Source: a virus
Strand: one strand, 5' to 3'
Virus record (IMG/VR): IMGVR_UViG_3300032401_001514
Location: 1 to 64,000 of that record
Length of the DNA stretch: 64,000 nt
Under the pieces are notes generated by a model, which did no database searches, was not told the origin of the DNA, and saw only the letters and a list, made by a program, of their open reading frames with translations. Positions within the stretch are counted from its first letter, which is position 1. Each line of letters opens with the position of its first letter. Of the stretch, positions 1 through 64,000 are shown in pieces. The translations under genes and the position numbers were made by a program.

Positions 1-54
1 TAGGTCACCTGTTTTGGGTACAGGATTTCGGGTGTTCGATTCACCCCACCTCGA
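1..54 (+). tRNA. tRNA-Pro(UGG), 5'-truncated by the window edge
   Basis: Anticodon stem cctgt/acagg with loop tttgggt; T-arm gggtg-ttcgatt-caccc; acceptor 3' strand cacctcg+A. Confidence 0.85.
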
Positions 55-93
55 CTAACTTTAATTAGTTAAGAAAGACACTAGGTAAGACAA

Positions 94-336
94 GTGACAA
101 TTTTCAAAATTCGTAGAAAAAGTGACAGCCATTATTCTCTAGGCGGAAGATCTACTGATGTAGGTGCTACCGGCTGGACAAAAGATGGTGGTAAGGTGTG
201 GACGGAATTAAAGAATATAAAACGTCATTTACGTCAGTTTGATTTGGTACCGGCTGATTGGCAAATCGTTGAATTCGATCTTACTGTAAAGAGTCGAAAA
301 CAAGCGATGAAGCTAGTAAAAGGCAAACGTTTATGA
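94..336 (+). CDS. hypothetical phage protein
   Basis: 80-aa ORF, GTG start, 4-nt overlap with the next gene. Confidence 0.6.
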   Translation: MTIFKIRRKSDSHYSLGGRSTDVGATGWTKDGGKVWTELKNIKRHLRQFDLVPADWQIVEFDLTVKSRKQAMKLVKGKRL

Positions 337-800
337 AAGTTAGCCTAACAGTTTCTGAGCTTTTGATGGCCGCGAATATCGGTATCAAAAGACATATGGA
401 AGCTTTGAAGAAAGGTTTACCCGATAAGCACGGCTTTGATGGCCAAAATGGGTGGACCGTTCATATCGAAGGAGCCGCTGGAGAGTTAGCTGTTGCTAAA
501 GCGCTTAATGTATATTGGGCCGGAACAGTTAATACATTCAAAACAGGCGCTGATGTTGGCAGCTTGCATGTTAGGACCAGAAGCAAAGATAATTACGAAC
601 TATTAGTTAGAGATAATGATCCTGATGATGGTATCTTTATTCATGTTACTGGTTTAGCTCCTCATTACAATGTTGTTGGTTATCTGTTAGCAGCAGAAGC
701 TAAAAACAAAAAGTGGTTAAGGGAGCATGGTGATAGGCCAGCGGCTTACTTTGTTCCTAATGATCAATTAAAAAACATAGAAGATCTAAAACTGTTATGA
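333..800 (+). CDS. hypothetical protein, possible PD-(D/E)XK-like nuclease fold
   Basis: 155-aa ORF; GAAGELAVAK...DVG...HVRT pattern seen in phage nuclease-like proteins. Confidence 0.55.
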   Translation: MKVSLTVSELLMAANIGIKRHMEALKKGLPDKHGFDGQNGWTVHIEGAAGELAVAKALNVYWAGTVNTFKTGADVGSLHVRTRSKDNYELLVRDNDPDDGIFIHVTGLAPHYNVVGYLLAAEAKNKKWLREHGDRPAAYFVPNDQLKNIEDLKLL

Positions 801-1297
801 TTGTTTCATTTACTGGACATAGAAAAATTGGAGCTGGATACGGATCTAATCCAGCAAAAGACTATGTTATTTCCGAGTTAGAAAGTATATTAAAAGAATT
901 GAAGCCTGAAGGATGCATATCTGGTATGGCCATTGGTTTTGACCAAATAGCCACATTAGTGTGTATCCAATTGGGCATTCCATTTGAAGCAGCAATTCCT
1001 TTCTCGGGCCAGGAGAAGCGTTGGCCTTTCGATATTCAAAATGAATACAATTCTATTTTGGATAAAGCGGTAAAGAAAACTATTGTTTGTGAGGGAGAAT
1101 ATTCTGCTAAAAAAATGCAGATAAGAAATGAATACATGGTTGATAATTCTGATACTGTGGTTTGTTGCTGGGACGGATCAGCTGGTGGAACCAAAAATTG
1201 TCTTGATTATGCCAAGAAGATGAACAAGAAAATAATCAGAATTGACCCTAATGCTTATATCTCAGTAGTTCAACTGGATAGAACGGATCTTTCCTAA
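797..1297 (+). CDS. YspA/DUF1273-type SLOG family protein
   Basis: VSFTGHR, ISGMAIGFDQ, RNEYMVDNSD, WDGSAGGTKNC motifs. Confidence 0.85.
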   Translation: MIVSFTGHRKIGAGYGSNPAKDYVISELESILKELKPEGCISGMAIGFDQIATLVCIQLGIPFEAAIPFSGQEKRWPFDIQNEYNSILDKAVKKTIVCEGEYSAKKMQIRNEYMVDNSDTVVCCWDGSAGGTKNCLDYAKKMNKKIIRIDPNAYISVVQLDRTDLS

Positions 1298-1332
1298 AGA
1301 TTTGGCTGCAAGTTCGAATCTTGCCTGAGATG
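1259..1332 (+). tRNA. tRNA-Arg(CCU), overlapping the last 39 nt of the SLOG CDS
   Basis: Acceptor atctcag/ctgagat, D-loop with GGA, anticodon loop ttcctaa, T-arm gcaag-ttcgaat-cttgc. Confidence 0.85.
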
Positions 1333-1358
1333 CAGTAAAGTTTTGGCATTTATATACA

Positions 1359-1643
1359 ATGTCAAAACATGAAATTAAAGACGAGCGTAAAATAGTTGAC
1401 AATGCAATACAAAACTGTAAAGGATTTATTGACGCACTTGAATGGGTAAAACAAATAACTGATGATTCTGCTGTAAATGATAAGATTGTAGAAACAGAAT
1501 ATTTGATGGCTGAATATAGAGAAAGACTTCATTCTATAATGATTGAAGAAGGCCGGAAAGAAGAAAAAAAGAATAGAAATTCTAAAAATAAAAAAGAAAG
1601 ACAAAAAGATGAAACCAGAATTAGACAAACAGCTTTGCGATAA
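1359..1643 (+). CDS. hypothetical protein
   Basis: 94-aa ORF with a basic low-complexity tail. Confidence 0.5.
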   Translation: MSKHEIKDERKIVDNAIQNCKGFIDALEWVKQITDDSAVNDKIVETEYLMAEYRERLHSIMIEEGRKEEKKNRNSKNKKERQKDETRIRQTALR

Positions 1644-2010
1644 ATTTCCAATTTTATATAGAGATAGAGGCGCCAGCATGCAAGAAACTTGTATGTGTTG
1701 GGGGTTCCCAGGTTCAGGTTGGTTTAATTTAATTCATGATCTTTCTCAAAAATTAGAAGCAATTGCTGCATCACAACCGGATGATGAAAATAGATTAAAA
1801 GCAACGCAAGTAAAAGAAAAATTTGGAACGTTGCGCTTTTATACTAATCTATCATCGCCAGAAATAGATGACGCAATACATGAAGCAGAGAGGCTGTCAG
1901 CTATTACTTGCGAACAATGTGGTCAGGATGGAAGTAGACGTGGTATCGGCTGGATATTCACAATGTGCGATAAATGTTATGAAGAGTATGAAAAGAAAAG
2001 AAAAGGGTAG
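1609..2010 (+). CDS. conserved phage hypothetical protein (QVKEKFGxLRFY family)
   Basis: QVKEKFGTLRFY motif plus two CxxC pairs; start re-placed at ATG 1609. Confidence 0.75.
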   Translation: MKPELDKQLCDKFPILYRDRGASMQETCMCWGFPGSGWFNLIHDLSQKLEAIAASQPDDENRLKATQVKEKFGTLRFYTNLSSPEIDDAIHEAERLSAITCEQCGQDGSRRGIGWIFTMCDKCYEEYEKKRKG

Positions 2011-2040
2011 TATGCCGGGACGACTCACTGGCTGCCTGCT

Positions 2041-3051
2041 ATGACAAATATTCTTTTAGCAAGACATAAACTTCCTTCAGATTGGCTTGACGCTTCATAT
2101 GGGGAGCCGTATGTTGTCAAGGACATTCTGCTTAATACATTTGATCTTCAAAAGGAATTTAGTTATACATATGACGAATTGAGTTATCCAACATCAACTG
2201 GATATCCTCCATTAGTTTCTTTGTTAGAGGATAAACATCAGGCTCCGGTTGTCATTACTCATGGAGCTAAACAAGCATTAGGGGCTGCGTTTTACGCCTT
2301 ATCTAAATTGAATAAGTTTGATATGTATTTACCCAAACCATATTGGGCTCTTATTCCTCCTATAGCTGAAATACATAATATAAATTGTTTGGCATCAGAC
2401 TTTAATGGTTACGATAGTTATTGTTGTGTAGCTCCAAATAATCCTGATGGCAGTTGTCCTACTTCTGATGATCTAAAGAAGTTGGAAATAATAATGGAAT
2501 ATAAAAAAAATGTATTAATTCATGATGCAGCATATTACAGTCATGTTTATTTGCCGGAAAATTATAAATTAGATGTAATTGGTGATGTTCAGATTTATAG
2601 CATTTCTAAATTAACTGGTTTATCTGGATTAAGATTAGGATACGCAGTATGTAAGAACCCTGAATTTTATCGAATGATTCAAGAGTATGTAGAGATTATG
2701 ACTGTTGGGGTTTCGGTATTACCACAAATATTACTTTATGATCTCTTATTAAAAATGAAAAGATATCCAGAAGACACTAAGGCTTTTGAAAATAAATCGA
2801 ATTTAGCTTTACGTAATTCTAAGAACATTATAAAGCAAGTTAATCCTGATATTCTTGAAGTTGGAGATTTAGAAAATAATAATGGTATGTTTGGTTGGTT
2901 TAAATTGGGACCAAAAGCAAATCTTGATAAAGCTAAGATAAAAGTCGTGGACGGAAGTTTGTTCGGAGTTCCAGGTTTCATAAGAATGAATCTTGCATTT
3001 GATGAAAACAAAATGCAAGAAATTGTTCAAAAACTAAACAACAGTATTTGA
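2041..3051 (+). CDS. PLP-dependent class I/II aminotransferase
   Basis: THGAKQAL, PNNPDG, IHDAAY, YSISKLTGLSGLRLGY (PLP lysine) motifs. Confidence 0.85.
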   Translation: MTNILLARHKLPSDWLDASYGEPYVVKDILLNTFDLQKEFSYTYDELSYPTSTGYPPLVSLLEDKHQAPVVITHGAKQALGAAFYALSKLNKFDMYLPKPYWALIPPIAEIHNINCLASDFNGYDSYCCVAPNNPDGSCPTSDDLKKLEIIMEYKKNVLIHDAAYYSHVYLPENYKLDVIGDVQIYSISKLTGLSGLRLGYAVCKNPEFYRMIQEYVEIMTVGVSVLPQILLYDLLLKMKRYPEDTKAFENKSNLALRNSKNIIKQVNPDILEVGDLENNNGMFGWFKLGPKANLDKAKIKVVDGSLFGVPGFIRMNLAFDENKMQEIVQKLNNSI

Positions 3052-3058
3052 GGAAAAA

Positions 3059-3247
3059 ATGTTAAGTTCATATTTATGGTTTGCATTAATAACTAATGTA
3101 TTATCAGCGATGGTGTATATAGTTGATTTACTTAGTGATAAAGAGCGGCCAAGAATTGTAAAATACAGTGTTGGGTATGATTCATTTGGTTTGATTTTGG
3201 CTATATCACTTGCTGTATGGGTAATGAAGTGTTTAAGTTTATTATAA
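3059..3247 (+). CDS. small two-helix membrane protein
   Basis: 62 aa with two hydrophobic segments. Confidence 0.5.
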   Translation: MLSSYLWFALITNVLSAMVYIVDLLSDKERPRIVKYSVGYDSFGLILAISLAVWVMKCLSLL

Positions 3248-3249
3248 AC

Positions 3250-3306
3250 GTATAGGTGGCGAAATTTAGTAGACGCACTATGTTGAGAACGTAGCGATCT
3301 TTGACC
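3250..3306 (+). pseudogene. truncated tRNA-Leu(GAG), 5' two-thirds only
   Basis: Leu-type D-arm tggcgaaatttagtagacgca, anticodon stem ctatg/cgtag with loop ttgagaa; no T-arm or acceptor 3' strand; abuts the stop codon of an antisense HNH gene. Confidence 0.65.
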
Positions 3307-3308
3307 TA

Positions 3309-3971
3309 CTAGTTTATTTTTCCAATATTTTTGCCGCAATAAGTTTCTGTTTGAGAGTGACAATTTGGACATAGCAACCTAAGATTCTCAATTCTGTTAT
3401 CTGTTGGTGAGCCATTTATATGATCTAATTGTAATGCTATTTGTTTATTTTGCCATTTGTTTATTTGACAAATAAAACATTTATTTTGAAAAATACCTTC
3501 TTTGAGTAATCTGTGTTTTAAATTATAACTACTTGTATATTTACTATTAATTATCAAAATTGATTTCATTGGTATTTTTGGTGTCCAATTATGTGTTTTG
3601 CCTCGTAAATGAGCTTGCCCAGTCCAATGATTAATATCTATTTTTAAATCATTTATTTTTTTATTAATCCATCGTACATTGCCTCCGCCATAATTTAAAC
3701 CAAATGATTTTAACACACTTTGGCGACTTAAAAGTAATTTACATTTTTGTGTAATTTGTGCATTTGTAATTAATAATCTTTTTGTTTTTTGTGTATTGGT
3801 TTTATCATACAGATTTAAATTAAGTTTTTTGCAACGATTTTTAAAAACAGAATAAGCGTTTCCTCTTGCATTAAGACCCATTTTAAGTAAAGCTTGATAT
3901 ATATTGTTAGAAGATTTTACAGCATTAATAAAGTCTTCGTCAGAAATTTGGTAGACGCTTTTATTTATCAT
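3309..3971 (-). CDS. HNH homing endonuclease
   Basis: CFIC...LQLDHING...NRIENLRLLCPNCH motif; start re-placed at ATG 3971 because the longer ORF runs through two tRNAs. Confidence 0.85.
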   Translation of the reverse strand: MINKSVYQISDEDFINAVKSSNNIYQALLKMGLNARGNAYSVFKNRCKKLNLNLYDKTNTQKTKRLLITNAQITQKCKLLLSRQSVLKSFGLNYGGGNVRWINKKINDLKIDINHWTGQAHLRGKTHNWTPKIPMKSILIINSKYTSSYNLKHRLLKEGIFQNKCFICQINKWQNKQIALQLDHINGSPTDNRIENLRLLCPNCHSQTETYCGKNIGKIN

Positions 3972-4013
3972 AAATATATGACTATTAATACATATGTTTA
4001 TAAAAGAAAATTT

Positions 4014-4095
4014 GCTCAGGTGATGGAACAGAAGACATGCGGTTCTCAAAAAACCGTGCTTAAATAGCGTGAGGGTGCGACTCCCTTCCTGAGCA
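4014..4095 (+). tRNA. tRNA-Leu(CAA)
   Basis: Acceptor gctcagg/cctgagc, loop ctcaaaa, long variable arm, A73. Confidence 0.85.
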
Positions 4096-4103
4096 CAAAT
4101 TTT

Positions 4104-4191
4104 TCCGCAAATGGTGAAATTGGAATACACAGCAGGCTTAGAACCTGCCACCCTTAACTGGGTTTGAGAGTTCGAGTCTCTCTCTGCGGAC
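4104..4191 (+). tRNA. tRNA-Leu(UAG)
   Basis: Stem gcagg/cctgc with loop cttagaa, long variable arm, T-arm gagag-ttcgagt-ctctc. Confidence 0.85.
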
Positions 4192-4196
4192 AGTTT

Positions 4197-4586
4197 ATGA
4201 ATTGGTTTAGCTCTATAGGGATACTAAGATATAGCGAACATTACCTAGTGGTTGATGTTGATCCTGGCATTGTAGAATTAGCTAGGTCGTTAGTTCCAAA
4301 AGCATGGTATCTTAATCGTCAAAAGTATGCTCCGCATATTTCTGTTGTTAGGCACGAAAACCCTGTAGTATTAAAAAATTGGGGAAAACACGAAGGTAGA
4401 GAAGTAGAATTTAAATATTCTACTTATGTTTATAATGATGAGGTTTATTATTGGTTACAGGTTCTTAGTCCAACCTTAAATAATATAAGAATTGAATTTG
4501 GATTAAGCAAATTTAGTGAAAGGTCAAGACCTCCTGATGGTCATGATTGTTTTCACATAACGATTGGAAATACGAAGAAGGTGTAA
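4197..4586 (+). CDS. 2H phosphoesterase (T4 gp57B/Acb1-like)
   Basis: Two Hx[ST] motifs: PHISVV and FHITIG; about 130 aa. Confidence 0.7.
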   Translation: MNWFSSIGILRYSEHYLVVDVDPGIVELARSLVPKAWYLNRQKYAPHISVVRHENPVVLKNWGKHEGREVEFKYSTYVYNDEVYYWLQVLSPTLNNIRIEFGLSKFSERSRPPDGHDCFHITIGNTKKV

Positions 4587-4587
4587 G

Positions 4588-5223
4588 ATGGAAACTGTTA
4601 GCATAGAAACGATTAAGTCATTACGAAATAAGACGAACATTAGCCTTGACGCTTGTAGAAAAGCTCTTATTGAATCTAAAGGTGATATAGATGAGGCTTT
4701 AATTGTTCTTCAGAAACGCGGAGAATTAAAAGCTAATGAGCTATTTATTAAAGCAACAAATGAGGGATTAATATATTCTTATATTCATGATTATAAGATA
4801 GGCGTTATGGTTGAGGTAAATTGCCAAACTGATTTCGCTGCCAGGTCTAAAGAATTCAAGGAGTTCTGTGAGGTTGTTGCATTACAAATTGCAGCTATGA
4901 ATCCAATGTTCATTGACGATTTATCTGATGAAGAGAAAGATAAACAAATGTCAATTTTTAGGGCACAAATGGATTCATCTAAACCAAAGCCAGAGCAGGT
5001 TTTAGCAAAGATATTTGATGGCAAATTAACAAAATTGAAGAGCGAATTTTGTTTATTAAGTCAAGAGTCTGTTTTTATCCCAGGAAAAACGATTGAACAG
5101 CTTAGGACAGAATTGGTATCCAAAATTGGCGAGAACGTTTCCATAAAACGTTTTGTGCGCTGGGAAGTTGGCGTTATTAAACCTATAAGTAAAGCAGACA
5201 CCACCCAGGCTTGTACTGCATAA
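4588..5223 (+). CDS. tsf: translation elongation factor Ts (short form)
   Basis: IKSLRNKT...CRKAL N-terminal UBA-like region; EGLIYSYIH; VEVNCQTDFAA; IGENVSIKRFVRWEVG. Confidence 0.92.
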   Translation: METVSIETIKSLRNKTNISLDACRKALIESKGDIDEALIVLQKRGELKANELFIKATNEGLIYSYIHDYKIGVMVEVNCQTDFAARSKEFKEFCEVVALQIAAMNPMFIDDLSDEEKDKQMSIFRAQMDSSKPKPEQVLAKIFDGKLTKLKSEFCLLSQESVFIPGKTIEQLRTELVSKIGENVSIKRFVRWEVGVIKPISKADTTQACTA

Positions 5224-5492
5224 AAACGCCTATCTATATGATAGGTGACAGTGAAACGTTTGTTATTAACGATAGATCGAAAACCTTGATGGAGAAACTG
5301 CGATCTGAAATATTAAAAAATTTCAGAATGGTTTGGTTATATCTTTACAAAGAGAAAGATGGTAATTATGAGATTTCTGCTGCAAATCAAGAAGGCGGCA
5401 AATTAACCAAAGATGAAATATCTGCTATAAAGAGATTTGCAACGGATTTTATGTTGGATCCTAAAAATAAAGACGATTTTTTAAAGTTTTAG
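5211..5492 (+). CDS. hypothetical protein
   Basis: 93-aa ORF; true start may be ATG 5238. Confidence 0.55.
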   Translation: MYCIKTPIYMIGDSETFVINDRSKTLMEKLRSEILKNFRMVWLYLYKEKDGNYEISAANQEGGKLTKDEISAIKRFATDFMLDPKNKDDFLKF

Positions 5493-5496
5493 GCTC

Positions 5497-5524
5497 TTGA
5501 CATTTCCGCAAAAAGTAGTACGAT
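5497..5524 (+). promoter_or_regulatory. sigma70-like promoter
   Basis: TTGACA-N16-TACGAT in an intergenic gap. Confidence 0.55.
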
Positions 5525-5545
5525 ACTAACTCTGTTCCGTCCTAA

Positions 5546-5585
5546 CTGGTTTCATATGCCAGATAGTACTGGTTCAAATCCGACT
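5546..5585 (+). pseudogene. degenerate tRNA(CAU) remnant
   Basis: Stem ctggt/gccag with loop ttcatat and a ggttcaaatcc T-loop motif; no D-arm or acceptor pairing found. Confidence 0.35.
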
Positions 5586-5741
5586 CTGATACTAAAGAAA
5601 GTATAATGCAAACAATAGTTTTGAACAGATTATGCCACGTTGTTAATGGTGAACGGAAAATTATTGAAATAGAAGTAGATGACGATTTTCCGACAGAAGA
5701 AATTAAAGCCAAAGCTACAGTTGCGGCCAAGAGATTAACAC

Positions 5742-6056
5742 ATGTCTTCGGAAAAGAAAAAAAATAGAGAGAATTTTCGTAACGTTGTTTTTGAACGTGA
5801 TAAACATAAGTGCGTAACATGTGGTGTATCTAATGTGCCATTGGACGCTCATCATATAACTGATAGGAACGAAATGCCTAATGGTGGATATGTTAAAGAG
5901 AATGGAATTTCTCTTTGCTATAGTTGTCATTTAAAGGCAGAGAAGTTTCATATTTCTAACAAGACAGAATTCGAGCCTGGCTATCATCCTGCCGATCTTT
6001 ATCGGATGATTAAATCTGATTATGAAAAAGCTGTCAAGGCATCTAATGCTTTATAA
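5742..6056 (+). CDS. small HNH endonuclease
   Basis: VFERDKHKCVTCG...LDAHHI...NGISLCYSCH. Confidence 0.8.
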   Translation: MSSEKKKNRENFRNVVFERDKHKCVTCGVSNVPLDAHHITDRNEMPNGGYVKENGISLCYSCHLKAEKFHISNKTEFEPGYHPADLYRMIKSDYEKAVKASNAL

Positions 6057-6064
6057 GGTATAAT

Positions 6065-6538
6065 ATGTTTTCTAGAAGAAGTTTCATAAAATCACTAGGA
6101 TTAATTTCATTATTTAACGCATTGCCTGCTGCTGCTATTAAAAATGATAAAATTAATCCACCACAAAAACGAAAAACAAATATTATCTTAATTAAAAACG
6201 GGATAATAGTTGGGCGCGCTAAAGCAATTGATCTCTTAGAGACCCGCACTATTTCTTCTGATTTTTCGGTAGCATCTCGTATTTCAGTGTCAGGAAAGTT
6301 ATGGCTAGTTTTGTTAAATAAATCAAAAATTAAAAAACTGTTTAATAACAAGATTGCATCAAATTCTCAATTAGAACCATTTGATATAATAATTGCAGAA
6401 ACAGAAGTTCGTCAGGCAACTGAAATAAAAAACGTTTGGATAAATACTCCAATAGTTCAATATGGAACTGATGATTTTATAGTTATTGATAATATTGAGT
6501 GGCAAGCAGAATACATAAGAAAGCAGATAATAGATTGA
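6065..6538 (+). CDS. Tat-signal protein resembling a contractile tail-tube fold
   Basis: SRRSFIK twin-arginine motif, hydrophobic stretch and AAA cleavage site; PFDIII...IKNVWI...WQAEYI recalls myophage tube proteins (unverified recollection). Confidence 0.5.
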   Translation: MFSRRSFIKSLGLISLFNALPAAAIKNDKINPPQKRKTNIILIKNGIIVGRAKAIDLLETRTISSDFSVASRISVSGKLWLVLLNKSKIKKLFNNKIASNSQLEPFDIIIAETEVRQATEIKNVWINTPIVQYGTDDFIVIDNIEWQAEYIRKQIID

Positions 6539-6571
6539 TATATAGTTAAGTGAACAAAACATAAATTTTAC

Positions 6572-6645
6572 GGGCATATATCTCAATCTGGTTAGAGAAA
6601 TCGGCTGATAACCGGTGAATATAGGTTCAAATCCTATTATGCCTA
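6572..6645 (+). tRNA. tRNA-Ile(GAU)
   Basis: Acceptor gggcata/tatgcct, loop ctgataa, standard cloverleaf. Confidence 0.9.
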
Positions 6646-6651
6646 CTGTGC

Positions 6652-6734
6652 GCGGGTGTATCGAACCGGTCTTATAAATCGGATAATCGTAGCCTGGTAT
6701 ATTGCAAACGCGGGTTCAAATCCCGCCGCCCGCA
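6652..6734 (+). tRNA. atypical tRNA-Ile(UAU): no D-arm, 27-nt post-anticodon segment containing GG
   Basis: Acceptor gcgggtg/cgcccgc, 7-nt linker, stem ccggt/atcgg with loop cttataa, T-arm gcggg-ttcaaat-cccgc, A73. Confidence 0.75.
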
Positions 6735-6798
6735 CAATAATATTAAACTAATTATCGAGTGCTCTTGGATTTTCTAATCCTAATTTTAGGAGATCCTT

Positions 6799-7329
6799 AT
6801 GAGTAGAATAGAAAATTTCCTTCTCAAGTTCGTAGACATATTTAATTTAGATAGACGAGTTGTTTCTCGTGAAGATGGCGAGAAATATTTAACTCGTTAT
6901 TATATATTTAGGAAGCCTCTGAAATGGATGCCTAGTATATACATCCATTGTTTTCATAATGGCGATCCTGATTTAGAGCTGCATGACCACCCATGGTCCA
7001 AATCAATATCATTTATATTGGATGGTTCGTATCTTGAAGAAAAGAGATATGAGACAGATCATCCATTGATTCCATTATATCATGATCTTGACGCAAATTA
7101 TAAATATCTGGAAATGGATTTAGGCCCAAGATATAATGTTAATGTTAGAAAGTTTTTACAAGGAAATATAAACTATATACGTGGAACAGATTTTCATAGA
7201 GTTCAGTTGTTGACTCCAAAAGTGTGGACGCTATTTATATCCGGTCCTAAGATAAAAGATTGGGGATTTTGGGATAGGCATACAGGTAAATACATAGGGC
7301 AAGAAGAGTTCTTAAATAGAAAGATATGA
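6799..7329 (+). CDS. cupin-like phage protein
   Basis: IHCFH...DLELHDHPW...ILDGSYLEE...FHRV pattern; aggag RBS. Confidence 0.7.
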   Translation: MSRIENFLLKFVDIFNLDRRVVSREDGEKYLTRYYIFRKPLKWMPSIYIHCFHNGDPDLELHDHPWSKSISFILDGSYLEEKRYETDHPLIPLYHDLDANYKYLEMDLGPRYNVNVRKFLQGNINYIRGTDFHRVQLLTPKVWTLFISGPKIKDWGFWDRHTGKYIGQEEFLNRKI

Positions 7330-7341
7330 TTAGTAAAACAC

Positions 7342-7415
7342 GGGCCTTTAGCTCAATTGGTTAGAGCAACTCCCTTTTAAGGAGAAGGTTCTCGGATCGT
7401 TCCCGAGAAGGCCTA
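7342..7415 (+). tRNA. tRNA-Lys(UUU)
   Basis: Acceptor gggcctt/aaggcct, loop cttttaa; T-loop atcgttc (A54/U58). Confidence 0.88.
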
Positions 7416-7653
7416 CTATAAAAACAAATGTCATTATCCCAAAATAACAAGCGACAACTAATAAAATAATATATCTTTGAAATGAAAAACACAACCGCAG
7501 CACATAGATTCCGTGAAGCGGCGGACAAAATTTGGCAAATGGCAGAAGAGTACAGAGAAAAAGATTTAGAACTTGCGAAAGCTCTTAAAGATTTGTCTTC
7601 CGAACTACACAGCATTGCCCGTATTAAAGAAGAAACGGCTGGCTTAACTTAAG

Positions 7654-7860
7654 GTGGTATCAATGATTGAAGCATATCAAGAAGTCGCAAATAGAATTTC
7701 GGAATTAGCAAATGAGTTTGAAGATTGCGATGAGGTTTGTCAGCATTTGAAAGCTGCCTCCAGTCGTATCGCTAATTTAACTATAAAAAAAGGATCTATT
7801 GTTAAAATGGCTAGCGTTGATACAGCAGAAGAAACGTCAGAACTAGCAGAAGCCGTATAA
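7654..7860 (+). CDS. hypothetical protein
   Basis: 68-aa helical ORF. Confidence 0.45.
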   Translation: MVSMIEAYQEVANRISELANEFEDCDEVCQHLKAASSRIANLTIKKGSIVKMASVDTAEETSELAEAV

Positions 7861-7892
7861 AGACTCAATTATGGGCTGGGCAAGTTATCATA

Positions 7893-7965
7893 GGGACTTT
7901 AGTTTACTCGGGTAAAACCGTTGGTTTGCATCCAGCAGAAATCGGATCGTAACCGATAAGTTCCA
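7893..7965 (+). tRNA. tRNA-Ala(UGC)
   Basis: Acceptor gggactt/aagttcc with G3:U70, loop tttgcat; T-loop atcgtaa (A54/U58). Confidence 0.88.
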
Positions 7966-8199
7966 CTATTTTGGTATAACAAAATTGAAATTTATATATT
8001 TCAATGGAAACTTTGGCGTATAAGTCATAGATATAAAAGCTGTTTGATTTTTTATATAAGCGTCTGTTATATTAATATCATCCAAAAAATAATTATCTAA
8101 TACGGCCTTTTTTAACAAAGGCTTAGCTGCTTCAATAGGCGGTTTATCATAAAAAGATGATTCAATTTTATTAAGCGAAAACAATGTGTCCGGTTTCAT
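7966..8199 (-). CDS. hypothetical protein
   Basis: 77-aa ORF antisense to the tRNA block. Confidence 0.45.
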   Translation of the reverse strand: MKPDTLFSLNKIESSFYDKPPIEAAKPLLKKAVLDNYFLDDINITDAYIKNQTAFISMTYTPKFPLKYINFNFVIPK

Positions 8200-8232
8200 G
8201 TTTGGTTATATAACGTTATAGTCGAGAGATTT

Positions 8233-8304
8233 GCCTCTGTGGTGTTAATGGTAACATGCTAGTTTCGTAATCTAGTGATTTCGGTTCGATTCCGAGTAGA
8301 GGCT
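8233..8304 (+). tRNA. tRNA-Thr(CGU)
   Basis: Acceptor gcctctg/tagaggc, loop ttcgtaa, U73. Confidence 0.85.
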
Positions 8305-8307
8305 CAA

Positions 8308-17283: not shown

Positions 17284-17943
17284 TTAATTGTCCTTTTTTG
17301 TTAGTAAATTGCAGTCGTTTGTAATATAGCGCGCAAGTGGTTGATAAGTTAACATCATATCTAATATCATGTTTTTACTTGGAGGCCATGGTGTTGCCCA
17401 AGCTTTTTTTGTAAAAGCAGAAGATAGTGGCTCTTTTATATCAGTGATTTTTACAACACAATATTTATCAATGTTCAAATATTTTACTATTGTTCGTAGC
17501 GTAGTAACACTTGTTATTAATGGCGATTGATTTTCAATCCATTCATTTTGGATAAACGTGGACAGTCGTAATTTATTATCAATGCCCAAAAACCATATAA
17601 AAATTATATTAAGTCCTGGTAAAATATTATTAAACTGAGGGATGCCAGCTGAACTTTCCGCAAAACATATTAAAGCCCATTTGCTATTTTTTGAAATAAC
17701 ATCAATTGGGGCTTTAAAATGAATATCTTTTATTATTCGTATTCTTTTTTTTGTAGGAGATTCTTTACTAGAAATTACTGTTTTATCATTTTTTATGTGC
17801 AAGTAGTTACCATTGGCATCAGACCATTTATACCAAGAGTCGCCTTCCGGATCCAAATTACACATATCTATTATTTGAATTATTTCTTGGTCTTGTGGCA
17901 AAAAAGCTTTAACATTGACGATAGCAGTTTCGCGATTTATCAT
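17284..17943 (-). CDS. hypothetical protein
   Basis: 219-aa ORF in operon context. Confidence 0.6.
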   Translation of the reverse strand: MINRETAIVNVKAFLPQDQEIIQIIDMCNLDPEGDSWYKWSDANGNYLHIKNDKTVISSKESPTKKRIRIIKDIHFKAPIDVISKNSKWALICFAESSAGIPQFNNILPGLNIIFIWFLGIDNKLRLSTFIQNEWIENQSPLITSVTTLRTIVKYLNIDKYCVVKITDIKEPLSSAFTKKAWATPWPPSKNMILDMMLTYQPLARYITNDCNLLTKKDN

Positions 17944-17980
17944 ATATAATTTTTAATTAAAAACTGCAAACAATCTCGAT

Positions 17981-18700
17981 TTATTTCCTATCTATTAAAC
18001 AAACTGGAATGTTATTATTATATTTATGTCTTGTTAATTTTTCTATTTGAAAGGCCTTGCATATTAAGGCCTTTTGTATAAAAGTATAAGTGTACCATAG
18101 AGGATGTTTTGTAGGATCTATATCTGCTGTAATTATTCCTTTATTTTTATCCAATTGTTCAAGCCATTCAAGTTCGGCATGAGTAAATTCTGATGGTTCT
18201 GGATCATCAATTTCTATTTTTACCAACTCATTATACATTTGGTAAACTTCAGTATGTGTTAAATCATTAATTGGCAATATGTCAACAGGTTCAAATTTAT
18301 CATAATTTCTAATAAGAATCGAATCGTTTTTACACCTAGTGCCAATAATAAGGGCATCATATTCAATAGAAGCGGAATATATATAAGCGTTCTGTTTAGC
18401 GGCTCGCCGAAGCCCAAGAGCCCCGATAAAATTTAAGTCATCATTTGAGTCTCCAAGCATATCGTGTTCTTTATTAGAAAAAATATGATGTGGTATATTA
18501 AATTTATTGCTGAGACGATAGCTCGATTGAACAGATGATATTGTATGAACTTTCAAAAGTGAACGCAAGCACAAAAAAGCAACTAGGCCACAAGCCATGT
18601 TGTTTGGTGATACATCAACTAATAATGATTTTTTATTGCGTTGATAGGCCTGTTCTTTTATCCAATTTATTATAAATTCGGTTGTTTCATTTATATGCAT
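17981..18700 (-). CDS. degenerate NAD+ synthetase (NadE)-like protein
   Basis: FIINWIKE...SLLVDVS, LIIGT, DILPINDLTHTEV, HAELEW and RHK are colinear with NadE, but SGGxDS is replaced by SPNNMA. Confidence 0.6.
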   Translation of the reverse strand: MHINETTEFIINWIKEQAYQRNKKSLLVDVSPNNMACGLVAFLCLRSLLKVHTISSVQSSYRLSNKFNIPHHIFSNKEHDMLGDSNDDLNFIGALGLRRAAKQNAYIYSASIEYDALIIGTRCKNDSILIRNYDKFEPVDILPINDLTHTEVYQMYNELVKIEIDDPEPSEFTHAELEWLEQLDKNKGIITADIDPTKHPLWYTYTFIQKALICKAFQIEKLTRHKYNNNIPVCLIDRK

Positions 18701-19803
18701 AATTTTCTCATACAGGTCTCTATTCCAATACTCGGTCCATGTCCTTTATCTTCTATCTCAAATTTATCATTCAAAAAATATATGTGCCAAGCCTTAATAT
18801 TGTCTTCTCCTACATATAATATTTTTATTCTCTTTCTTCCGTTTTCAAGATAATCAAACTGTACTATACCATTCTCTCCTGAAGTACTGTGACCGTAATA
18901 TCCTGAAGTACTGTGACCGCAATCTCCTGAAATACTGTGACCGAAATTTCCTGAAATGCTGTGACCGTAATATCCTGAAGTACTGCGACCGGAATATCCT
19001 GAAGTACTGTGACCTAAATCTCCTGAAATACTATAACCGCAATCTCCTGAAATACTGTGACCGTACTCTCCTGAAATACTGTGACCGGAATATCCTGAAG
19101 TACTGCGACCGTAATATCCTGAAGTACTGTGACCGCAATCTCCTGAAATACTGTGACCGGACTCTCCTGAAGTACTGTGACCGGAATTTCCTGAAGTACT
19201 GTGACCGTAATCTCCTGAAATGCTGTGACCGTAATATCCTGAAGTACTGCGACCGGAATATCCTGAAGTACTGTGACCTAAATCTCCTGAAATACTGTGA
19301 CCGGAATATCCTGAAGTACTGCGACCGTAATATCCTGAAGTACTGTGACCGTAATCTCTTGAAGTACTGTGACCGGAATATCCTGAAATACTGTGACCGT
19401 ACTCTCCTGAAGTAACCGTAGCAAAAGCACAAGCAGATCCAGGACATAACTTTACAATCATGTCTGTAGCATCTTTCTTAGATCCTACAAATACTACATA
19501 TGCTTTTGGCACTTTTACTTTGCTATCTATTTGTACTACTTCAGATTTAACAACAGCTATAACCATCCATTTTGCTGTATTCTTTTTACTTAAAAGAGAT
19601 CCGTCACCTTCTCCAGATAACAAACCATGCAGTCCGTTACCACATTCAGGCTTAGGGTCCCAGTCAGGAACAGAAACAAGACCAGAAGAAGGCCACTGGA
19701 AATCTCCACGACTCTTCAGATCTTCATCACATGTCCTAAGTAAAAAACATATTTCGGTTGGAGAACATTCTAAAGCAGAAGCAAATTCTTGTATTGCAAT
19801 CAT
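18691..19803 (-). CDS. phage protein with a GLHG-type N-domain and 22 octapeptide SGxxGHS[TI] repeats
   Basis: ECGNGLHG...W.VI.V...KVK N-domain followed by tandem repeats. Confidence 0.75.
   Translation of the reverse strand: MIAIQEFASALECSPTEICFLLRTCDEDLKSRGDFQWPSSGLVSVPDWDPKPECGNGLHGLLSGEGDGSLLSKKNTAKWMVIAVVKSEVVQIDSKVKVPKAYVVFVGSKKDATDMIVKLCPGSACAFATVTSGEYGHSISGYSGHSTSRDYGHSTSGYYGRSTSGYSGHSISGDLGHSTSGYSGRSTSGYYGHSISGDYGHSTSGNSGHSTSGESGHSISGDCGHSTSGYYGRSTSGYSGHSISGEYGHSISGDCGYSISGDLGHSTSGYSGRSTSGYYGHSISGNFGHSISGDCGHSTSGYYGHSTSGENGIVQFDYLENGRKRIKILYVGEDNIKAWHIYFLNDKFEIEDKGHGPSIGIETCMRKLCI
18872..19414. repeat. coding tandem repeat, 24-bp unit, about 22.5 copies
   Basis: tcctgaa[ga]tactg[tc]gacc recurs every 24 nt. 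Confidence 0.95.
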
Positions 19804-19805
19804 TT

Positions 19806-20816
19806 TTATACCACTATTTCAAATAATTTATCAGCAAGATCAATCAATCCTTTACTATTCTCTACTTCTTTTCTGAGACGGATCGGGAATGCTGTAAGAC
19901 CCCATTTGGCGCCGACTAAAGCGCTATACATACTAGCATTTGTATCTGTGTCCCCACCACATTTTATAAGTTCACACATTGTATTTACAACATCACGTTT
20001 TTTACGTGTATTAAAGAAAACTGCCACGGCGGTAATCCAAGAGCGATCTGCACGACTATCAACTCCAATATTAAATGCGATGGAACTGATATCTCGCATA
20101 CGAACGGCTTGTTTTAGTTTATCTGAAAATCTGCTATTTCCAAAAAAATCAAGTTCAACTCGGTTCATATTTTCCAATAATTTTTGTTTAGAACGATTAT
20201 TGTTTATCAAATCAGCAATAAGCACACTTTGTAAAACGCCGGCTGTGATACCAAGTTCATGATGTGTAATTTTACCAACAGAAATGATACTGTTGATACA
20301 GTGTTTTATTTCGCTTTTAGATCTTTTGCCAGCGTTAACTTCCTCTATAATTTGGCTTAAATAGAGGCCGAGCGGAGCTGCACGCATGGCAACTCCATTA
20401 CCAACCCCCAAAGATGTGTCAGCTGCCCTAAACCATGGCACACCTTTTGTTAGCCGCTCTACAGCAGCGATAGTAGAACGACTCCATCCACGAAGCACTT
20501 CTCCGCTTTCAAAAATTTCTTTTAATCGCAAAGCCTGATCGAATGGATCAATACAATTTTTGATAGTAATTGATTTAATCAAAGGAATCATTAATTGAGT
20601 ATCATCGGTCCAGCTACCACGCTTTTGAATGATATCACCTCTTGTACGGAAATGATCAATAAAATCTCCGGTGATTTTTGCAGCGGGATTAGCTTCAATT
20701 TCTGCTTTGCTCATACTTTCAGTAGGAGCGCCTAAGGCATCACCAATAGCCGTACCAATAATTGCGCCACGAAACCTAGATTTGCGCTGAGAATCAACTG
20801 TTATTAATGTTATCAT
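19806..20816 (-). CDS. ADP-ribosylglycohydrolase (DraG/ARH family)
   Basis: IGDALGAP, TDDTQ, GNGVAMRAAP, GGDTDT motifs; start re-placed at 20816. Confidence 0.9.
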   Translation of the reverse strand: MITLITVDSQRKSRFRGAIIGTAIGDALGAPTESMSKAEIEANPAAKITGDFIDHFRTRGDIIQKRGSWTDDTQLMIPLIKSITIKNCIDPFDQALRLKEIFESGEVLRGWSRSTIAAVERLTKGVPWFRAADTSLGVGNGVAMRAAPLGLYLSQIIEEVNAGKRSKSEIKHCINSIISVGKITHHELGITAGVLQSVLIADLINNNRSKQKLLENMNRVELDFFGNSRFSDKLKQAVRMRDISSIAFNIGVDSRADRSWITAVAVFFNTRKKRDVVNTMCELIKCGGDTDTNASMYSALVGAKWGLTAFPIRLRKEVENSKGLIDLADKLFEIVV

Positions 20817-20823
20817 TTTTATT

Positions 20824-22332
20824 TTACTTTGAAAGCGTTGAATGGTATGCGTCTGTTCCGCCACTTGTTGAGATGATCATATTAGTTTTAGCATGATGAA
20901 GATCTATGTCTATACCACAATGGTATTCTTGGGGGTTGTTAAATTGTTTTACATCCTCAGACAACTTAGATAACTGTGTTTGTGCATAATCTCTAATTTC
21001 ATTTAGAGATGGTTGCATACGAACAAGTTTGCCATTTCTGATTGAAGGCTCTAGAATTTTATAATTATTGATTTTTTTCATATTATATTTTTGTTGCCTA
21101 GTTGCATCGTTATGCTGAACTGCCGTAACTTCTTCTTTATTTGAATCTAAAAGAAGCTCATCATAAATCATATCACCACAAAATTTTCCATCTTTTTCAA
21201 AACGTACAGCATTAAGTATACCAGGGTTACTAGTTTTTATTGTTTGATCAGAAAGCTTAATTTTTGGAATCCAAACGCCATTTTTTTGTATGGCTCCCAT
21301 TTTATAAACACCGCCTAGAGCTGGTTGGCTATTAGATGTTATCATTTTGGTACCAACAATCCAAGAAGCAATGGTCGCCCCCTGCAACTTAAGTGATGAA
21401 ATTAACATTTCATCCAAATCGTTACTACCGCCAATTATTACATCATGAAGTCCGGCATCATCCAGCATTTGCCGTCCACGTTTCGATAAGAAATTTAGAT
21501 CGCCAGAATCTAAACGAATGCCAATTGGCTTGTATCCATTATTTTTTAATTTAGCACATGCAGTAATTGCGTTTTTTATTCCACTAATTGTTCCATATGT
21601 ATCTACCAGAAACACACAATTATTTGGCAGAGCTTTTGCATATGTTTCGAAAGCTTCCAGTTCAGAGTCAAAAAACATTACGAACGCATGTTGCATTGTT
21701 CCGCCGGCTTTTATGCCTAACGTCTTTCCTGCCCATGTATTGGACGTTCCTTTGATTCCGCCAATGTAACAGGCTCTTGTAGCAGAAAGAGCCCCATCAA
21801 GCCCCTGAGCCCGTCTAAGCCCTCCATCAAGTACTGGGTTGCCACCTGCCGCCCGCACCATTCTTGACGCCAATGTAGCAAATAGCGTTTGAGAATTTAA
21901 TGTGCATAGAGCGAAAGATTCTATAAGCAATGCGTCTGCTACAGTGCCAATGGTTCTTATCATTGGTTCATGCGGAAAAACTACTGTGCCTTCTGGAACA
22001 GCATCAACATCGCATGTAAAACGAAAGTCACTCAGGTATCTAAAGAAACCATCATCTTGAAAAATTCTTTTGCCATCATTTCCTTCAATACTGGCTAAAT
22101 AATCGATATCCGTGGAATCCATCTTGAAATCAGTAATCCAGTCTTCAAGATATTCTTTGCCAGCACAAATAGCGTAGCCTCCATTAAAAGGAGAGGACCT
22201 ATGAAACATATGGAAGCAACTTTTTGTTTCGTGTAAGTTTGCTTTCCAAAATGCATAAAGCGCGGTGAATTGGTAAAAATCAGCAACCAACGCTAAAGAT
22301 TGGTTACCATATATTTTTTTCAGGATGGCCAT
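20824..22332 (-). CDS. pncB: nicotinate phosphoribosyltransferase
   Basis: ADFYQFT, GLRRAQG, GTSN, GTMQH (phospho-His), LVDTY, GIRLDSGD, SNDLDE, LGGVYK. Confidence 0.92.
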   Translation of the reverse strand: MAILKKIYGNQSLALVADFYQFTALYAFWKANLHETKSCFHMFHRSSPFNGGYAICAGKEYLEDWITDFKMDSTDIDYLASIEGNDGKRIFQDDGFFRYLSDFRFTCDVDAVPEGTVVFPHEPMIRTIGTVADALLIESFALCTLNSQTLFATLASRMVRAAGGNPVLDGGLRRAQGLDGALSATRACYIGGIKGTSNTWAGKTLGIKAGGTMQHAFVMFFDSELEAFETYAKALPNNCVFLVDTYGTISGIKNAITACAKLKNNGYKPIGIRLDSGDLNFLSKRGRQMLDDAGLHDVIIGGSNDLDEMLISSLKLQGATIASWIVGTKMITSNSQPALGGVYKMGAIQKNGVWIPKIKLSDQTIKTSNPGILNAVRFEKDGKFCGDMIYDELLLDSNKEEVTAVQHNDATRQQKYNMKKINNYKILEPSIRNGKLVRMQPSLNEIRDYAQTQLSKLSEDVKQFNNPQEYHCGIDIDLHHAKTNMIISTSGGTDAYHSTLSK

Positions 22333-22338
22333 ACGATC

Positions 22339-22366
22339 ATCATAACCATTACTGAAAAAATGTCAA
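22339..22366 (-). promoter_or_regulatory. sigma70-like promoter of pncB, leaderless geometry
   Basis: TTGACA-N16-TATGAT-N6-ATG with no Shine-Dalgarno. Confidence 0.65.
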
Positions 22367-22383
22367 CTGTCGTTTGTAAGATT

Positions 22384-22458
22384 TGGAGCCCAAAGAGAGC
22401 CTTATACTCCCATCAACCAACGATTTGCTGGCCGCTTTGTAAATTAAGCTATTCGGGC
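22384..22458 (-). ncRNA. tRNA-like cloverleaf RNA with non-canonical loops and encoded CCA
   Basis: GCCCGAA-UA-GCUU-AAUUUACA-AAGC-G-GCCAG-CAAAUCG-UUGGU-UGAU-GGGAG-UAUAAGG-CUCUC-UUUGGGC-U-CCA; all four stems pair; TATAAT 6 nt upstream. Confidence 0.8.
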
Positions 22459-22505
22459 ATAAAGATTATATATCACAATATTTTTTTGTTTGTTCAACAA
22501 AATTT

Positions 22506-22898
22506 CTAGTGTAAGAAATGTCCGAACAAAGATTGTGCTAAGGTGGTGGTAAGACTTAAAATACCGGCAATAATGGCTACTCTAAGTTGCCATTTATTAG
22601 CCTCAGCTGTTTTTTGCATTTTTTTATTTTCATCAATCCATTCTTTTACGGATTCAATATTTTTTTCTGCCGATAATAATCTTCCTATGAGAGAACGATC
22701 ACTGCTTTCATCTCTTAGTATTTTGGATAAAGATTTGACATCATCACGCAAAGCGGATACCTCTGTGGTAACGCCTTTCATAGCAACGGCGCCAGAGTGA
22801 ACATCTGTTTGCAATTCATGAAGTAACTTGGAAGTTGATTCTAGGCCTTTAGCAAATTGTTCTGCTAAAATACGGCTTGCATCATTATTATCAACCAT
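22506..22898 (-). CDS. coiled-coil protein with a C-terminal membrane helix
   Basis: Heptad pattern followed by VAIIAGILSLTTTL. Confidence 0.6.
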   Translation of the reverse strand: MVDNNDASRILAEQFAKGLESTSKLLHELQTDVHSGAVAMKGVTTEVSALRDDVKSLSKILRDESSDRSLIGRLLSAEKNIESVKEWIDENKKMQKTAEANKWQLRVAIIAGILSLTTTLAQSLFGHFLH

Positions 22899-23424
22899 TT
22901 ATATACTCCGATACTTCTATTGTTTCTTCATGAGTTAATTCTTTCAAACTATGTATTACGTCATCTAGTTCTTTGAAAGCGATAAGCTTGTCATCATTGC
23001 GTAAATTTTGAAGTACAAGAATTTGTTTTTCTAGTCGTATAGATCTGTTTTCCGAAGCCGCTGTTCTAGCTAATACTTTTAGCTCTAAATTAAGGTTAAG
23101 ATCCATTAATTCTTTTTCGACTTCTTTTCTTTGTATTGATAATATCGCCGTTAACAGTATAATTACATATGCAAATATTCTATTAAATAATTCATTAATT
23201 TGCATAGAAAAGCCACCATTATAGTAAATTCCAAATGAAATTAATACGGAGGCTATTAATGAAGCCCAAACAGTAAGCATAGTTTCTGTAGACAAAAGAG
23301 ATATTAAAATTAAAATAATATAAAAAGCTGCTATTATTCCATGCGTTGGAAACATTAAATCCAACGAAAAAATAACGGCAGCAACTAGCATGCCATAAAT
23401 TGCCAGTTGACTATTTTTGTGCAT
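22891..23424 (-). CDS. membrane protein resembling a stand-alone sensor N-domain plus signalling helix
   Basis: Four hydrophobic segments followed by LNLNLELKVLART; no kinase or cyclase domain. Confidence 0.55.
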   Translation of the reverse strand: MHKNSQLAIYGMLVAAVIFSLDLMFPTHGIIAAFYIILILISLLSTETMLTVWASLIASVLISFGIYYNGGFSMQINELFNRIFAYVIILLTAILSIQRKEVEKELMDLNLNLELKVLARTAASENRSIRLEKQILVLQNLRNDDKLIAFKELDDVIHSLKELTHEETIEVSEYING

Positions 23425-23457
23425 ACTTGTAAGCCAAAATATGCAAAGTAAATAAAA

Positions 23458-23685
23458 CTAATAATTTTGGCTATAAACTTTTCTTTTATTTCTAGCTTTG
23501 CGTCGTTTATCCTTCATTAAAATACGTAAAGTTGTTTTTATTGGTTCTCCCGCTTCGTCTTTGCCTATTTCAACAAGATCATCAAGCTCAGTTGGGAGAC
23601 CCTGCTGTTTTCTCTGAAGCGCCCATTGCTCTTTTAATTGTGAGAATACTTTTACTTTCTTTTGTATTTTTCTTATCTGGCTCAT
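23458..23685 (-). CDS. hypothetical basic protein
   Basis: 75-aa ORF. Confidence 0.45.
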   Translation of the reverse strand: MSQIRKIQKKVKVFSQLKEQWALQRKQQGLPTELDDLVEIGKDEAGEPIKTTLRILMKDKRRKARNKRKVYSQNY

Positions 23686-24178
23686 ATTTTTTATTCCTTA
23701 GTTCATGAAAATCATGAGTAAATTCATCAATCATGACATTGTTTACTTTTTTTGGCGTTTCAACAAAGTTGTCTATCATTCTTTGTATTGCTTCTATCGG
23801 CACACCGTGAACATTAACTTTGTGGCATTCTTTAGCGGAACACCCAACAATTGAATGAACTGCAACATTGTAGCCAGAATCAGTGGCAAATTTTATATAC
23901 CATTGAAACTCTCTAAGTTTTATATTAGTGTTATCTACTATAACCAAAGCTTCGCCACTAGCTAGCGCTTCTTTGAAGTTTTCGCGGCATTTATCATGTG
24001 CCGCTCCTAGTAATTTTGGATTGAATTTGTAATTTATTGGATTGTGAGGTTTATCGAAATAAAAGAAATGATCAGCGCTGCAAATAACCGCAGGCATACC
24101 ATACTCCGCCTCTAAATATAGAGTTAAAGTTGTTTTCCCCGATCCCGGTACGCCACGCATGATAATTACTTGTTTCAT
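23588..24178 (-). CDS. P-loop polynucleotide kinase-like protein (AAA_33/N4BP2-like)
   Basis: IIMRGVPGSGKTT, ICSADHFF, VIVDNTN, VHGVP; start re-placed at 24178. Confidence 0.85.
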   Translation of the reverse strand: MKQVIIMRGVPGSGKTTLTLYLEAEYGMPAVICSADHFFYFDKPHNPINYKFNPKLLGAAHDKCRENFKEALASGEALVIVDNTNIKLREFQWYIKFATDSGYNVAVHSIVGCSAKECHKVNVHGVPIEAIQRMIDNFVETPKKVNNVMIDEFTHDFHELRNKKYEPDKKNTKESKSILTIKRAMGASEKTAGSPN

Positions 24179-24182
24179 TGTA

Positions 24183-24560
24183 TTACCCGAAAATTTCATT
24201 GTTTTCAATTCTCTCTTTTAAATCTTCTATTATAAAAGAGGCTGCTTTCCAGTCATGTTCGTTAGGAGTGTCTTTATTTACAGAATCAAAAACCCAGTCC
24301 CACATACTGGTATCTAAAAAGAAATCAGAATATGTAGGATGAAACGCTTCTGGGTAAATATTGACCTGATAATCTTTTAATGCCATTAGCTCAGATATAA
24401 ATTTGGAAAATTCCTTATTTTTATAAGCATCTATTATATTAGTAATATAATCGGCTATTTTAGTTCTATCTTCCATTGAAGACTCTCTAAAATCGGACCC
24501 TTCCATTGCGTGATCTGTTAATAGTTCTGCGGCCTGTTTAAATAAACTCTCTATGCTCAT
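24183..24560 (-). CDS. hypothetical protein
   Basis: 125-aa ORF. Confidence 0.55.
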   Translation of the reverse strand: MSIESLFKQAAELLTDHAMEGSDFRESSMEDRTKIADYITNIIDAYKNKEFSKFISELMALKDYQVNIYPEAFHPTYSDFFLDTSMWDWVFDSVNKDTPNEHDWKAASFIIEDLKERIENNEIFG

Positions 24561-24565
24561 GTTTG

Positions 24566-25153
24566 TTATTCCAAAATATGAGGGCTTCTTTTAATATGTG
24601 GAAGATGGTCCACGCCATCGTCCATTAACTTCTTCCAGAGTATATAGGCGTTCTGAGTATCGACAAGTGCGTTATGTTCTCCGAACTTAGCTTTTGCGTT
24701 CACTATTTCCAATGAAGCTCTTAGATTAAGTTTCGGATTGGCTATTCCATGTTTTATAGTATAGCTTCTGGTAAATTCCTTAGTGCATAGCCACAAATGA
24801 GCTGGAAACGTTTTATTAACCGATTGCCACAAGGCGTGAACAAACCTTTTATCGAATGAAGCGTTGTGCGCAATCATACAGCGATGCTCTGGCGTTTGTC
24901 CATCCTCTTCTATAAATTTTTCGCAAAACTCAACTACTGCCAGTCTACTTTCACCTTTAAATAAATCGGCTTTGGTTCTGTTTGTAATTTGAAGAGCTTG
25001 TGCAGAGGCTCGTTCTGGATGTTCGGCTTTTATGTATTTATCTAGCTGGTGTCTATCAGAACATCTAACTAATGAAATCTGCGTAACTTCATGTTGTTTT
25101 GAATCTAGGCCGGTAGTTTCCGTATCTAGTGCGTAGTAGATTATATTTGACAT
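24566..25153 (-). CDS. DEDDh 3'-5' exonuclease
   Basis: LDTETTG, AHNASFD, HNALVD. Confidence 0.9.
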   Translation of the reverse strand: MSNIIYYALDTETTGLDSKQHEVTQISLVRCSDRHQLDKYIKAEHPERASAQALQITNRTKADLFKGESRLAVVEFCEKFIEEDGQTPEHRCMIAHNASFDKRFVHALWQSVNKTFPAHLWLCTKEFTRSYTIKHGIANPKLNLRASLEIVNAKAKFGEHNALVDTQNAYILWKKLMDDGVDHLPHIKRSPHILE

Positions 25154-25188
25154 ACATATTTATGTGCAAATCTTTGCTCTGCTCGACC

Positions 25189-25509
25189 TTAAAAATTCTT
25201 GATTAATTTAATCATATTAGTGCCATATTTGTATACCTTAGCACTAATTTTTTTCATTCCATTAACTTTTGTTAATGGCGGATTAAGCATCGCAGATTTA
25301 TCGATTAATTCAACAGCTTCTTCTGGACTTTCAGCCAATACTTTATATTTCAAAGTGCTTTTAGTCCAGGCCTCTACTTCTATAGTATAAAATTGTTTTT
25401 CTGCTTTTTTTATAACTTTAGGTTTTTTGTCTTCCGCAGACTTTTGTCTTTCTGGAAAATTATAAGCATAACGTTTTTTAGCGTCATTTTTATCATCATC
25501 TTTTGCCAT
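25189..25509 (-). CDS. hypothetical protein
   Basis: 106-aa ORF. Confidence 0.55.
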   Translation of the reverse strand: MAKDDDKNDAKKRYAYNFPERQKSAEDKKPKVIKKAEKQFYTIEVEAWTKSTLKYKVLAESPEEAVELIDKSAMLNPPLTKVNGMKKISAKVYKYGTNMIKLIKNF

Positions 25510-25526
25510 ATTTATGTATATAACAT

Positions 25527-27206
25527 ATGATTATACATGTTGCCCACAGGACAAAGATGTTGCGAAGCTTAGCCAGATGTGCCAGAATGGTTGTTTTCAG
25601 AAAGGTTGCGGTAGAGCTTATGCAAATCAACAAGTCGCCAACAGAAAACAGGATATTTGATCTGTTATTAGCTGTTGTTAAAGATAAAGCTCCCGATACT
25701 GTATTAAGAGTTGCCGGAGGCTTTGTGCGTGATCGTTTACTTGGCAAAGAATCTCATGATATAGACATTTCCATAAATAACATGAGTGGTGAGCAATTTG
25801 CCAATCTAGTTAAAAATTATATGGACGAACATGGTATTCATACAAAAGGAGTGTCTGTAGTAAAAGCAAATCCGGACCAAAGCAAACATTTAGCTACCGC
25901 AATGATAAATATATTTGGTCTTTCTATAGATTTTGTTAATCTGAGGAAAGAAACATATTCAGAATCCAGAATTCCAACTATTGAACCAGGAACTCCGGAA
26001 GAAGATGCTAGGCGCAGAGATTTAACTATCAATTCTATATTTTATAATATCAATGATGATAAAATAGAAGATTTTGTTGGTGGTATAGAAGATTTAAAAA
26101 ATGGAATAATTAGAACTCCCATAGATCCTATACAAACATTTATTGATGATCCTTTACGTATTTTACGAACAATTAGATTTGCTTCGAAATTTGGATTTAA
26201 TGTTGCTCCTGAAATATTAGAAGCGGCAAATAATAAAGATGTACAAGATGCTTTCAGATCGAAAGTAAGTGCTGAACGTGTGTGGAAAGAACTTGCCGGT
26301 CAAGCAGAACCTGAAGGATGGAAATCAGGATTTTTGACTGGTCCAAATCCACACGAGGCAGCCAAGCTATTAGGTCAGATGGGCCTAAGAGATATATTAT
26401 TTGGATTAAATGAGGAAGAGCAAAAGCAGCTTGGTTTGTCAAAAGGAATGGTGTCATTTGATACCGAACAACATAATCCTCATCATGATTTAAATGTCTG
26501 GGAACATACTTTAAAAGTATTGGAATTTTTAGTAAAAAAACAGACTACCGAAGAACAAAAAAATAAAGCGGAAGATTATCTTGTAAGAAACATTTCCGCT
26601 CTATTACATGATATTGGCAAATGTGATATTTGCGCTATACAAATGTACTCTACAGATCATCCGGAATATAAAGCGCGTATTGAAAAGCTTAAAGAAAAAT
26701 ACGGACTAACTCATGAGGGAGAGCTTCGTGCTTTTGAAGGCCATGCCGAATCTTCTGCTAAAATGGCAGAATATGTTTTAGACAGAATGAAAGCTCCAAA
26801 AAATATTAGCAAGAGAGTAATACGTCTTGTTAAAGAACATATGCGCCCTCATGGCATGACTAATATATCTGATGCAGGATTACGAAAGTTTATAAAAGAT
26901 CTTGAAGATGACTGGAGACATTCATTAGAATTGGCTATAGCAGATGCTTATGGCAAGAACACACACGAGCCACAAACAAGAGATAAATATGATACTATAA
27001 TTAAACGTATCGATGAAATAATATCTCAAATGGGCGGAACGAAAGTAAAGCCTCCAATTACCGGAAATGACTTAATGCAATTAGGTTTTAAGCCAGGTCC
27101 GACAATGGGTAAGATTTTACACGCTTTACAAGAAAAACTACTTGAGACGCCAAATATGAGCAAAGAAGAAGCCATTGAATTTATTAAAAATTTAAATATT
27201 CAATAA
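25527..27206 (+). CDS. cca: CCA-adding tRNA nucleotidyltransferase with an HD domain
   Basis: RVAGGFVRD, DIDI, RRDLTIN, DDPLRILR, HTL...LLHDIGK; lone plus-strand gene in a minus-strand block; start may be 25557. Confidence 0.9.
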   Translation: MIIHVAHRTKMLRSLARCARMVVFRKVAVELMQINKSPTENRIFDLLLAVVKDKAPDTVLRVAGGFVRDRLLGKESHDIDISINNMSGEQFANLVKNYMDEHGIHTKGVSVVKANPDQSKHLATAMINIFGLSIDFVNLRKETYSESRIPTIEPGTPEEDARRRDLTINSIFYNINDDKIEDFVGGIEDLKNGIIRTPIDPIQTFIDDPLRILRTIRFASKFGFNVAPEILEAANNKDVQDAFRSKVSAERVWKELAGQAEPEGWKSGFLTGPNPHEAAKLLGQMGLRDILFGLNEEEQKQLGLSKGMVSFDTEQHNPHHDLNVWEHTLKVLEFLVKKQTTEEQKNKAEDYLVRNISALLHDIGKCDICAIQMYSTDHPEYKARIEKLKEKYGLTHEGELRAFEGHAESSAKMAEYVLDRMKAPKNISKRVIRLVKEHMRPHGMTNISDAGLRKFIKDLEDDWRHSLELAIADAYGKNTHEPQTRDKYDTIIKRIDEIISQMGGTKVKPPITGNDLMQLGFKPGPTMGKILHALQEKLLETPNMSKEEAIEFIKNLNIQ

Positions 27207-27209
27207 TGA

Positions 27210-28076
27210 TTAAAGGTCATTTTTCCATATGCTTTCACCAGCTATAGTTGATCTGTAAGAAATCCACCCTCGGTGATTTCCTGACCATAAAGATCCTTGC
27301 TTATTATAAACAAGCTTGCTTTTTGGATTTGTAATTGGATATGCCACATGTTCAAAAGGGCTCATATGTCCATTCTTAAGCAGATCTTCACATAGATTGA
27401 TATCTGCTTCAGGATCGCGCTTGCCATCGTGTGTTAAGTAGCTTACGCGACAGCAACGACCTACGGAAATTCTGGCTAGTCCCTCTTGTCCATATTTATT
27501 TATTAAAGCCTCAAGTTCCGCGCCTTCCTCAAATATTAAAGGTAAATGCCATTGTTCGGCAGATAATTTTTGAGGCTGTGATGCGTCATAAGCTTCTGCC
27601 ATCATTGTGGCTATACGCTGAATTTCAGGTTGTGCGTTTTTATTACAGCGCAAACCTCGCCAATTATCCCATTCGGTAGATGTTACGATAACTGTTTGCC
27701 ATAACCAAGGTTCTAAAATTCTATTGGTTATTTGTTTATGCAACCCTAAAGATAAAAGTTTTTCGGCATGAGAAACGGCGCTATCTCTTGCGTACAACCA
27801 TTCAGATTTAGCATTTTCTATTTCATCAATAGATAGTTCTGTTTCAGCCTGCATTCCTTTTTGTTTTTTGCCCCAATGAATAGGAATAAAAGGATCTGTT
27901 TTAACACGCTCAAGCATTTTCTCAACTGGGATAGCTCGGCTACTTGCTGAATTCCTAGAGAATACCCTATGTGTATTAAATTCGGCTAGAACAATTCTTG
28001 GAAAAGTTATTTCAAAGCTAGTTATTCGAATGCCAGTAGGCGATTCAGAGTCTTTTAATATTTTACAAGAATACAT
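27210..28076 (-). CDS. thyX: flavin-dependent thymidylate synthase
   Basis: EFNTHRVFSRNSASSR ThyX motif; HMSPFEH. Confidence 0.9.
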   Translation of the reverse strand: MYSCKILKDSESPTGIRITSFEITFPRIVLAEFNTHRVFSRNSASSRAIPVEKMLERVKTDPFIPIHWGKKQKGMQAETELSIDEIENAKSEWLYARDSAVSHAEKLLSLGLHKQITNRILEPWLWQTVIVTSTEWDNWRGLRCNKNAQPEIQRIATMMAEAYDASQPQKLSAEQWHLPLIFEEGAELEALINKYGQEGLARISVGRCCRVSYLTHDGKRDPEADINLCEDLLKNGHMSPFEHVAYPITNPKSKLVYNKQGSLWSGNHRGWISYRSTIAGESIWKNDL

Positions 28077-28203
28077 TTTTTATCTTCTTAGTTAAATCAA
28101 AAAATTTTTTCCATACTATCAACACAATTAAAATAGGATATAATCTCCACCAGTCGCCAGGTTCATATTTGTTATTTTTTGTCATTTAATTTCCAAATTT
28201 ATG

Positions 28204-29268
28204 TTATTTTAATAAAACGCTATGAGGTTTACTTTCAATAAGACCGGCATTACTTATTGAAACGAATTCCGGATCTTCCCTAAGCTCCTCTAGAGAAGTA
28301 CAATTTTGATAAGACATGCCACTTTTCAAGCCCTGCATTAATTTCACAATAACATTAGTTACTGGACCTCGATACGGAACAAGTGCAGAAACTCCTTCTA
28401 TATGATCTTGTTTATGAGTTGAGCTTCCTACATACTCTTTATATAACTTGTCATCCAAGCCCTTTATAACATGTCCTGGTGCCTCATCAGTACCAGCTAA
28501 CAGATTGCCAAGCATTACAGCATCAGAAAAACATAATGCTTTGACTATATCTCCCGCTTTATTAATTCCTCCATCAGCTATGATTTTGAACTTTCTATTA
28601 GGTCCATCATTTCTTAAATAACCCTCTGTTCCCCGAAGCAAATCTTGCTGTTGTGGAGCAAGTGAATATTCGTAAACATCGCTCAATGCAGTTAATTGAG
28701 GAACGCCGTTACCGGTTTCAAGTCTGGTAGTACATAAACTTCCAGGGCCAATTCCTACCTTAATTACATTTGCTCCGGCATTATAAAGAGTTCTGGCCCC
28801 AGCTTTTGTTGCGACATTCCCGGATATTAATAAAACTTCAGGATATTTTTTAGCAATGTATTCTGTTGTTTGAGCGCAACCTTTAGAATCGCCATGAGCT
28901 ACATCTACACAAATTACTTTCGGAGGATCCTTTAAATTCATAAAAACATCAATGACTTCTACATTATTGATGCCAAAAGAAACGCCGATTTTATCAAAAG
29001 CATATGACGCTTTATGATAATCATTTATATATTCTTGAATAGAATCATAAAACCTATGTAAAATAGGCAGCCCGCCTAAAGTGCTTAGTTTTTTAGCCAT
29101 GGTTAATTCTGTAACATTTTTCATGTTAGCAGAAACAATAGGTATTTCTAATGTAATTCCTTTACCAAGATCTACAGAAGTATTAACATCTTTTCTGTTT
29201 TTAATCTCACTATATTTTGGAACTAACAAAACATCATCAAATGTATAACCAATTCTGGGGTGCAACAT
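28204..29268 (-). CDS. guaB: IMP dehydrogenase/GMP reductase family, CBS-less
   Basis: FDDVLLVP, DVAHG, KVGIGPGSLCTTR, IIADGG, MLGNLLAG. Confidence 0.88.
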   Translation of the reverse strand: MLHPRIGYTFDDVLLVPKYSEIKNRKDVNTSVDLGKGITLEIPIVSANMKNVTELTMAKKLSTLGGLPILHRFYDSIQEYINDYHKASYAFDKIGVSFGINNVEVIDVFMNLKDPPKVICVDVAHGDSKGCAQTTEYIAKKYPEVLLISGNVATKAGARTLYNAGANVIKVGIGPGSLCTTRLETGNGVPQLTALSDVYEYSLAPQQQDLLRGTEGYLRNDGPNRKFKIIADGGINKAGDIVKALCFSDAVMLGNLLAGTDEAPGHVIKGLDDKLYKEYVGSSTHKQDHIEGVSALVPYRGPVTNVIVKLMQGLKSGMSYQNCTSLEELREDPEFVSISNAGLIESKPHSVLLK

Positions 29269-29284
29269 ATTTTATCTCCAAATG

Positions 29285-29320
29285 AAAAAAACTATCAACA
29301 ATTAAGTTGATAGTTTTTTT
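29285..29320. terminator. bidirectional intrinsic terminator-like hairpin
   Basis: aaaaaaactatcaac-aattaa-gttgatagttttttt perfect inverted repeat. Confidence 0.65.
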
Positions 29321-29345
29321 TTGCGCTCGACTACAAAAGTATTTA

Positions 29346-30332
29346 TTATTTCCATTTATATGATAAACTTGGTACTGGACAAGAGCCAATTATTTCATAA
29401 AATTGATTTGTTTGAGATTGTGGAACTCTTATTCTCCAACCAGTACCAGAGCTACAAGGCGTTGTTTTTATATCAATATTAAATTTTTTATTTATTTTTT
29501 CACAAAACATTTCTTGATTATCTCTTGTGAAAGATTCTGAACAAATTGTAATTATTATTTGTTTAGTTTTTGATTTTTTTCTTCTATGAAAAGATGTTCC
29601 ATCATCCATAAACATATTTAACAAAAGCTCTGAACTTATTTCTATGTCTTCTGGTATTACTTTTTTATAATTGGATTTTTCAGGATACCATTTGTTATAA
29701 AGTGGTAATAATGTTTTGTGTGTAAGAGATGAAATATGAAAATATTGATATTTTTCGTTTTTAGGATTTATATAGTGTGTTATTCGTGATTCTGGGTTTT
29801 TTAAAAAAATATTATTTGCCACATATAGAATATGATCATAATAAATATTTTTTTTATGAAAATAAGGAATTGATATATTACTTTTATTATTCCATATATC
29901 TAAAGATCCGTCTCCTAATAAAGATCCATTAATAACTGGTAAATTTAAAATAAAATTATCATCTTTTCTATTTATTGTTTGGCCATCACTTTTATTTCTA
30001 ATATTAATATTATGTCTAACCAAAAATTGTCTAGTAGAATTACATGATTTTGCACCAATTAAATTAGCAATTTGTTGGGTTGATAATTTATTATCAATAT
30101 AATTATTTTTCAACCATAATGGATCATTTAATAAAGAATATTTAGATTGTTTTTTCGGCGCTAATAAACAGGCTTCTGATGCAGAACGAATCTTAATATC
30201 AAATTTTTTTAAACAATATCCTACTGCTCTAATACTGCATCCAATAATTTTAGCAATTTCCGTAGTTGATTTTTTCTCTTTTGAATATGCATTATCAAGC
30301 CATATTGGGTCTGCCAATTGCGGGTACTTCAT
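29346..30332 (-). CDS. free-standing LAGLIDADG homing endonuclease with N-terminal HTH repeats
   Basis: GSLLGDGSL and MFMDDG motifs; repeated DP.WL..Y...K.S...IA..IG units. Confidence 0.85.
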   Translation of the reverse strand: MKYPQLADPIWLDNAYSKEKKSTTEIAKIIGCSIRAVGYCLKKFDIKIRSASEACLLAPKKQSKYSLLNDPLWLKNNYIDNKLSTQQIANLIGAKSCNSTRQFLVRHNINIRNKSDGQTINRKDDNFILNLPVINGSLLGDGSLDIWNNKSNISIPYFHKKNIYYDHILYVANNIFLKNPESRITHYINPKNEKYQYFHISSLTHKTLLPLYNKWYPEKSNYKKVIPEDIEISSELLLNMFMDDGTSFHRRKKSKTKQIIITICSESFTRDNQEMFCEKINKKFNIDIKTTPCSSGTGWRIRVPQSQTNQFYEIIGSCPVPSLSYKWK

Positions 30333-30357
30333 ACCACAATTGGCAAATATTGATATA

Positions 30358-31911
30358 TTATCCAGAAATTTCTAATAAATATTTAATATGAGATTGGCAG
30401 TCCTGTGGCTTAAAATCATAAGTAATCATTTCATCATTACGAACTCCAGAATGAGAAGCTTTACCATAAACAGAATGATATCCTTTAGGAGCACCTTTGA
30501 AAAATTGTGGATGTGAAGCTTTATACATGTTTCCAAAAGACACATCTAACAAGAACATAAATCTTGAACTAGGAGCATTTCCGCCAGTCCAGTAACCACC
30601 GTCAGTATAATTTAATGATTTAGTAGAGTTCCAAGCGAAGTATTTGCCATCACCAAACATTGAGCCTGTATGAACTGCCCCAGATGGACGAATCATAAGA
30701 CCACGTTTTGTAATACCTATAACGTTAGCACTTCGCGTGCCATGCCAGCAAAGCCAAGTATTAGCTTCATTGTAAAGCTTGCAAAGCTCTGGGCTTAAAT
30801 CTGGACGTTTCTTGGGCTCCCATTGATGGGCGCCCTTAGTGATATCTCCTGCTTCCTTTGCGAAAGAATGCTTACCGCATTCTTTAGCAATTGCCGATGT
30901 ATTTTCAAGGAAATAACTTTCTTCCTTATCTTTACGTTTTACTCCCCAAATATTCTTTATTCTAATGGCTTTTGGTCCTGAGAAAGAATATCCATGACCC
31001 CTTACAGCAGAATTCGAAAAGTAATCAACTAAGAAGTTGAATATTGGGTCAGAATGCTCTACGAACTTAAAGTCCGCATTGAGCGTAGTATATTGATCAT
31101 CCACTGAGGAATCAGCTTTTAGTACCGCCCCAATGCTCTTAGCATCTAGTAGAGTATCAAGATCATCTTCTTTCTTGATAATCTTATCAAGATCATCTAA
31201 AAGAAGTTCAGTCATTTGGCCACGAGCGCCTTGGCCAAGATTATGCGGAATGAGCCTATAGAATTCATTAGTTAGATCAGTAACTAACGATTCATCTTTC
31301 TTAGGCAGAGCAACGGACATTTTGCCGTTCTGTCCGGCCCCGGCAGAAACAAGAATTTTTCTTGCTTCATTTAGCGCATCTCGTCCTTTATCAATTTGGG
31401 CATTAGTAAGTTGTCCGAGCGGACATTTTAGAGTTTGAATAACGAACTGATTTGTAGCGCCCATAAGGTCGCCAATAAGCCGTTGCGTTTCAGAGTGCAG
31501 CGAGCTTTTCTTTTTGCTAGGATCCAGTAAGCCATCAGCATTTTTCAACTGAACAGCTTTCGTGATCTTCTTAGCTTCTTCGGAACCATGAGCACGCTGG
31601 GCTACGTCAACTTCTCCGTAACCCTTCTTCTTCTTAGACTTGATAAGGGCTTCGAATTCATGTTCGGCCGCGCTGAGGTCAGGGTAGTAGCGCCATTCGT
31701 TTGTTTGGTGCCCGCCAGTCGGCCCCCACATCGTAAAAATCTGAGTCTTGGAACCACTCTTTGGCTTATGAAGCTCGATATGGTAAGACTTGTTCGATGT
31801 TCCTTGGGTATTCGCTTTGCCACCAGTAAGGTCGAAGAAGGCAAGCTCCAGCACCCTCTCTACAGTGTACGAACCTTCCTTTAGAATAGGGGACTTCTGA
31901 ACTTTTTCCAT
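30358..31911 (-). CDS. WGR-domain poly(ADP-ribose) polymerase-like protein
   Basis: WGR-like SNKSY...WG...KKGY, helical TNEFYRLIPH regulatory region, catalytic WHGTR / GKYFA / NDE (H-Y-E). Confidence 0.88.
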   Translation of the reverse strand: MEKVQKSPILKEGSYTVERVLELAFFDLTGGKANTQGTSNKSYHIELHKPKSGSKTQIFTMWGPTGGHQTNEWRYYPDLSAAEHEFEALIKSKKKKGYGEVDVAQRAHGSEEAKKITKAVQLKNADGLLDPSKKKSSLHSETQRLIGDLMGATNQFVIQTLKCPLGQLTNAQIDKGRDALNEARKILVSAGAGQNGKMSVALPKKDESLVTDLTNEFYRLIPHNLGQGARGQMTELLLDDLDKIIKKEDDLDTLLDAKSIGAVLKADSSVDDQYTTLNADFKFVEHSDPIFNFLVDYFSNSAVRGHGYSFSGPKAIRIKNIWGVKRKDKEESYFLENTSAIAKECGKHSFAKEAGDITKGAHQWEPKKRPDLSPELCKLYNEANTWLCWHGTRSANVIGITKRGLMIRPSGAVHTGSMFGDGKYFAWNSTKSLNYTDGGYWTGGNAPSSRFMFLLDVSFGNMYKASHPQFFKGAPKGYHSVYGKASHSGVRNDEMITYDFKPQDCQSHIKYLLEISG

Positions 31912-31921
31912 TTGATTACTT

Positions 31922-32164
31922 TCAGGATGGAGAATCGTTATAGATGTACAACATGTCTTTTAGCTTAAAAACATTTTTGCAAAGATTGCATTCTAAATCT
32001 TGCCGCTCTTTAGTTGAGAGGGGGATGCGGCAGGAGGGGCAGAGAGCATATATGTAGCCACCATCCGTTAAATTGTCAAGAGCTACTTGCAACTCTTCTA
32101 CGGATTCGGAAATTTGTTCAGATAAAAAATTATCGTCAGGTTTTATAAAAATAGTTTGCTTCAT
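31922..32164 (-). CDS. small Zn-ribbon protein
   Basis: CPSC...CNLC; start re-placed at 32164. Confidence 0.6.
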   Translation of the reverse strand: MKQTIFIKPDDNFLSEQISESVEELQVALDNLTDGGYIYALCPSCRIPLSTKERQDLECNLCKNVFKLKDMLYIYNDSPS

Positions 32165-32409
32165 AAAAAATATTACTTCGAAGCAAAAGCATCTCGACAA
32201 TCATATTGAATTAATAATTATTATGATAATAATTTTTCTGTTCCAATTATTCTTTGAATAAAATAAATTTCTACAGTATCATCATCTTTAAATCTTGCTT
32301 CAAGTGTTCCTTGCGCCTCATTTGGCAAGCTGTTTGAAGCATGTTGTATTAAAATTTCAAGTATGTCTTTTTCCGTAAATTTTTTAACCAATATCATTAA
32401 ATGATCAAA

Positions 32410-32736
32410 TTATCTATTAAGATGATCTCGACAAGTAATTTTAAACTTTCCTGTATCCCAAAGCTTAATAAATTTTGTTCCCATATGTGGCGCTTCTAAT
32501 ATTAATTTAATTCTCCAGTTTTTCATATTTGAAATTTTCTCAATAATAACCAAATTATTATGATCTATTTCAGATAATATAGATACTGAATTTGTTATTT
32601 CTATATGTTGTTCATCTGAAAATTTTAATAAAACTAAATTACTAGCAAATATCGGACGTATGATAACAACTGCTTCAAAGACAGAATAGCGCAATACTGC
32701 TATTAAGTCATCGTGTAATAAAAATAAACCGTTCAT
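32410..32736 (-). CDS. hypothetical protein
   Basis: 108-aa ORF preceded by TTGACA-N16-TACATT. Confidence 0.5.
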   Translation of the reverse strand: MNGLFLLHDDLIAVLRYSVFEAVVIIRPIFASNLVLLKFSDEQHIEITNSVSILSEIDHNNLVIIEKISNMKNWRIKLILEAPHMGTKFIKLWDTGKFKITCRDHLNR

Positions 32737-32789
32737 TTACGGAAGTGAATGTAATCACTTGAAATCAATTGTCAACCTCATAATGATTA

Positions 32790-33416
32790 TCAACCTTTTT
32801 GAATTCTTTCTTTTATCTTGTATAACGCATTTTTAATATCAGAAGGTCTTTTTAAAAGATCAAGGTCGAAATGAACGGCATCAAATTTTTGCTTAGCGGC
32901 GGCTATTATATTTTCTTTTCTGTCATCTAAAAAAACACATCCGGCAAAATCTTCATTGCTCAAAAGAAAACTTTGATAATATAACATTTGTGGTTTAGCC
33001 GAGCCGACTTCGAAACTAAAATGTTGGATACATTTATTTATTACTTCATTGCAATTAGATCGTATAAAATTTATGTGATCTAATCCCATGTTGCTTAGTA
33101 ATGCTACTTTTACGCCTTCGTCTTTTAGATTAGTAACGAAGTTCATCATTATATCATTCTCTGTTAAAGAATCATTCCATGCTTCCAAAATTTCTCCCCA
33201 ATGTTTTTTCATTTTTCCATTTGCAAATATTTCTGGAAATCGAACTCTGAGAGCTTGGCAAAGTGTTAACATACCCATATGACAACTATATTCTAAATCA
33301 TTAATAAACTCTGATATTTCCTCTTCAGTAAGACCATGGCTTTGCATTACATCGTAAAATTTATTAAAATTTACATGTATAAGAACGTTGCCTATATCAA
33401 AAGCTATATGTTGCAT
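32790..33416 (-). CDS. HAD-family hydrolase
   Basis: FDIGNVL, LLSN, AKP, FLDDRKENI. Confidence 0.85.
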   Translation of the reverse strand: MQHIAFDIGNVLIHVNFNKFYDVMQSHGLTEEEISEFINDLEYSCHMGMLTLCQALRVRFPEIFANGKMKKHWGEILEAWNDSLTENDIMMNFVTNLKDEGVKVALLSNMGLDHINFIRSNCNEVINKCIQHFSFEVGSAKPQMLYYQSFLLSNEDFAGCVFLDDRKENIIAAAKQKFDAVHFDLDLLKRPSDIKNALYKIKERIQKG

Positions 33417-34477
33417 AAATTATTTATCTTATCGTGTAGGAGGAGATTTTTTTGTACGCTTAAATAATCTTTCTTTAATTTTTTAAAGAAAGATTTTTCT
33501 ATAGTTTCTGTTGCAAAATTTTGACTAAGTTCAACTTGAGCAACATCAACGCCTATGCCATAAATTTTACACAAAATAGCATTAAGTAATGTTTCTGAAT
33601 CCGTTAATGTTGGGGCTATACAAATATCTTTCAAATTATAAAAAGCGTCAGAAACATAGCTGGTTTCGCCAGTTGTAAATAACCATTTGGCATTAGTTAA
33701 TTTGTCTCGATATTTTAATTTATTATTAATGTTTTCAACGAAAAGATTATTGTATTGATCAGTAAATGGGCTAAACAAATTTATAGTAAATTTTGAATTA
33801 ATTGAATTTAATATTTTAGTTAACGCGGAGTAACGATTTGTATCATTAATAATAGCTATATTACTATTTGATAAAGTAATACCGACCGATCTTGATTTTA
33901 TTATTACTGTTGGTCCTTCTTCAACATCAATATGATATGGCTGAATCCATTCAAATCCATTTTTCAAATATGGTCTAAATTTTATGTCTCCAAAAGGAGA
34001 ATAAATAAAGGCGGCATCTGGCTCGGGCATAGATCTAAGCATATGTCGCAGGGATGTCAATCTAGAAATGTATCTAAGTTGTCCTTTTTCCCACTCTAAA
34101 CCATTTAATAAATGCAACGGGCTGTAGTACCATAATTTAATACCAAGTTTTTTAGCTATATGAGCGGTCGTAGGTTCTCCGTCCACTATAAATAATTCTG
34201 GTTCAAATTGCTCTATTTCTTGTAACAAAATACGAACGTTATTTATATTAACAAAAGGAACTCCACGATGACCAAATAACTTAAACATTTCTGCATTTGC
34301 TGTAGCTGGTTTATTATAATGTAGTGCGTCCAAAGTCCAGTCTATATGTGGTATAGAATCGCTTGACTTTAAATAAGCAGCTATTTTTATCTCATGTTTG
34401 GAGCCTGCGTGCTGAAGAAACCTTGATAGCTGGCTATTTGCGCCAACTCTATTACCTGCGCTATAGAGAATTCTCAT
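33404..34477 (-). CDS. divergent GT-B glycosyltransferase-like protein
   Basis: RILYSAG..., PELFIVDGEP, TTGETS...A pattern resembling MJ1255/GT28-like proteins. Confidence 0.5.
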   Translation of the reverse strand: MRILYSAGNRVGANSQLSRFLQHAGSKHEIKIAAYLKSSDSIPHIDWTLDALHYNKPATANAEMFKLFGHRGVPFVNINNVRILLQEIEQFEPELFIVDGEPTTAHIAKKLGIKLWYYSPLHLLNGLEWEKGQLRYISRLTSLRHMLRSMPEPDAAFIYSPFGDIKFRPYLKNGFEWIQPYHIDVEEGPTVIIKSRSVGITLSNSNIAIINDTNRYSALTKILNSINSKFTINLFSPFTDQYNNLFVENINNKLKYRDKLTNAKWLFTTGETSYVSDAFYNLKDICIAPTLTDSETLLNAILCKIYGIGVDVAQVELSQNFATETIEKSFFKKLKKDYLSVQKNLLLHDKINNLCNI

Positions 34478-35115
34478 TCGTTATAACAATTTTTAAAAGC
34501 TTCAATAAGAACGGCTTTTAATGGCGCTAATTGTATTAACAAAAGATCTTTTGTCATAATAACATCTTCTTCCGCTCTGTGTGCCTTTCGTGATTTTACG
34601 CCAAAAGATTTTACTAAAGAGCCTAGATTATATCTTTCTCGTTTCTTACCAGTACATAGATCAATTAAAACAGCTATATCTTTTGTATCTAAAGTAAATT
34701 TGTTAGGGCCAGTCTGGAAAGGAAAGGTATCGTAAGCATTATGTCTTTTCCAAAGAGCTTCTAACATGTTATAATCGAACAATACGTTCTGTCCAACCAT
34801 CACCCTATCTGTTACTGCCATATTATCTTCCATAATCCAATTTTCTATATTTGGCAGAACTTTTTTTGGATGTATATAATTTTCTTTTCCAAACTTGGAT
34901 AGGTTTAAGATATCCTCACGTTTGTGCCCGCTAATTTTTAGAGCAGCGTCCTCTATTGTATCTGGCTTTACTGCTTGCAATAGCCATGTTTTAATTTCCT
35001 CTTTGCTATCTTTAATATCAAGGAAAAGCCTGCACATAGCTACTTCAATTACTTCGTTGTTATTTGGATCCAACCCAGTAGTTTCGGTATCAACAACATA
35101 GACGACATAGCCCAT
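34474..35115 (-). CDS. DEDDh 3'-5' exonuclease (second paralogue)
   Basis: VDTETTG, GQNVLFD, AHRAEED. Confidence 0.88.
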   Translation of the reverse strand: MGYVVYVVDTETTGLDPNNNEVIEVAMCRLFLDIKDSKEEIKTWLLQAVKPDTIEDAALKISGHKREDILNLSKFGKENYIHPKKVLPNIENWIMEDNMAVTDRVMVGQNVLFDYNMLEALWKRHNAYDTFPFQTGPNKFTLDTKDIAVLIDLCTGKKRERYNLGSLVKSFGVKSRKAHRAEEDVIMTKDLLLIQLAPLKAVLIEAFKNCYNE

Positions 35116-35137
35116 TTAATAGCCTCCTTTAAGGTTA

Positions 35138-35326
35138 TTATTCAGATGGCTCGTCGTTTTTTCGCTCGACAGGTATCGACGCCGTAGTTGAAATCTTGGA
35201 AATATACTTACCTATAATATTAGCCATAGAAGCATCAATAGGAATCCAAACTTCCTTATTTATTTCATTTGACATAACAAGATAAGAATATCCGTTTTTA
35301 TCTTTTATACCTTCGTATTTAATCAT
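35138..35326 (-). CDS. hypothetical protein
   Basis: 62-aa ORF coupled to its neighbours. Confidence 0.5.
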   Translation of the reverse strand: MIKYEGIKDKNGYSYLVMSNEINKEVWIPIDASMANIIGKYISKISTTASIPVERKNDEPSE

Positions 35327-35694
35327 TTTATTTTAATAGCAAGCAATGCTTTTTTAAATTTAACAACAGATTTGATATCAGATTTATAACTATCCATAAG
35401 AAACTTTACGCCATTAACAGTTCTGAGAAATTCACGTTGTGACTTAGAAAATCTAGTACCTTTTAATGTTAGAACAACTTTCTTGTCCTCTAATATTTCC
35501 CAATCTTCTCCGTTTCTTGGCAGCTTAATTCTTTTTATGTTTAAAACTTTTTGTTTAATATCATCTTCTTCTTTAAACAACTCGTGATCTGTTCTTAATA
35601 TATTAAGATTTAAATATTTAGAATTGTTAAAGTTTGTTTCTGAATTTGCTTCATTAACAGTATTGCTACCAGAAGTTATATTATATTTATTCAT
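35323..35694 (-). CDS. hypothetical protein
   Basis: 123-aa ORF. Confidence 0.55.
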   Translation of the reverse strand: MNKYNITSGSNTVNEANSETNFNNSKYLNLNILRTDHELFKEEDDIKQKVLNIKRIKLPRNGEDWEILEDKKVVLTLKGTRFSKSQREFLRTVNGVKFLMDSYKSDIKSVVKFKKALLAIKIK

Positions 35695-35702
35695 GATAAT
35701 CC

Positions 35703-36926
35703 TTATTTACAAGCGCTATCCATTGCTATTGCGCCTGTAATTGCAGCAGCTGCTATTCCTTGTATTCCAGCACTTTCTCCTGCGATAAATAAATTTTCAA
35801 TCTCTGATTCTAAATTGGAGCCTAGTCTAACTTGAGATGCCATCGGCAGTATATCAGGTGAATGATAATATGCCTTTGTTGGCATTGATGGAATAATTTC
35901 TGTCAGTTCAGTTAAAACCGGAATTAACCAATTATATTCTGGCAATACAGATAATTGGCCAACGTTTTTTAAAATGCTTCTTACTTTTTCTCGGCCTATT
36001 CTATCGTTAAATAACAAGAATGCTAATTTCCCTAATCTATCAGTTTGTCTACAACCGTCATTTTGAAAATATTGTTTACTTAAAATTGAAAAAGAAACCT
36101 TGTCTGTTTTCCACCTGTCTTCATTAGAGCGAAATGATGATATTACTAAATCAGCATGGTCTTCTGGAATGACAGTTCCGTTCCAATTAAATGGGCCAAT
36201 CTCTAGATTATCCTTTTTTAATTTGCAATGAGTTTTATTAAAATCTTTCATTTGTTGAGCAGACAATTCAACTCTAATTCCATAAATTGCAAAATCGTCA
36301 TTTGCAAGAATTCCAAGTTCTTTATATAATTTATTTGTCCAACGCCATCCGCTTCTGCCAGCACACAATATAAGTTTTTTACAAGTATAATTTCCGTCAG
36401 CTGTAGTTACCAAAAACGTATCTTTTTGTTTAAATATTTTGAATACCTCATTATCAAACGAAAATGTAATATTGCCGGCAGTATCAATCACCTCTGTTAT
36501 TAACCTTGATAGCTGATGGACACTATCAGGTTTCCATTGGACGTAATTATTTAATTCAATTTCATAATTTAAAGAAGATAATTTCTTTTGAATAGCAGCG
36601 CTTGGAAGCTTGTCTTTAATAATCTTCATTGGGTTTACTTCTTCAAACCATTTTGTTACCCATTTGTTCGCAGGGTTTGCTTTCCTGCCATCTACTATAT
36701 CTAATACTTTATCGATATCGCCAGTGTATATTTTACCATCACCTGTGGGAAAACAGCCTAGAAACCCCTCTATTTGTCGTCTTCTTTTTGACGGAGGACG
36801 ACCTAATTCAAACAATATGACTTTTGAGTCTTTATGAATCTCTGCTGCTCTTAACGCTGCGAACGTACCAGAAATACCAGCTCCTATTATTCCGATATCA
36901 TAGTTTATTGTCATATATGTTTCCAA
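35703..36926 (-). CDS. FAD-dependent oxidoreductase
   Basis: GIIGAGISG dinucleotide-binding motif, CAGRSG, FIAGESAG. Confidence 0.85.
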   Translation of the reverse strand: METYMTINYDIGIIGAGISGTFAALRAAEIHKDSKVILFELGRPPSKRRRQIEGFLGCFPTGDGKIYTGDIDKVLDIVDGRKANPANKWVTKWFEEVNPMKIIKDKLPSAAIQKKLSSLNYEIELNNYVQWKPDSVHQLSRLITEVIDTAGNITFSFDNEVFKIFKQKDTFLVTTADGNYTCKKLILCAGRSGWRWTNKLYKELGILANDDFAIYGIRVELSAQQMKDFNKTHCKLKKDNLEIGPFNWNGTVIPEDHADLVISSFRSNEDRWKTDKVSFSILSKQYFQNDGCRQTDRLGKLAFLLFNDRIGREKVRSILKNVGQLSVLPEYNWLIPVLTELTEIIPSMPTKAYYHSPDILPMASQVRLGSNLESEIENLFIAGESAGIQGIAAAAITGAIAMDSACK

Positions 36927-37264
36927 CTTTCTTTATTAATAATTCGTCTGACTTGAGTTCTTCCAACTTTATATTCACGAGCCAGCTGAGTTTTTGTAAA
37001 TCCATTTTTGTATTTATTACGTATACTTATAACAACGTCTTCTGATATTTTTACTAATGGATTCTTTTCTCCAATAAATTTGCCTTTTCTGGCGGCGCAC
37101 CTTTCCTCACTTAATTTTCTACCCCTATGCAAATAAAATTTTTCGCGCTTTCTTTTACTTTGCGCTATGTTCTTATGCTTAATCCAGCGTTTTATCGGAT
37201 TTGCAGATTTACCAACGTAAATTTTATTATAAATTATATTGTGAATTATGTAAATTTGGTGCAT
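36911..37264 (-). pseudogene. internally deleted GIY-YIG endonuclease remnant fused to NUMOD/HTH tail
   Basis: QIYIIHN...KIYVGKS...RW..H followed directly by GRKLSEE and a C-terminal HTH; catalytic core missing. Confidence 0.65.
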
Positions 37265-37946
37265 ATATTATCTGTCTAGATGTTTGCAAAGACTCTAGTA
37301 CGTCTTTGTACAAACTATCCACGCTGAATATATCACCACTAATTATTTTATCAATAGTTTCACTTAGTTCTTTGTCAACACCAAACGGCCACATAAAATA
37401 ATAATTTGAATTTATAAAATGTTGATTGAAATTTTTAGCTGCTTTCTCTAGTGTTTCTTTGATTTTTTCTTCGCTATAATTTAATTCTTTCATCAACTCA
37501 GCATAAGTAAATAAAGACATTTGATATCCACGCACTTCATAAAGTTTTCGCCAATATGCAGGCATTGGAGATAAAAATACTACAAATAATAATAAAGAAA
37601 CTATAATATTTATTGGTAATAATAATAACATTAATATTGATAAGCTTTGTGGGAATAAATAAAAGAATGAAAATATAATTTGTCCTTGTCTTTCAGAATC
37701 GCTTGCATGCACAAATTCATGAGATAAAATATCTATGGCATCAAAATCTCTATCTTGTATAAACTTTCTATTTGGAAAATATACGGTCTTGCCAATGGTA
37801 GTTGTATAACTAGTCATAAATGTTTTATTATAAAACAAAAAATAACTTATTAACTTCATAAGCCAAGATTCATCTTTATATGCTATCTTGAGACCTGGAA
37901 GTTTTTTATTTAATTCTGCATAAAAATTATCGAATCTTGTTGTCAT
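37227..37946 (-). CDS. membrane protein with an HExxH zincin-like motif
   Basis: HEFVH, hydrophobic hairpin, downstream E in EVRGY. Confidence 0.6.
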   Translation of the reverse strand: MTTRFDNFYAELNKKLPGLKIAYKDESWLMKLISYFLFYNKTFMTSYTTTIGKTVYFPNRKFIQDRDFDAIDILSHEFVHASDSERQGQIIFSFFYLFPQSLSILMLLLLPINIIVSLLLFVVFLSPMPAYWRKLYEVRGYQMSLFTYAELMKELNYSEEKIKETLEKAAKNFNQHFINSNYYFMWPFGVDKELSETIDKIISGDIFSVDSLYKDVLESLQTSRQIIYAPNLHNSQYNL

Positions 37947-38407
37947 ACTACACTTAATCCATTAATCCACTGCCAAGTAATAGGCCCTGATGGACGCATT
38001 ATAGCATTTGTTTTTGTTGCGTTAATAATAGCTTGTTTCATTTGTGGAGCAACACTGCTTTGCAACATTTTTAATATAGCCCCACTCTTTACAGCAGGGT
38101 GATTTCCAGATATATTAAATTGCACATTCAAATTTGGTAAAACAGATATGCCAATATTAACATTTCCTGCTTTATCTCCCATTGCAGCAAAGATGCTTTC
38201 TATTGTAGGATTATTTAATAATATTTGTTGAGCTTCAATATCTACGCCTGACAAATTCTTGTTGCCAGTAAATTTAGCAAACGTACCATAACCAGCTAAT
38301 AATTCTTGATACTCTCCAACACCTCCGCCAACAACAGTTGGAGGGCCTGCGTCTGCAAATGTTAGTAAATTGAACTTAGTTGCTGCTGATAATAATTTGT
38401 TATACAT
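37943..38407 (-). CDS. hypothetical protein
   Basis: Start re-placed at ATG 38407 (MYNKLLSAATKF). Confidence 0.6.
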   Translation of the reverse strand: MYNKLLSAATKFNLLTFADAGPPTVVGGGVGEYQELLAGYGTFAKFTGNKNLSGVDIEAQQILLNNPTIESIFAAMGDKAGNVNIGISVLPNLNVQFNISGNHPAVKSGAILKMLQSSVAPQMKQAIINATKTNAIMRPSGPITWQWINGLSVV

Positions 38408-38485
38408 GGCATAGATATATTGGTTTATTCGTTGTTCCACCAGAGGCGCGCTGTAACGTTTTGCGTGCTTCGTCTCCTAAGAGGC

Positions 38486-38725
38486 ATGAGCCAACTAAAA
38501 CTAATTCCTACGTGGGTCCTGGAGCTATCAATGGCGGATCTTCACCTTGTTCTTCGGGCTCTAGGTGACCGAATAACTGAAGAAGCCGAAATGGCCGAAG
38601 CTAAGGCTTTGGGAAATAAATTAACGTTAGATCGAGTTAAATCTACAGAGATTGAATTAGGAAAGCTTAAAAAAGCTCTTGCTCAAGGATCCCAGGATTC
38701 CCAAGAATTTGGCCCGGTGGTGTAA
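38486..38725 (+). CDS. hypothetical protein
   Basis: taagagg RBS then ATG 38486; GC-richer than the flanks. Confidence 0.5.
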   Translation: MSQLKLIPTWVLELSMADLHLVLRALGDRITEEAEMAEAKALGNKLTLDRVKSTEIELGKLKKALAQGSQDSQEFGPVV

Positions 38726-39036
38726 TATACTTTCTTTACACCCTTGTTTATTATTAGAGTTTCACAATGTTTACATGGTTTTGCCATAGCCCATGAGCCA
38801 TCTCTTAACACCCTGGCTACCCACAATATGGCTCCAAATCCAGCCTTGCGTAAACTGCGGGCTTCAGCATGAGCGCTAGCCGAAGGAGTGCGCACTTCCG
38901 CATTAGTGGATTTAACTAATGTTCCATCTTGTCTTTCAGCGATACAACCTAGTAAAAAATGTTTATCATTTTGCCTAGAATTAGCCGCTAACTTTGCCGC
39001 GTCTTCTAGTTTTTTCATATTCATATTATCCACCAA
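38683..39036 (-). CDS. cytidine/dCMP deaminase-like Zn protein
   Basis: HAE...PCKHC motif. Confidence 0.8.
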   Translation of the reverse strand: MVDNMNMKKLEDAAKLAANSRQNDKHFLLGCIAERQDGTLVKSTNAEVRTPSASAHAEARSLRKAGFGAILWVARVLRDGSWAMAKPCKHCETLIINKGVKKVYYTTGPNSWESWDP

Positions 39037-39040
39037 AACA

Positions 39041-39064
39041 AAAAACCCGCTGTTGGCGGGTTTT
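39041..39064. terminator. intrinsic terminator
   Basis: aaaaacccgc-tgttg-gcgggtttt. Confidence 0.75.
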
Positions 39065-39081
39065 AATTAAAAAGCCCTTAG

Positions 39082-39477
39082 TTATGCCGGATTTACAGGC
39101 GATAAAATAGCTTTAAAAAAAGAACCAATTTGAATGGCAACTTCAGGGTTGAAATTAGCGGCAGGACTATTAATTGTTCCTAAAAGTAAATCGTATGCCT
39201 CTTGCTCTATTTCAATAAAGCCATTAGGTTCACAAGATTTTATTTTATCTTTAATATCTATTGCATGCATAACAGTAACTGCGTTCTTACCAAAAGAAGG
39301 ATCCTTTAAAAGAGTACCAACTACAAAAGTTAAAAATGATATTTTTATTTGTAAAAGCTGTTTTGTATCAGGATCTTCCATTAATAAAGGCTGATCATTA
39401 ATTAAATTTTTCAGCGCTATTGTTTCAGGGACTAATATTTTTTTGTTCATGTTTTGCTCCTTTCCCGTATATATCAA
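39082..39477 (-). CDS. hypothetical protein
   Basis: 131-aa ORF at the end of the fibre/GT operon. Confidence 0.55.
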   Translation of the reverse strand: MIYTGKEQNMNKKILVPETIALKNLINDQPLLMEDPDTKQLLQIKISFLTFVVGTLLKDPSFGKNAVTVMHAIDIKDKIKSCEPNGFIEIEQEAYDLLLGTINSPAANFNPEVAIQIGSFFKAILSPVNPA

Positions 39478-39487
39478 GCTACTTATA

Positions 39488-40363
39488 TTATTTTAATATA
39501 TTTTCAATTATTGATATAAAACTTTCTCCCCAAATTTCATATTTACGAGTAGACGCTATTTGTAAAGCTGTGCCAGATAAATCTTTTTGTAACTGTTTTG
39601 ATTCTATTAGTTTTATTATGCCATTTCTTAAACTCAATATATCTCTATCAACATAAATTGCGGAATCTTTGCACGTATCTATATTTGCCTGAATGTTTGT
39701 AACAATACACGGTAGGCCAACAGCCATTGCTTCTAATAAAGCAAGTGACATACCTTCTGTTATACTGGGGAAAACGAAAATATCAGCAGACCTTAAATGT
39801 TTGATTATTTCATTTTCGTTTTTAATTCCAAGAAATTTAACATTTCTATATTTAGACTTGTTTATATTTCCTTTGCCTATTAACCAAAGTTCGCATTTCA
39901 AATCCTTAACCGCTTCTATTAATTTATCAGTTCCTTTATGAGAGCTAAAATTACCACAATAAATTAATATTGGAACATCTCTTATAAGTTTAACATCTTT
40001 ATCTCCTGGAGAAAAACTCGGTCTTGCAACATTTTCTATTAACTCAGTTTTGTAACCAAAATCTCTGAACATTTTCCATGTATGTTCAGCAACAGTTACT
40101 AGCATATCATGATCTTTGTATATAAAAACACTTTCTGGAATTACTTCAGTTATAACATGACATATACGAGGAATAGTAAGCCAGGGCCATTTATTTAATT
40201 GATAAACTACACTAATAGAAGCTTTTTTTATTTGTGTAACATCATTATTGATCCAATTTATTTTATGACTTGTTGCGTTTTGTAACATCTGTCCAACAAT
40301 GCCTGCCCCTCCTATTGGGCACTTTGTTTTATTGTTAACTACGTGTATTGCGTTTATTTGCAT
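39488..40363 (-). CDS. GT4-family glycosyltransferase
   Basis: GNFSSHKG, DIFVFPSITEGMSLALLEAMAVGLPCI. Confidence 0.9.
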   Translation of the reverse strand: MQINAIHVVNNKTKCPIGGAGIVGQMLQNATSHKINWINNDVTQIKKASISVVYQLNKWPWLTIPRICHVITEVIPESVFIYKDHDMLVTVAEHTWKMFRDFGYKTELIENVARPSFSPGDKDVKLIRDVPILIYCGNFSSHKGTDKLIEAVKDLKCELWLIGKGNINKSKYRNVKFLGIKNENEIIKHLRSADIFVFPSITEGMSLALLEAMAVGLPCIVTNIQANIDTCKDSAIYVDRDILSLRNGIIKLIESKQLQKDLSGTALQIASTRKYEIWGESFISIIENILK

Positions 40364-40366
40364 ATA

Positions 40367-41212
40367 TCAACTTTCATATAAAGCTTTTGATAAAATTTTG
40401 GCCAAAACTTTATGGTCGAAAAACTGTTCAGCGATTTTTCTATTTTCAATTCCCATACGCTGGCGCTCCTGTGGATCATTTTGTAACCATATAATTGCGT
40501 CTAGAAATTCTTTTTTAGTTTTAGCTAAGACGCCTTGACATTTATATTGATCAAAAATTTCCTTATTAGCCCCAATAGAAGAAGATATAACAGGTAGACC
40601 TGCTGCCATATATTGAATAATTTTAAATGCACATTTGTAACGAGTCCAATTATTATCAATAAGTGGGGCAAGACCTATTGAACATCCTAAAAGACCAGAT
40701 GTTTGAGTTTCTTTTGACCAAGGAATAAAATCAGTGTTTATGTTCCATATAGGTTTTAAATCACAAATAACACGAATTGGAATTTTAGATTGCTCCAAAA
40801 CGTCAGAAATGCTTATTAAATATTGAAGCGTTGAAGAGGATCCTGTCCATACCAGTGGATCATTTTGTTTATGAATATTTATTTCATAAGAGTTTATATC
40901 AACCCCAGTTCTCCAAATACGAACGTCTTTTGCTCCAGCGTCTAAAGCCGATTCAGCTAAAGCGTCGCAGCCAGCTAAAACAATTTTTGTTCGTTTAATT
41001 GTATGCTTAAAAAAGTTTTGCTTTCCTAAATGAATTCCGTCGTCATAATCAAAAACAAGAGATTCTTTCCTATAAAAAACTCGGTGTACCCAAAGTTTAT
41101 CTGATGTTGGTTTATGAACAATTTCAATTGGTAACAACTTTGTATAAGGTGCCACTCTTGCTAAATATGAAGGACAATTACCAGTGCAATTTGTAATGCA
41201 TTGAGCCAGCAT
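40367..41212 (-). CDS. GT4-family glycosyltransferase
   Basis: VWTGS, IGLAPL...KCAFKIIQYMAAGLPVISS. Confidence 0.88.
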   Translation of the reverse strand: MLAQCITNCTGNCPSYLARVAPYTKLLPIEIVHKPTSDKLWVHRVFYRKESLVFDYDDGIHLGKQNFFKHTIKRTKIVLAGCDALAESALDAGAKDVRIWRTGVDINSYEINIHKQNDPLVWTGSSSTLQYLISISDVLEQSKIPIRVICDLKPIWNINTDFIPWSKETQTSGLLGCSIGLAPLIDNNWTRYKCAFKIIQYMAAGLPVISSSIGANKEIFDQYKCQGVLAKTKKEFLDAIIWLQNDPQERQRMGIENRKIAEQFFDHKVLAKILSKALYES

Positions 41213-41214
41213 GT

Positions 41215-43821
41215 TTATGCCATTAAACCATATGCCTGCAAATCAGCAATAATAGTACCAACTACTTCTGCTAAGTTTTGTGTAGTAATTGTTGTTGTAT
41301 CAAAGCTTCGATCAGTTACCGGGTTAGTAACAGTATATGTTTGGCGAGCAACTGGTGTGCTTGCAAAGAAACCAATACCAACTGTATTAACTTCAAATTT
41401 AATTGCCGCAGCGCTATCTTGTAGCTTCACTGAGCCAACAGTTCCTGAACCAGTTTTGGAACCAGGCTTGATAGTTATACTACCACCATTGCCATTAATA
41501 CTAGCTGCAATACCGGCCGTTACTGTTATTGATGCACCATCGCCTGTAGCTCCAACACCAGAATTGCCTCCTGTAATTGATATAGCTCCGGCAAAACCAG
41601 TTCCTGTTGCCGCACCAGACGTAATGTTAACAAGGCCACCACTACGGTCTGTACCGACAGCATCAGATCCTGTAACATAAATTGGGCCACCATCTCCGTC
41701 TGTTGGTATGCCGCCGGAAATATTAACAATTCCTCCTGCACCAGAAGTGTTTCCTCCAGTGCCACCAACAATAGTAGCGCTTCCTCCGGCTGCACCACCA
41801 CCTCCATTTCCTCCATGCCCACCTTGCAGAATAGCTTCGCCGCCAACGCCTGTACCAGCTCCTGGTCCACCTAAAATAGAAGCTTGTCCACCAGTCCTAG
41901 TTGACCCTGTTGCAACTCCTCCTTTGAGGAGTGCTATGCCTCCATCCCCTCCAGAGAAACCTCCAGAACCACCAGCTATAGTAAGATTTCCTCCAGATAA
42001 AATACCAGTACCGCCGCCACTGCCAGCTGTTATATTAAGAGCGCCACCAATTGCTGTAGAACCGCCATTACCAGCGTTTATATTAAGGGCTCCGCCTATT
42101 CCAGATCCTGTACCAGTTCCGGATTTTAGGGAAAGAATGCCACCCGCTCCTGATGTTGCGCCACCAACTCCAGCAGTTATATTAAGTGCGCCTCCTGTTA
42201 AGGTTGCCCCACCAACACCAGCAGTTATATTAAGTATGCCCCCAACTGCCGAAGCTCCCCCATCTCCAGAAATTATACTAAGCGTGCCTGCTAAACCAGT
42301 TCCAGTTCCGGCACCAGATGTAATGGTAAGCGCGCCTCCAGCACCGTTAGTACTATTCGCGTTACCTGATGTAATGCTTAATGCTCCACCATAACCTGTA
42401 GATCCGCTTCCGCTATCTCCAGCTAAAATCGAAAGTAATCCTCCATTTCCGGTACCAGCGCCAGTTCCAGTTGCAATTACTGCTGCCCCTCCATCACCAT
42501 TAGTACTAGCTGCGTTATTAGCTCCTATAGATATTGAGCCTCCGTTTCCACTAGCTCCGGATCCGCTGGCACCTGATATTATAATTATATCTCCACCATT
42601 TGCGACACCATTACCTGGCGCTGCAAATAAATAAATATTACCGCCTTTAAAACCGGAAGCTGCGGTCCCTCCTGATACAACAACAGTGCCGCCAGAATTG
42701 TCTAATGAGTTTGTTGCATGAATTAAAAATATGTTTGTTGCTAAGGTGGATTGATCCGCTTGTCTAAGCTCAACTATGCCTGCTCCAATAGTGCCAGTTC
42801 CGTATTCAATTACGGTAGCTGTAGCTCCGGCCGCAACAAAACAACTTGTGACTCCATTAGGACTGTGTTTTACAGTGCTAGCACTTTTATATTGAAAATC
42901 AATAACTCCGTTTCCATAACCATCATCACTATTAATGTTTAAATTAATATTCCCAGCAAGCCCAGATGTATTATCGCCTATTTCTAAATTTATGCTACCA
43001 ACTTTAACTCCATTACCACTTGAAGACACACCAGTAACAAATGAAATATCCCCTGTTGTAGAACCATCGCCTGTAGCAATATAAATGTTCCCGCTTTTTC
43101 CTGTTCCACCCGAAATGCCACCATCACCAGTGTATAAAGTAAAATCACCACTAGTTGATGTTAAAGATAAAGGATTAGCATTACCAGTTGCAACAGTTAT
43201 GTCACCACCATAATTACCATTAATTCCATCGCCTGCCGTAATGTTTATTGCTCCTCCACCAAAGACAGCCTCTCCAGCAGCCGGAGAACTGCCAGCTGAT
43301 ATATCAATATTTCCACCGGTTCCAACAACATCATTACCGCCATAAGCAACAACTTGCGCAGGTGATGCGGTTTCACCACCATTAGGATCTCCGCCCTTCA
43401 ATATAGCTAGGCCACCGATACCAGTATAAGAATTTCCACCAGCAATTAATGTTGTGCCACCAGAAAAGCCAGCCGTACCAACTCCTCCAACAATATTAAC
43501 GTATCCTCCATCGCTAGCTACGCCAGGTTCTCCAATAATTGATTGTCCATTTACAATTTTTATATCGTAAGCTCCGGTAGAATTCCCAATAGCTAAAACA
43601 GACTCTAAAGTTGATGCCGACCCTAATATATGATCAACGCCAGTTTCATCAGTAAACAATAAACGATTAGGGGATGTGGTGTTGTCGATCCAAACAATAC
43701 CTTTCCCGGCGGCCACATGTCCTGCGCCGAAACCTGGGCTTTGCTCGTTAAGCACTAAACCTTCAGAAAGCTTTGCGTTTATCGGAGTGTTTGCTATTTG
43801 CTCTCGTCTAGATTTAACCAT
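41215..43821 (-). CDS. Gly-rich tail fibre/spike-like virion protein
   Basis: 868 aa, repeated GGxLxIxxG units, C-terminal GFFASTPVARQ motif. Confidence 0.7.
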   Translation of the reverse strand: MVKSRREQIANTPINAKLSEGLVLNEQSPGFGAGHVAAGKGIVWIDNTTSPNRLLFTDETGVDHILGSASTLESVLAIGNSTGAYDIKIVNGQSIIGEPGVASDGGYVNIVGGVGTAGFSGGTTLIAGGNSYTGIGGLAILKGGDPNGGETASPAQVVAYGGNDVVGTGGNIDISAGSSPAAGEAVFGGGAINITAGDGINGNYGGDITVATGNANPLSLTSTSGDFTLYTGDGGISGGTGKSGNIYIATGDGSTTGDISFVTGVSSSGNGVKVGSINLEIGDNTSGLAGNINLNINSDDGYGNGVIDFQYKSASTVKHSPNGVTSCFVAAGATATVIEYGTGTIGAGIVELRQADQSTLATNIFLIHATNSLDNSGGTVVVSGGTAASGFKGGNIYLFAAPGNGVANGGDIIIISGASGSGASGNGGSISIGANNAASTNGDGGAAVIATGTGAGTGNGGLLSILAGDSGSGSTGYGGALSITSGNANSTNGAGGALTITSGAGTGTGLAGTLSIISGDGGASAVGGILNITAGVGGATLTGGALNITAGVGGATSGAGGILSLKSGTGTGSGIGGALNINAGNGGSTAIGGALNITAGSGGGTGILSGGNLTIAGGSGGFSGGDGGIALLKGGVATGSTRTGGQASILGGPGAGTGVGGEAILQGGHGGNGGGGAAGGSATIVGGTGGNTSGAGGIVNISGGIPTDGDGGPIYVTGSDAVGTDRSGGLVNITSGAATGTGFAGAISITGGNSGVGATGDGASITVTAGIAASINGNGGSITIKPGSKTGSGTVGSVKLQDSAAAIKFEVNTVGIGFFASTPVARQTYTVTNPVTDRSFDTTTITTQNLAEVVGTIIADLQAYGLMA

Positions 43822-43839
43822 TTAAATACCCATTTGTGT

Positions 43840-45708
43840 TTATACAACTCTCCAAGCGCCTGTTATACTGTCATATTCAATATCGGCGGATGCGTTAGGG
43901 TTTAATACCAAATCCCCTCCGGCTATAAGAAACCTATTAGCAGCCGAAGAGCTAACGCTTTGATTTTTTATAGTGACCGATGTAGCTCCAATATAAATTA
44001 GAGTTTTTCTTGTGTTGACAGCTGTTGCATCAAATCCAGTAATATCCCATGCTGCATTGCTATCGATTCTAATAACATCAGCAAAATTAAAGTCTGTTGG
44101 TGCCCAATTATTAATACTAGCTGTGAGAGAAGTTGGTGATATTATAGTTCGTTTAATAAATGTTCCGTCAGATGTAACATGTACTTTTAGAACGTTATAT
44201 CCGTCATATATTTTTAAAGATCCATCATTGCCACTTAGGCCACCAGTGCCAATATTAATGATAATATCGCCTCCGTTACCAAGGCTGTTTCCATTCCCAC
44301 TAGTGATATTAATATTGCCGCCATAACCATCATCAATATATATGCCTGTCCCACTAGTTGTAATAATATTAACATCGCCACCGTTTCCATTCAAAGTAGA
44401 GCCGCTTTGTATTATTACATTGCCTCCTGGTCCGATATCAGAGCCTCCTCCTTCAACAATTGTTTTTCCACCACCGCTGGTTCCGTATGCTCCTATTAAG
44501 CCTACGTCTCCGGCATGGATACCATCCATACCGGTATAAATTGTAGTAGCGCCATCAGATTCGGTAAGAGGCCTAGAATGAATTAAAGAAGTTTGATAGT
44601 TGGTATATCTAAAATACAATGTTGTACTTAATGTTCCTAAAACAGCACTGCTTGTATAAGATGGCGAGTCGTTAGAATCTATATATAATATTGGAAATTG
44701 ACCTTCTCCAACAGCCGGAGGTCCCCATATAGAAAATACCCCATTTGTTGTTCCTCCCACCCCAAATGATAAATATATATTACCAGCATCTCCGGAAGTA
44801 CCAGTTCCCGCTTCTATTAAAACGTCCCCACAAACATTTGACACACTGTTTCCGGCTAATATTAAAACGTCCCCTCCACCATCAGCGCCAACACCATCGC
44901 TTGCATTAATATTAATATTACCGCTTATTCCAGTACCATTGCCTATTTGGCTTTTAATAAAAACGGATGAGCCATTAGCATTTAATGTTGGCTGACCACT
45001 TTTATAAAGTATGCTAAAGTTCCCAGCATTATCAGCAAGAGTCATATTAACGCTTGCACTTGGATTAAACGTTAAAAAATCAGATCCGTCTTTTTTAAAC
45101 CTAATTAATTCTGGATTTAGCCCGCTACTTAAAACGTTTAAATCTAAATATCCATCTGGGGCAATAACCATATCTCCATTAGTCATGGATATGTTTGTTC
45201 CGCCAGTTACATTTCCAAGTATCAAAGTTTGAGCGAGCGTTTGGCTTCCGCCGCCGCCTCCACCACTACCACTTGTAATATACCAAAATTCAACAACGTC
45301 AGTAGTTTGAAGTGAAAAATCTGTACTAATCCATGTAACAGTTAAGCCTGATACAGTATAATCAGCGCCATAATTTTCTTTATTACCATTAACAAACATT
45401 TCAACTGCGGATCCTTTAGATGGCGAGGATCCTAATGTGATGCTTGTCTGTCCGTTAGTAGAAATTGCAATAGTCTCTTGAACCTGACCTATGCTGCCGC
45501 CACCTCCGCCACCACCAGCTTCTAAAGCATCAATGCGCGCCTTTACTGTCCCATAATCTCTAGAAGGGTCGGAACCCAATTCAGATTCTATTGCAATAAT
45601 GGCACCACGTAGGTTATTTACGACAGCTGCATTAACAGGAGTCACCAAATCAATTGAAACCGGAAGTTCGGTTTGTCCATCTATTGAGTTAGGGTATTTT
45701 GTAGACAA
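43840..45708 (-). CDS. Gly-rich tail fibre-like virion protein
   Basis: 622 aa, GGxVxIxxG units, shares the L..L..GN.T...I motif with the downstream gene. Confidence 0.7.
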   Translation of the reverse strand: MSTKYPNSIDGQTELPVSIDLVTPVNAAVVNNLRGAIIAIESELGSDPSRDYGTVKARIDALEAGGGGGGGSIGQVQETIAISTNGQTSITLGSSPSKGSAVEMFVNGNKENYGADYTVSGLTVTWISTDFSLQTTDVVEFWYITSGSGGGGGGSQTLAQTLILGNVTGGTNISMTNGDMVIAPDGYLDLNVLSSGLNPELIRFKKDGSDFLTFNPSASVNMTLADNAGNFSILYKSGQPTLNANGSSVFIKSQIGNGTGISGNININASDGVGADGGGDVLILAGNSVSNVCGDVLIEAGTGTSGDAGNIYLSFGVGGTTNGVFSIWGPPAVGEGQFPILYIDSNDSPSYTSSAVLGTLSTTLYFRYTNYQTSLIHSRPLTESDGATTIYTGMDGIHAGDVGLIGAYGTSGGGKTIVEGGGSDIGPGGNVIIQSGSTLNGNGGDVNIITTSGTGIYIDDGYGGNINITSGNGNSLGNGGDIIINIGTGGLSGNDGSLKIYDGYNVLKVHVTSDGTFIKRTIISPTSLTASINNWAPTDFNFADVIRIDSNAAWDITGFDATAVNTRKTLIYIGATSVTIKNQSVSSSAANRFLIAGGDLVLNPNASADIEYDSITGAWRVV

Positions 45709-45759
45709 TTGTTTTCCAGAATGATAATTTTAAAGTCAATTATATTCCTTAATATGCAC

Positions 45760-45789
45760 AAAAAAAGCCCAGAGCTTAAGCGCTGGGCT
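45760..45789 (-). terminator. intrinsic terminator
   Basis: agcccag/ctgggct hairpin followed by a U-tract on the minus strand. Confidence 0.65.
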
Positions 45790-45823
45790 AAATATCCAAT
45801 GTTATGAATTTTGGATATAAAAT

Positions 45824-45853
45824 AAAAAGGCCCAGTACTTTCGTACCAGGCCC
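45824..45853 (-). terminator. intrinsic terminator
   Basis: Minus strand gggcctggtac-gaaa-gtactgggcc-ttttt. Confidence 0.65.
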
Positions 45854-45897
45854 GTATATAACTAAATTAATTAAATTATATTATTCTATAATGAGGC

Positions 45898-46212
45898 TTA
45901 AACCACCCCCTTAAAGATGCTTTCGAGTTTATTAACCGATAAATCCTTTAATGGCAATCGGTAATAAAACGTGTGACGACCTCCGGCTAGGCCTAAGCTT
46001 GTGGCGGAACGGCATTGAATGTCGAATCCTCCAAAGCTATCCTTGCGCAAATCTCGAAGCCTAGAGCCGGCAGAGGCGACACGGAAAGCAGACCGTGGGG
46101 TCCACTCGCTCTTCGCAGTGATCAGAGTGTGCAAAACACGCTGAGTGTTGTTCGAAAATCTACGACGATTTAGTTTAGTCATTAATGTAACTAATGTTCT
46201 ACTCATATTCAT
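45898..46212 (-). CDS. GC-rich small protein, possible winged HTH
   Basis: ggag RBS; SAGSRLRDLRK...FDIQC...YYRL pattern. Confidence 0.55.
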   Translation of the reverse strand: MNMSRTLVTLMTKLNRRRFSNNTQRVLHTLITAKSEWTPRSAFRVASAGSRLRDLRKDSFGGFDIQCRSATSLGLAGGRHTFYYRLPLKDLSVNKLESIFKGVV

Positions 46213-46299
46213 TCTCCGTCTTTCCAACTTTTTTAGTTGGATTGTTTGTTGTTTAAAACTAAAGTTATATCGAAAAGGACGCTCGACATTTTAGAACTA

Positions 46300-46479
46300 T
46301 TATTTTTTCAAAACAGGAATTTCTTCCGTTAATTTAATCCATTCTTCTAAACTAACTTCAGCAGAATTTACTATTTTCTTAAGAGAGTTATTAGAATCTT
46401 TTGCCCCAAGAATAATAGCTATCTTATCTTCGGAATAATAAATTTCTATAAAGCTGTTGTTATCAAAATCTATTCTCAT
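46300..46479 (-). CDS. small hypothetical protein (absent from the ORF track)
   Basis: 59 aa MRIDFDNNSF...PVLKK, overlaps the LAGLIDADG stop. Confidence 0.5.
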   Translation of the reverse strand: MRIDFDNNSFIEIYYSEDKIAIILGAKDSNNSLKKIVNSAEVSLEEWIKLTEEIPVLKK

Positions 46480-47297
46480 AATTTCCTATTTAAATATTTT
46501 TTTCTAGTAACAACAATTGATTGACACAGATCATATTTTCGTTTCAAATATATTGTTGAATCATTATACAAATAATCTTTTATTTCGGTGCAAATTATAT
46601 TTCCTGAATATTTTAACATTCCGAAACCACTGTTTATTTTTGGTCTTGTTTTTGAATTTATATGCAAATTATTTTCAAAAATATTCATAAATTGGGTTAA
46701 CACAGATATTGTCCCACGTATATTAATCTCTGCTTTTCTTGGCAATTTAGAAAATGTAATACATCCATCACCATCAAAATAACCTCGAATAAAATGGTTT
46801 ACTAATTTATGAGTAATTAACCAATTAGGCATATCATATATATGGGTTTTTCTTTGTGTTAAATTAAATCTATTTAAATCATCAAATAATTGACTTGATG
46901 ATATGCATATAGTATGTTTTATACTATCTTTCCATTTGCTGTTTGTAAGACTATGTTTTGTTATTGATTTACTAATTGGGCCACTATAATTTAATGTATT
47001 TTTTAATAATTGCACATGGCTTAAATCTTTTTCTGCTAATGACAAAATTAATCTTTTAGAATTTTGTTTTTTATATAAACAGCCATCAGCTGCTAAAAAT
47101 CCGGCCCAATAAAAACTAGCCTCATTATCTTTTGAAAAAAAATAATGATTGCATTCATATCTGCTTCTTGTTGTAAATAAATGACTTAAATCATTAAGCT
47201 CAAATAATAAATCTTTATAATTTATATTAAATTTATCAGATATATTTTTCAATAAATTATTTTTAATAATTTCTAAACTTATTTTTTCATTCGTCAT
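46476..47297 (-). CDS. LAGLIDADG homing endonuclease
   Basis: YWAGFLAADGC and FIRGYFDGDG. Confidence 0.9.
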   Translation of the reverse strand: MTNEKISLEIIKNNLLKNISDKFNINYKDLLFELNDLSHLFTTRSRYECNHYFFSKDNEASFYWAGFLAADGCLYKKQNSKRLILSLAEKDLSHVQLLKNTLNYSGPISKSITKHSLTNSKWKDSIKHTICISSSQLFDDLNRFNLTQRKTHIYDMPNWLITHKLVNHFIRGYFDGDGCITFSKLPRKAEINIRGTISVLTQFMNIFENNLHINSKTRPKINSGFGMLKYSGNIICTEIKDYLYNDSTIYLKRKYDLCQSIVVTRKKYLNRKL

Positions 47298-48102
47298 TAG
47301 TTATTTCTGTTATAATATGATTTCCGTCTTCCATGATTGTAATAGAATGTTCAAAATGAGCATTAATATCTTCTGTCGTTACAGTCCAATTATCTGGTGA
47401 AATCTTTGTTTTAGTAGATCCTATTACTAATAATGGTTCTATTGCAATGGATAATCCTGGCTGTATTGTAATTCCTTCATTTTGATTAGCTTTGTTAGCA
47501 ACGAATGGTTCGGAGTGCGGTTTGTTATAATCTATCCCGTGCCCTCCGTAGGTTTCTATTACATTAAACCCAGTAGCTTGAGCATGTTTATAAATGGCAT
47601 TACCTATTACGCCAAGTTTTTTGCCTATTGCAACAGATTTGATTGCTAGCCTTAATGCTTCTTTACAAGCATTAACTAACCGAACGTGTTCCGGATTTTT
47701 TGGAACGCCATATATAGCTGTGCGAGCAGCATCTGCAATTGCTCCCTCATAAGTGGCTCCAAGATCCAAACTAACAATATCACCATCACATAAGATATAA
47801 TCATTTGGTATTCCATGAACTAATTGTTTATTTACTGAAAGGCAAACAGACCCTGGAAAGCCTTTATAATTTTTAAATGTTGGTGTACAATTATAAAATC
47901 TCATATAAGTAAGAGCCATTTGTTCAATGTCTATCAAAGATAAATTAGGTGTTTTATCTTTGATCATTTGATCAAATGCTTTAAGTATATTAGATACGCA
48001 TCGCCCAGCATGTTTTTGACGATTTAGCCAAACATAATCTTTTAATATAATAAGATTATGATTATCAAACGTTGGCAGCAGGTTCTTTTGAAGTTTTGAC
48101 AT
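47287..48102 (-). CDS. map: methionine aminopeptidase type I
   Basis: SVNKQLVHGIP, DLG...D.A, YGGHGI, AIEP, HFEHSI. Confidence 0.93.
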   Translation of the reverse strand: MSKLQKNLLPTFDNHNLIILKDYVWLNRQKHAGRCVSNILKAFDQMIKDKTPNLSLIDIEQMALTYMRFYNCTPTFKNYKGFPGSVCLSVNKQLVHGIPNDYILCDGDIVSLDLGATYEGAIADAARTAIYGVPKNPEHVRLVNACKEALRLAIKSVAIGKKLGVIGNAIYKHAQATGFNVIETYGGHGIDYNKPHSEPFVANKANQNEGITIQPGLSIAIEPLLVIGSTKTKISPDNWTVTTEDINAHFEHSITIMEDGNHIITEITNDE

Positions 48103-48115
48103 TTTTCTTAAGCTT

Positions 48116-48184
48116 CTTTACAGGAGCTTCCCGCGAGTCTTTACAGGAGCTTCCCGCGAGTCTTTACAGGAGCTTCCCGTGAGT
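48116..48184. repeat. 23-bp tandem repeat, 3 copies
   Basis: ctttacaggagcttcccg[ct]gagt at 48116, 48139 and 48162. Confidence 0.95.
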
Positions 48185-48479
48185 CATTAACAGCAGCAAC
48201 CGTAGCTTCCTCGACAGAAATTCTCTTTACTGAAGTTCTATCAAGCTTTGATCTTTCTTCCGCTATTCTCTTGTTAATATCTTCTATGTCATCTTTATCT
48301 TGTTGAGACGAGCTGCTTAATAATAAATCAACAAACATTTTATCTAACTTCATACCTTCTTGTTGCAGTTTATGAAGTTGAGGTTTCGGAACAACGCCAC
48401 GACCTGTATTTAAAATGCTTGCTATATGATTTTTTACAGAGGCGATATTAGCTAGCTGTTGTAAGTCTTTACTGTCCAT
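48141..48479 (-). CDS. hypothetical protein, C-terminus frameshifted by the 23-bp repeat
   Basis: Stop codon lies inside the second repeat copy. Confidence 0.6.
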   Translation of the reverse strand: MDSKDLQQLANIASVKNHIASILNTGRGVVPKPQLHKLQQEGMKLDKMFVDLLLSSSSQQDKDDIEDINKRIAEERSKLDRTSVKRISVEEATVAAVNDSREAPVKTRGKLL

Positions 48480-48744
48480 TTTCTAATTCCTTTATCTCGG
48501 GTTGCTCAGGTTGTTCAGGTTGCTTTGCTCTTGAAATTTTACCATCATCTCTGATGTCATCTTTGCCTGGTATAAGATTATATTTCATAAATAATGATAA
48601 AACTACATATTTAGCTTCCATTTGAGCAGCTTTGCTTTCAGCAATAGCTTTATCTGCCATAGAAGATGCTAACATAGAGTTTGATACTATTTGTCTATAA
48701 GCTAGTAAATCATTAGCCGACAAGTGTTCTTCTTCTAAAGTCAT
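48469..48744 (-). CDS. hypothetical protein
   Basis: 91-aa ORF. Confidence 0.55.
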   Translation of the reverse strand: MTLEEEHLSANDLLAYRQIVSNSMLASSMADKAIAESKAAQMEAKYVVLSLFMKYNLIPGKDDIRDDGKISRAKQPEQPEQPEIKELENGQ

Positions 48745-48785
48745 ATTTTCCTATATATCATCTCTCATAATTATTACTCTTTGTG

Positions 48786-49181
48786 CTAATCAGTATCGCT
48801 AGTATTGTCATCTTGTTCATCAAAAACTGACCAAAATTCAATGTTGATAAGGGTATATATTTTTTTTTTCGGATCCAATTGAGATAGATCTTCATGCAAT
48901 TCATATTTTGGTTTTTTCCATTTTCCAATAATATGTTTCTCTAAATATATTGTTATTCCTCCATCCTTATCATCTAACACTAACAAGTCATTAAAATTAA
49001 GTATTTTGCGAAGCTTAATTTTTTGTTCTATTGTCATGTCCTCATTGTTTTCAGAAAAACAATCGCTTAATTCTAGACCGCATTGTAATAATACATTTTT
49101 GGTCCAAGAAAATTGATATTGTGTAGCTATTTGCTTAGCATTCTCTCTATCAACCGCTAATGTTTCTTTGTTCCAGTTCAT
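48786..49181 (-). CDS. hypothetical protein
   Basis: 131-aa ORF coupled to the RNR stop. Confidence 0.6.
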   Translation of the reverse strand: MNWNKETLAVDRENAKQIATQYQFSWTKNVLLQCGLELSDCFSENNEDMTIEQKIKLRKILNFNDLLVLDDKDGGITIYLEKHIIGKWKKPKYELHEDLSQLDPKKKIYTLINIEFWSVFDEQDDNTSDTD

Positions 49182-51649
49182 TAACTACAACCGGACCATG
49201 GACATTCAGTGCAACGAACGCACCCCTCTTCATAAATTTTTTCAGAGGAACATGTTTCTGGGTTTTTACAAGCTATCTTACGTGACACATTATGTTTTTT
49301 CTCTTGTTCAGATCCGAGAATGTTCTTCGTAATTGGCTTAATAAGCGTATGTTGTTTTGTGGGCAATACGGTCTGAATAACAATCTCATTTTCATGTTTT
49401 GTATTTTCCGTTTTGGTGTATGACCTGAGTGCTTTAGCAATACTAACCGGGATAGAGTACAGATATTGCCCATCAACTTTTTCCAATTGTTTAGAGACGA
49501 ATTCAACCGGCACTCCATGACGCAAAGCTAAGCTTGCTAATCTAGAAGCCACTTCCAAAATTTGTATATCCTTCATATTACTGGCTACAGGAGCATTAAT
49601 AAATACTTCATATGGGTCATTAGTATCGGGGAAGAACGAAACTGTAATGTAAGCATTCTTTAATTCGGAATCTCCGGTATCAATTTTAATTTTGTGTGTT
49701 TGTGATTGTAGAGTCATTTGACGCTCTGGGACAATTCTATCATTGTCTTTAGTATCGCTTTCTGTCAATAGAACCCCGTCACGACTACCATCAACATATA
49801 CAGTAATGCCTTTCAATCCGTTTTTCCAGGCGTCCATATACAGCTTGCCGACCACTTCAGATTTTGTCCCTTTAGGAAGATTTATTGTTGAAGAGATCGA
49901 GTGGTCCAAGTATAGTTGTTCTACGCCTTGTAATCTAACTCTTGCGTTTGCATCAATCTGATCTGATGTCACAAAATAATCAGGAAGATTGCTATCATTT
50001 TCGTTTTGAAACTTCTTTTTATAAGCTTCAACATTAGGATGATAAATTTTATACTCTTGCCATTTATCACCCACGACATCTATGAAATCAACTCTTACAT
50101 TTTGATCATTTGGATTTATCTTTTTTCTTCTAATCAAAAAATTTCTGAAAACAGGTTCTACTCCAGAGGATGTATAAAATCTATTAAATTGTCCAACCTT
50201 GCTAATTGCTGATACTGACCCTGTAGGCGCCTGAGTTAAAATAGATATATTTCTGCGACCATGTTCGCTTATGTCTTTTTGTATTTTTTTAGGAAGTCTT
50301 TTAATAAATGGGCAGTTTTTTTCAATAGACCAATCAAAAGCGGGAAATGGGCCACGAATTTTTGCAAGGTCAACCGATTTAGAATATGCTGTATCTCTAA
50401 ATATAGAATATATCTTATCTATAATTTCAATAGATTCTTCACTGTCATATTTTATTTTAAGCTGAGCAAGAGCGTCTGCTAAAGCGTGTGTTCCTAATCC
50501 TGTTCTTCTACCTTGCTCTCCAGCATTTCTAAGCTTGTTCCACAATTTAGTTTCATGTTCGCTACCACAAGCTAATTTAATTTTGTCAATTAGCTCCAAC
50601 TCTATATCAACTAAATTGTCAATCATTTGCATAGCTGTACAAATATCTTCTTTGAATAAATCAAAATCAAATGAGACATCTTCTTCAAAGGCGTTGCGAA
50701 TATAACCAGTTAGGTTTAATGATATTAATCGGCAACTGTCATATGGCGAAAGGCAAATTTCTGAGCATGGATTTGTGCTTTGGCTTTTAAATTGTGGATA
50801 ATAATGTGCTGGCAAATTCTCAGTCATGCTATCCCACATGATCAATCCTGGCTCGGCTGTAGTTGTTGCGGATTCGATAATCTCATTCCATATTTGTTTA
50901 GCCGAAACCATTTTTCTAATTTTCGGTTCTCCTTCACATGGCCATCGTTGTTCATATAACGAATCAGTTTCTACCGCTTTTAAAAACTCATTACTTAAAC
51001 GAACAGATATATTAGCTCCCGTCACTTTAGTTTTATCATGTTTCATATTGATAAAATTTATAATATCTGGATGATGTACATCCAGTGTTATCATAAGTGC
51101 GCCTCTGCGAGAATTTTGCCCAATCATTCTTGTTATATATGAGAAAAAATCAGAAAAACTCCAGGCCCCACTAGTTGTGCGAGCGGCGTTATTTACCAAT
51201 GCTCCATCCGGACGAAGGGTGGATAGATCAATTCCTACACCAGCTCTTCGTTTCATTAACTGCGCTAAGTCAAGCCCAGACATTATAATGCCTTCTATAC
51301 TATCTATTGGGCTTTGTATCACTACACAATTTGAAGCGCTCATAATTTGATATGGATTGCCAACGGCCGACATAGGGCTGCCTTGTGGGACAATCCTAGC
51401 AAATTTATCCATGGCATTACGATATATCTTGAACCGCTCATCATAATTCAAACCATACTTTTCAGCGTCTATTCTGGCAAATTCAGATGCTAAACGATCA
51501 TGCATATAATCTGGTGTTGGTTCCAGAATATTTAAGTCATTATCGCGCAAAGCATATTTGCTTAGGAATACACTTGTGGTATATTCTGCGCCATTAAAAT
51601 ACTCTAAAGACTGATTCCACGCTTCATCAAAAGAAAAAACTTTAGTCAT
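49181..51649 (-). CDS. nrdJ: class II (B12-dependent) ribonucleotide reductase
   Basis: SNC, TNPCSE, APTG, SSTIN, C-terminal domain and Zn ribbon; no beta subunit in the window. Confidence 0.85.
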   Translation of the reverse strand: MTKVFSFDEAWNQSLEYFNGAEYTTSVFLSKYALRDNDLNILEPTPDYMHDRLASEFARIDAEKYGLNYDERFKIYRNAMDKFARIVPQGSPMSAVGNPYQIMSASNCVVIQSPIDSIEGIIMSGLDLAQLMKRRAGVGIDLSTLRPDGALVNNAARTTSGAWSFSDFFSYITRMIGQNSRRGALMITLDVHHPDIINFINMKHDKTKVTGANISVRLSNEFLKAVETDSLYEQRWPCEGEPKIRKMVSAKQIWNEIIESATTTAEPGLIMWDSMTENLPAHYYPQFKSQSTNPCSEICLSPYDSCRLISLNLTGYIRNAFEEDVSFDFDLFKEDICTAMQMIDNLVDIELELIDKIKLACGSEHETKLWNKLRNAGEQGRRTGLGTHALADALAQLKIKYDSEESIEIIDKIYSIFRDTAYSKSVDLAKIRGPFPAFDWSIEKNCPFIKRLPKKIQKDISEHGRRNISILTQAPTGSVSAISKVGQFNRFYTSSGVEPVFRNFLIRRKKINPNDQNVRVDFIDVVGDKWQEYKIYHPNVEAYKKKFQNENDSNLPDYFVTSDQIDANARVRLQGVEQLYLDHSISSTINLPKGTKSEVVGKLYMDAWKNGLKGITVYVDGSRDGVLLTESDTKDNDRIVPERQMTLQSQTHKIKIDTGDSELKNAYITVSFFPDTNDPYEVFINAPVASNMKDIQILEVASRLASLALRHGVPVEFVSKQLEKVDGQYLYSIPVSIAKALRSYTKTENTKHENEIVIQTVLPTKQHTLIKPITKNILGSEQEKKHNVSRKIACKNPETCSSEKIYEEGCVRCTECPWSGCS

Positions 51650-51659
51650 TGCTATTCTA

Positions 51660-52310
51660 CTACTCTCTGATTGTTTGTAAATTGTTTCTTAAAATACTTT
51701 CAGCTTCGTCCAAAATTTTCATACATGCCGGTCTTGATATTTTCAATTGTTCTGAAATTTTACTGATTGATGAATTAGATTCGCTTCTAGTAAATTCGTG
51801 CTTCATCATTATTGCTTTTTTATGAATTTCAGGAAGATTGTCTATAGCCTCAATGACCTTTTTTCTTTTTTCAGAAATTTCAATATTTTGTTGTGGGTCA
51901 CGTAAATCCACTATTATTGGCATATTGCTAATTTTATAAGGCTGTAGCAGCTTTGCTTTTTTTAATGGATATCTGATAGTGCTGTGAGCGTTTGCGGCTC
52001 TCGATATTCTTGTTGAGATGTATTGGTGAGCCCATCCTACGAAATTGCCTTTGCTTGCATCAAAAGTTTTAAGAGCTTGAATTAAAGCTTCAAATCCATC
52101 TTGATTTAAATCTGGATAGTTAGAGTATTTTCTGTATTTATTTGTCCTCATTGTAATTAGAGGCTCTAATTTTTTCATACAATAATTTTGATAGTTAATA
52201 AACTCATTTTGAGTTTTGAAGTTTTTAGATTTTTCGGCTTTATTTTTTAATTTTATATATTCATTAGCCAAATCGTCTATCTCTTGTTGGGTAAGATTGT
52301 TAGCACTCAT
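51660..52310 (-). CDS. RNA polymerase sigma-70 family factor
   Basis: DLNQDGFEALIQA.KTFD.SKGNF..WA region 2; region 4 HTH. Confidence 0.85.
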   Translation of the reverse strand: MSANNLTQQEIDDLANEYIKLKNKAEKSKNFKTQNEFINYQNYCMKKLEPLITMRTNKYRKYSNYPDLNQDGFEALIQALKTFDASKGNFVGWAHQYISTRISRAANAHSTIRYPLKKAKLLQPYKISNMPIIVDLRDPQQNIEISEKRKKVIEAIDNLPEIHKKAIMMKHEFTRSESNSSISKISEQLKISRPACMKILDEAESILRNNLQTIRE

Positions 52311-52462
52311 GTATCTCCTTTTAAAGAATCTGCATCAGAATCGGGCTCGTCCTTAAGATCATCGATAATTGATTCGATAGTACATTTTATTATTTCAATA
52401 TCTTCGATATTTAATAAAACATTAAGAACTTTTATTAAATATTGATGATCAATTTTTTTCAT
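52307..52462 (-). CDS. small hypothetical protein (absent from the ORF track)
   Basis: 51 aa MKKIDHQY...; ATGA overlap with the sigma gene. Confidence 0.5.
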   Translation of the reverse strand: MKKIDHQYLIKVLNVLLNIEDIEIIKCTIESIIDDLKDEPDSDADSLKGDT

Positions 52463-52742
52463 CTCTTAATTTCATTTGATGATAAGCTGTTTCGCCAACA
52501 ACATTGGCTCTTAGATTTTCATTTTTTCGCATTTCTCTACGAAGATTTACGCGATCTTCTTTAACCTTGGCTTTAAATTCCTGGTGCCCAAGTTCTACGC
52601 GCCCTGCTACTGGGGATATTAAACGTACCACTTTGCCTTTAGTGTTACATAATGGGCAAATATTAGGTGGATCAACTTTTATTGAATAAGAAGCTTCAAA
52701 TTCTTTATTACAGGCTTTACAGAGATGTTCATAGACGGGCAT
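52449..52742 (-). CDS. FmdB-family Zn-ribbon protein
   Basis: MPVYEHLCKAC...CPLC...RLIS. Confidence 0.85.
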   Translation of the reverse strand: MPVYEHLCKACNKEFEASYSIKVDPPNICPLCNTKGKVVRLISPVAGRVELGHQEFKAKVKEDRVNLRREMRKNENLRANVVGETAYHQMKLRDEKN

Positions 52743-52743
52743 T

Positions 52744-52926
52744 TCATTCCTTTGAAATTATTAACTTTCTGTCAATAATTTTTAGTTCTATATCTTTGGT
52801 CCAATCTTTTTTAATTGATTTTTTAAAATCTTCATCGACAATTTCAAAAACTAAATATACTTCATCAGTATCTTTTATATATTCTACTCTGACGGCCTCT
52901 GCCACAATATGAAAATTATCGGACAT
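52744..52926 (-). CDS. hypothetical protein
   Basis: 60-aa ORF coupled to both neighbours. Confidence 0.5.
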   Translation of the reverse strand: MSDNFHIVAEAVRVEYIKDTDEVYLVFEIVDEDFKKSIKKDWTKDIELKIIDRKLIISKE

Positions 52927-54372
52927 TTATTCTCCAGATATTATATTGCTTATTATATCTGCCATATCCAGTGATATATCATCTCTTGAACTAAGGTAAT
53001 TAGACATGCCTCTATCTCCTTCGCAATTATAAGGCTTGTCTGTAATACGAGAATGAGCGAAATTCTTAGTAACAGAATGTGTTCCTACCTGCCCGTCTCT
53101 GTTCTTTATTATATGATAAGCTAAATCCGGCCTTTCTTTTTCGCCCTTTCTATTTGCGATTTGAATAACAATAGAAGCGTGATGGGCAATTAAAGCGGAT
53201 CTGCCAATCCTATGTAATCCAATATCATCCTCGTCAGTCTTATCTTTAAATTTTTTATCAGACTTATTTAATTGAACGGCAGTTAATATCGGAATTTGAT
53301 GGGTTCTAGCAAACTCATGAACCCGGCCCGTTAATTCGCCTAACTTTAACCAATCTTGCTGATCCGCTCCATCTTGATTAATGTTGTCCATTAATCCTAA
53401 ATAATCAATAACAATAACGTCTGGCCTGTATCTAGATTTAGCTTCTTGGTAATGTAGTTCTAATTCATCTGTAGTAAAACCACGAGCCACATCTATAATA
53501 TCAAATTCATGTGGGTATCTTTCCATGAATTTAAGAGACCTGGCCATAGATTTAGCTTCTAATGCATTTAATTTAGAGTCTCTAATGCCATAGGACGGAA
53601 TGTCTGCTATTTGTGATATGGTCCTTCTGAAACAATCTTGATAAGGCATTTCTAAACTGAAATACATAACATTGTAACCAGTAGTAAGTTCTTCTTGAGG
53701 AGTATCTATCGTATTATTTTGCATCCACATATTAATTGCCATGTTGTTTAACATCATGCTTTTACCATTACCAGTTTCTCCGCACACTATTAATAAATCT
53801 GCTGGACGCAATCCGTTCTTCAAAAAATCAAGACAAGAATAACCTGTTAAAATTCCCTTTCCTAATTCTGGGTTTTTAAATTTAGCTGTGTACTCCTTCT
53901 TAAATTCAGGGACATATTGACGAAGTGTTTTCTTTTCAAAAGAACGCTCCTTGCTTAAAGAGCGAATATCTGCCATTGTTGTTTCAATGGAGTTTATATG
54001 CTGTCCTACATCGTTTGTAATTTCTTCTGGTAGAGTAGATCTTAAATTACCAATAATATTTTGAACATATCTGGTTTTTAGTTTTTCTATATCAAAATTA
54101 TAATCTGATTCATCGTATGTAAAATCAGATGTATATTCCCAATACCTATCAATTTCTTCTGATAAATTTCTATTCCTTGAAAAATCTATTAAAGAATCTT
54201 TTGTTGGTTTGCTTCTATAAATCTTTACATAATCAATCATGCAATTAATTATTTGTTTATTTACTGGATCAAGAAACAGTTTAGAACTATGTAAGTAGGC
54301 AAAATCCATGGCCAAACGTTGATGATCTATAATGGCCTTCATAATACGCATTTCTAAATCTAATTTGCTCAT
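52927..54372 (-). CDS. DnaB-like replicative helicase
   Basis: GETGNGKS, FSLEM, IDYLGL, TAVQLN, KNRDG. Confidence 0.9.
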   Translation of the reverse strand: MSKLDLEMRIMKAIIDHQRLAMDFAYLHSSKLFLDPVNKQIINCMIDYVKIYRSKPTKDSLIDFSRNRNLSEEIDRYWEYTSDFTYDESDYNFDIEKLKTRYVQNIIGNLRSTLPEEITNDVGQHINSIETTMADIRSLSKERSFEKKTLRQYVPEFKKEYTAKFKNPELGKGILTGYSCLDFLKNGLRPADLLIVCGETGNGKSMMLNNMAINMWMQNNTIDTPQEELTTGYNVMYFSLEMPYQDCFRRTISQIADIPSYGIRDSKLNALEAKSMARSLKFMERYPHEFDIIDVARGFTTDELELHYQEAKSRYRPDVIVIDYLGLMDNINQDGADQQDWLKLGELTGRVHEFARTHQIPILTAVQLNKSDKKFKDKTDEDDIGLHRIGRSALIAHHASIVIQIANRKGEKERPDLAYHIIKNRDGQVGTHSVTKNFAHSRITDKPYNCEGDRGMSNYLSSRDDISLDMADIISNIISGE

Positions 54373-55082
54373 TAAAACTTCCTTTCGGCCTGACCAATTT
54401 TTCTATGATCATTGCCAAGAACAATAATCGTATTCACCTCATTCATAAGGCTCGAAATACTTTCTTTGATTGTTCCGTGAAACGCATCTGTCAAGCTTTG
54501 CGAATTGGTACACATAAATGTTGGCAAGCAATTTTGAGAGCGTGTTCTAAATATGTCCTCAACAATTCTGCCAAAGAAATCAGAGGCCGTATCTGTATTA
54601 CCCATGTATCTTGGATCAAACTCATCAATAACCAAAAAATCAACAGATATTAATTCATTTCTAACCTCATAACGTTCGTTGGATGTAGAGGCGGATACGA
54701 TATCAGTTAACGTTACATAAAGAGCCGAAAATCCTTTTTCTACCGCACGTTTAAGAATGTTTGAACAAACCGTAGTTTTTCCACATCCGAAAGAACCAGC
54801 AAAACAAAGTCCTGCGCCTTTTTGATAAGTTTTCTTAAGATCCTTTACTACATTTTCATAATGTTTTTTCAATACATCATCTCCGGAAAAGTTATTCATC
54901 TCAAGCTCCCAATAACGCACCGGGATATTTGCTTCGCCGTATCTGGTAAAAGCTTTATTTAATGTAATGCAACGTTGGCATTTGATACTGCTTCCTTTAC
55001 ATTGCTCACATGAATTATAAACATTATATAAAATATCGTTTATTTTTTTTTCTGGTATATTTCTTAAAGCATTGCGACTCAT
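54372..55082 (-). CDS. DnaC/IstB-like helicase loader
   Basis: N-terminal Cys cluster, GSFGCGKTT, LVIDE, TFMCTN. Confidence 0.85.
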   Translation of the reverse strand: MSRNALRNIPEKKINDILYNVYNSCEQCKGSSIKCQRCITLNKAFTRYGEANIPVRYWELEMNNFSGDDVLKKHYENVVKDLKKTYQKGAGLCFAGSFGCGKTTVCSNILKRAVEKGFSALYVTLTDIVSASTSNERYEVRNELISVDFLVIDEFDPRYMGNTDTASDFFGRIVEDIFRTRSQNCLPTFMCTNSQSLTDAFHGTIKESISSLMNEVNTIIVLGNDHRKIGQAERKF

Positions 55083-55088
55083 ATTGTC

Positions 55089-55544
55089 CTACTTCTTTAA
55101 TTTAAGAAAGCCGGGAGAATTATAATTAAGTGGATATTTTTTTAAAAACTGTGTTTTATTAAAATGTTTTTCTACATTTTTTCGTTCATTACTAATTCTA
55201 TCAAGATGAGCATCTGCTGTTTTTAAAGCGTGAAATTTAATTGACCCATCAGCTTGAACGTCTTTTGATGGTTTAATAGGATAGTTAAGTTGTTCTGCCT
55301 GAACACCTTTTATACTAACTGGTTCCTCTTCGTCTTCGTCTTCAGTTTCATATTCATTAATAGCTGCTTTTTCATCTAATATTTTGAATCCAACAACATA
55401 TTTTTCTTTAATACAGCTTGTTAAATCAGTATTAGGATCTCTAATTTCAATCCATTCATCACCCCATTCTTCTACAAATCCGCTTTCTGTTATAGCTCCT
55501 TCTAAAACAACAGTAACCATATTTCCGATTTTTGGATATTTCAT
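55089..55544 (-). CDS. hypothetical protein
   Basis: 151-aa ORF. Confidence 0.55.
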   Translation of the reverse strand: MKYPKIGNMVTVVLEGAITESGFVEEWGDEWIEIRDPNTDLTSCIKEKYVVGFKILDEKAAINEYETEDEDEEEPVSIKGVQAEQLNYPIKPSKDVQADGSIKFHALKTADAHLDRISNERKNVEKHFNKTQFLKKYPLNYNSPGFLKLKK

Positions 55545-56164
55545 TTTACTCCTTCAAGTGTTGATTCTTCGAATCCTAATGATCTTAGATGTAAGAACAG
55601 TTTGCGATATGGCGCTCGTGACTCGCTATCTGGCGCTTGGTCTAAAGCTTTTTTGATAAAAGCTAACTCCCCATACGTATTAACATTTATTCCAATCGAT
55701 TCGGCTAATGATTTGTATTCATCAGGAAGGACGGAGCTACGGGTTATTTGGTTGTTCTTCTCTCGTTCAAAATAAAATTCATTTCCTATCCCGGATATCA
55801 TAAAATAAGCAAGAGTTCTTATGTTTTTTTTCTGAGGGATAATCTTCTTATCGTAAATCCAGTCAACATATTCTTTAATGATATGCATATTAGTAGTGCC
55901 CAACATAGCCATCATGTTATTAGTTAAACGAACATCTGGACTTTTAGAAGGCGCGTTTTTTATGGTTACAGAAAATTTTCTGCCATAATGTTGCTGAAAT
56001 CTTTTACAGATATAAGCTAAAACATGCACATCTTTCCATTGGGATACTTTAAGAGTTTCTATCTCTTCAAATTTCTTAAAGAACTTTTGCCAAGGCTTGC
56101 TTAAAGCGGCCAATGGGTCGTTTGAATTTTCTGTTTGGTCTGACACTTTATTCACCAGGACCAA
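55541..56164 (-). CDS. hypothetical protein in the replication cluster
   Basis: 207-aa ORF; start may be GTG 56146. Confidence 0.6.
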   Translation of the reverse strand: MVLVNKVSDQTENSNDPLAALSKPWQKFFKKFEEIETLKVSQWKDVHVLAYICKRFQQHYGRKFSVTIKNAPSKSPDVRLTNNMMAMLGTTNMHIIKEYVDWIYDKKIIPQKKNIRTLAYFMISGIGNEFYFEREKNNQITRSSVLPDEYKSLAESIGINVNTYGELAFIKKALDQAPDSESRAPYRKLFLHLRSLGFEESTLEGVK

Positions 56165-56186
56165 ACCAAACGAGGCTCGATTTTTC

Positions 56187-57707
56187 TCATTTCATTTCTT
56201 TAGATTTTATTACTTTAAATCCATCTTCGCTAGAATAAATATTATAACGTAGCACAGAATGCTTCTTTAAAAATTTTACCTGATCATAAAAATCTACAAT
56301 AGCAGCAAATTTTTTATTTTTGTAAGATCTAATAACCCTTCCTATTCTTTGCAAAGCTCTAATACTACTTTTGCCGCCGCTACATAAAACAAGACCATCA
56401 AGAATAGGAATATCAACGCCCAAATCAAAAATAGTGCTTGCTAAAATAACATCAATTTTTTTGTTACTAATTAATTCTTTTACTTCGGTTCTTCTTTCTA
56501 ACGAATCTGCTCCATATAACATTTCGCACTTAATGCCATTATCTTTCATAAGATCAAATAACTTTTGCCCATGTTTAATTTGTTTAAATAATACTAATGG
56601 AGTATAACCCTTCTCTAACAATTCTTTAACATTTTTTATTATAAGATTGTTTCTTGTGTTATTTTCTACAATGTAATTTTTGTATACAGTTTGATATGGA
56701 TCATCCGTTTTTATTTTTGGCACAGAAACAAATTTAATTATTGGTTGTGCTAAAAGCTTTTCATTTATTAATTTTGATGCGCTTATGTTAATTATTTGTT
56801 CTCCAAGAATACTGTTTATTAACAAATCTGTATTATCGTCTCTAAATGGTGTGCCGCTAAATCCATAAATATTTTCAAAATTAATAGTTTTATATATTGA
56901 TTTTATTGTATTTGTTGTTACAACATGGCTTTCGTCAAAAATATGAATTTTAGTATTTTGAAGCATTTTCAATATTTCATAAGTTTGATTTTGATCAGGT
57001 TTGGCTTCTTCTATATCATATTCATCATCTGTGATAATATCTTTTTTGTCCACTTTTAATGCAGCGCCAATTGTCCAAATGCTTGCAATATTTATCCTTT
57101 GTATATTACAAACGCCATTACCAATAAAACCAATAGGCTCATCGAATATGGATGAAAATAAATCATGAAACTGTTTTAATAAGTCAATGCCTATTACATA
57201 TATAATAGTTGGTTTATTAAATTTAGCTGTAATCATAGCTGTACATAATGTTTTTCCAGAACCAGTACAAGCCCTTATAATTCCTCTTTCGTTAGCACAA
57301 GCAGCTTCGACTATTTGTATTTGATGATTTCTTGGAGTTAAGTTTAATGACTTTAGTTTTTCATCAATATTTATACTGTTATCACTATTGTTATATTTAT
57401 CTCTATTATCTTTTTCGATAAAAACTATTTCTTTTTCATTTAAAAAACGTTTTACTTTAAAAAGCAATCCTGTATAAAAATATCCGTCATCTTTGATTAA
57501 ATATGTAATTCCGCTCCAACCATTTTTATATGCTGTTGTATATTCAACCCCAGCAATTTTATATGATAGTTCGGATTTTAATGAATTAAATAGTTTAGTA
57601 TCGCTGGTTATAAATTGACAAAATTTATTGTTGTGAATTATAATTTGGTTTTCTAAATCGTCTTGATTATTTATTACATTAATTTTTATTTTACGTTTTT
57701 TATTCAT
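56187..57707 (-). CDS. SF2 DExH helicase (UvsW-like)
   Basis: ACTGSGKT, DESH, SGTP, QRIGRVIR. Confidence 0.9.
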   Translation of the reverse strand: MNKKRKIKINVINNQDDLENQIIIHNNKFCQFITSDTKLFNSLKSELSYKIAGVEYTTAYKNGWSGITYLIKDDGYFYTGLLFKVKRFLNEKEIVFIEKDNRDKYNNSDNSINIDEKLKSLNLTPRNHQIQIVEAACANERGIIRACTGSGKTLCTAMITAKFNKPTIIYVIGIDLLKQFHDLFSSIFDEPIGFIGNGVCNIQRINIASIWTIGAALKVDKKDIITDDEYDIEEAKPDQNQTYEILKMLQNTKIHIFDESHVVTTNTIKSIYKTINFENIYGFSGTPFRDDNTDLLINSILGEQIINISASKLINEKLLAQPIIKFVSVPKIKTDDPYQTVYKNYIVENNTRNNLIIKNVKELLEKGYTPLVLFKQIKHGQKLFDLMKDNGIKCEMLYGADSLERRTEVKELISNKKIDVILASTIFDLGVDIPILDGLVLCSGGKSSIRALQRIGRVIRSYKNKKFAAIVDFYDQVKFLKKHSVLRYNIYSSEDGFKVIKSKEMK

Positions 57708-57731
57708 ATTTGTGTCGCAAACAATGACACA

Positions 57732-59135
57732 CTATTTCTTTCTAAGATCTGTTACTCCGGAACCAAACACCTTGCTGAATTTAGAACTCTTCTTTTTAAT
57801 CTGTTGACGAATACGATCTGCCTCAGATGTAGCCTTCTCTGTTCCAGTATCAAGTGTTAGATTTAGATTGCGAGTATCCGCTCTATCTTTTGCCTTTGCG
57901 GCATCAGCTTGTGCTTCAGTCTTTAATTGTTTAACTCTAATGTCGGGCAATCCTAAACCCGAGAACATAGAGTAAACCTTAACAACATCCTCTTCTATAT
58001 CCGCAGTATAAATGCCTTTGAATACAGCTTCGGCATGCCCACAAACATCACGAATTAATTCCATAGCCAAATTAACACTGCCATTTGGTATTTCGCTCCA
58101 AACTTTTTTATTGGCTACAAAAAATACCCCGGCGTATCTCGTTTGTTTCAAATCAAATCCGCTAGCAAGCAAACCTGAATCCAAGTTATCTACAACTGAT
58201 TCGGCTAGCGCCATTGATTCTTGATAGTTAGCAATAGTCATTTCTCCATAAACGGATAATCCCTCGCCATCAATAAATAATTTCGCAAACTCCATTGAGT
58301 CCAAGCTCTTAACGGCCGAAGCTTCAGAAGAAAATCTATTAAATGCGTCAATTGGTTCAACGATTGCCTGATTACTTATGTTAAAGAAATCCATTATTCC
58401 AACGTCATTATATATGGATTCAATTTTAGCATTATCCACAACAATAAGGTTACTGATAGATTTGCTTTGTGTAAGTTTGGCTAACTTAGACAATGTATGA
58501 AGGGCATTGTTTTTTGTCTGTGTATCATCTGTGCTCATAGGGAGAACAGTAATAACAGTAACTGGCTTTCCTGTAGCAGTTAATACATCAATCATTGTTT
58601 CACACGAGCCAGCTCCTGATCCTCCGCCTAAGCTGAGACACAATAGAAATACTTGCGAGTCTCCAAGCTTATCGTGAACCAATTGATTAATACCGTCGCG
58701 ATGTTTTTCGGCAGCTTCGGCTCCAATGTCAATATCTTTTGCTGCACCGCCAATGCCATGCTCTAATAAATATTTGTTATCTTCTGGAATTTTAATATGT
58801 TCTAAATCCTGAGAGGCAGTATTAAAACAAATGGAAGAATAACCTAAATTATAAAAAGACTCTGCCAATCTAGAGCCAGCCTGCCCCGTTCCTACTACAC
58901 CGAATTCAATACTTCGTTTCTTCTTCTGTATAATTTTTGGCGGCATGGCGTTTTCCTTTTGTTTGCTAGCGAGCTTTGCTCTTAGTTCTTGAAGCTTCTG
59001 TTGATCCACTTCGTCATCTTTTTGACTTACATCTTCGTTTGATATATCATCATGGATTTGCTTTTGTTCTTGTGTTATATCTTCGTTTTTTACACCACTC
59101 ATTGCTTTTTTCCTTCTGTTAATCTTAGAAACCAT
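57732..59135 (-). CDS. tubulin/FtsZ-family GTPase (PhuZ/TubZ-like)
   Basis: GVVGTGQAG, LGGGSGAG tubulin signature, VDN, LDSME; start may be 59102. Confidence 0.88.
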   Translation of the reverse strand: MVSKINRRKKAMSGVKNEDITQEQKQIHDDISNEDVSQKDDEVDQQKLQELRAKLASKQKENAMPPKIIQKKKRSIEFGVVGTGQAGSRLAESFYNLGYSSICFNTASQDLEHIKIPEDNKYLLEHGIGGAAKDIDIGAEAAEKHRDGINQLVHDKLGDSQVFLLCLSLGGGSGAGSCETMIDVLTATGKPVTVITVLPMSTDDTQTKNNALHTLSKLAKLTQSKSISNLIVVDNAKIESIYNDVGIMDFFNISNQAIVEPIDAFNRFSSEASAVKSLDSMEFAKLFIDGEGLSVYGEMTIANYQESMALAESVVDNLDSGLLASGFDLKQTRYAGVFFVANKKVWSEIPNGSVNLAMELIRDVCGHAEAVFKGIYTADIEEDVVKVYSMFSGLGLPDIRVKQLKTEAQADAAKAKDRADTRNLNLTLDTGTEKATSEADRIRQQIKKKSSKFSKVFGSGVTDLRKK

Positions 59136-60079
59136 TGATTGTTATTATACCAATCCAAAGTTTGTTTTAACCCTTGTTTAAATTTGAATTTTGGTTCCCA
59201 TCCAAGGGTTTTAAGTTTATCGTTGGTTGTTGAATATCTATAATCATGCCAAGATCTATCTTTTACAAATTTAAGCAGATTATGTCCTCGACCTAATATA
59301 TTAGCTATTTGTTGGAACATCTCTACGTTAGTAATTTCTTGCTTGGCCGAAATATTATAAACTTCATTTAACGGCGCATGTTCAATTATTTTTATTATTG
59401 CATCACAATTATCCTGAACATGAATCCAACTTCTTATCTCCATTCCTTGACCATAAATAGGAGCCTCATATCCATCCAATATATGCGAAATTATTGACGG
59501 AATTAGATTTTTATTAGACTGTCTTGGGCCATAATTATTACAAGATCTAGTAATGTTAAATGGCAGTCCATAAGTTTCATGGGCGGCTTTTACGATTAGC
59601 TCTCCAGCTGCTTTGGATGCCGAGAAAGCGTTTCGTGGATTTAATGGAGAGTCCTCTGTCCAAGATGGAGAGTCCTCACTAGTTAGCTGTCCGTATACTT
59701 CGTCAGTGCTAGTATAGATGAATCGCTCAACTCCCCAACGAACAGCGGCATCAGCCATTGTTTGTGTGCCAAGAACATTAGATGTAATAAATTTTTGAGA
59801 CTCATCTATAGAATGGTCGCTATAATTTTCAACAGCTCCATGTATAACAATATCCGGCCTTTCGACTTCAAATACTATATTAACAAAATGTTTATCAGCA
59901 GCATCACCAACATAAAATATATGGTTCTTATTGGTATATATTGTATTAAGAACGCTACTATTAGTTATTTTATCTATACTAACAATTTGGTAAGCCGAAG
60001 AATCCTTTAAAACTTTACGAATAAAGTTAGAAAAAATAAATCCTCCAGAACCTGATATTAATATTTTCTTTTTTGTCAT
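59099..60079 (-). CDS. dTDP-glucose 4,6-dehydratase (RmlB)-like, catalytic Tyr replaced
   Basis: STDEVYG, CNNYGPRQ, WIHVQD; YxxxK reads FSASK. Confidence 0.8.
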   Translation of the reverse strand: MTKKKILISGSGGFIFSNFIRKVLKDSSAYQIVSIDKITNSSVLNTIYTNKNHIFYVGDAADKHFVNIVFEVERPDIVIHGAVENYSDHSIDESQKFITSNVLGTQTMADAAVRWGVERFIYTSTDEVYGQLTSEDSPSWTEDSPLNPRNAFSASKAAGELIVKAAHETYGLPFNITRSCNNYGPRQSNKNLIPSIISHILDGYEAPIYGQGMEIRSWIHVQDNCDAIIKIIEHAPLNEVYNISAKQEITNVEMFQQIANILGRGHNLLKFVKDRSWHDYRYSTTNDKLKTLGWEPKFKFKQGLKQTLDWYNNNQWFLRLTEGKKQ

Positions 60080-60103
60080 ACATTTTTATGATTGTAAAGG
60101 TTG

Positions 60104-60940
60104 TTAATAGCAACGCTTAAACATTTGGCGTTTGGCAGCATCGCTTATTGGCCCGATAGAATTTGCTGAGCGCCCACGACCGTTAGAATCGGAAGGGAAT
60201 AGTTCATTGGCCAAGGTATCTGTAATAACACTATGAATTTCCTCTTTGCTTGGGAGCTTTATATTTTCTACATCTTCCGTTTCAAGACTCTTATAAGCAG
60301 AAGCTAATATTTTATTAACTAGTAATAGCTTTCGTTTTGCTTGCCAATACTCTTTGGTAGCATCAGCAACTAGATTCTCAAACTGCTGAACCCTTTGCAA
60401 AGCAGAGCGAGTGATGAGCCATGCAGCTAAACCGGCTGTTGCATTGCCATCATTTTCTGAACTAGTAGCACCGGCTGTTGCATTGCCATCATTTTCTGAA
60501 CTAGTAGCACCGGCTGTTGCATTGCCATCATTTTCTGAACTAGTAGCTCCATATGTATTTTGGAAAGCATCAGCTACACTTTCCGGTAATTCATATTGGT
60601 ACGGTCCTTCGAGGCCCCCGGCAAGGTCGTTGTGCCCATAGTCAAACCCAATAACCTTCTTTAATTTTCTGATGGTTTGATCGATTGTGTTACCAGATTT
60701 GGTTTTAACAAAATCAGGAACAACCGCCTTTGGTTGCGAAGTTAAATCCTGTGCTAAATTATCATAACCCAATTGTGAGGCTATTGAGCTAGCCATATTA
60801 GGCCTGGCTTCATTTACTCTGCGCACTCGTATAGTTGCTTTCTTGCCAAGCTTGCTTTTTTGAGATTTGATTTTAGATTTGGCGCGGCTTACAGACCGGG
60901 CTACGTTAACTTCGGAAGAGCTTCTTGTTTTATTTTTCAT
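60104..60940 (-). CDS. hypothetical protein with a basic N-terminus and a 13-aa repeat
   Basis: GATSSENDGNATA x3. Confidence 0.6.
   Translation of the reverse strand: MKNKTRSSSEVNVARSVSRAKSKIKSQKSKLGKKATIRVRRVNEARPNMASSIASQLGYDNLAQDLTSQPKAVVPDFVKTKSGNTIDQTIRKLKKVIGFDYGHNDLAGGLEGPYQYELPESVADAFQNTYGATSSENDGNATAGATSSENDGNATAGATSSENDGNATAGLAAWLITRSALQRVQQFENLVADATKEYWQAKRKLLLVNKILASAYKSLETEDVENIKLPSKEEIHSVITDTLANELFPSDSNGRGRSANSIGPISDAAKRQMFKRCY
60432..60548. repeat. 39-bp coding tandem repeat, 3 copies
   Basis: ccggctgttgcattgccatcattttctgaactagtagc[at]. Confidence 0.95.
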
Positions 60941-61877
60941 GATTAATCCTATTTACATACCATTGAATTGTTTTAATCAGCCCATCAGTAAAAGGAGTTT
61001 CCGCCTTCCAGTTGAGCAAATCCGCAGCCCTAGAAACGTCTAATCGTCTTTTTGGTTGTCCATCAGAAACTTCGCCAGTAAATACGATTTTGCCCTTATA
61101 GTTTGTTAGATTTGCTATTAAGTGAGCCAGGTTTTTTATAGATATATCACAACCTGTTCCAAGATTAATAGGTTCGGGATAATCTAAGCCAGTCGCTACA
61201 GCTTTGACAATTGCTTGAGCAGCATCTCCGGCATATAAGAATTCACGAGTGGCTTCGCCGGTCCCCCAGCATTCAACAGTCGGTTTATCTTCTTTAACGG
61301 CAGAACAAAATTTATTAATTAAAGCTGGTATAACATGGCTGTTTTCTAAATCTGTATTATCATGCGGGCCGTACATATTTACAGGAACTAAATGAGCGCC
61401 TTTTAATCCATATTGTTTGCGATATTCCTTCTGTAACATAAACAACATTTTTTTCGATAAACCATATCCGGAATTAGTTTTTTCTGGAAAACCGTTCCAA
61501 AAATCATCTTCTTTAAATGGGACTGGACAATTTTCTGGATATGAACACACGCTTCCTAAAGTATAAACATATTCTGGTGTATATTTAAAAATGGCATCAA
61601 ATAAATTGATTGCCATTTTTAAATTAACATGTGTTAAATCGGCCGAGCATTTTTTATTTAAACCAATTCCTCCACAATAAGCAGCCATATGTAAAACAAC
61701 ATCTGGCCTATTTTTATCGAAATAATCTATGACAGAACTTTGATTGGTCAAATCAAGCTGGCTACTACTCGGAGTTAATATAGAACTTGAATTAGTGCCG
61801 AATGATTTGTTTGCATATATTGTGTGCATCACATGTTTGCCCAAGAAGCCATTTGCTCCTGTTATTAATAATTTCAT
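60930..61877 (-). CDS. fcl: GDP-L-fucose synthase
   Basis: AAYCGGI, GSVCSYP, YGLSK, NMYGPHD, SHVIPAL, WGTGEATREFLY. Confidence 0.9.
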   Translation of the reverse strand: MKLLITGANGFLGKHVMHTIYANKSFGTNSSSILTPSSSQLDLTNQSSVIDYFDKNRPDVVLHMAAYCGGIGLNKKCSADLTHVNLKMAINLFDAIFKYTPEYVYTLGSVCSYPENCPVPFKEDDFWNGFPEKTNSGYGLSKKMLFMLQKEYRKQYGLKGAHLVPVNMYGPHDNTDLENSHVIPALINKFCSAVKEDKPTVECWGTGEATREFLYAGDAAQAIVKAVATGLDYPEPINLGTGCDISIKNLAHLIANLTNYKGKIVFTGEVSDGQPKRRLDVSRAADLLNWKAETPFTDGLIKTIQWYVNRINHEK

Positions 61878-62872
61878 TTACTTTCCTTTATTAATTTTTC
61901 TTCTTGGGCTAATTTAAGATCTTCTGTAACCATTTCATCAATCAATTGTTCAAAAGAATATTTTGGTGTCCAGCCAAGTTCTGTTCTTAGTTTTGTAGAA
62001 TCGCCTTGTAGAGAATCAACCTCTGCTGGACGAAGATATTTTGAATCAAACTCAATGTATTTATTTGGATCAAGATCTAATTTTGCGAACGCCAGATCAA
62101 CAAAGTCTCTAACGGAATATTGAGTCCCGGTTGAAACAACATAATCATCTGATTTTTCGGCGGTTGCGATCAAATATACTGCATTAGCCGTATCTTTTGC
62201 GTGACCCCAGTCTCGTCTTGCGTCTAAATTACCAAGGTAAAGTTTATGCTGTAGACCCAGCTTTATTCTGGTAGCAGCGCGAGTGATTTTTCTGGTAACA
62301 AATGTTTCCCCTCTTTTTGGACTTTCGTAATTAAACATAATGATATTTGAAGCAAATAAATTATATGATTCTCTATAGTTAACAGTTGCATAATAACCTG
62401 CAACCTTAGCGACTCCATATGGGCTTCTTGGTCTAAATTTTGTTTCTTCGTTTTGCGGAGGAAGAGTTGAGCCAAACATTTCTGATGACGAACATTGAAC
62501 AAATCTTGTATTTGGGCTGTATTTACGAATAGCTTCAAGGCATCTGATTACACCAGTTCCTGTGATATCCATTGTGTATTCGGGTATATCGAATGAAACA
62601 CGGACATGAGATTGCGCCCCAGCATTAATAAAGATATCTGGTTTTATACTTGAAACAAAATTAATAATAGATGTAGCGTCAGATAAATCACCATATACTA
62701 ATTCTAATTTGTTATCTATATGAGGATCTATATAGAGATGATCTATTCGTTCTGTGTTTAAAGTAGAGCTGCGCCTTTTAAGACCATATATTTTATAGTT
62801 TTTTTCTAGAAATAACTCGGCTAAATAAGAACCTAGTTGGCCATTTATACCTGTGATACAAACTGTTTTCAT
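61874..62872 (-). CDS. gmd: GDP-mannose 4,6-dehydratase
   Basis: ITGINGQLGSYL, AQSHVRVSF, SPYGVAK, FVTRKIT, GNLDARRDWG. Confidence 0.93.
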   Translation of the reverse strand: MKTVCITGINGQLGSYLAELFLEKNYKIYGLKRRSSTLNTERIDHLYIDPHIDNKLELVYGDLSDATSIINFVSSIKPDIFINAGAQSHVRVSFDIPEYTMDITGTGVIRCLEAIRKYSPNTRFVQCSSSEMFGSTLPPQNEETKFRPRSPYGVAKVAGYYATVNYRESYNLFASNIIMFNYESPKRGETFVTRKITRAATRIKLGLQHKLYLGNLDARRDWGHAKDTANAVYLIATAEKSDDYVVSTGTQYSVRDFVDLAFAKLDLDPNKYIEFDSKYLRPAEVDSLQGDSTKLRTELGWTPKYSFEQLIDEMVTEDLKLAQEEKLIKESK

Positions 62873-63123
62873 GTTTTTCCGTACATTTTAGTTGAGCCTT
62901 GTTTATATAGCTTTTGTAATTCACCTGTTTTTATAAGATGATTAATTTTCTCATCAATTTCTTGAATCAAATCATTTCTTTGTTGATTAGCTATATTTGT
63001 TATTTGGGTTGCTTTCGCCATCTCTTCATTAGATACGTCTTCTTTTCTTTTAATATCTTCTGCCATCCATATGCGTAAGTTCACCACGGTAAGCTTATCT
63101 ATTAAATTACCTATTGTTTCCAT
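62869..63123 (-). CDS. small coiled-coil protein of phage sugar clusters
   Basis: TIGNLIDKL...W..ED...N.QRN.LI.EID. Confidence 0.65.
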   Translation of the reverse strand: METIGNLIDKLTVVNLRIWMAEDIKRKEDVSNEEMAKATQITNIANQQRNDLIQEIDEKINHLIKTGELQKLYKQGSTKMYGKT

Positions 63124-63908
63124 ATGTTTCCATTTTCTTTTATATCACCAATGGTATCAGATAATAAATTATCATAAGAATATTTCCATTCTACATCAGC
63201 CATAATTAATTTTTGTTTATCTTGCGCTTTATTGCTTTTTTCATTTACAAAATAATTAAAATCTAATTCATTTAATTTATAAAGATCTTTAATAAAATCT
63301 CCAACATGAAATAATCTACCAGCACCAACAACGCAATCATTATTTTTTTCTATACTCTTTGTAACTAAAAATTTAGTATGTATCATGTCTCGATAAAAAT
63401 CTAAATTTCCTACATTTATTTTTGTTTTATTAATAATTGAATTAAAAATTTTACCAAACAAAAAACATTCATTTCTATATACAGAATTAAAATAAAAAGG
63501 ATGTATAAGAACAACCTTATAATATGTATCATCTATCAATCTTCGTTCTTTTATTTTATTTAAAAGCAATAATTTTGATATGGCATATTCATTATTTATG
63601 TTAAAATAAGGATTGGAATTTAAAGATATATGCCCAGATAATTTGTTCCAAAGTTCACAGCTAGTATAGCATACTATTTTATTTGAATTTTTTAATAATG
63701 CCTCAATAATATTTAGCGTATAAATATAATTAGGCGTAATATAATCTATATTTGTTTCATAAATTCTTTGTTCAGCAAAGGTAATATAAACTGATTCCCA
63801 TATGTTATTTTTTAAATAATCAAAATCAATATTTCTTGAGGATATTTTCGTGAATCCTTCATTTGGAAAATATTTTGAAAGCTGAGAATTACCTATTACC
63901 AAATGCAT
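63111..63908 (-). CDS. divergent NAD-dependent epimerase/dehydratase (SDR)
   Basis: YAISK motif, LDFYRDMIH; Rossmann glycines weak. Confidence 0.6.
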   Translation of the reverse strand: MHLVIGNSQLSKYFPNEGFTKISSRNIDFDYLKNNIWESVYITFAEQRIYETNIDYITPNYIYTLNIIEALLKNSNKIVCYTSCELWNKLSGHISLNSNPYFNINNEYAISKLLLLNKIKERRLIDDTYYKVVLIHPFYFNSVYRNECFLFGKIFNSIINKTKINVGNLDFYRDMIHTKFLVTKSIEKNNDCVVGAGRLFHVGDFIKDLYKLNELDFNYFVNEKSNKAQDKQKLIMADVEWKYSYDNLLSDTIGDIKENGNIWKQ

Positions 63909-64000
63909 ATGAGCTATCTATAACCTCGAATTTAGGACATGGAACAATAAATTTCCCACCATTAGCCAAGTACTCTTTTTCTCTATCGCAAAATTCGTTA
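63889..64000 (-). CDS. C-terminal end of a probable NDP-sugar C-methyltransferase (partial)
   Basis: Manual translation NEFCDREKEYLANGGKFIVPCPKFEVI resembles C-methyltransferase C-termini. Confidence 0.55.
   Translation of the reverse strand, partial: NEFCDREKEYLANGGKFIVPCPKFEVIDSSYAFGNR

What the first reader, a model, noticed from the sequence alone, without database searches (positions are those of the whole stretch)
22384..22458. Orphan 75-nt tRNA mimic: perfect cloverleaf, compensatorily rewired elbow, no functional anticodon loop
Seen in sequence (minus strand): GCCCGAA UA GCUU AAUUUACA AAGC G GCCAG CAAAUCG UUGGU UGAU GGGAG UAUAAGG CUCUC UUUGGGC U CCA. Stem and loop lengths are canonical (7/4/5/5-bp stems) and CCA is encoded. 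Core tertiary residues U8:A14, A15:U48 and U54:A58 are kept. The near-universal elbow G18:U55 and G19:C56 is replaced on both sides at once by U18:A55 and A19:U56, which argues for selection on the L-shape rather than decay. The anticodon loop CAAAUCG lacks U33 and purine 37, so ordinary decoding is unlikely. It lies over 8 kb from the tRNA block, has TATAAT 6 nt before G1 (transcription could start at the mature 5' end) and sits just upstream of the pncB-ARH operon. Established: staphylococcal non-proteinogenic tRNA-Gly species also lose GG and TPsiC and feed Fem ligases. Inference: a non-translational tRNA-shaped RNA acting as a decoy for tRNA-sensing or tRNA-cleaving defences, or as an orthogonal aminoacyl carrier (its G1:C72/C2:G71/U73 acceptor is Thr/Gly-like).
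Basis: partly seen in the sequence, partly recalled or inferred. Interest (0 to 1): 0.88.

Follow-up and report, generated by a model that had tools for sequence, protein, structure and literature searches.

The report
Non-decoding tRNA look-alike in huge phage
A very large uncultured phage keeps, just upstream of its NAD-salvage genes, a small gene for an RNA with the outline and CCA tail of a tRNA that almost certainly cannot read codons; selection keeps it in shape, so it is probably a working tRNA mimic, but its job is unknown.

Summary
Window 22384-22458 (minus strand) is a mismatch-free 7/4/5/5-bp cloverleaf with canonical spacing and an encoded CCA. None arose in 40 shuffled genomes. 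ARAGORN at default settings and the Rfam tRNA model do not call it.

It is neither chance nor a decaying gene. A relative (L006) carries a homologue with 8 of 75 differences, against about 29% divergence at fourfold-degenerate sites (P about 1e-4). All three stem changes keep pairing. Both copies lack U33, purine 37, G18/G19 and U55/C56, and both can seal the anticodon loop to 5 nt.

More distant relatives hold other CCA-ended tRNA-like genes at the same place. L014 has one that Rfam scores as tRNA (37.9 bits), followed by its own terminator. L005 has another (z -5.1). Other relatives have lost or replaced the element.

Best reading: a tRNA-derived, non-decoding small RNA. It most likely acts in trans through its acceptor/T-arm body and CCA end, as a decoy or competitor for a tRNA-binding factor. 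That function is inferred, not shown. Evidence for the "rewired elbow" is only suggestive: 19:56 is A:U here and U:A in L014, while 18:55 is not kept.

Earlier notes of this scan describe non-decoding tRNA look-alikes in many other phages. I did not verify them. Those listed keep the canonical elbow.

The parts
22384..22458 (-). 75-nt tRNA-shaped element with stems of 7/4/5/5 bp. D loop AAUUUACA (no GG), anticodon loop CAAAUCG (no U33, no purine 37; C32:G38 can close it to 5 nt), T loop UAUAAGG (U54, A57, A58 and G53:C61 kept; 55/56 are A,U), discriminator U, encoded CCA.
   Evidence: Sequence; cloverleaf as minimum-free-energy fold; 0 such cloverleaves in 40 shuffled genomes; homologue in L006/L013 with 8/75 differences against 29% at fourfold sites.
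22465..22476 (-). Promoter-like site P1: TG-a-TATATA overlapping TATAAT (22470-22465), six nt before G1. In L006 it reads TTAACA-17-TATATT with TG before the second hexamer, ending 7 nt before G1.
   Evidence: Sequence. The scan tool calls it in L006 but not in the window, where no well-spaced first hexamer exists. The motif is also kept in L002, where the tRNA-like element is replaced by other DNA. Function is inferred.
22339..22366 (-). Promoter-like site P2 for the NAPRTase operon (TTGACA-16-TATGAT). The ATG at 22332 lies 6 nt after the second hexamer.
   Evidence: Conserved in L002, L003, L005 and L006, with the ATG 6-8 nt downstream.
20824..22332 (-). Nicotinate phosphoribosyltransferase gene, directly downstream.
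   Evidence: Pfam NAPRTase_N and NAPRTase_C; homologues.
19806..20864 (-). ADP-ribosylglycohydrolase gene, next in the operon.
   Evidence: Pfam ADP_ribosyl_GH, E 1.9e-45.
22506..22898 (-). 130-aa gene of unknown function with a hydrophobic C-terminus, directly upstream. Used as the synteny marker.
   Evidence: No Pfam or PHROG hit; homologues in related phage contigs.
25527..27206 (+). CCA-adding-enzyme-like gene (context: tRNA end maintenance).
   Evidence: Pfam PolyA_pol head, HD, tRNA_NucTran2_2.
24566..25153 (-). DEDD 3'-5' exonuclease of the RNase_T family (context).
   Evidence: Pfam RNase_T, E 1e-14.
23588..24208 (-). AAA_33 kinase, polynucleotide-kinase-like (context).
   Evidence: Pfam AAA_33; PHROG ATPase and polynucleotide kinase families.

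Best explanation
The element is a tRNA-derived gene for a small RNA that keeps the tRNA body but no longer decodes. The kept parts are the 7-bp acceptor stem, the D arm, the T arm with an intact T-loop core, the hinge residues and an encoded NCCA end.

Shown: the shape is not chance, the sequence is under purifying selection, and stem changes keep pairing. The anticodon loop is non-canonical and changeable. The canonical elbow letters G18, G19, U55 and C56 are gone. Related phages keep other CCA-ended tRNA-like genes at the same place, one of them with its own terminator.

Inferred: it is transcribed from its own promoter, starting at or next to G1. It then acts in trans as a tRNA mimic that presents an acceptor/T-arm helix and CCA tail to a tRNA-binding protein. 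The most likely role is as a decoy or competitor for a host factor that senses, cuts or modifies tRNA ends, or as a ligand of the phage's own tRNA-end enzymes.

Loss of the anticodon loop and of the standard elbow letters would keep it out of translation and away from several host tRNA enzymes. The encoded CCA would make it independent of CCA addition.
For: Not chance: a mismatch-free canonical cloverleaf occurred 0 times in 40 shuffled genomes. An acceptor/T-arm/NCCA pattern is expected 0.125 times per genome.

Selection: against L006/L013 the element shows 8/75 differences, compared with 29-33% divergence at fourfold sites of the flanking genes (binomial P 9e-5). The spacer after CCA differs at 7/17 and the DNA upstream at 16/49 plus indels.

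Structure: the 3 stem changes are U:A to U:G and G:U to G:C twice, and 42/42 cells are paired. L006 folds to the same cloverleaf, z -3.36.

Not coding: the antisense frame is open but lacks an ATG in L006. The changes appear to alter at least about 6 residues, judged by eye from the two translations.

Non-decoding: the loops are CAAAUCG and CAUAACG, and the discriminator is U or C.

Locus-bound relatives: L014 3103-3195 scores 37.9 bits on Rfam tRNA. Its D loop is AGUUAUUA and its T loop UGAGAUU, it has no normal anticodon arm, and it ends ACCA. A 14-bp terminator and then a separate NAPRTase promoter follow. L005 1488-1566 has a 7-bp acceptor, a 5-bp T stem, the T loop UGUGAUU and ACCA, with z -5.08.

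Shared in all four: U54, purine 57, A58, G53:C61 and NCCA.

CCA: only 1 of the 14 tRNA genes called in the record encodes CCA.

Promoter: P1 is called in L006 with TG and 10/12 matches, ending 7 nt before G1.
Against: There are no expression data. There are only two haplotypes of this exact element and no double compensatory change within them.

The L014 and L005 elements were found partly with a filter that demands perfect stems. Their pairing therefore cannot count as independent covariation. Their homology to the window element rests on synteny, strand and short shared strings. My model R1 scores L014 only 16.4 bits and does not list the L005 1488-1566 element among its matches at E<=10.

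Close relatives L003/L004 carry only a weak 27-nt hairpin (z +0.37) at the site. L002 carries unrelated DNA, and L020 has a 55-nt gap. The RNA is therefore dispensable.

In the window there is no terminator between CCA and the NAPRTase promoter. No partner protein is identified.
Confidence: 0.42

Rival explanations
1. Cis-acting processing or transcript-end signal. The tRNA shape is kept only so that host RNase P, RNase Z or exonucleases cut or stop there. This would separate the upstream operon's message from the NAPRTase message, or protect an mRNA end, as with plant mitochondrial t-elements or mascRNA.
For: It sits exactly between two same-strand operons, and the window has no terminator on either side. 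L003/L004 and L016 have only small hairpins at the equivalent place. RNase P needs mainly the acceptor/T-arm helix and NCCA, which are the parts shared by all four elements (the RNase P requirements are established knowledge). An earlier scan note reads a tRNA-like RNA in another phage this way (unchecked).
Against: In L014 the element is followed by a strong terminator, and the NAPRTase gene then has its own promoter, so no message is being split there. The NAPRTase promoter is conserved everywhere and gives a near-leaderless mRNA that needs no processing. A promoter-like site abuts G1. The D arm and hinge residues (U8, A14, R15:Y48, A21) are conserved beyond what a minihelix substrate needs.
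Confidence: 0.22
2. Neutral relic: a dead tRNA gene that has not yet decayed. Its apparent conservation would come from neighbouring promoter DNA or from short divergence time.
For: Standard detectors reject it. Several close relatives have lost or replaced it. No expression data exist.
Against: Divergence is about one third of that at fourfold sites (P 9e-5), while the spacers on both sides have diverged 33-41%. Six of the most conserved loop positions of tRNA are lost, yet 0 of 42 stem positions are unpaired in either haplotype. tRNA-like genes persist at the locus in lineages only about 50% identical in the neighbouring protein.
Confidence: 0.1
3. Aminoacyl carrier outside translation. The RNA would be charged by a synthetase and would donate the amino acid to a transferase, as staphylococcal non-proteinogenic tRNA-Gly does for the Fem ligases.
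For: It has an intact 7-bp acceptor stem and an encoded CCA.
Against: The discriminator is U, C, A and A in the four elements. Pairs 1:72 and 2:71 differ between lineages, so no constant charging identity is visible. No FemAB, LPG-synthase or cyclodipeptide-synthase domain lies in the 129.6 kb held, which CheckV estimates at about 30% of the genome.
Confidence: 0.07
4. An unusual but working decoder, for example tRNA-Ile(AAU) or tRNA-Leu(UAA) as ARAGORN names the two copies.
For: ARAGORN at default settings calls the L006 copy tRNA-Leu(taa). The cloverleaf, hinge residues and CCA are all tRNA-like.
Against: Both copies have A33 and C37. C32:G38 can pair, and the predicted fold has a 5-nt loop. 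The nominal anticodon and the discriminator both differ between copies that are 89% identical. The Rfam tRNA model gives no hit at E<=10.
Confidence: 0.04

Closest known systems
Phage T4 RNAC and RNAD (species 1 and 2 stable RNAs)
   Same: Small phage-encoded RNAs that are not tRNAs and have no known role. [quoted passage not shown] Their tRNA-like character is my recollection and the wording of earlier scan notes. I did not check it.
   Different: They lie inside the tRNA cluster and are co-transcribed with tRNAs. This element lies 8.6 kb away on the other strand, with a promoter-like site of its own. Sequence relatedness was not tested, because no T4 sequence was fetched.
Pseudo-tRNAs with non-translational roles: Bacillus cereus tRNA-Other and staphylococcal non-proteinogenic tRNA-Gly
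   Same: tRNA-shaped RNAs that do not serve translation (PMC3399842).
   Different: Those are cellular, keep a usable 7-nt anticodon loop (tRNA-Other has a Trp anticodon and acts on a T box) and are charged at least weakly. Here the anticodon loop is non-canonical and variable, and no charging identity is conserved.
YrlA-type bacterial and phage Y RNAs with a tRNA-like domain (Chen et al. 2014, PMC4201824)
   Same: Non-coding RNAs that mimic tRNA, occur in phages, and in one case are cut by RNase P and receive CCA.
   Different: Y RNAs carry an extra Ro-binding stem, lie next to a Ro60/Rsr gene and keep standard T- and D-loop modification sites. Here the RNA is only the cloverleaf. No Y-RNA family of Rfam matches, no TROVE or RtcB gene lies in the record, and positions 18, 19, 55 and 56 are non-standard.
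tRNA-like processing signals: plant mitochondrial t-elements, mascRNA
   Same: tRNA shapes kept for recognition by tRNA-processing enzymes rather than for decoding. Position at a boundary between transcription units.
   Different: Those are defined by demonstrated RNase P/Z cleavage of a longer transcript, which was not testable here. The L014 relative is a stand-alone unit with its own terminator.
Decoding phage tRNAs that escape tRNA-targeting defences (PMC10264068, PMC11555353; titles and abstracts only)
   Same: Phage-encoded, with altered anticodon loops, in the context of host attacks on tRNA.
   Different: Those remain functional decoders that replace cleaved host tRNAs. This RNA lacks the features needed to decode.

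Membership tests
tRNA (Rfam RF00005) | Covariance-model score at or above the gathering score of 29 bits | tested here: not met
   No hit for the window element at the gathering score or at E<=10 in 451-nt and 96-nt searches. No hit for L006 either. The syntenic L014 element does pass, at 37.9 bits.
tRNA (Rfam RF00005) | Cloverleaf with 7/4/5/5-bp stems, canonical linkers, and 7-nt anticodon and T loops | tested here: met
tRNA (Rfam RF00005) | Anticodon loop with U33 and purine 37 | tested here: not met
   A33 and C37 in both haplotypes.
tRNA (Rfam RF00005) | Elbow letters G18, G19 and U54-U55-C56 | tested here: not met
   D loops AAUUUACA and AAGUUACA; T loops UAUAAGG and UGUAAGG. Only U54, R57, A58 and G53:C61 are kept.
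tRNA (ARAGORN call) | Called at default thresholds | tested here: not met
   Not called in the window. The L006 copy is called tRNA-Leu(taa).
YrlA / bacterial Y RNA | Ro-binding stem joined to the tRNA-like domain; match to an Rfam Y-RNA family | tested here: not met
   No such match at E<=10. The flanks are promoters, leaving no room for an extra stem.
YrlA / bacterial Y RNA | Encoded next to a Ro60/Rsr (TROVE) gene | tested here: not met
   No TROVE or RtcB match in the 129.6-kb record. The record is about 30% of the genome, so a distant copy cannot be excluded.
T4 RNAC/RNAD-type stable RNAs | Located in, and co-transcribed with, the phage tRNA cluster | tested here: not met
   The element is 8.6 kb from the last tRNA gene and on the opposite strand.
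T4 RNAC/RNAD-type stable RNAs | Sequence or structure similarity to RNAC/RNAD | not tested
Non-proteinogenic aminoacyl-carrier tRNAs | Specific aminoacylation and a dedicated aa-tRNA-dependent transferase | tested here: inconclusive
   Charging is not testable with these tools. The discriminator and pairs 1:72 and 2:71 are not conserved. No FemAB, LPG_synthase_C or CDPS domain lies in the partial record.
tRNA-like processing signals (t-elements, mascRNA) | Cleavage by RNase P and/or RNase Z out of a longer transcript | not testable with these tools
   No RNA data could be obtained.

The most novel reading that the evidence does not exclude
A clade of huge phages keeps, at a fixed locus beside its NAD-salvage and tRNA-end-repair genes, a set of tRNA decoys. 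Their elbow has been re-lettered (19:56 kept as A:U or U:A in place of G:C) and their anticodon loop sealed. The RNA would then be invisible to the ribosome and to host tRNA-modifying enzymes, yet still offer an acceptor helix and CCA tail. It would soak up a host immune effector that cuts or modifies tRNA 3' ends, or one that senses the tRNA shape.
Probability: 0.2. Interest if true: 0.85.

Novelty: new variant of a known kind. Interest (0 to 1): 0.55.

Why it matters
Phage tRNAs are now known to counter host defences that attack tRNA, but all characterised cases are working decoders. A selected tRNA look-alike that cannot decode, carries its own CCA and has replaced the near-universal elbow letters points to a different use of the tRNA shape by viruses. 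It also gives a compact, testable object of 75 nt with two natural variants and natural loss variants in close relatives. Earlier notes of this scan suggest such RNAs are common in large phages, and no function is known even for the classical T4 RNAC and RNAD. Finding the partner of one of them would therefore open a whole class. On the practical side, it shows that standard tRNA finders miss these genes.

Tried and rejected
1. ARAGORN at 80% thresholds calls the element tRNA-Ile(aat). I rejected this as evidence, because the same setting gives about 46 calls per shuffled genome.

2. Chance fold: rejected.

3. Antisense 69-aa ORF at 22300-22509: rejected. In L006 the frame is only 40 codons from stop to stop with no ATG, and most differences appear to change the residue.

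4. Repeated or mobile element: the 129.6-kb record holds one copy. The only other hit of model R1 in the window is a weak match to the tRNA at 11656.

5. Captured host tRNA or attachment site: 20- and 21-nt degenerate patterns from both halves found nothing in 185,579 species genomes.

6. Three DNA-pattern scans and two protein-guided scans of the viral contig collection with the 130-aa protein found nothing. The NAPRTase-guided scan also found nothing. The phage collection search gave one unrelated short hit.

7. Expression: no RNA holder was listed for the region.

8. L003/L004 hairpin as a conserved mini-version: its fold is no better than shuffles (z +0.37). It may be a deletion remnant, since it starts GCCUGAAC, but this is unproven.

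9. L014 3029-3101 and L005 1404-1487 as further tRNA-like modules: both give cloverleaf-like minimum-energy folds. They are weak, however (z -0.95 and -1.83; R1 19.7 and 9.4 bits), and the first overlaps a promoter-like site. I left them as possible.

10. Pair tables across the four elements: not used as covariation evidence, because two of the elements were selected for perfect stems.

Full report
**What is there**

The window belongs to a 129.6-kb virus record that CheckV rates about 30% complete, so this is a very large phage. In order it has:

- a 7-bp acceptor stem, UA, a 4-bp D stem and an 8-nt D loop (AAUUUACA);
- G26, a 5-bp anticodon stem and the loop CAAAUCG;
- a 4-nt variable region, a 5-bp T stem and the T loop UAUAAGG;
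- discriminator U and an encoded CCA.

The minimum-free-energy fold is this cloverleaf, but the anticodon arm closes further to 7 bp with a 5-nt loop (z -2.46). The element fills the middle of a 173-nt gap. Upstream is a 130-aa gene of unknown function. Downstream are a nicotinate phosphoribosyltransferase gene and then an ADP-ribosylglycohydrolase gene. Two to four kilobases upstream lie an AAA_33 kinase, a DEDD exonuclease of the RNase_T family and a CCA-adding-enzyme-like gene.

**Is it more than chance?**

Yes. I scanned for the exact canonical geometry with no stem mismatch. The whole record gives four hits: three ordinary tRNAs and this element, which is the only one followed by CCA. Forty first-order (dinucleotide-frequency) Markov resamples of the genome gave none.

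The usual detectors still reject it:

- ARAGORN at default settings finds 13 tRNAs but not this element.
- Rfam's tRNA model gives no hit even at E<=10 in a 96-nt search.
- A relaxed ARAGORN run names it tRNA-Ile(aat), but that setting makes about 46 calls per shuffled genome and carries no weight.

**Relatives**

The gene order 176 aa, 130 aa, gap, NAPRTase, ARH recurs on metagenomic contigs of related phages. Only two haplotypes of the element itself were found. L010 and L011 are identical to the window. L006 and L013 share a second form.

The two forms differ at 8 of 75 positions with no gaps. The flanking genes differ at 29% (NAPRTase, 185 sites) and 33% (130-aa gene, 46 sites) of fourfold-degenerate sites. 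Eight or fewer differences in 75 would then have probability about 9e-5. The spacer after CCA differs at 7 of 17 positions, and the DNA upstream at 16 of 49 plus indels. The element is therefore under purifying selection.

The three stem differences all keep pairing: U:A to U:G once and G:U to G:C twice. There is no double change. The other five differences lie in the D loop, position 26, the anticodon loop (two) and the T loop, plus the discriminator.

The conservation is not explained by coding. The antisense frame is open, but in L006 it is only 40 codons from stop to stop with no ATG. Most differences appear to change the residue.

**It does not look like a decoder**

Both haplotypes have A33 and C37, and C32:G38 can pair. 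The nominal anticodon is AAU in one and UAA in the other. The discriminator is U in one and C in the other. ARAGORN at default settings does call the L006 copy tRNA-Leu(taa), but Rfam does not. A change of both anticodon and discriminator between copies 89% identical is hard to reconcile with a fixed decoding or charging identity.

**What is kept and what is lost**

Kept are U8, A14, A15 with U48, A21, G10:C25, G53:C61, U54, purine 57, A58 and NCCA. Lost are G18, G19, U55 and C56. The T-loop core can therefore still form, but the letters that make the standard elbow contacts are replaced.

**The same locus in more distant relatives**

I made a second scan for a perfect 7-bp acceptor stem, an adjoining 5-bp T stem, a 7-nt loop with U at position 1 and A at position 5, and NCCA. 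It is expected 0.125 times per 129.6 kb and about 0.01 times per fetched locus. It gave one hit in each of two relatives. Both hits are on the right strand and just upstream of the NAPRTase gene.

- **L014 3103-3195.** Its neighbouring protein is 53% identical to the window's. The element independently passes Rfam's tRNA gathering score (37.9 bits). Its D loop is AGUUAUUA and its T loop UGAGAUU. In place of a normal anticodon arm it has a 13-nt linker and a closed 7-bp hairpin, and it ends ACCA. A 14-bp terminator with a T run follows, and then a separate promoter-like site for the NAPRTase gene. There it is a stand-alone transcription unit.
- **L005 1488-1566.** Its NAPRTase is 67% identical to the window's. 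The element has a reduced D arm, a 7-bp hairpin with an 8-nt loop, the T loop UGUGAUU and ACCA, and it folds far better than shuffles (z -5.08).

All four elements share U54, purine 57, A58, G53:C61 and NCCA. Only one of the 14 tRNA genes called in the record encodes CCA.

Both L014 and L005 may carry a second, weaker cloverleaf-like module just upstream.

Other relatives lack the element:

- L003/L004 have a weak 27-nt hairpin whose first eight letters resemble the element's 5' end.
- L002 keeps the upstream promoter-like motif but follows it with about 390 nt of GC-richer DNA that holds a 58-aa Cys-rich ORF.
- L020 has only a 55-nt gap.

The gap is thus a cassette site. The tRNA-like RNA is common there but dispensable.

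**The elbow claim**

With 8-nt D loops in both, position 19 is A in the window and L006, paired with U56. In L014 it is U, paired with A56. This is one double change at a pair that is normally G:C.

The Levitt pair also switches, from A15:U48 to G15:C48. Both of those forms are normal for tRNAs, so this adds little. The proposed 18:55 pair is U:A, U:G and A:G in the three lineages, so it is not kept.

This is suggestive, not proof. The chance of a Watson-Crick 19:56 in two independent lineages is about 0.06. The relation between the window and L014 elements rests on synteny, strand and short shared strings; model R1 gives L014 only 16.4 bits.

**Transcription**

TATAAT lies six nt before G1 in the window. 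In L006 the scan tool calls TTAACA-17-TATATT, preceded by TG, ending seven nt before G1. The same motif survives in L002 without the element.

The NAPRTase promoter-like site (TTGACA-16-TATGAT) is conserved in all relatives, with the ATG 6-8 nt after it. That operon does not need the upstream transcript. No RNA data could be obtained.

**Interpretation**

The data best fit a tRNA-derived small RNA that is kept for its shape and its CCA end rather than for decoding. It is probably made from its own promoter and probably acts in trans on a protein that recognises tRNA bodies or 3' ends.

A decoy role against host tRNA-targeting defence is attractive, given the neighbouring tRNA-end and NAD-salvage genes and the published role of phage tRNAs in escaping such defences (titles and abstracts). 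It is inference only.

The rivals, in order of weight:

- **Cis-acting processing or end-protection signal.** This is the main rival. The L014 terminator and the independent NAPRTase promoter argue against it.
- **Neutral relic.** The divergence test makes this unlikely.
- **Aminoacyl carrier.** The variable discriminator and acceptor pairs fit it poorly. So does the absence of FemAB, MprF-type or cyclodipeptide-synthase genes in the part of the genome held.
- **Working decoder.** Very unlikely, for the reasons given above.

**Comparison with what is known**

The nearest described objects are the following:

- **T4 RNAC and RNAD.** These are small RNAs from the T4 tRNA region of unknown role (PMC3014915).
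- **Cellular pseudo-tRNAs.** An example is B. cereus tRNA-Other (PMC3399842).
- **YrlA-type Y RNAs.** These carry a tRNA-like domain (PMC4201824).

The element fails the tested membership criteria of ordinary tRNA and of Y RNAs, and it is not in the tRNA cluster.

Earlier notes of this scan report non-decoding tRNA look-alikes in many other phage genomes. I did not verify them. The cases listed keep the canonical elbow, whereas this one does not.

I rate it a new variant of a known kind. It is real and selected, and its function is open.

Noticed in passing
window 22339-22366 and 22332; L002, L003, L005, L006: The NAPRTase promoter-like site is conserved in all relatives. The start codon lies only 6-8 nt after the second hexamer, which suggests a leaderless or near-leaderless mRNA. 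The second hexamers read TTAnnTTG, reminiscent of the Bacteroidota TAnnTTTG element. The best cellular NAPRTase hits are from Cytophagia-type Bacteroidota.
   Followed up: partly
L002:60-470; L003:3778-3972: The gap before the NAPRTase gene is a cassette hotspot. L002 has about 390 nt of GC-richer DNA with a 58-aa Cys-rich ORF. L003/L004 have a GC-rich 64-aa ORF between the NAPRTase promoter and the gene. The 575-aa gene call for P0002 is an N-terminal over-extension across the L002 insert.
   Followed up: partly
L014:3029-3101 and L005:1404-1487: Possible second tRNA-like modules lie directly upstream of the stronger ones, 1-2 nt apart. L014 3029-3101 has a cloverleaf as its minimum-energy fold and ends ACCA. 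It is not more stable than shuffles and overlaps a promoter-like site. L005 1404-1487 has a D arm, GCUU-loop-AAGC, with the same stem as the window element.
   Followed up: partly
window 1259-13810: Only tRNA-Gly (9567-9651) of the 14 tRNA genes called in the record (13 by ARAGORN, one by Rfam only) encodes CCA. The rest must rely on CCA addition, and the phage encodes a CCA-adding-enzyme-like protein at 25527-27206.
   Followed up: yes
window 7342-7416 and 7893-7966: tRNA-Lys(UUU) and tRNA-Ala(UGC) have T loops AUCGUUC and AUCGUAA. That is A at position 54 and U at 58, the reverse of the usual U54/A58.
   Followed up: no
window 17057-17278: A 73-aa IF-1/eIF-1A-like OB-fold protein is encoded at the end of the same-strand gene run after the NAPRTase and ARH genes. 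It is conserved there in relatives.
   Followed up: no
window 11656-11734: The Rfam-only tRNA with an odd D region is the only other place in the window that model R1 touches (19.4 bits). It shares the string GAUGGG before its T loop.
   Followed up: no
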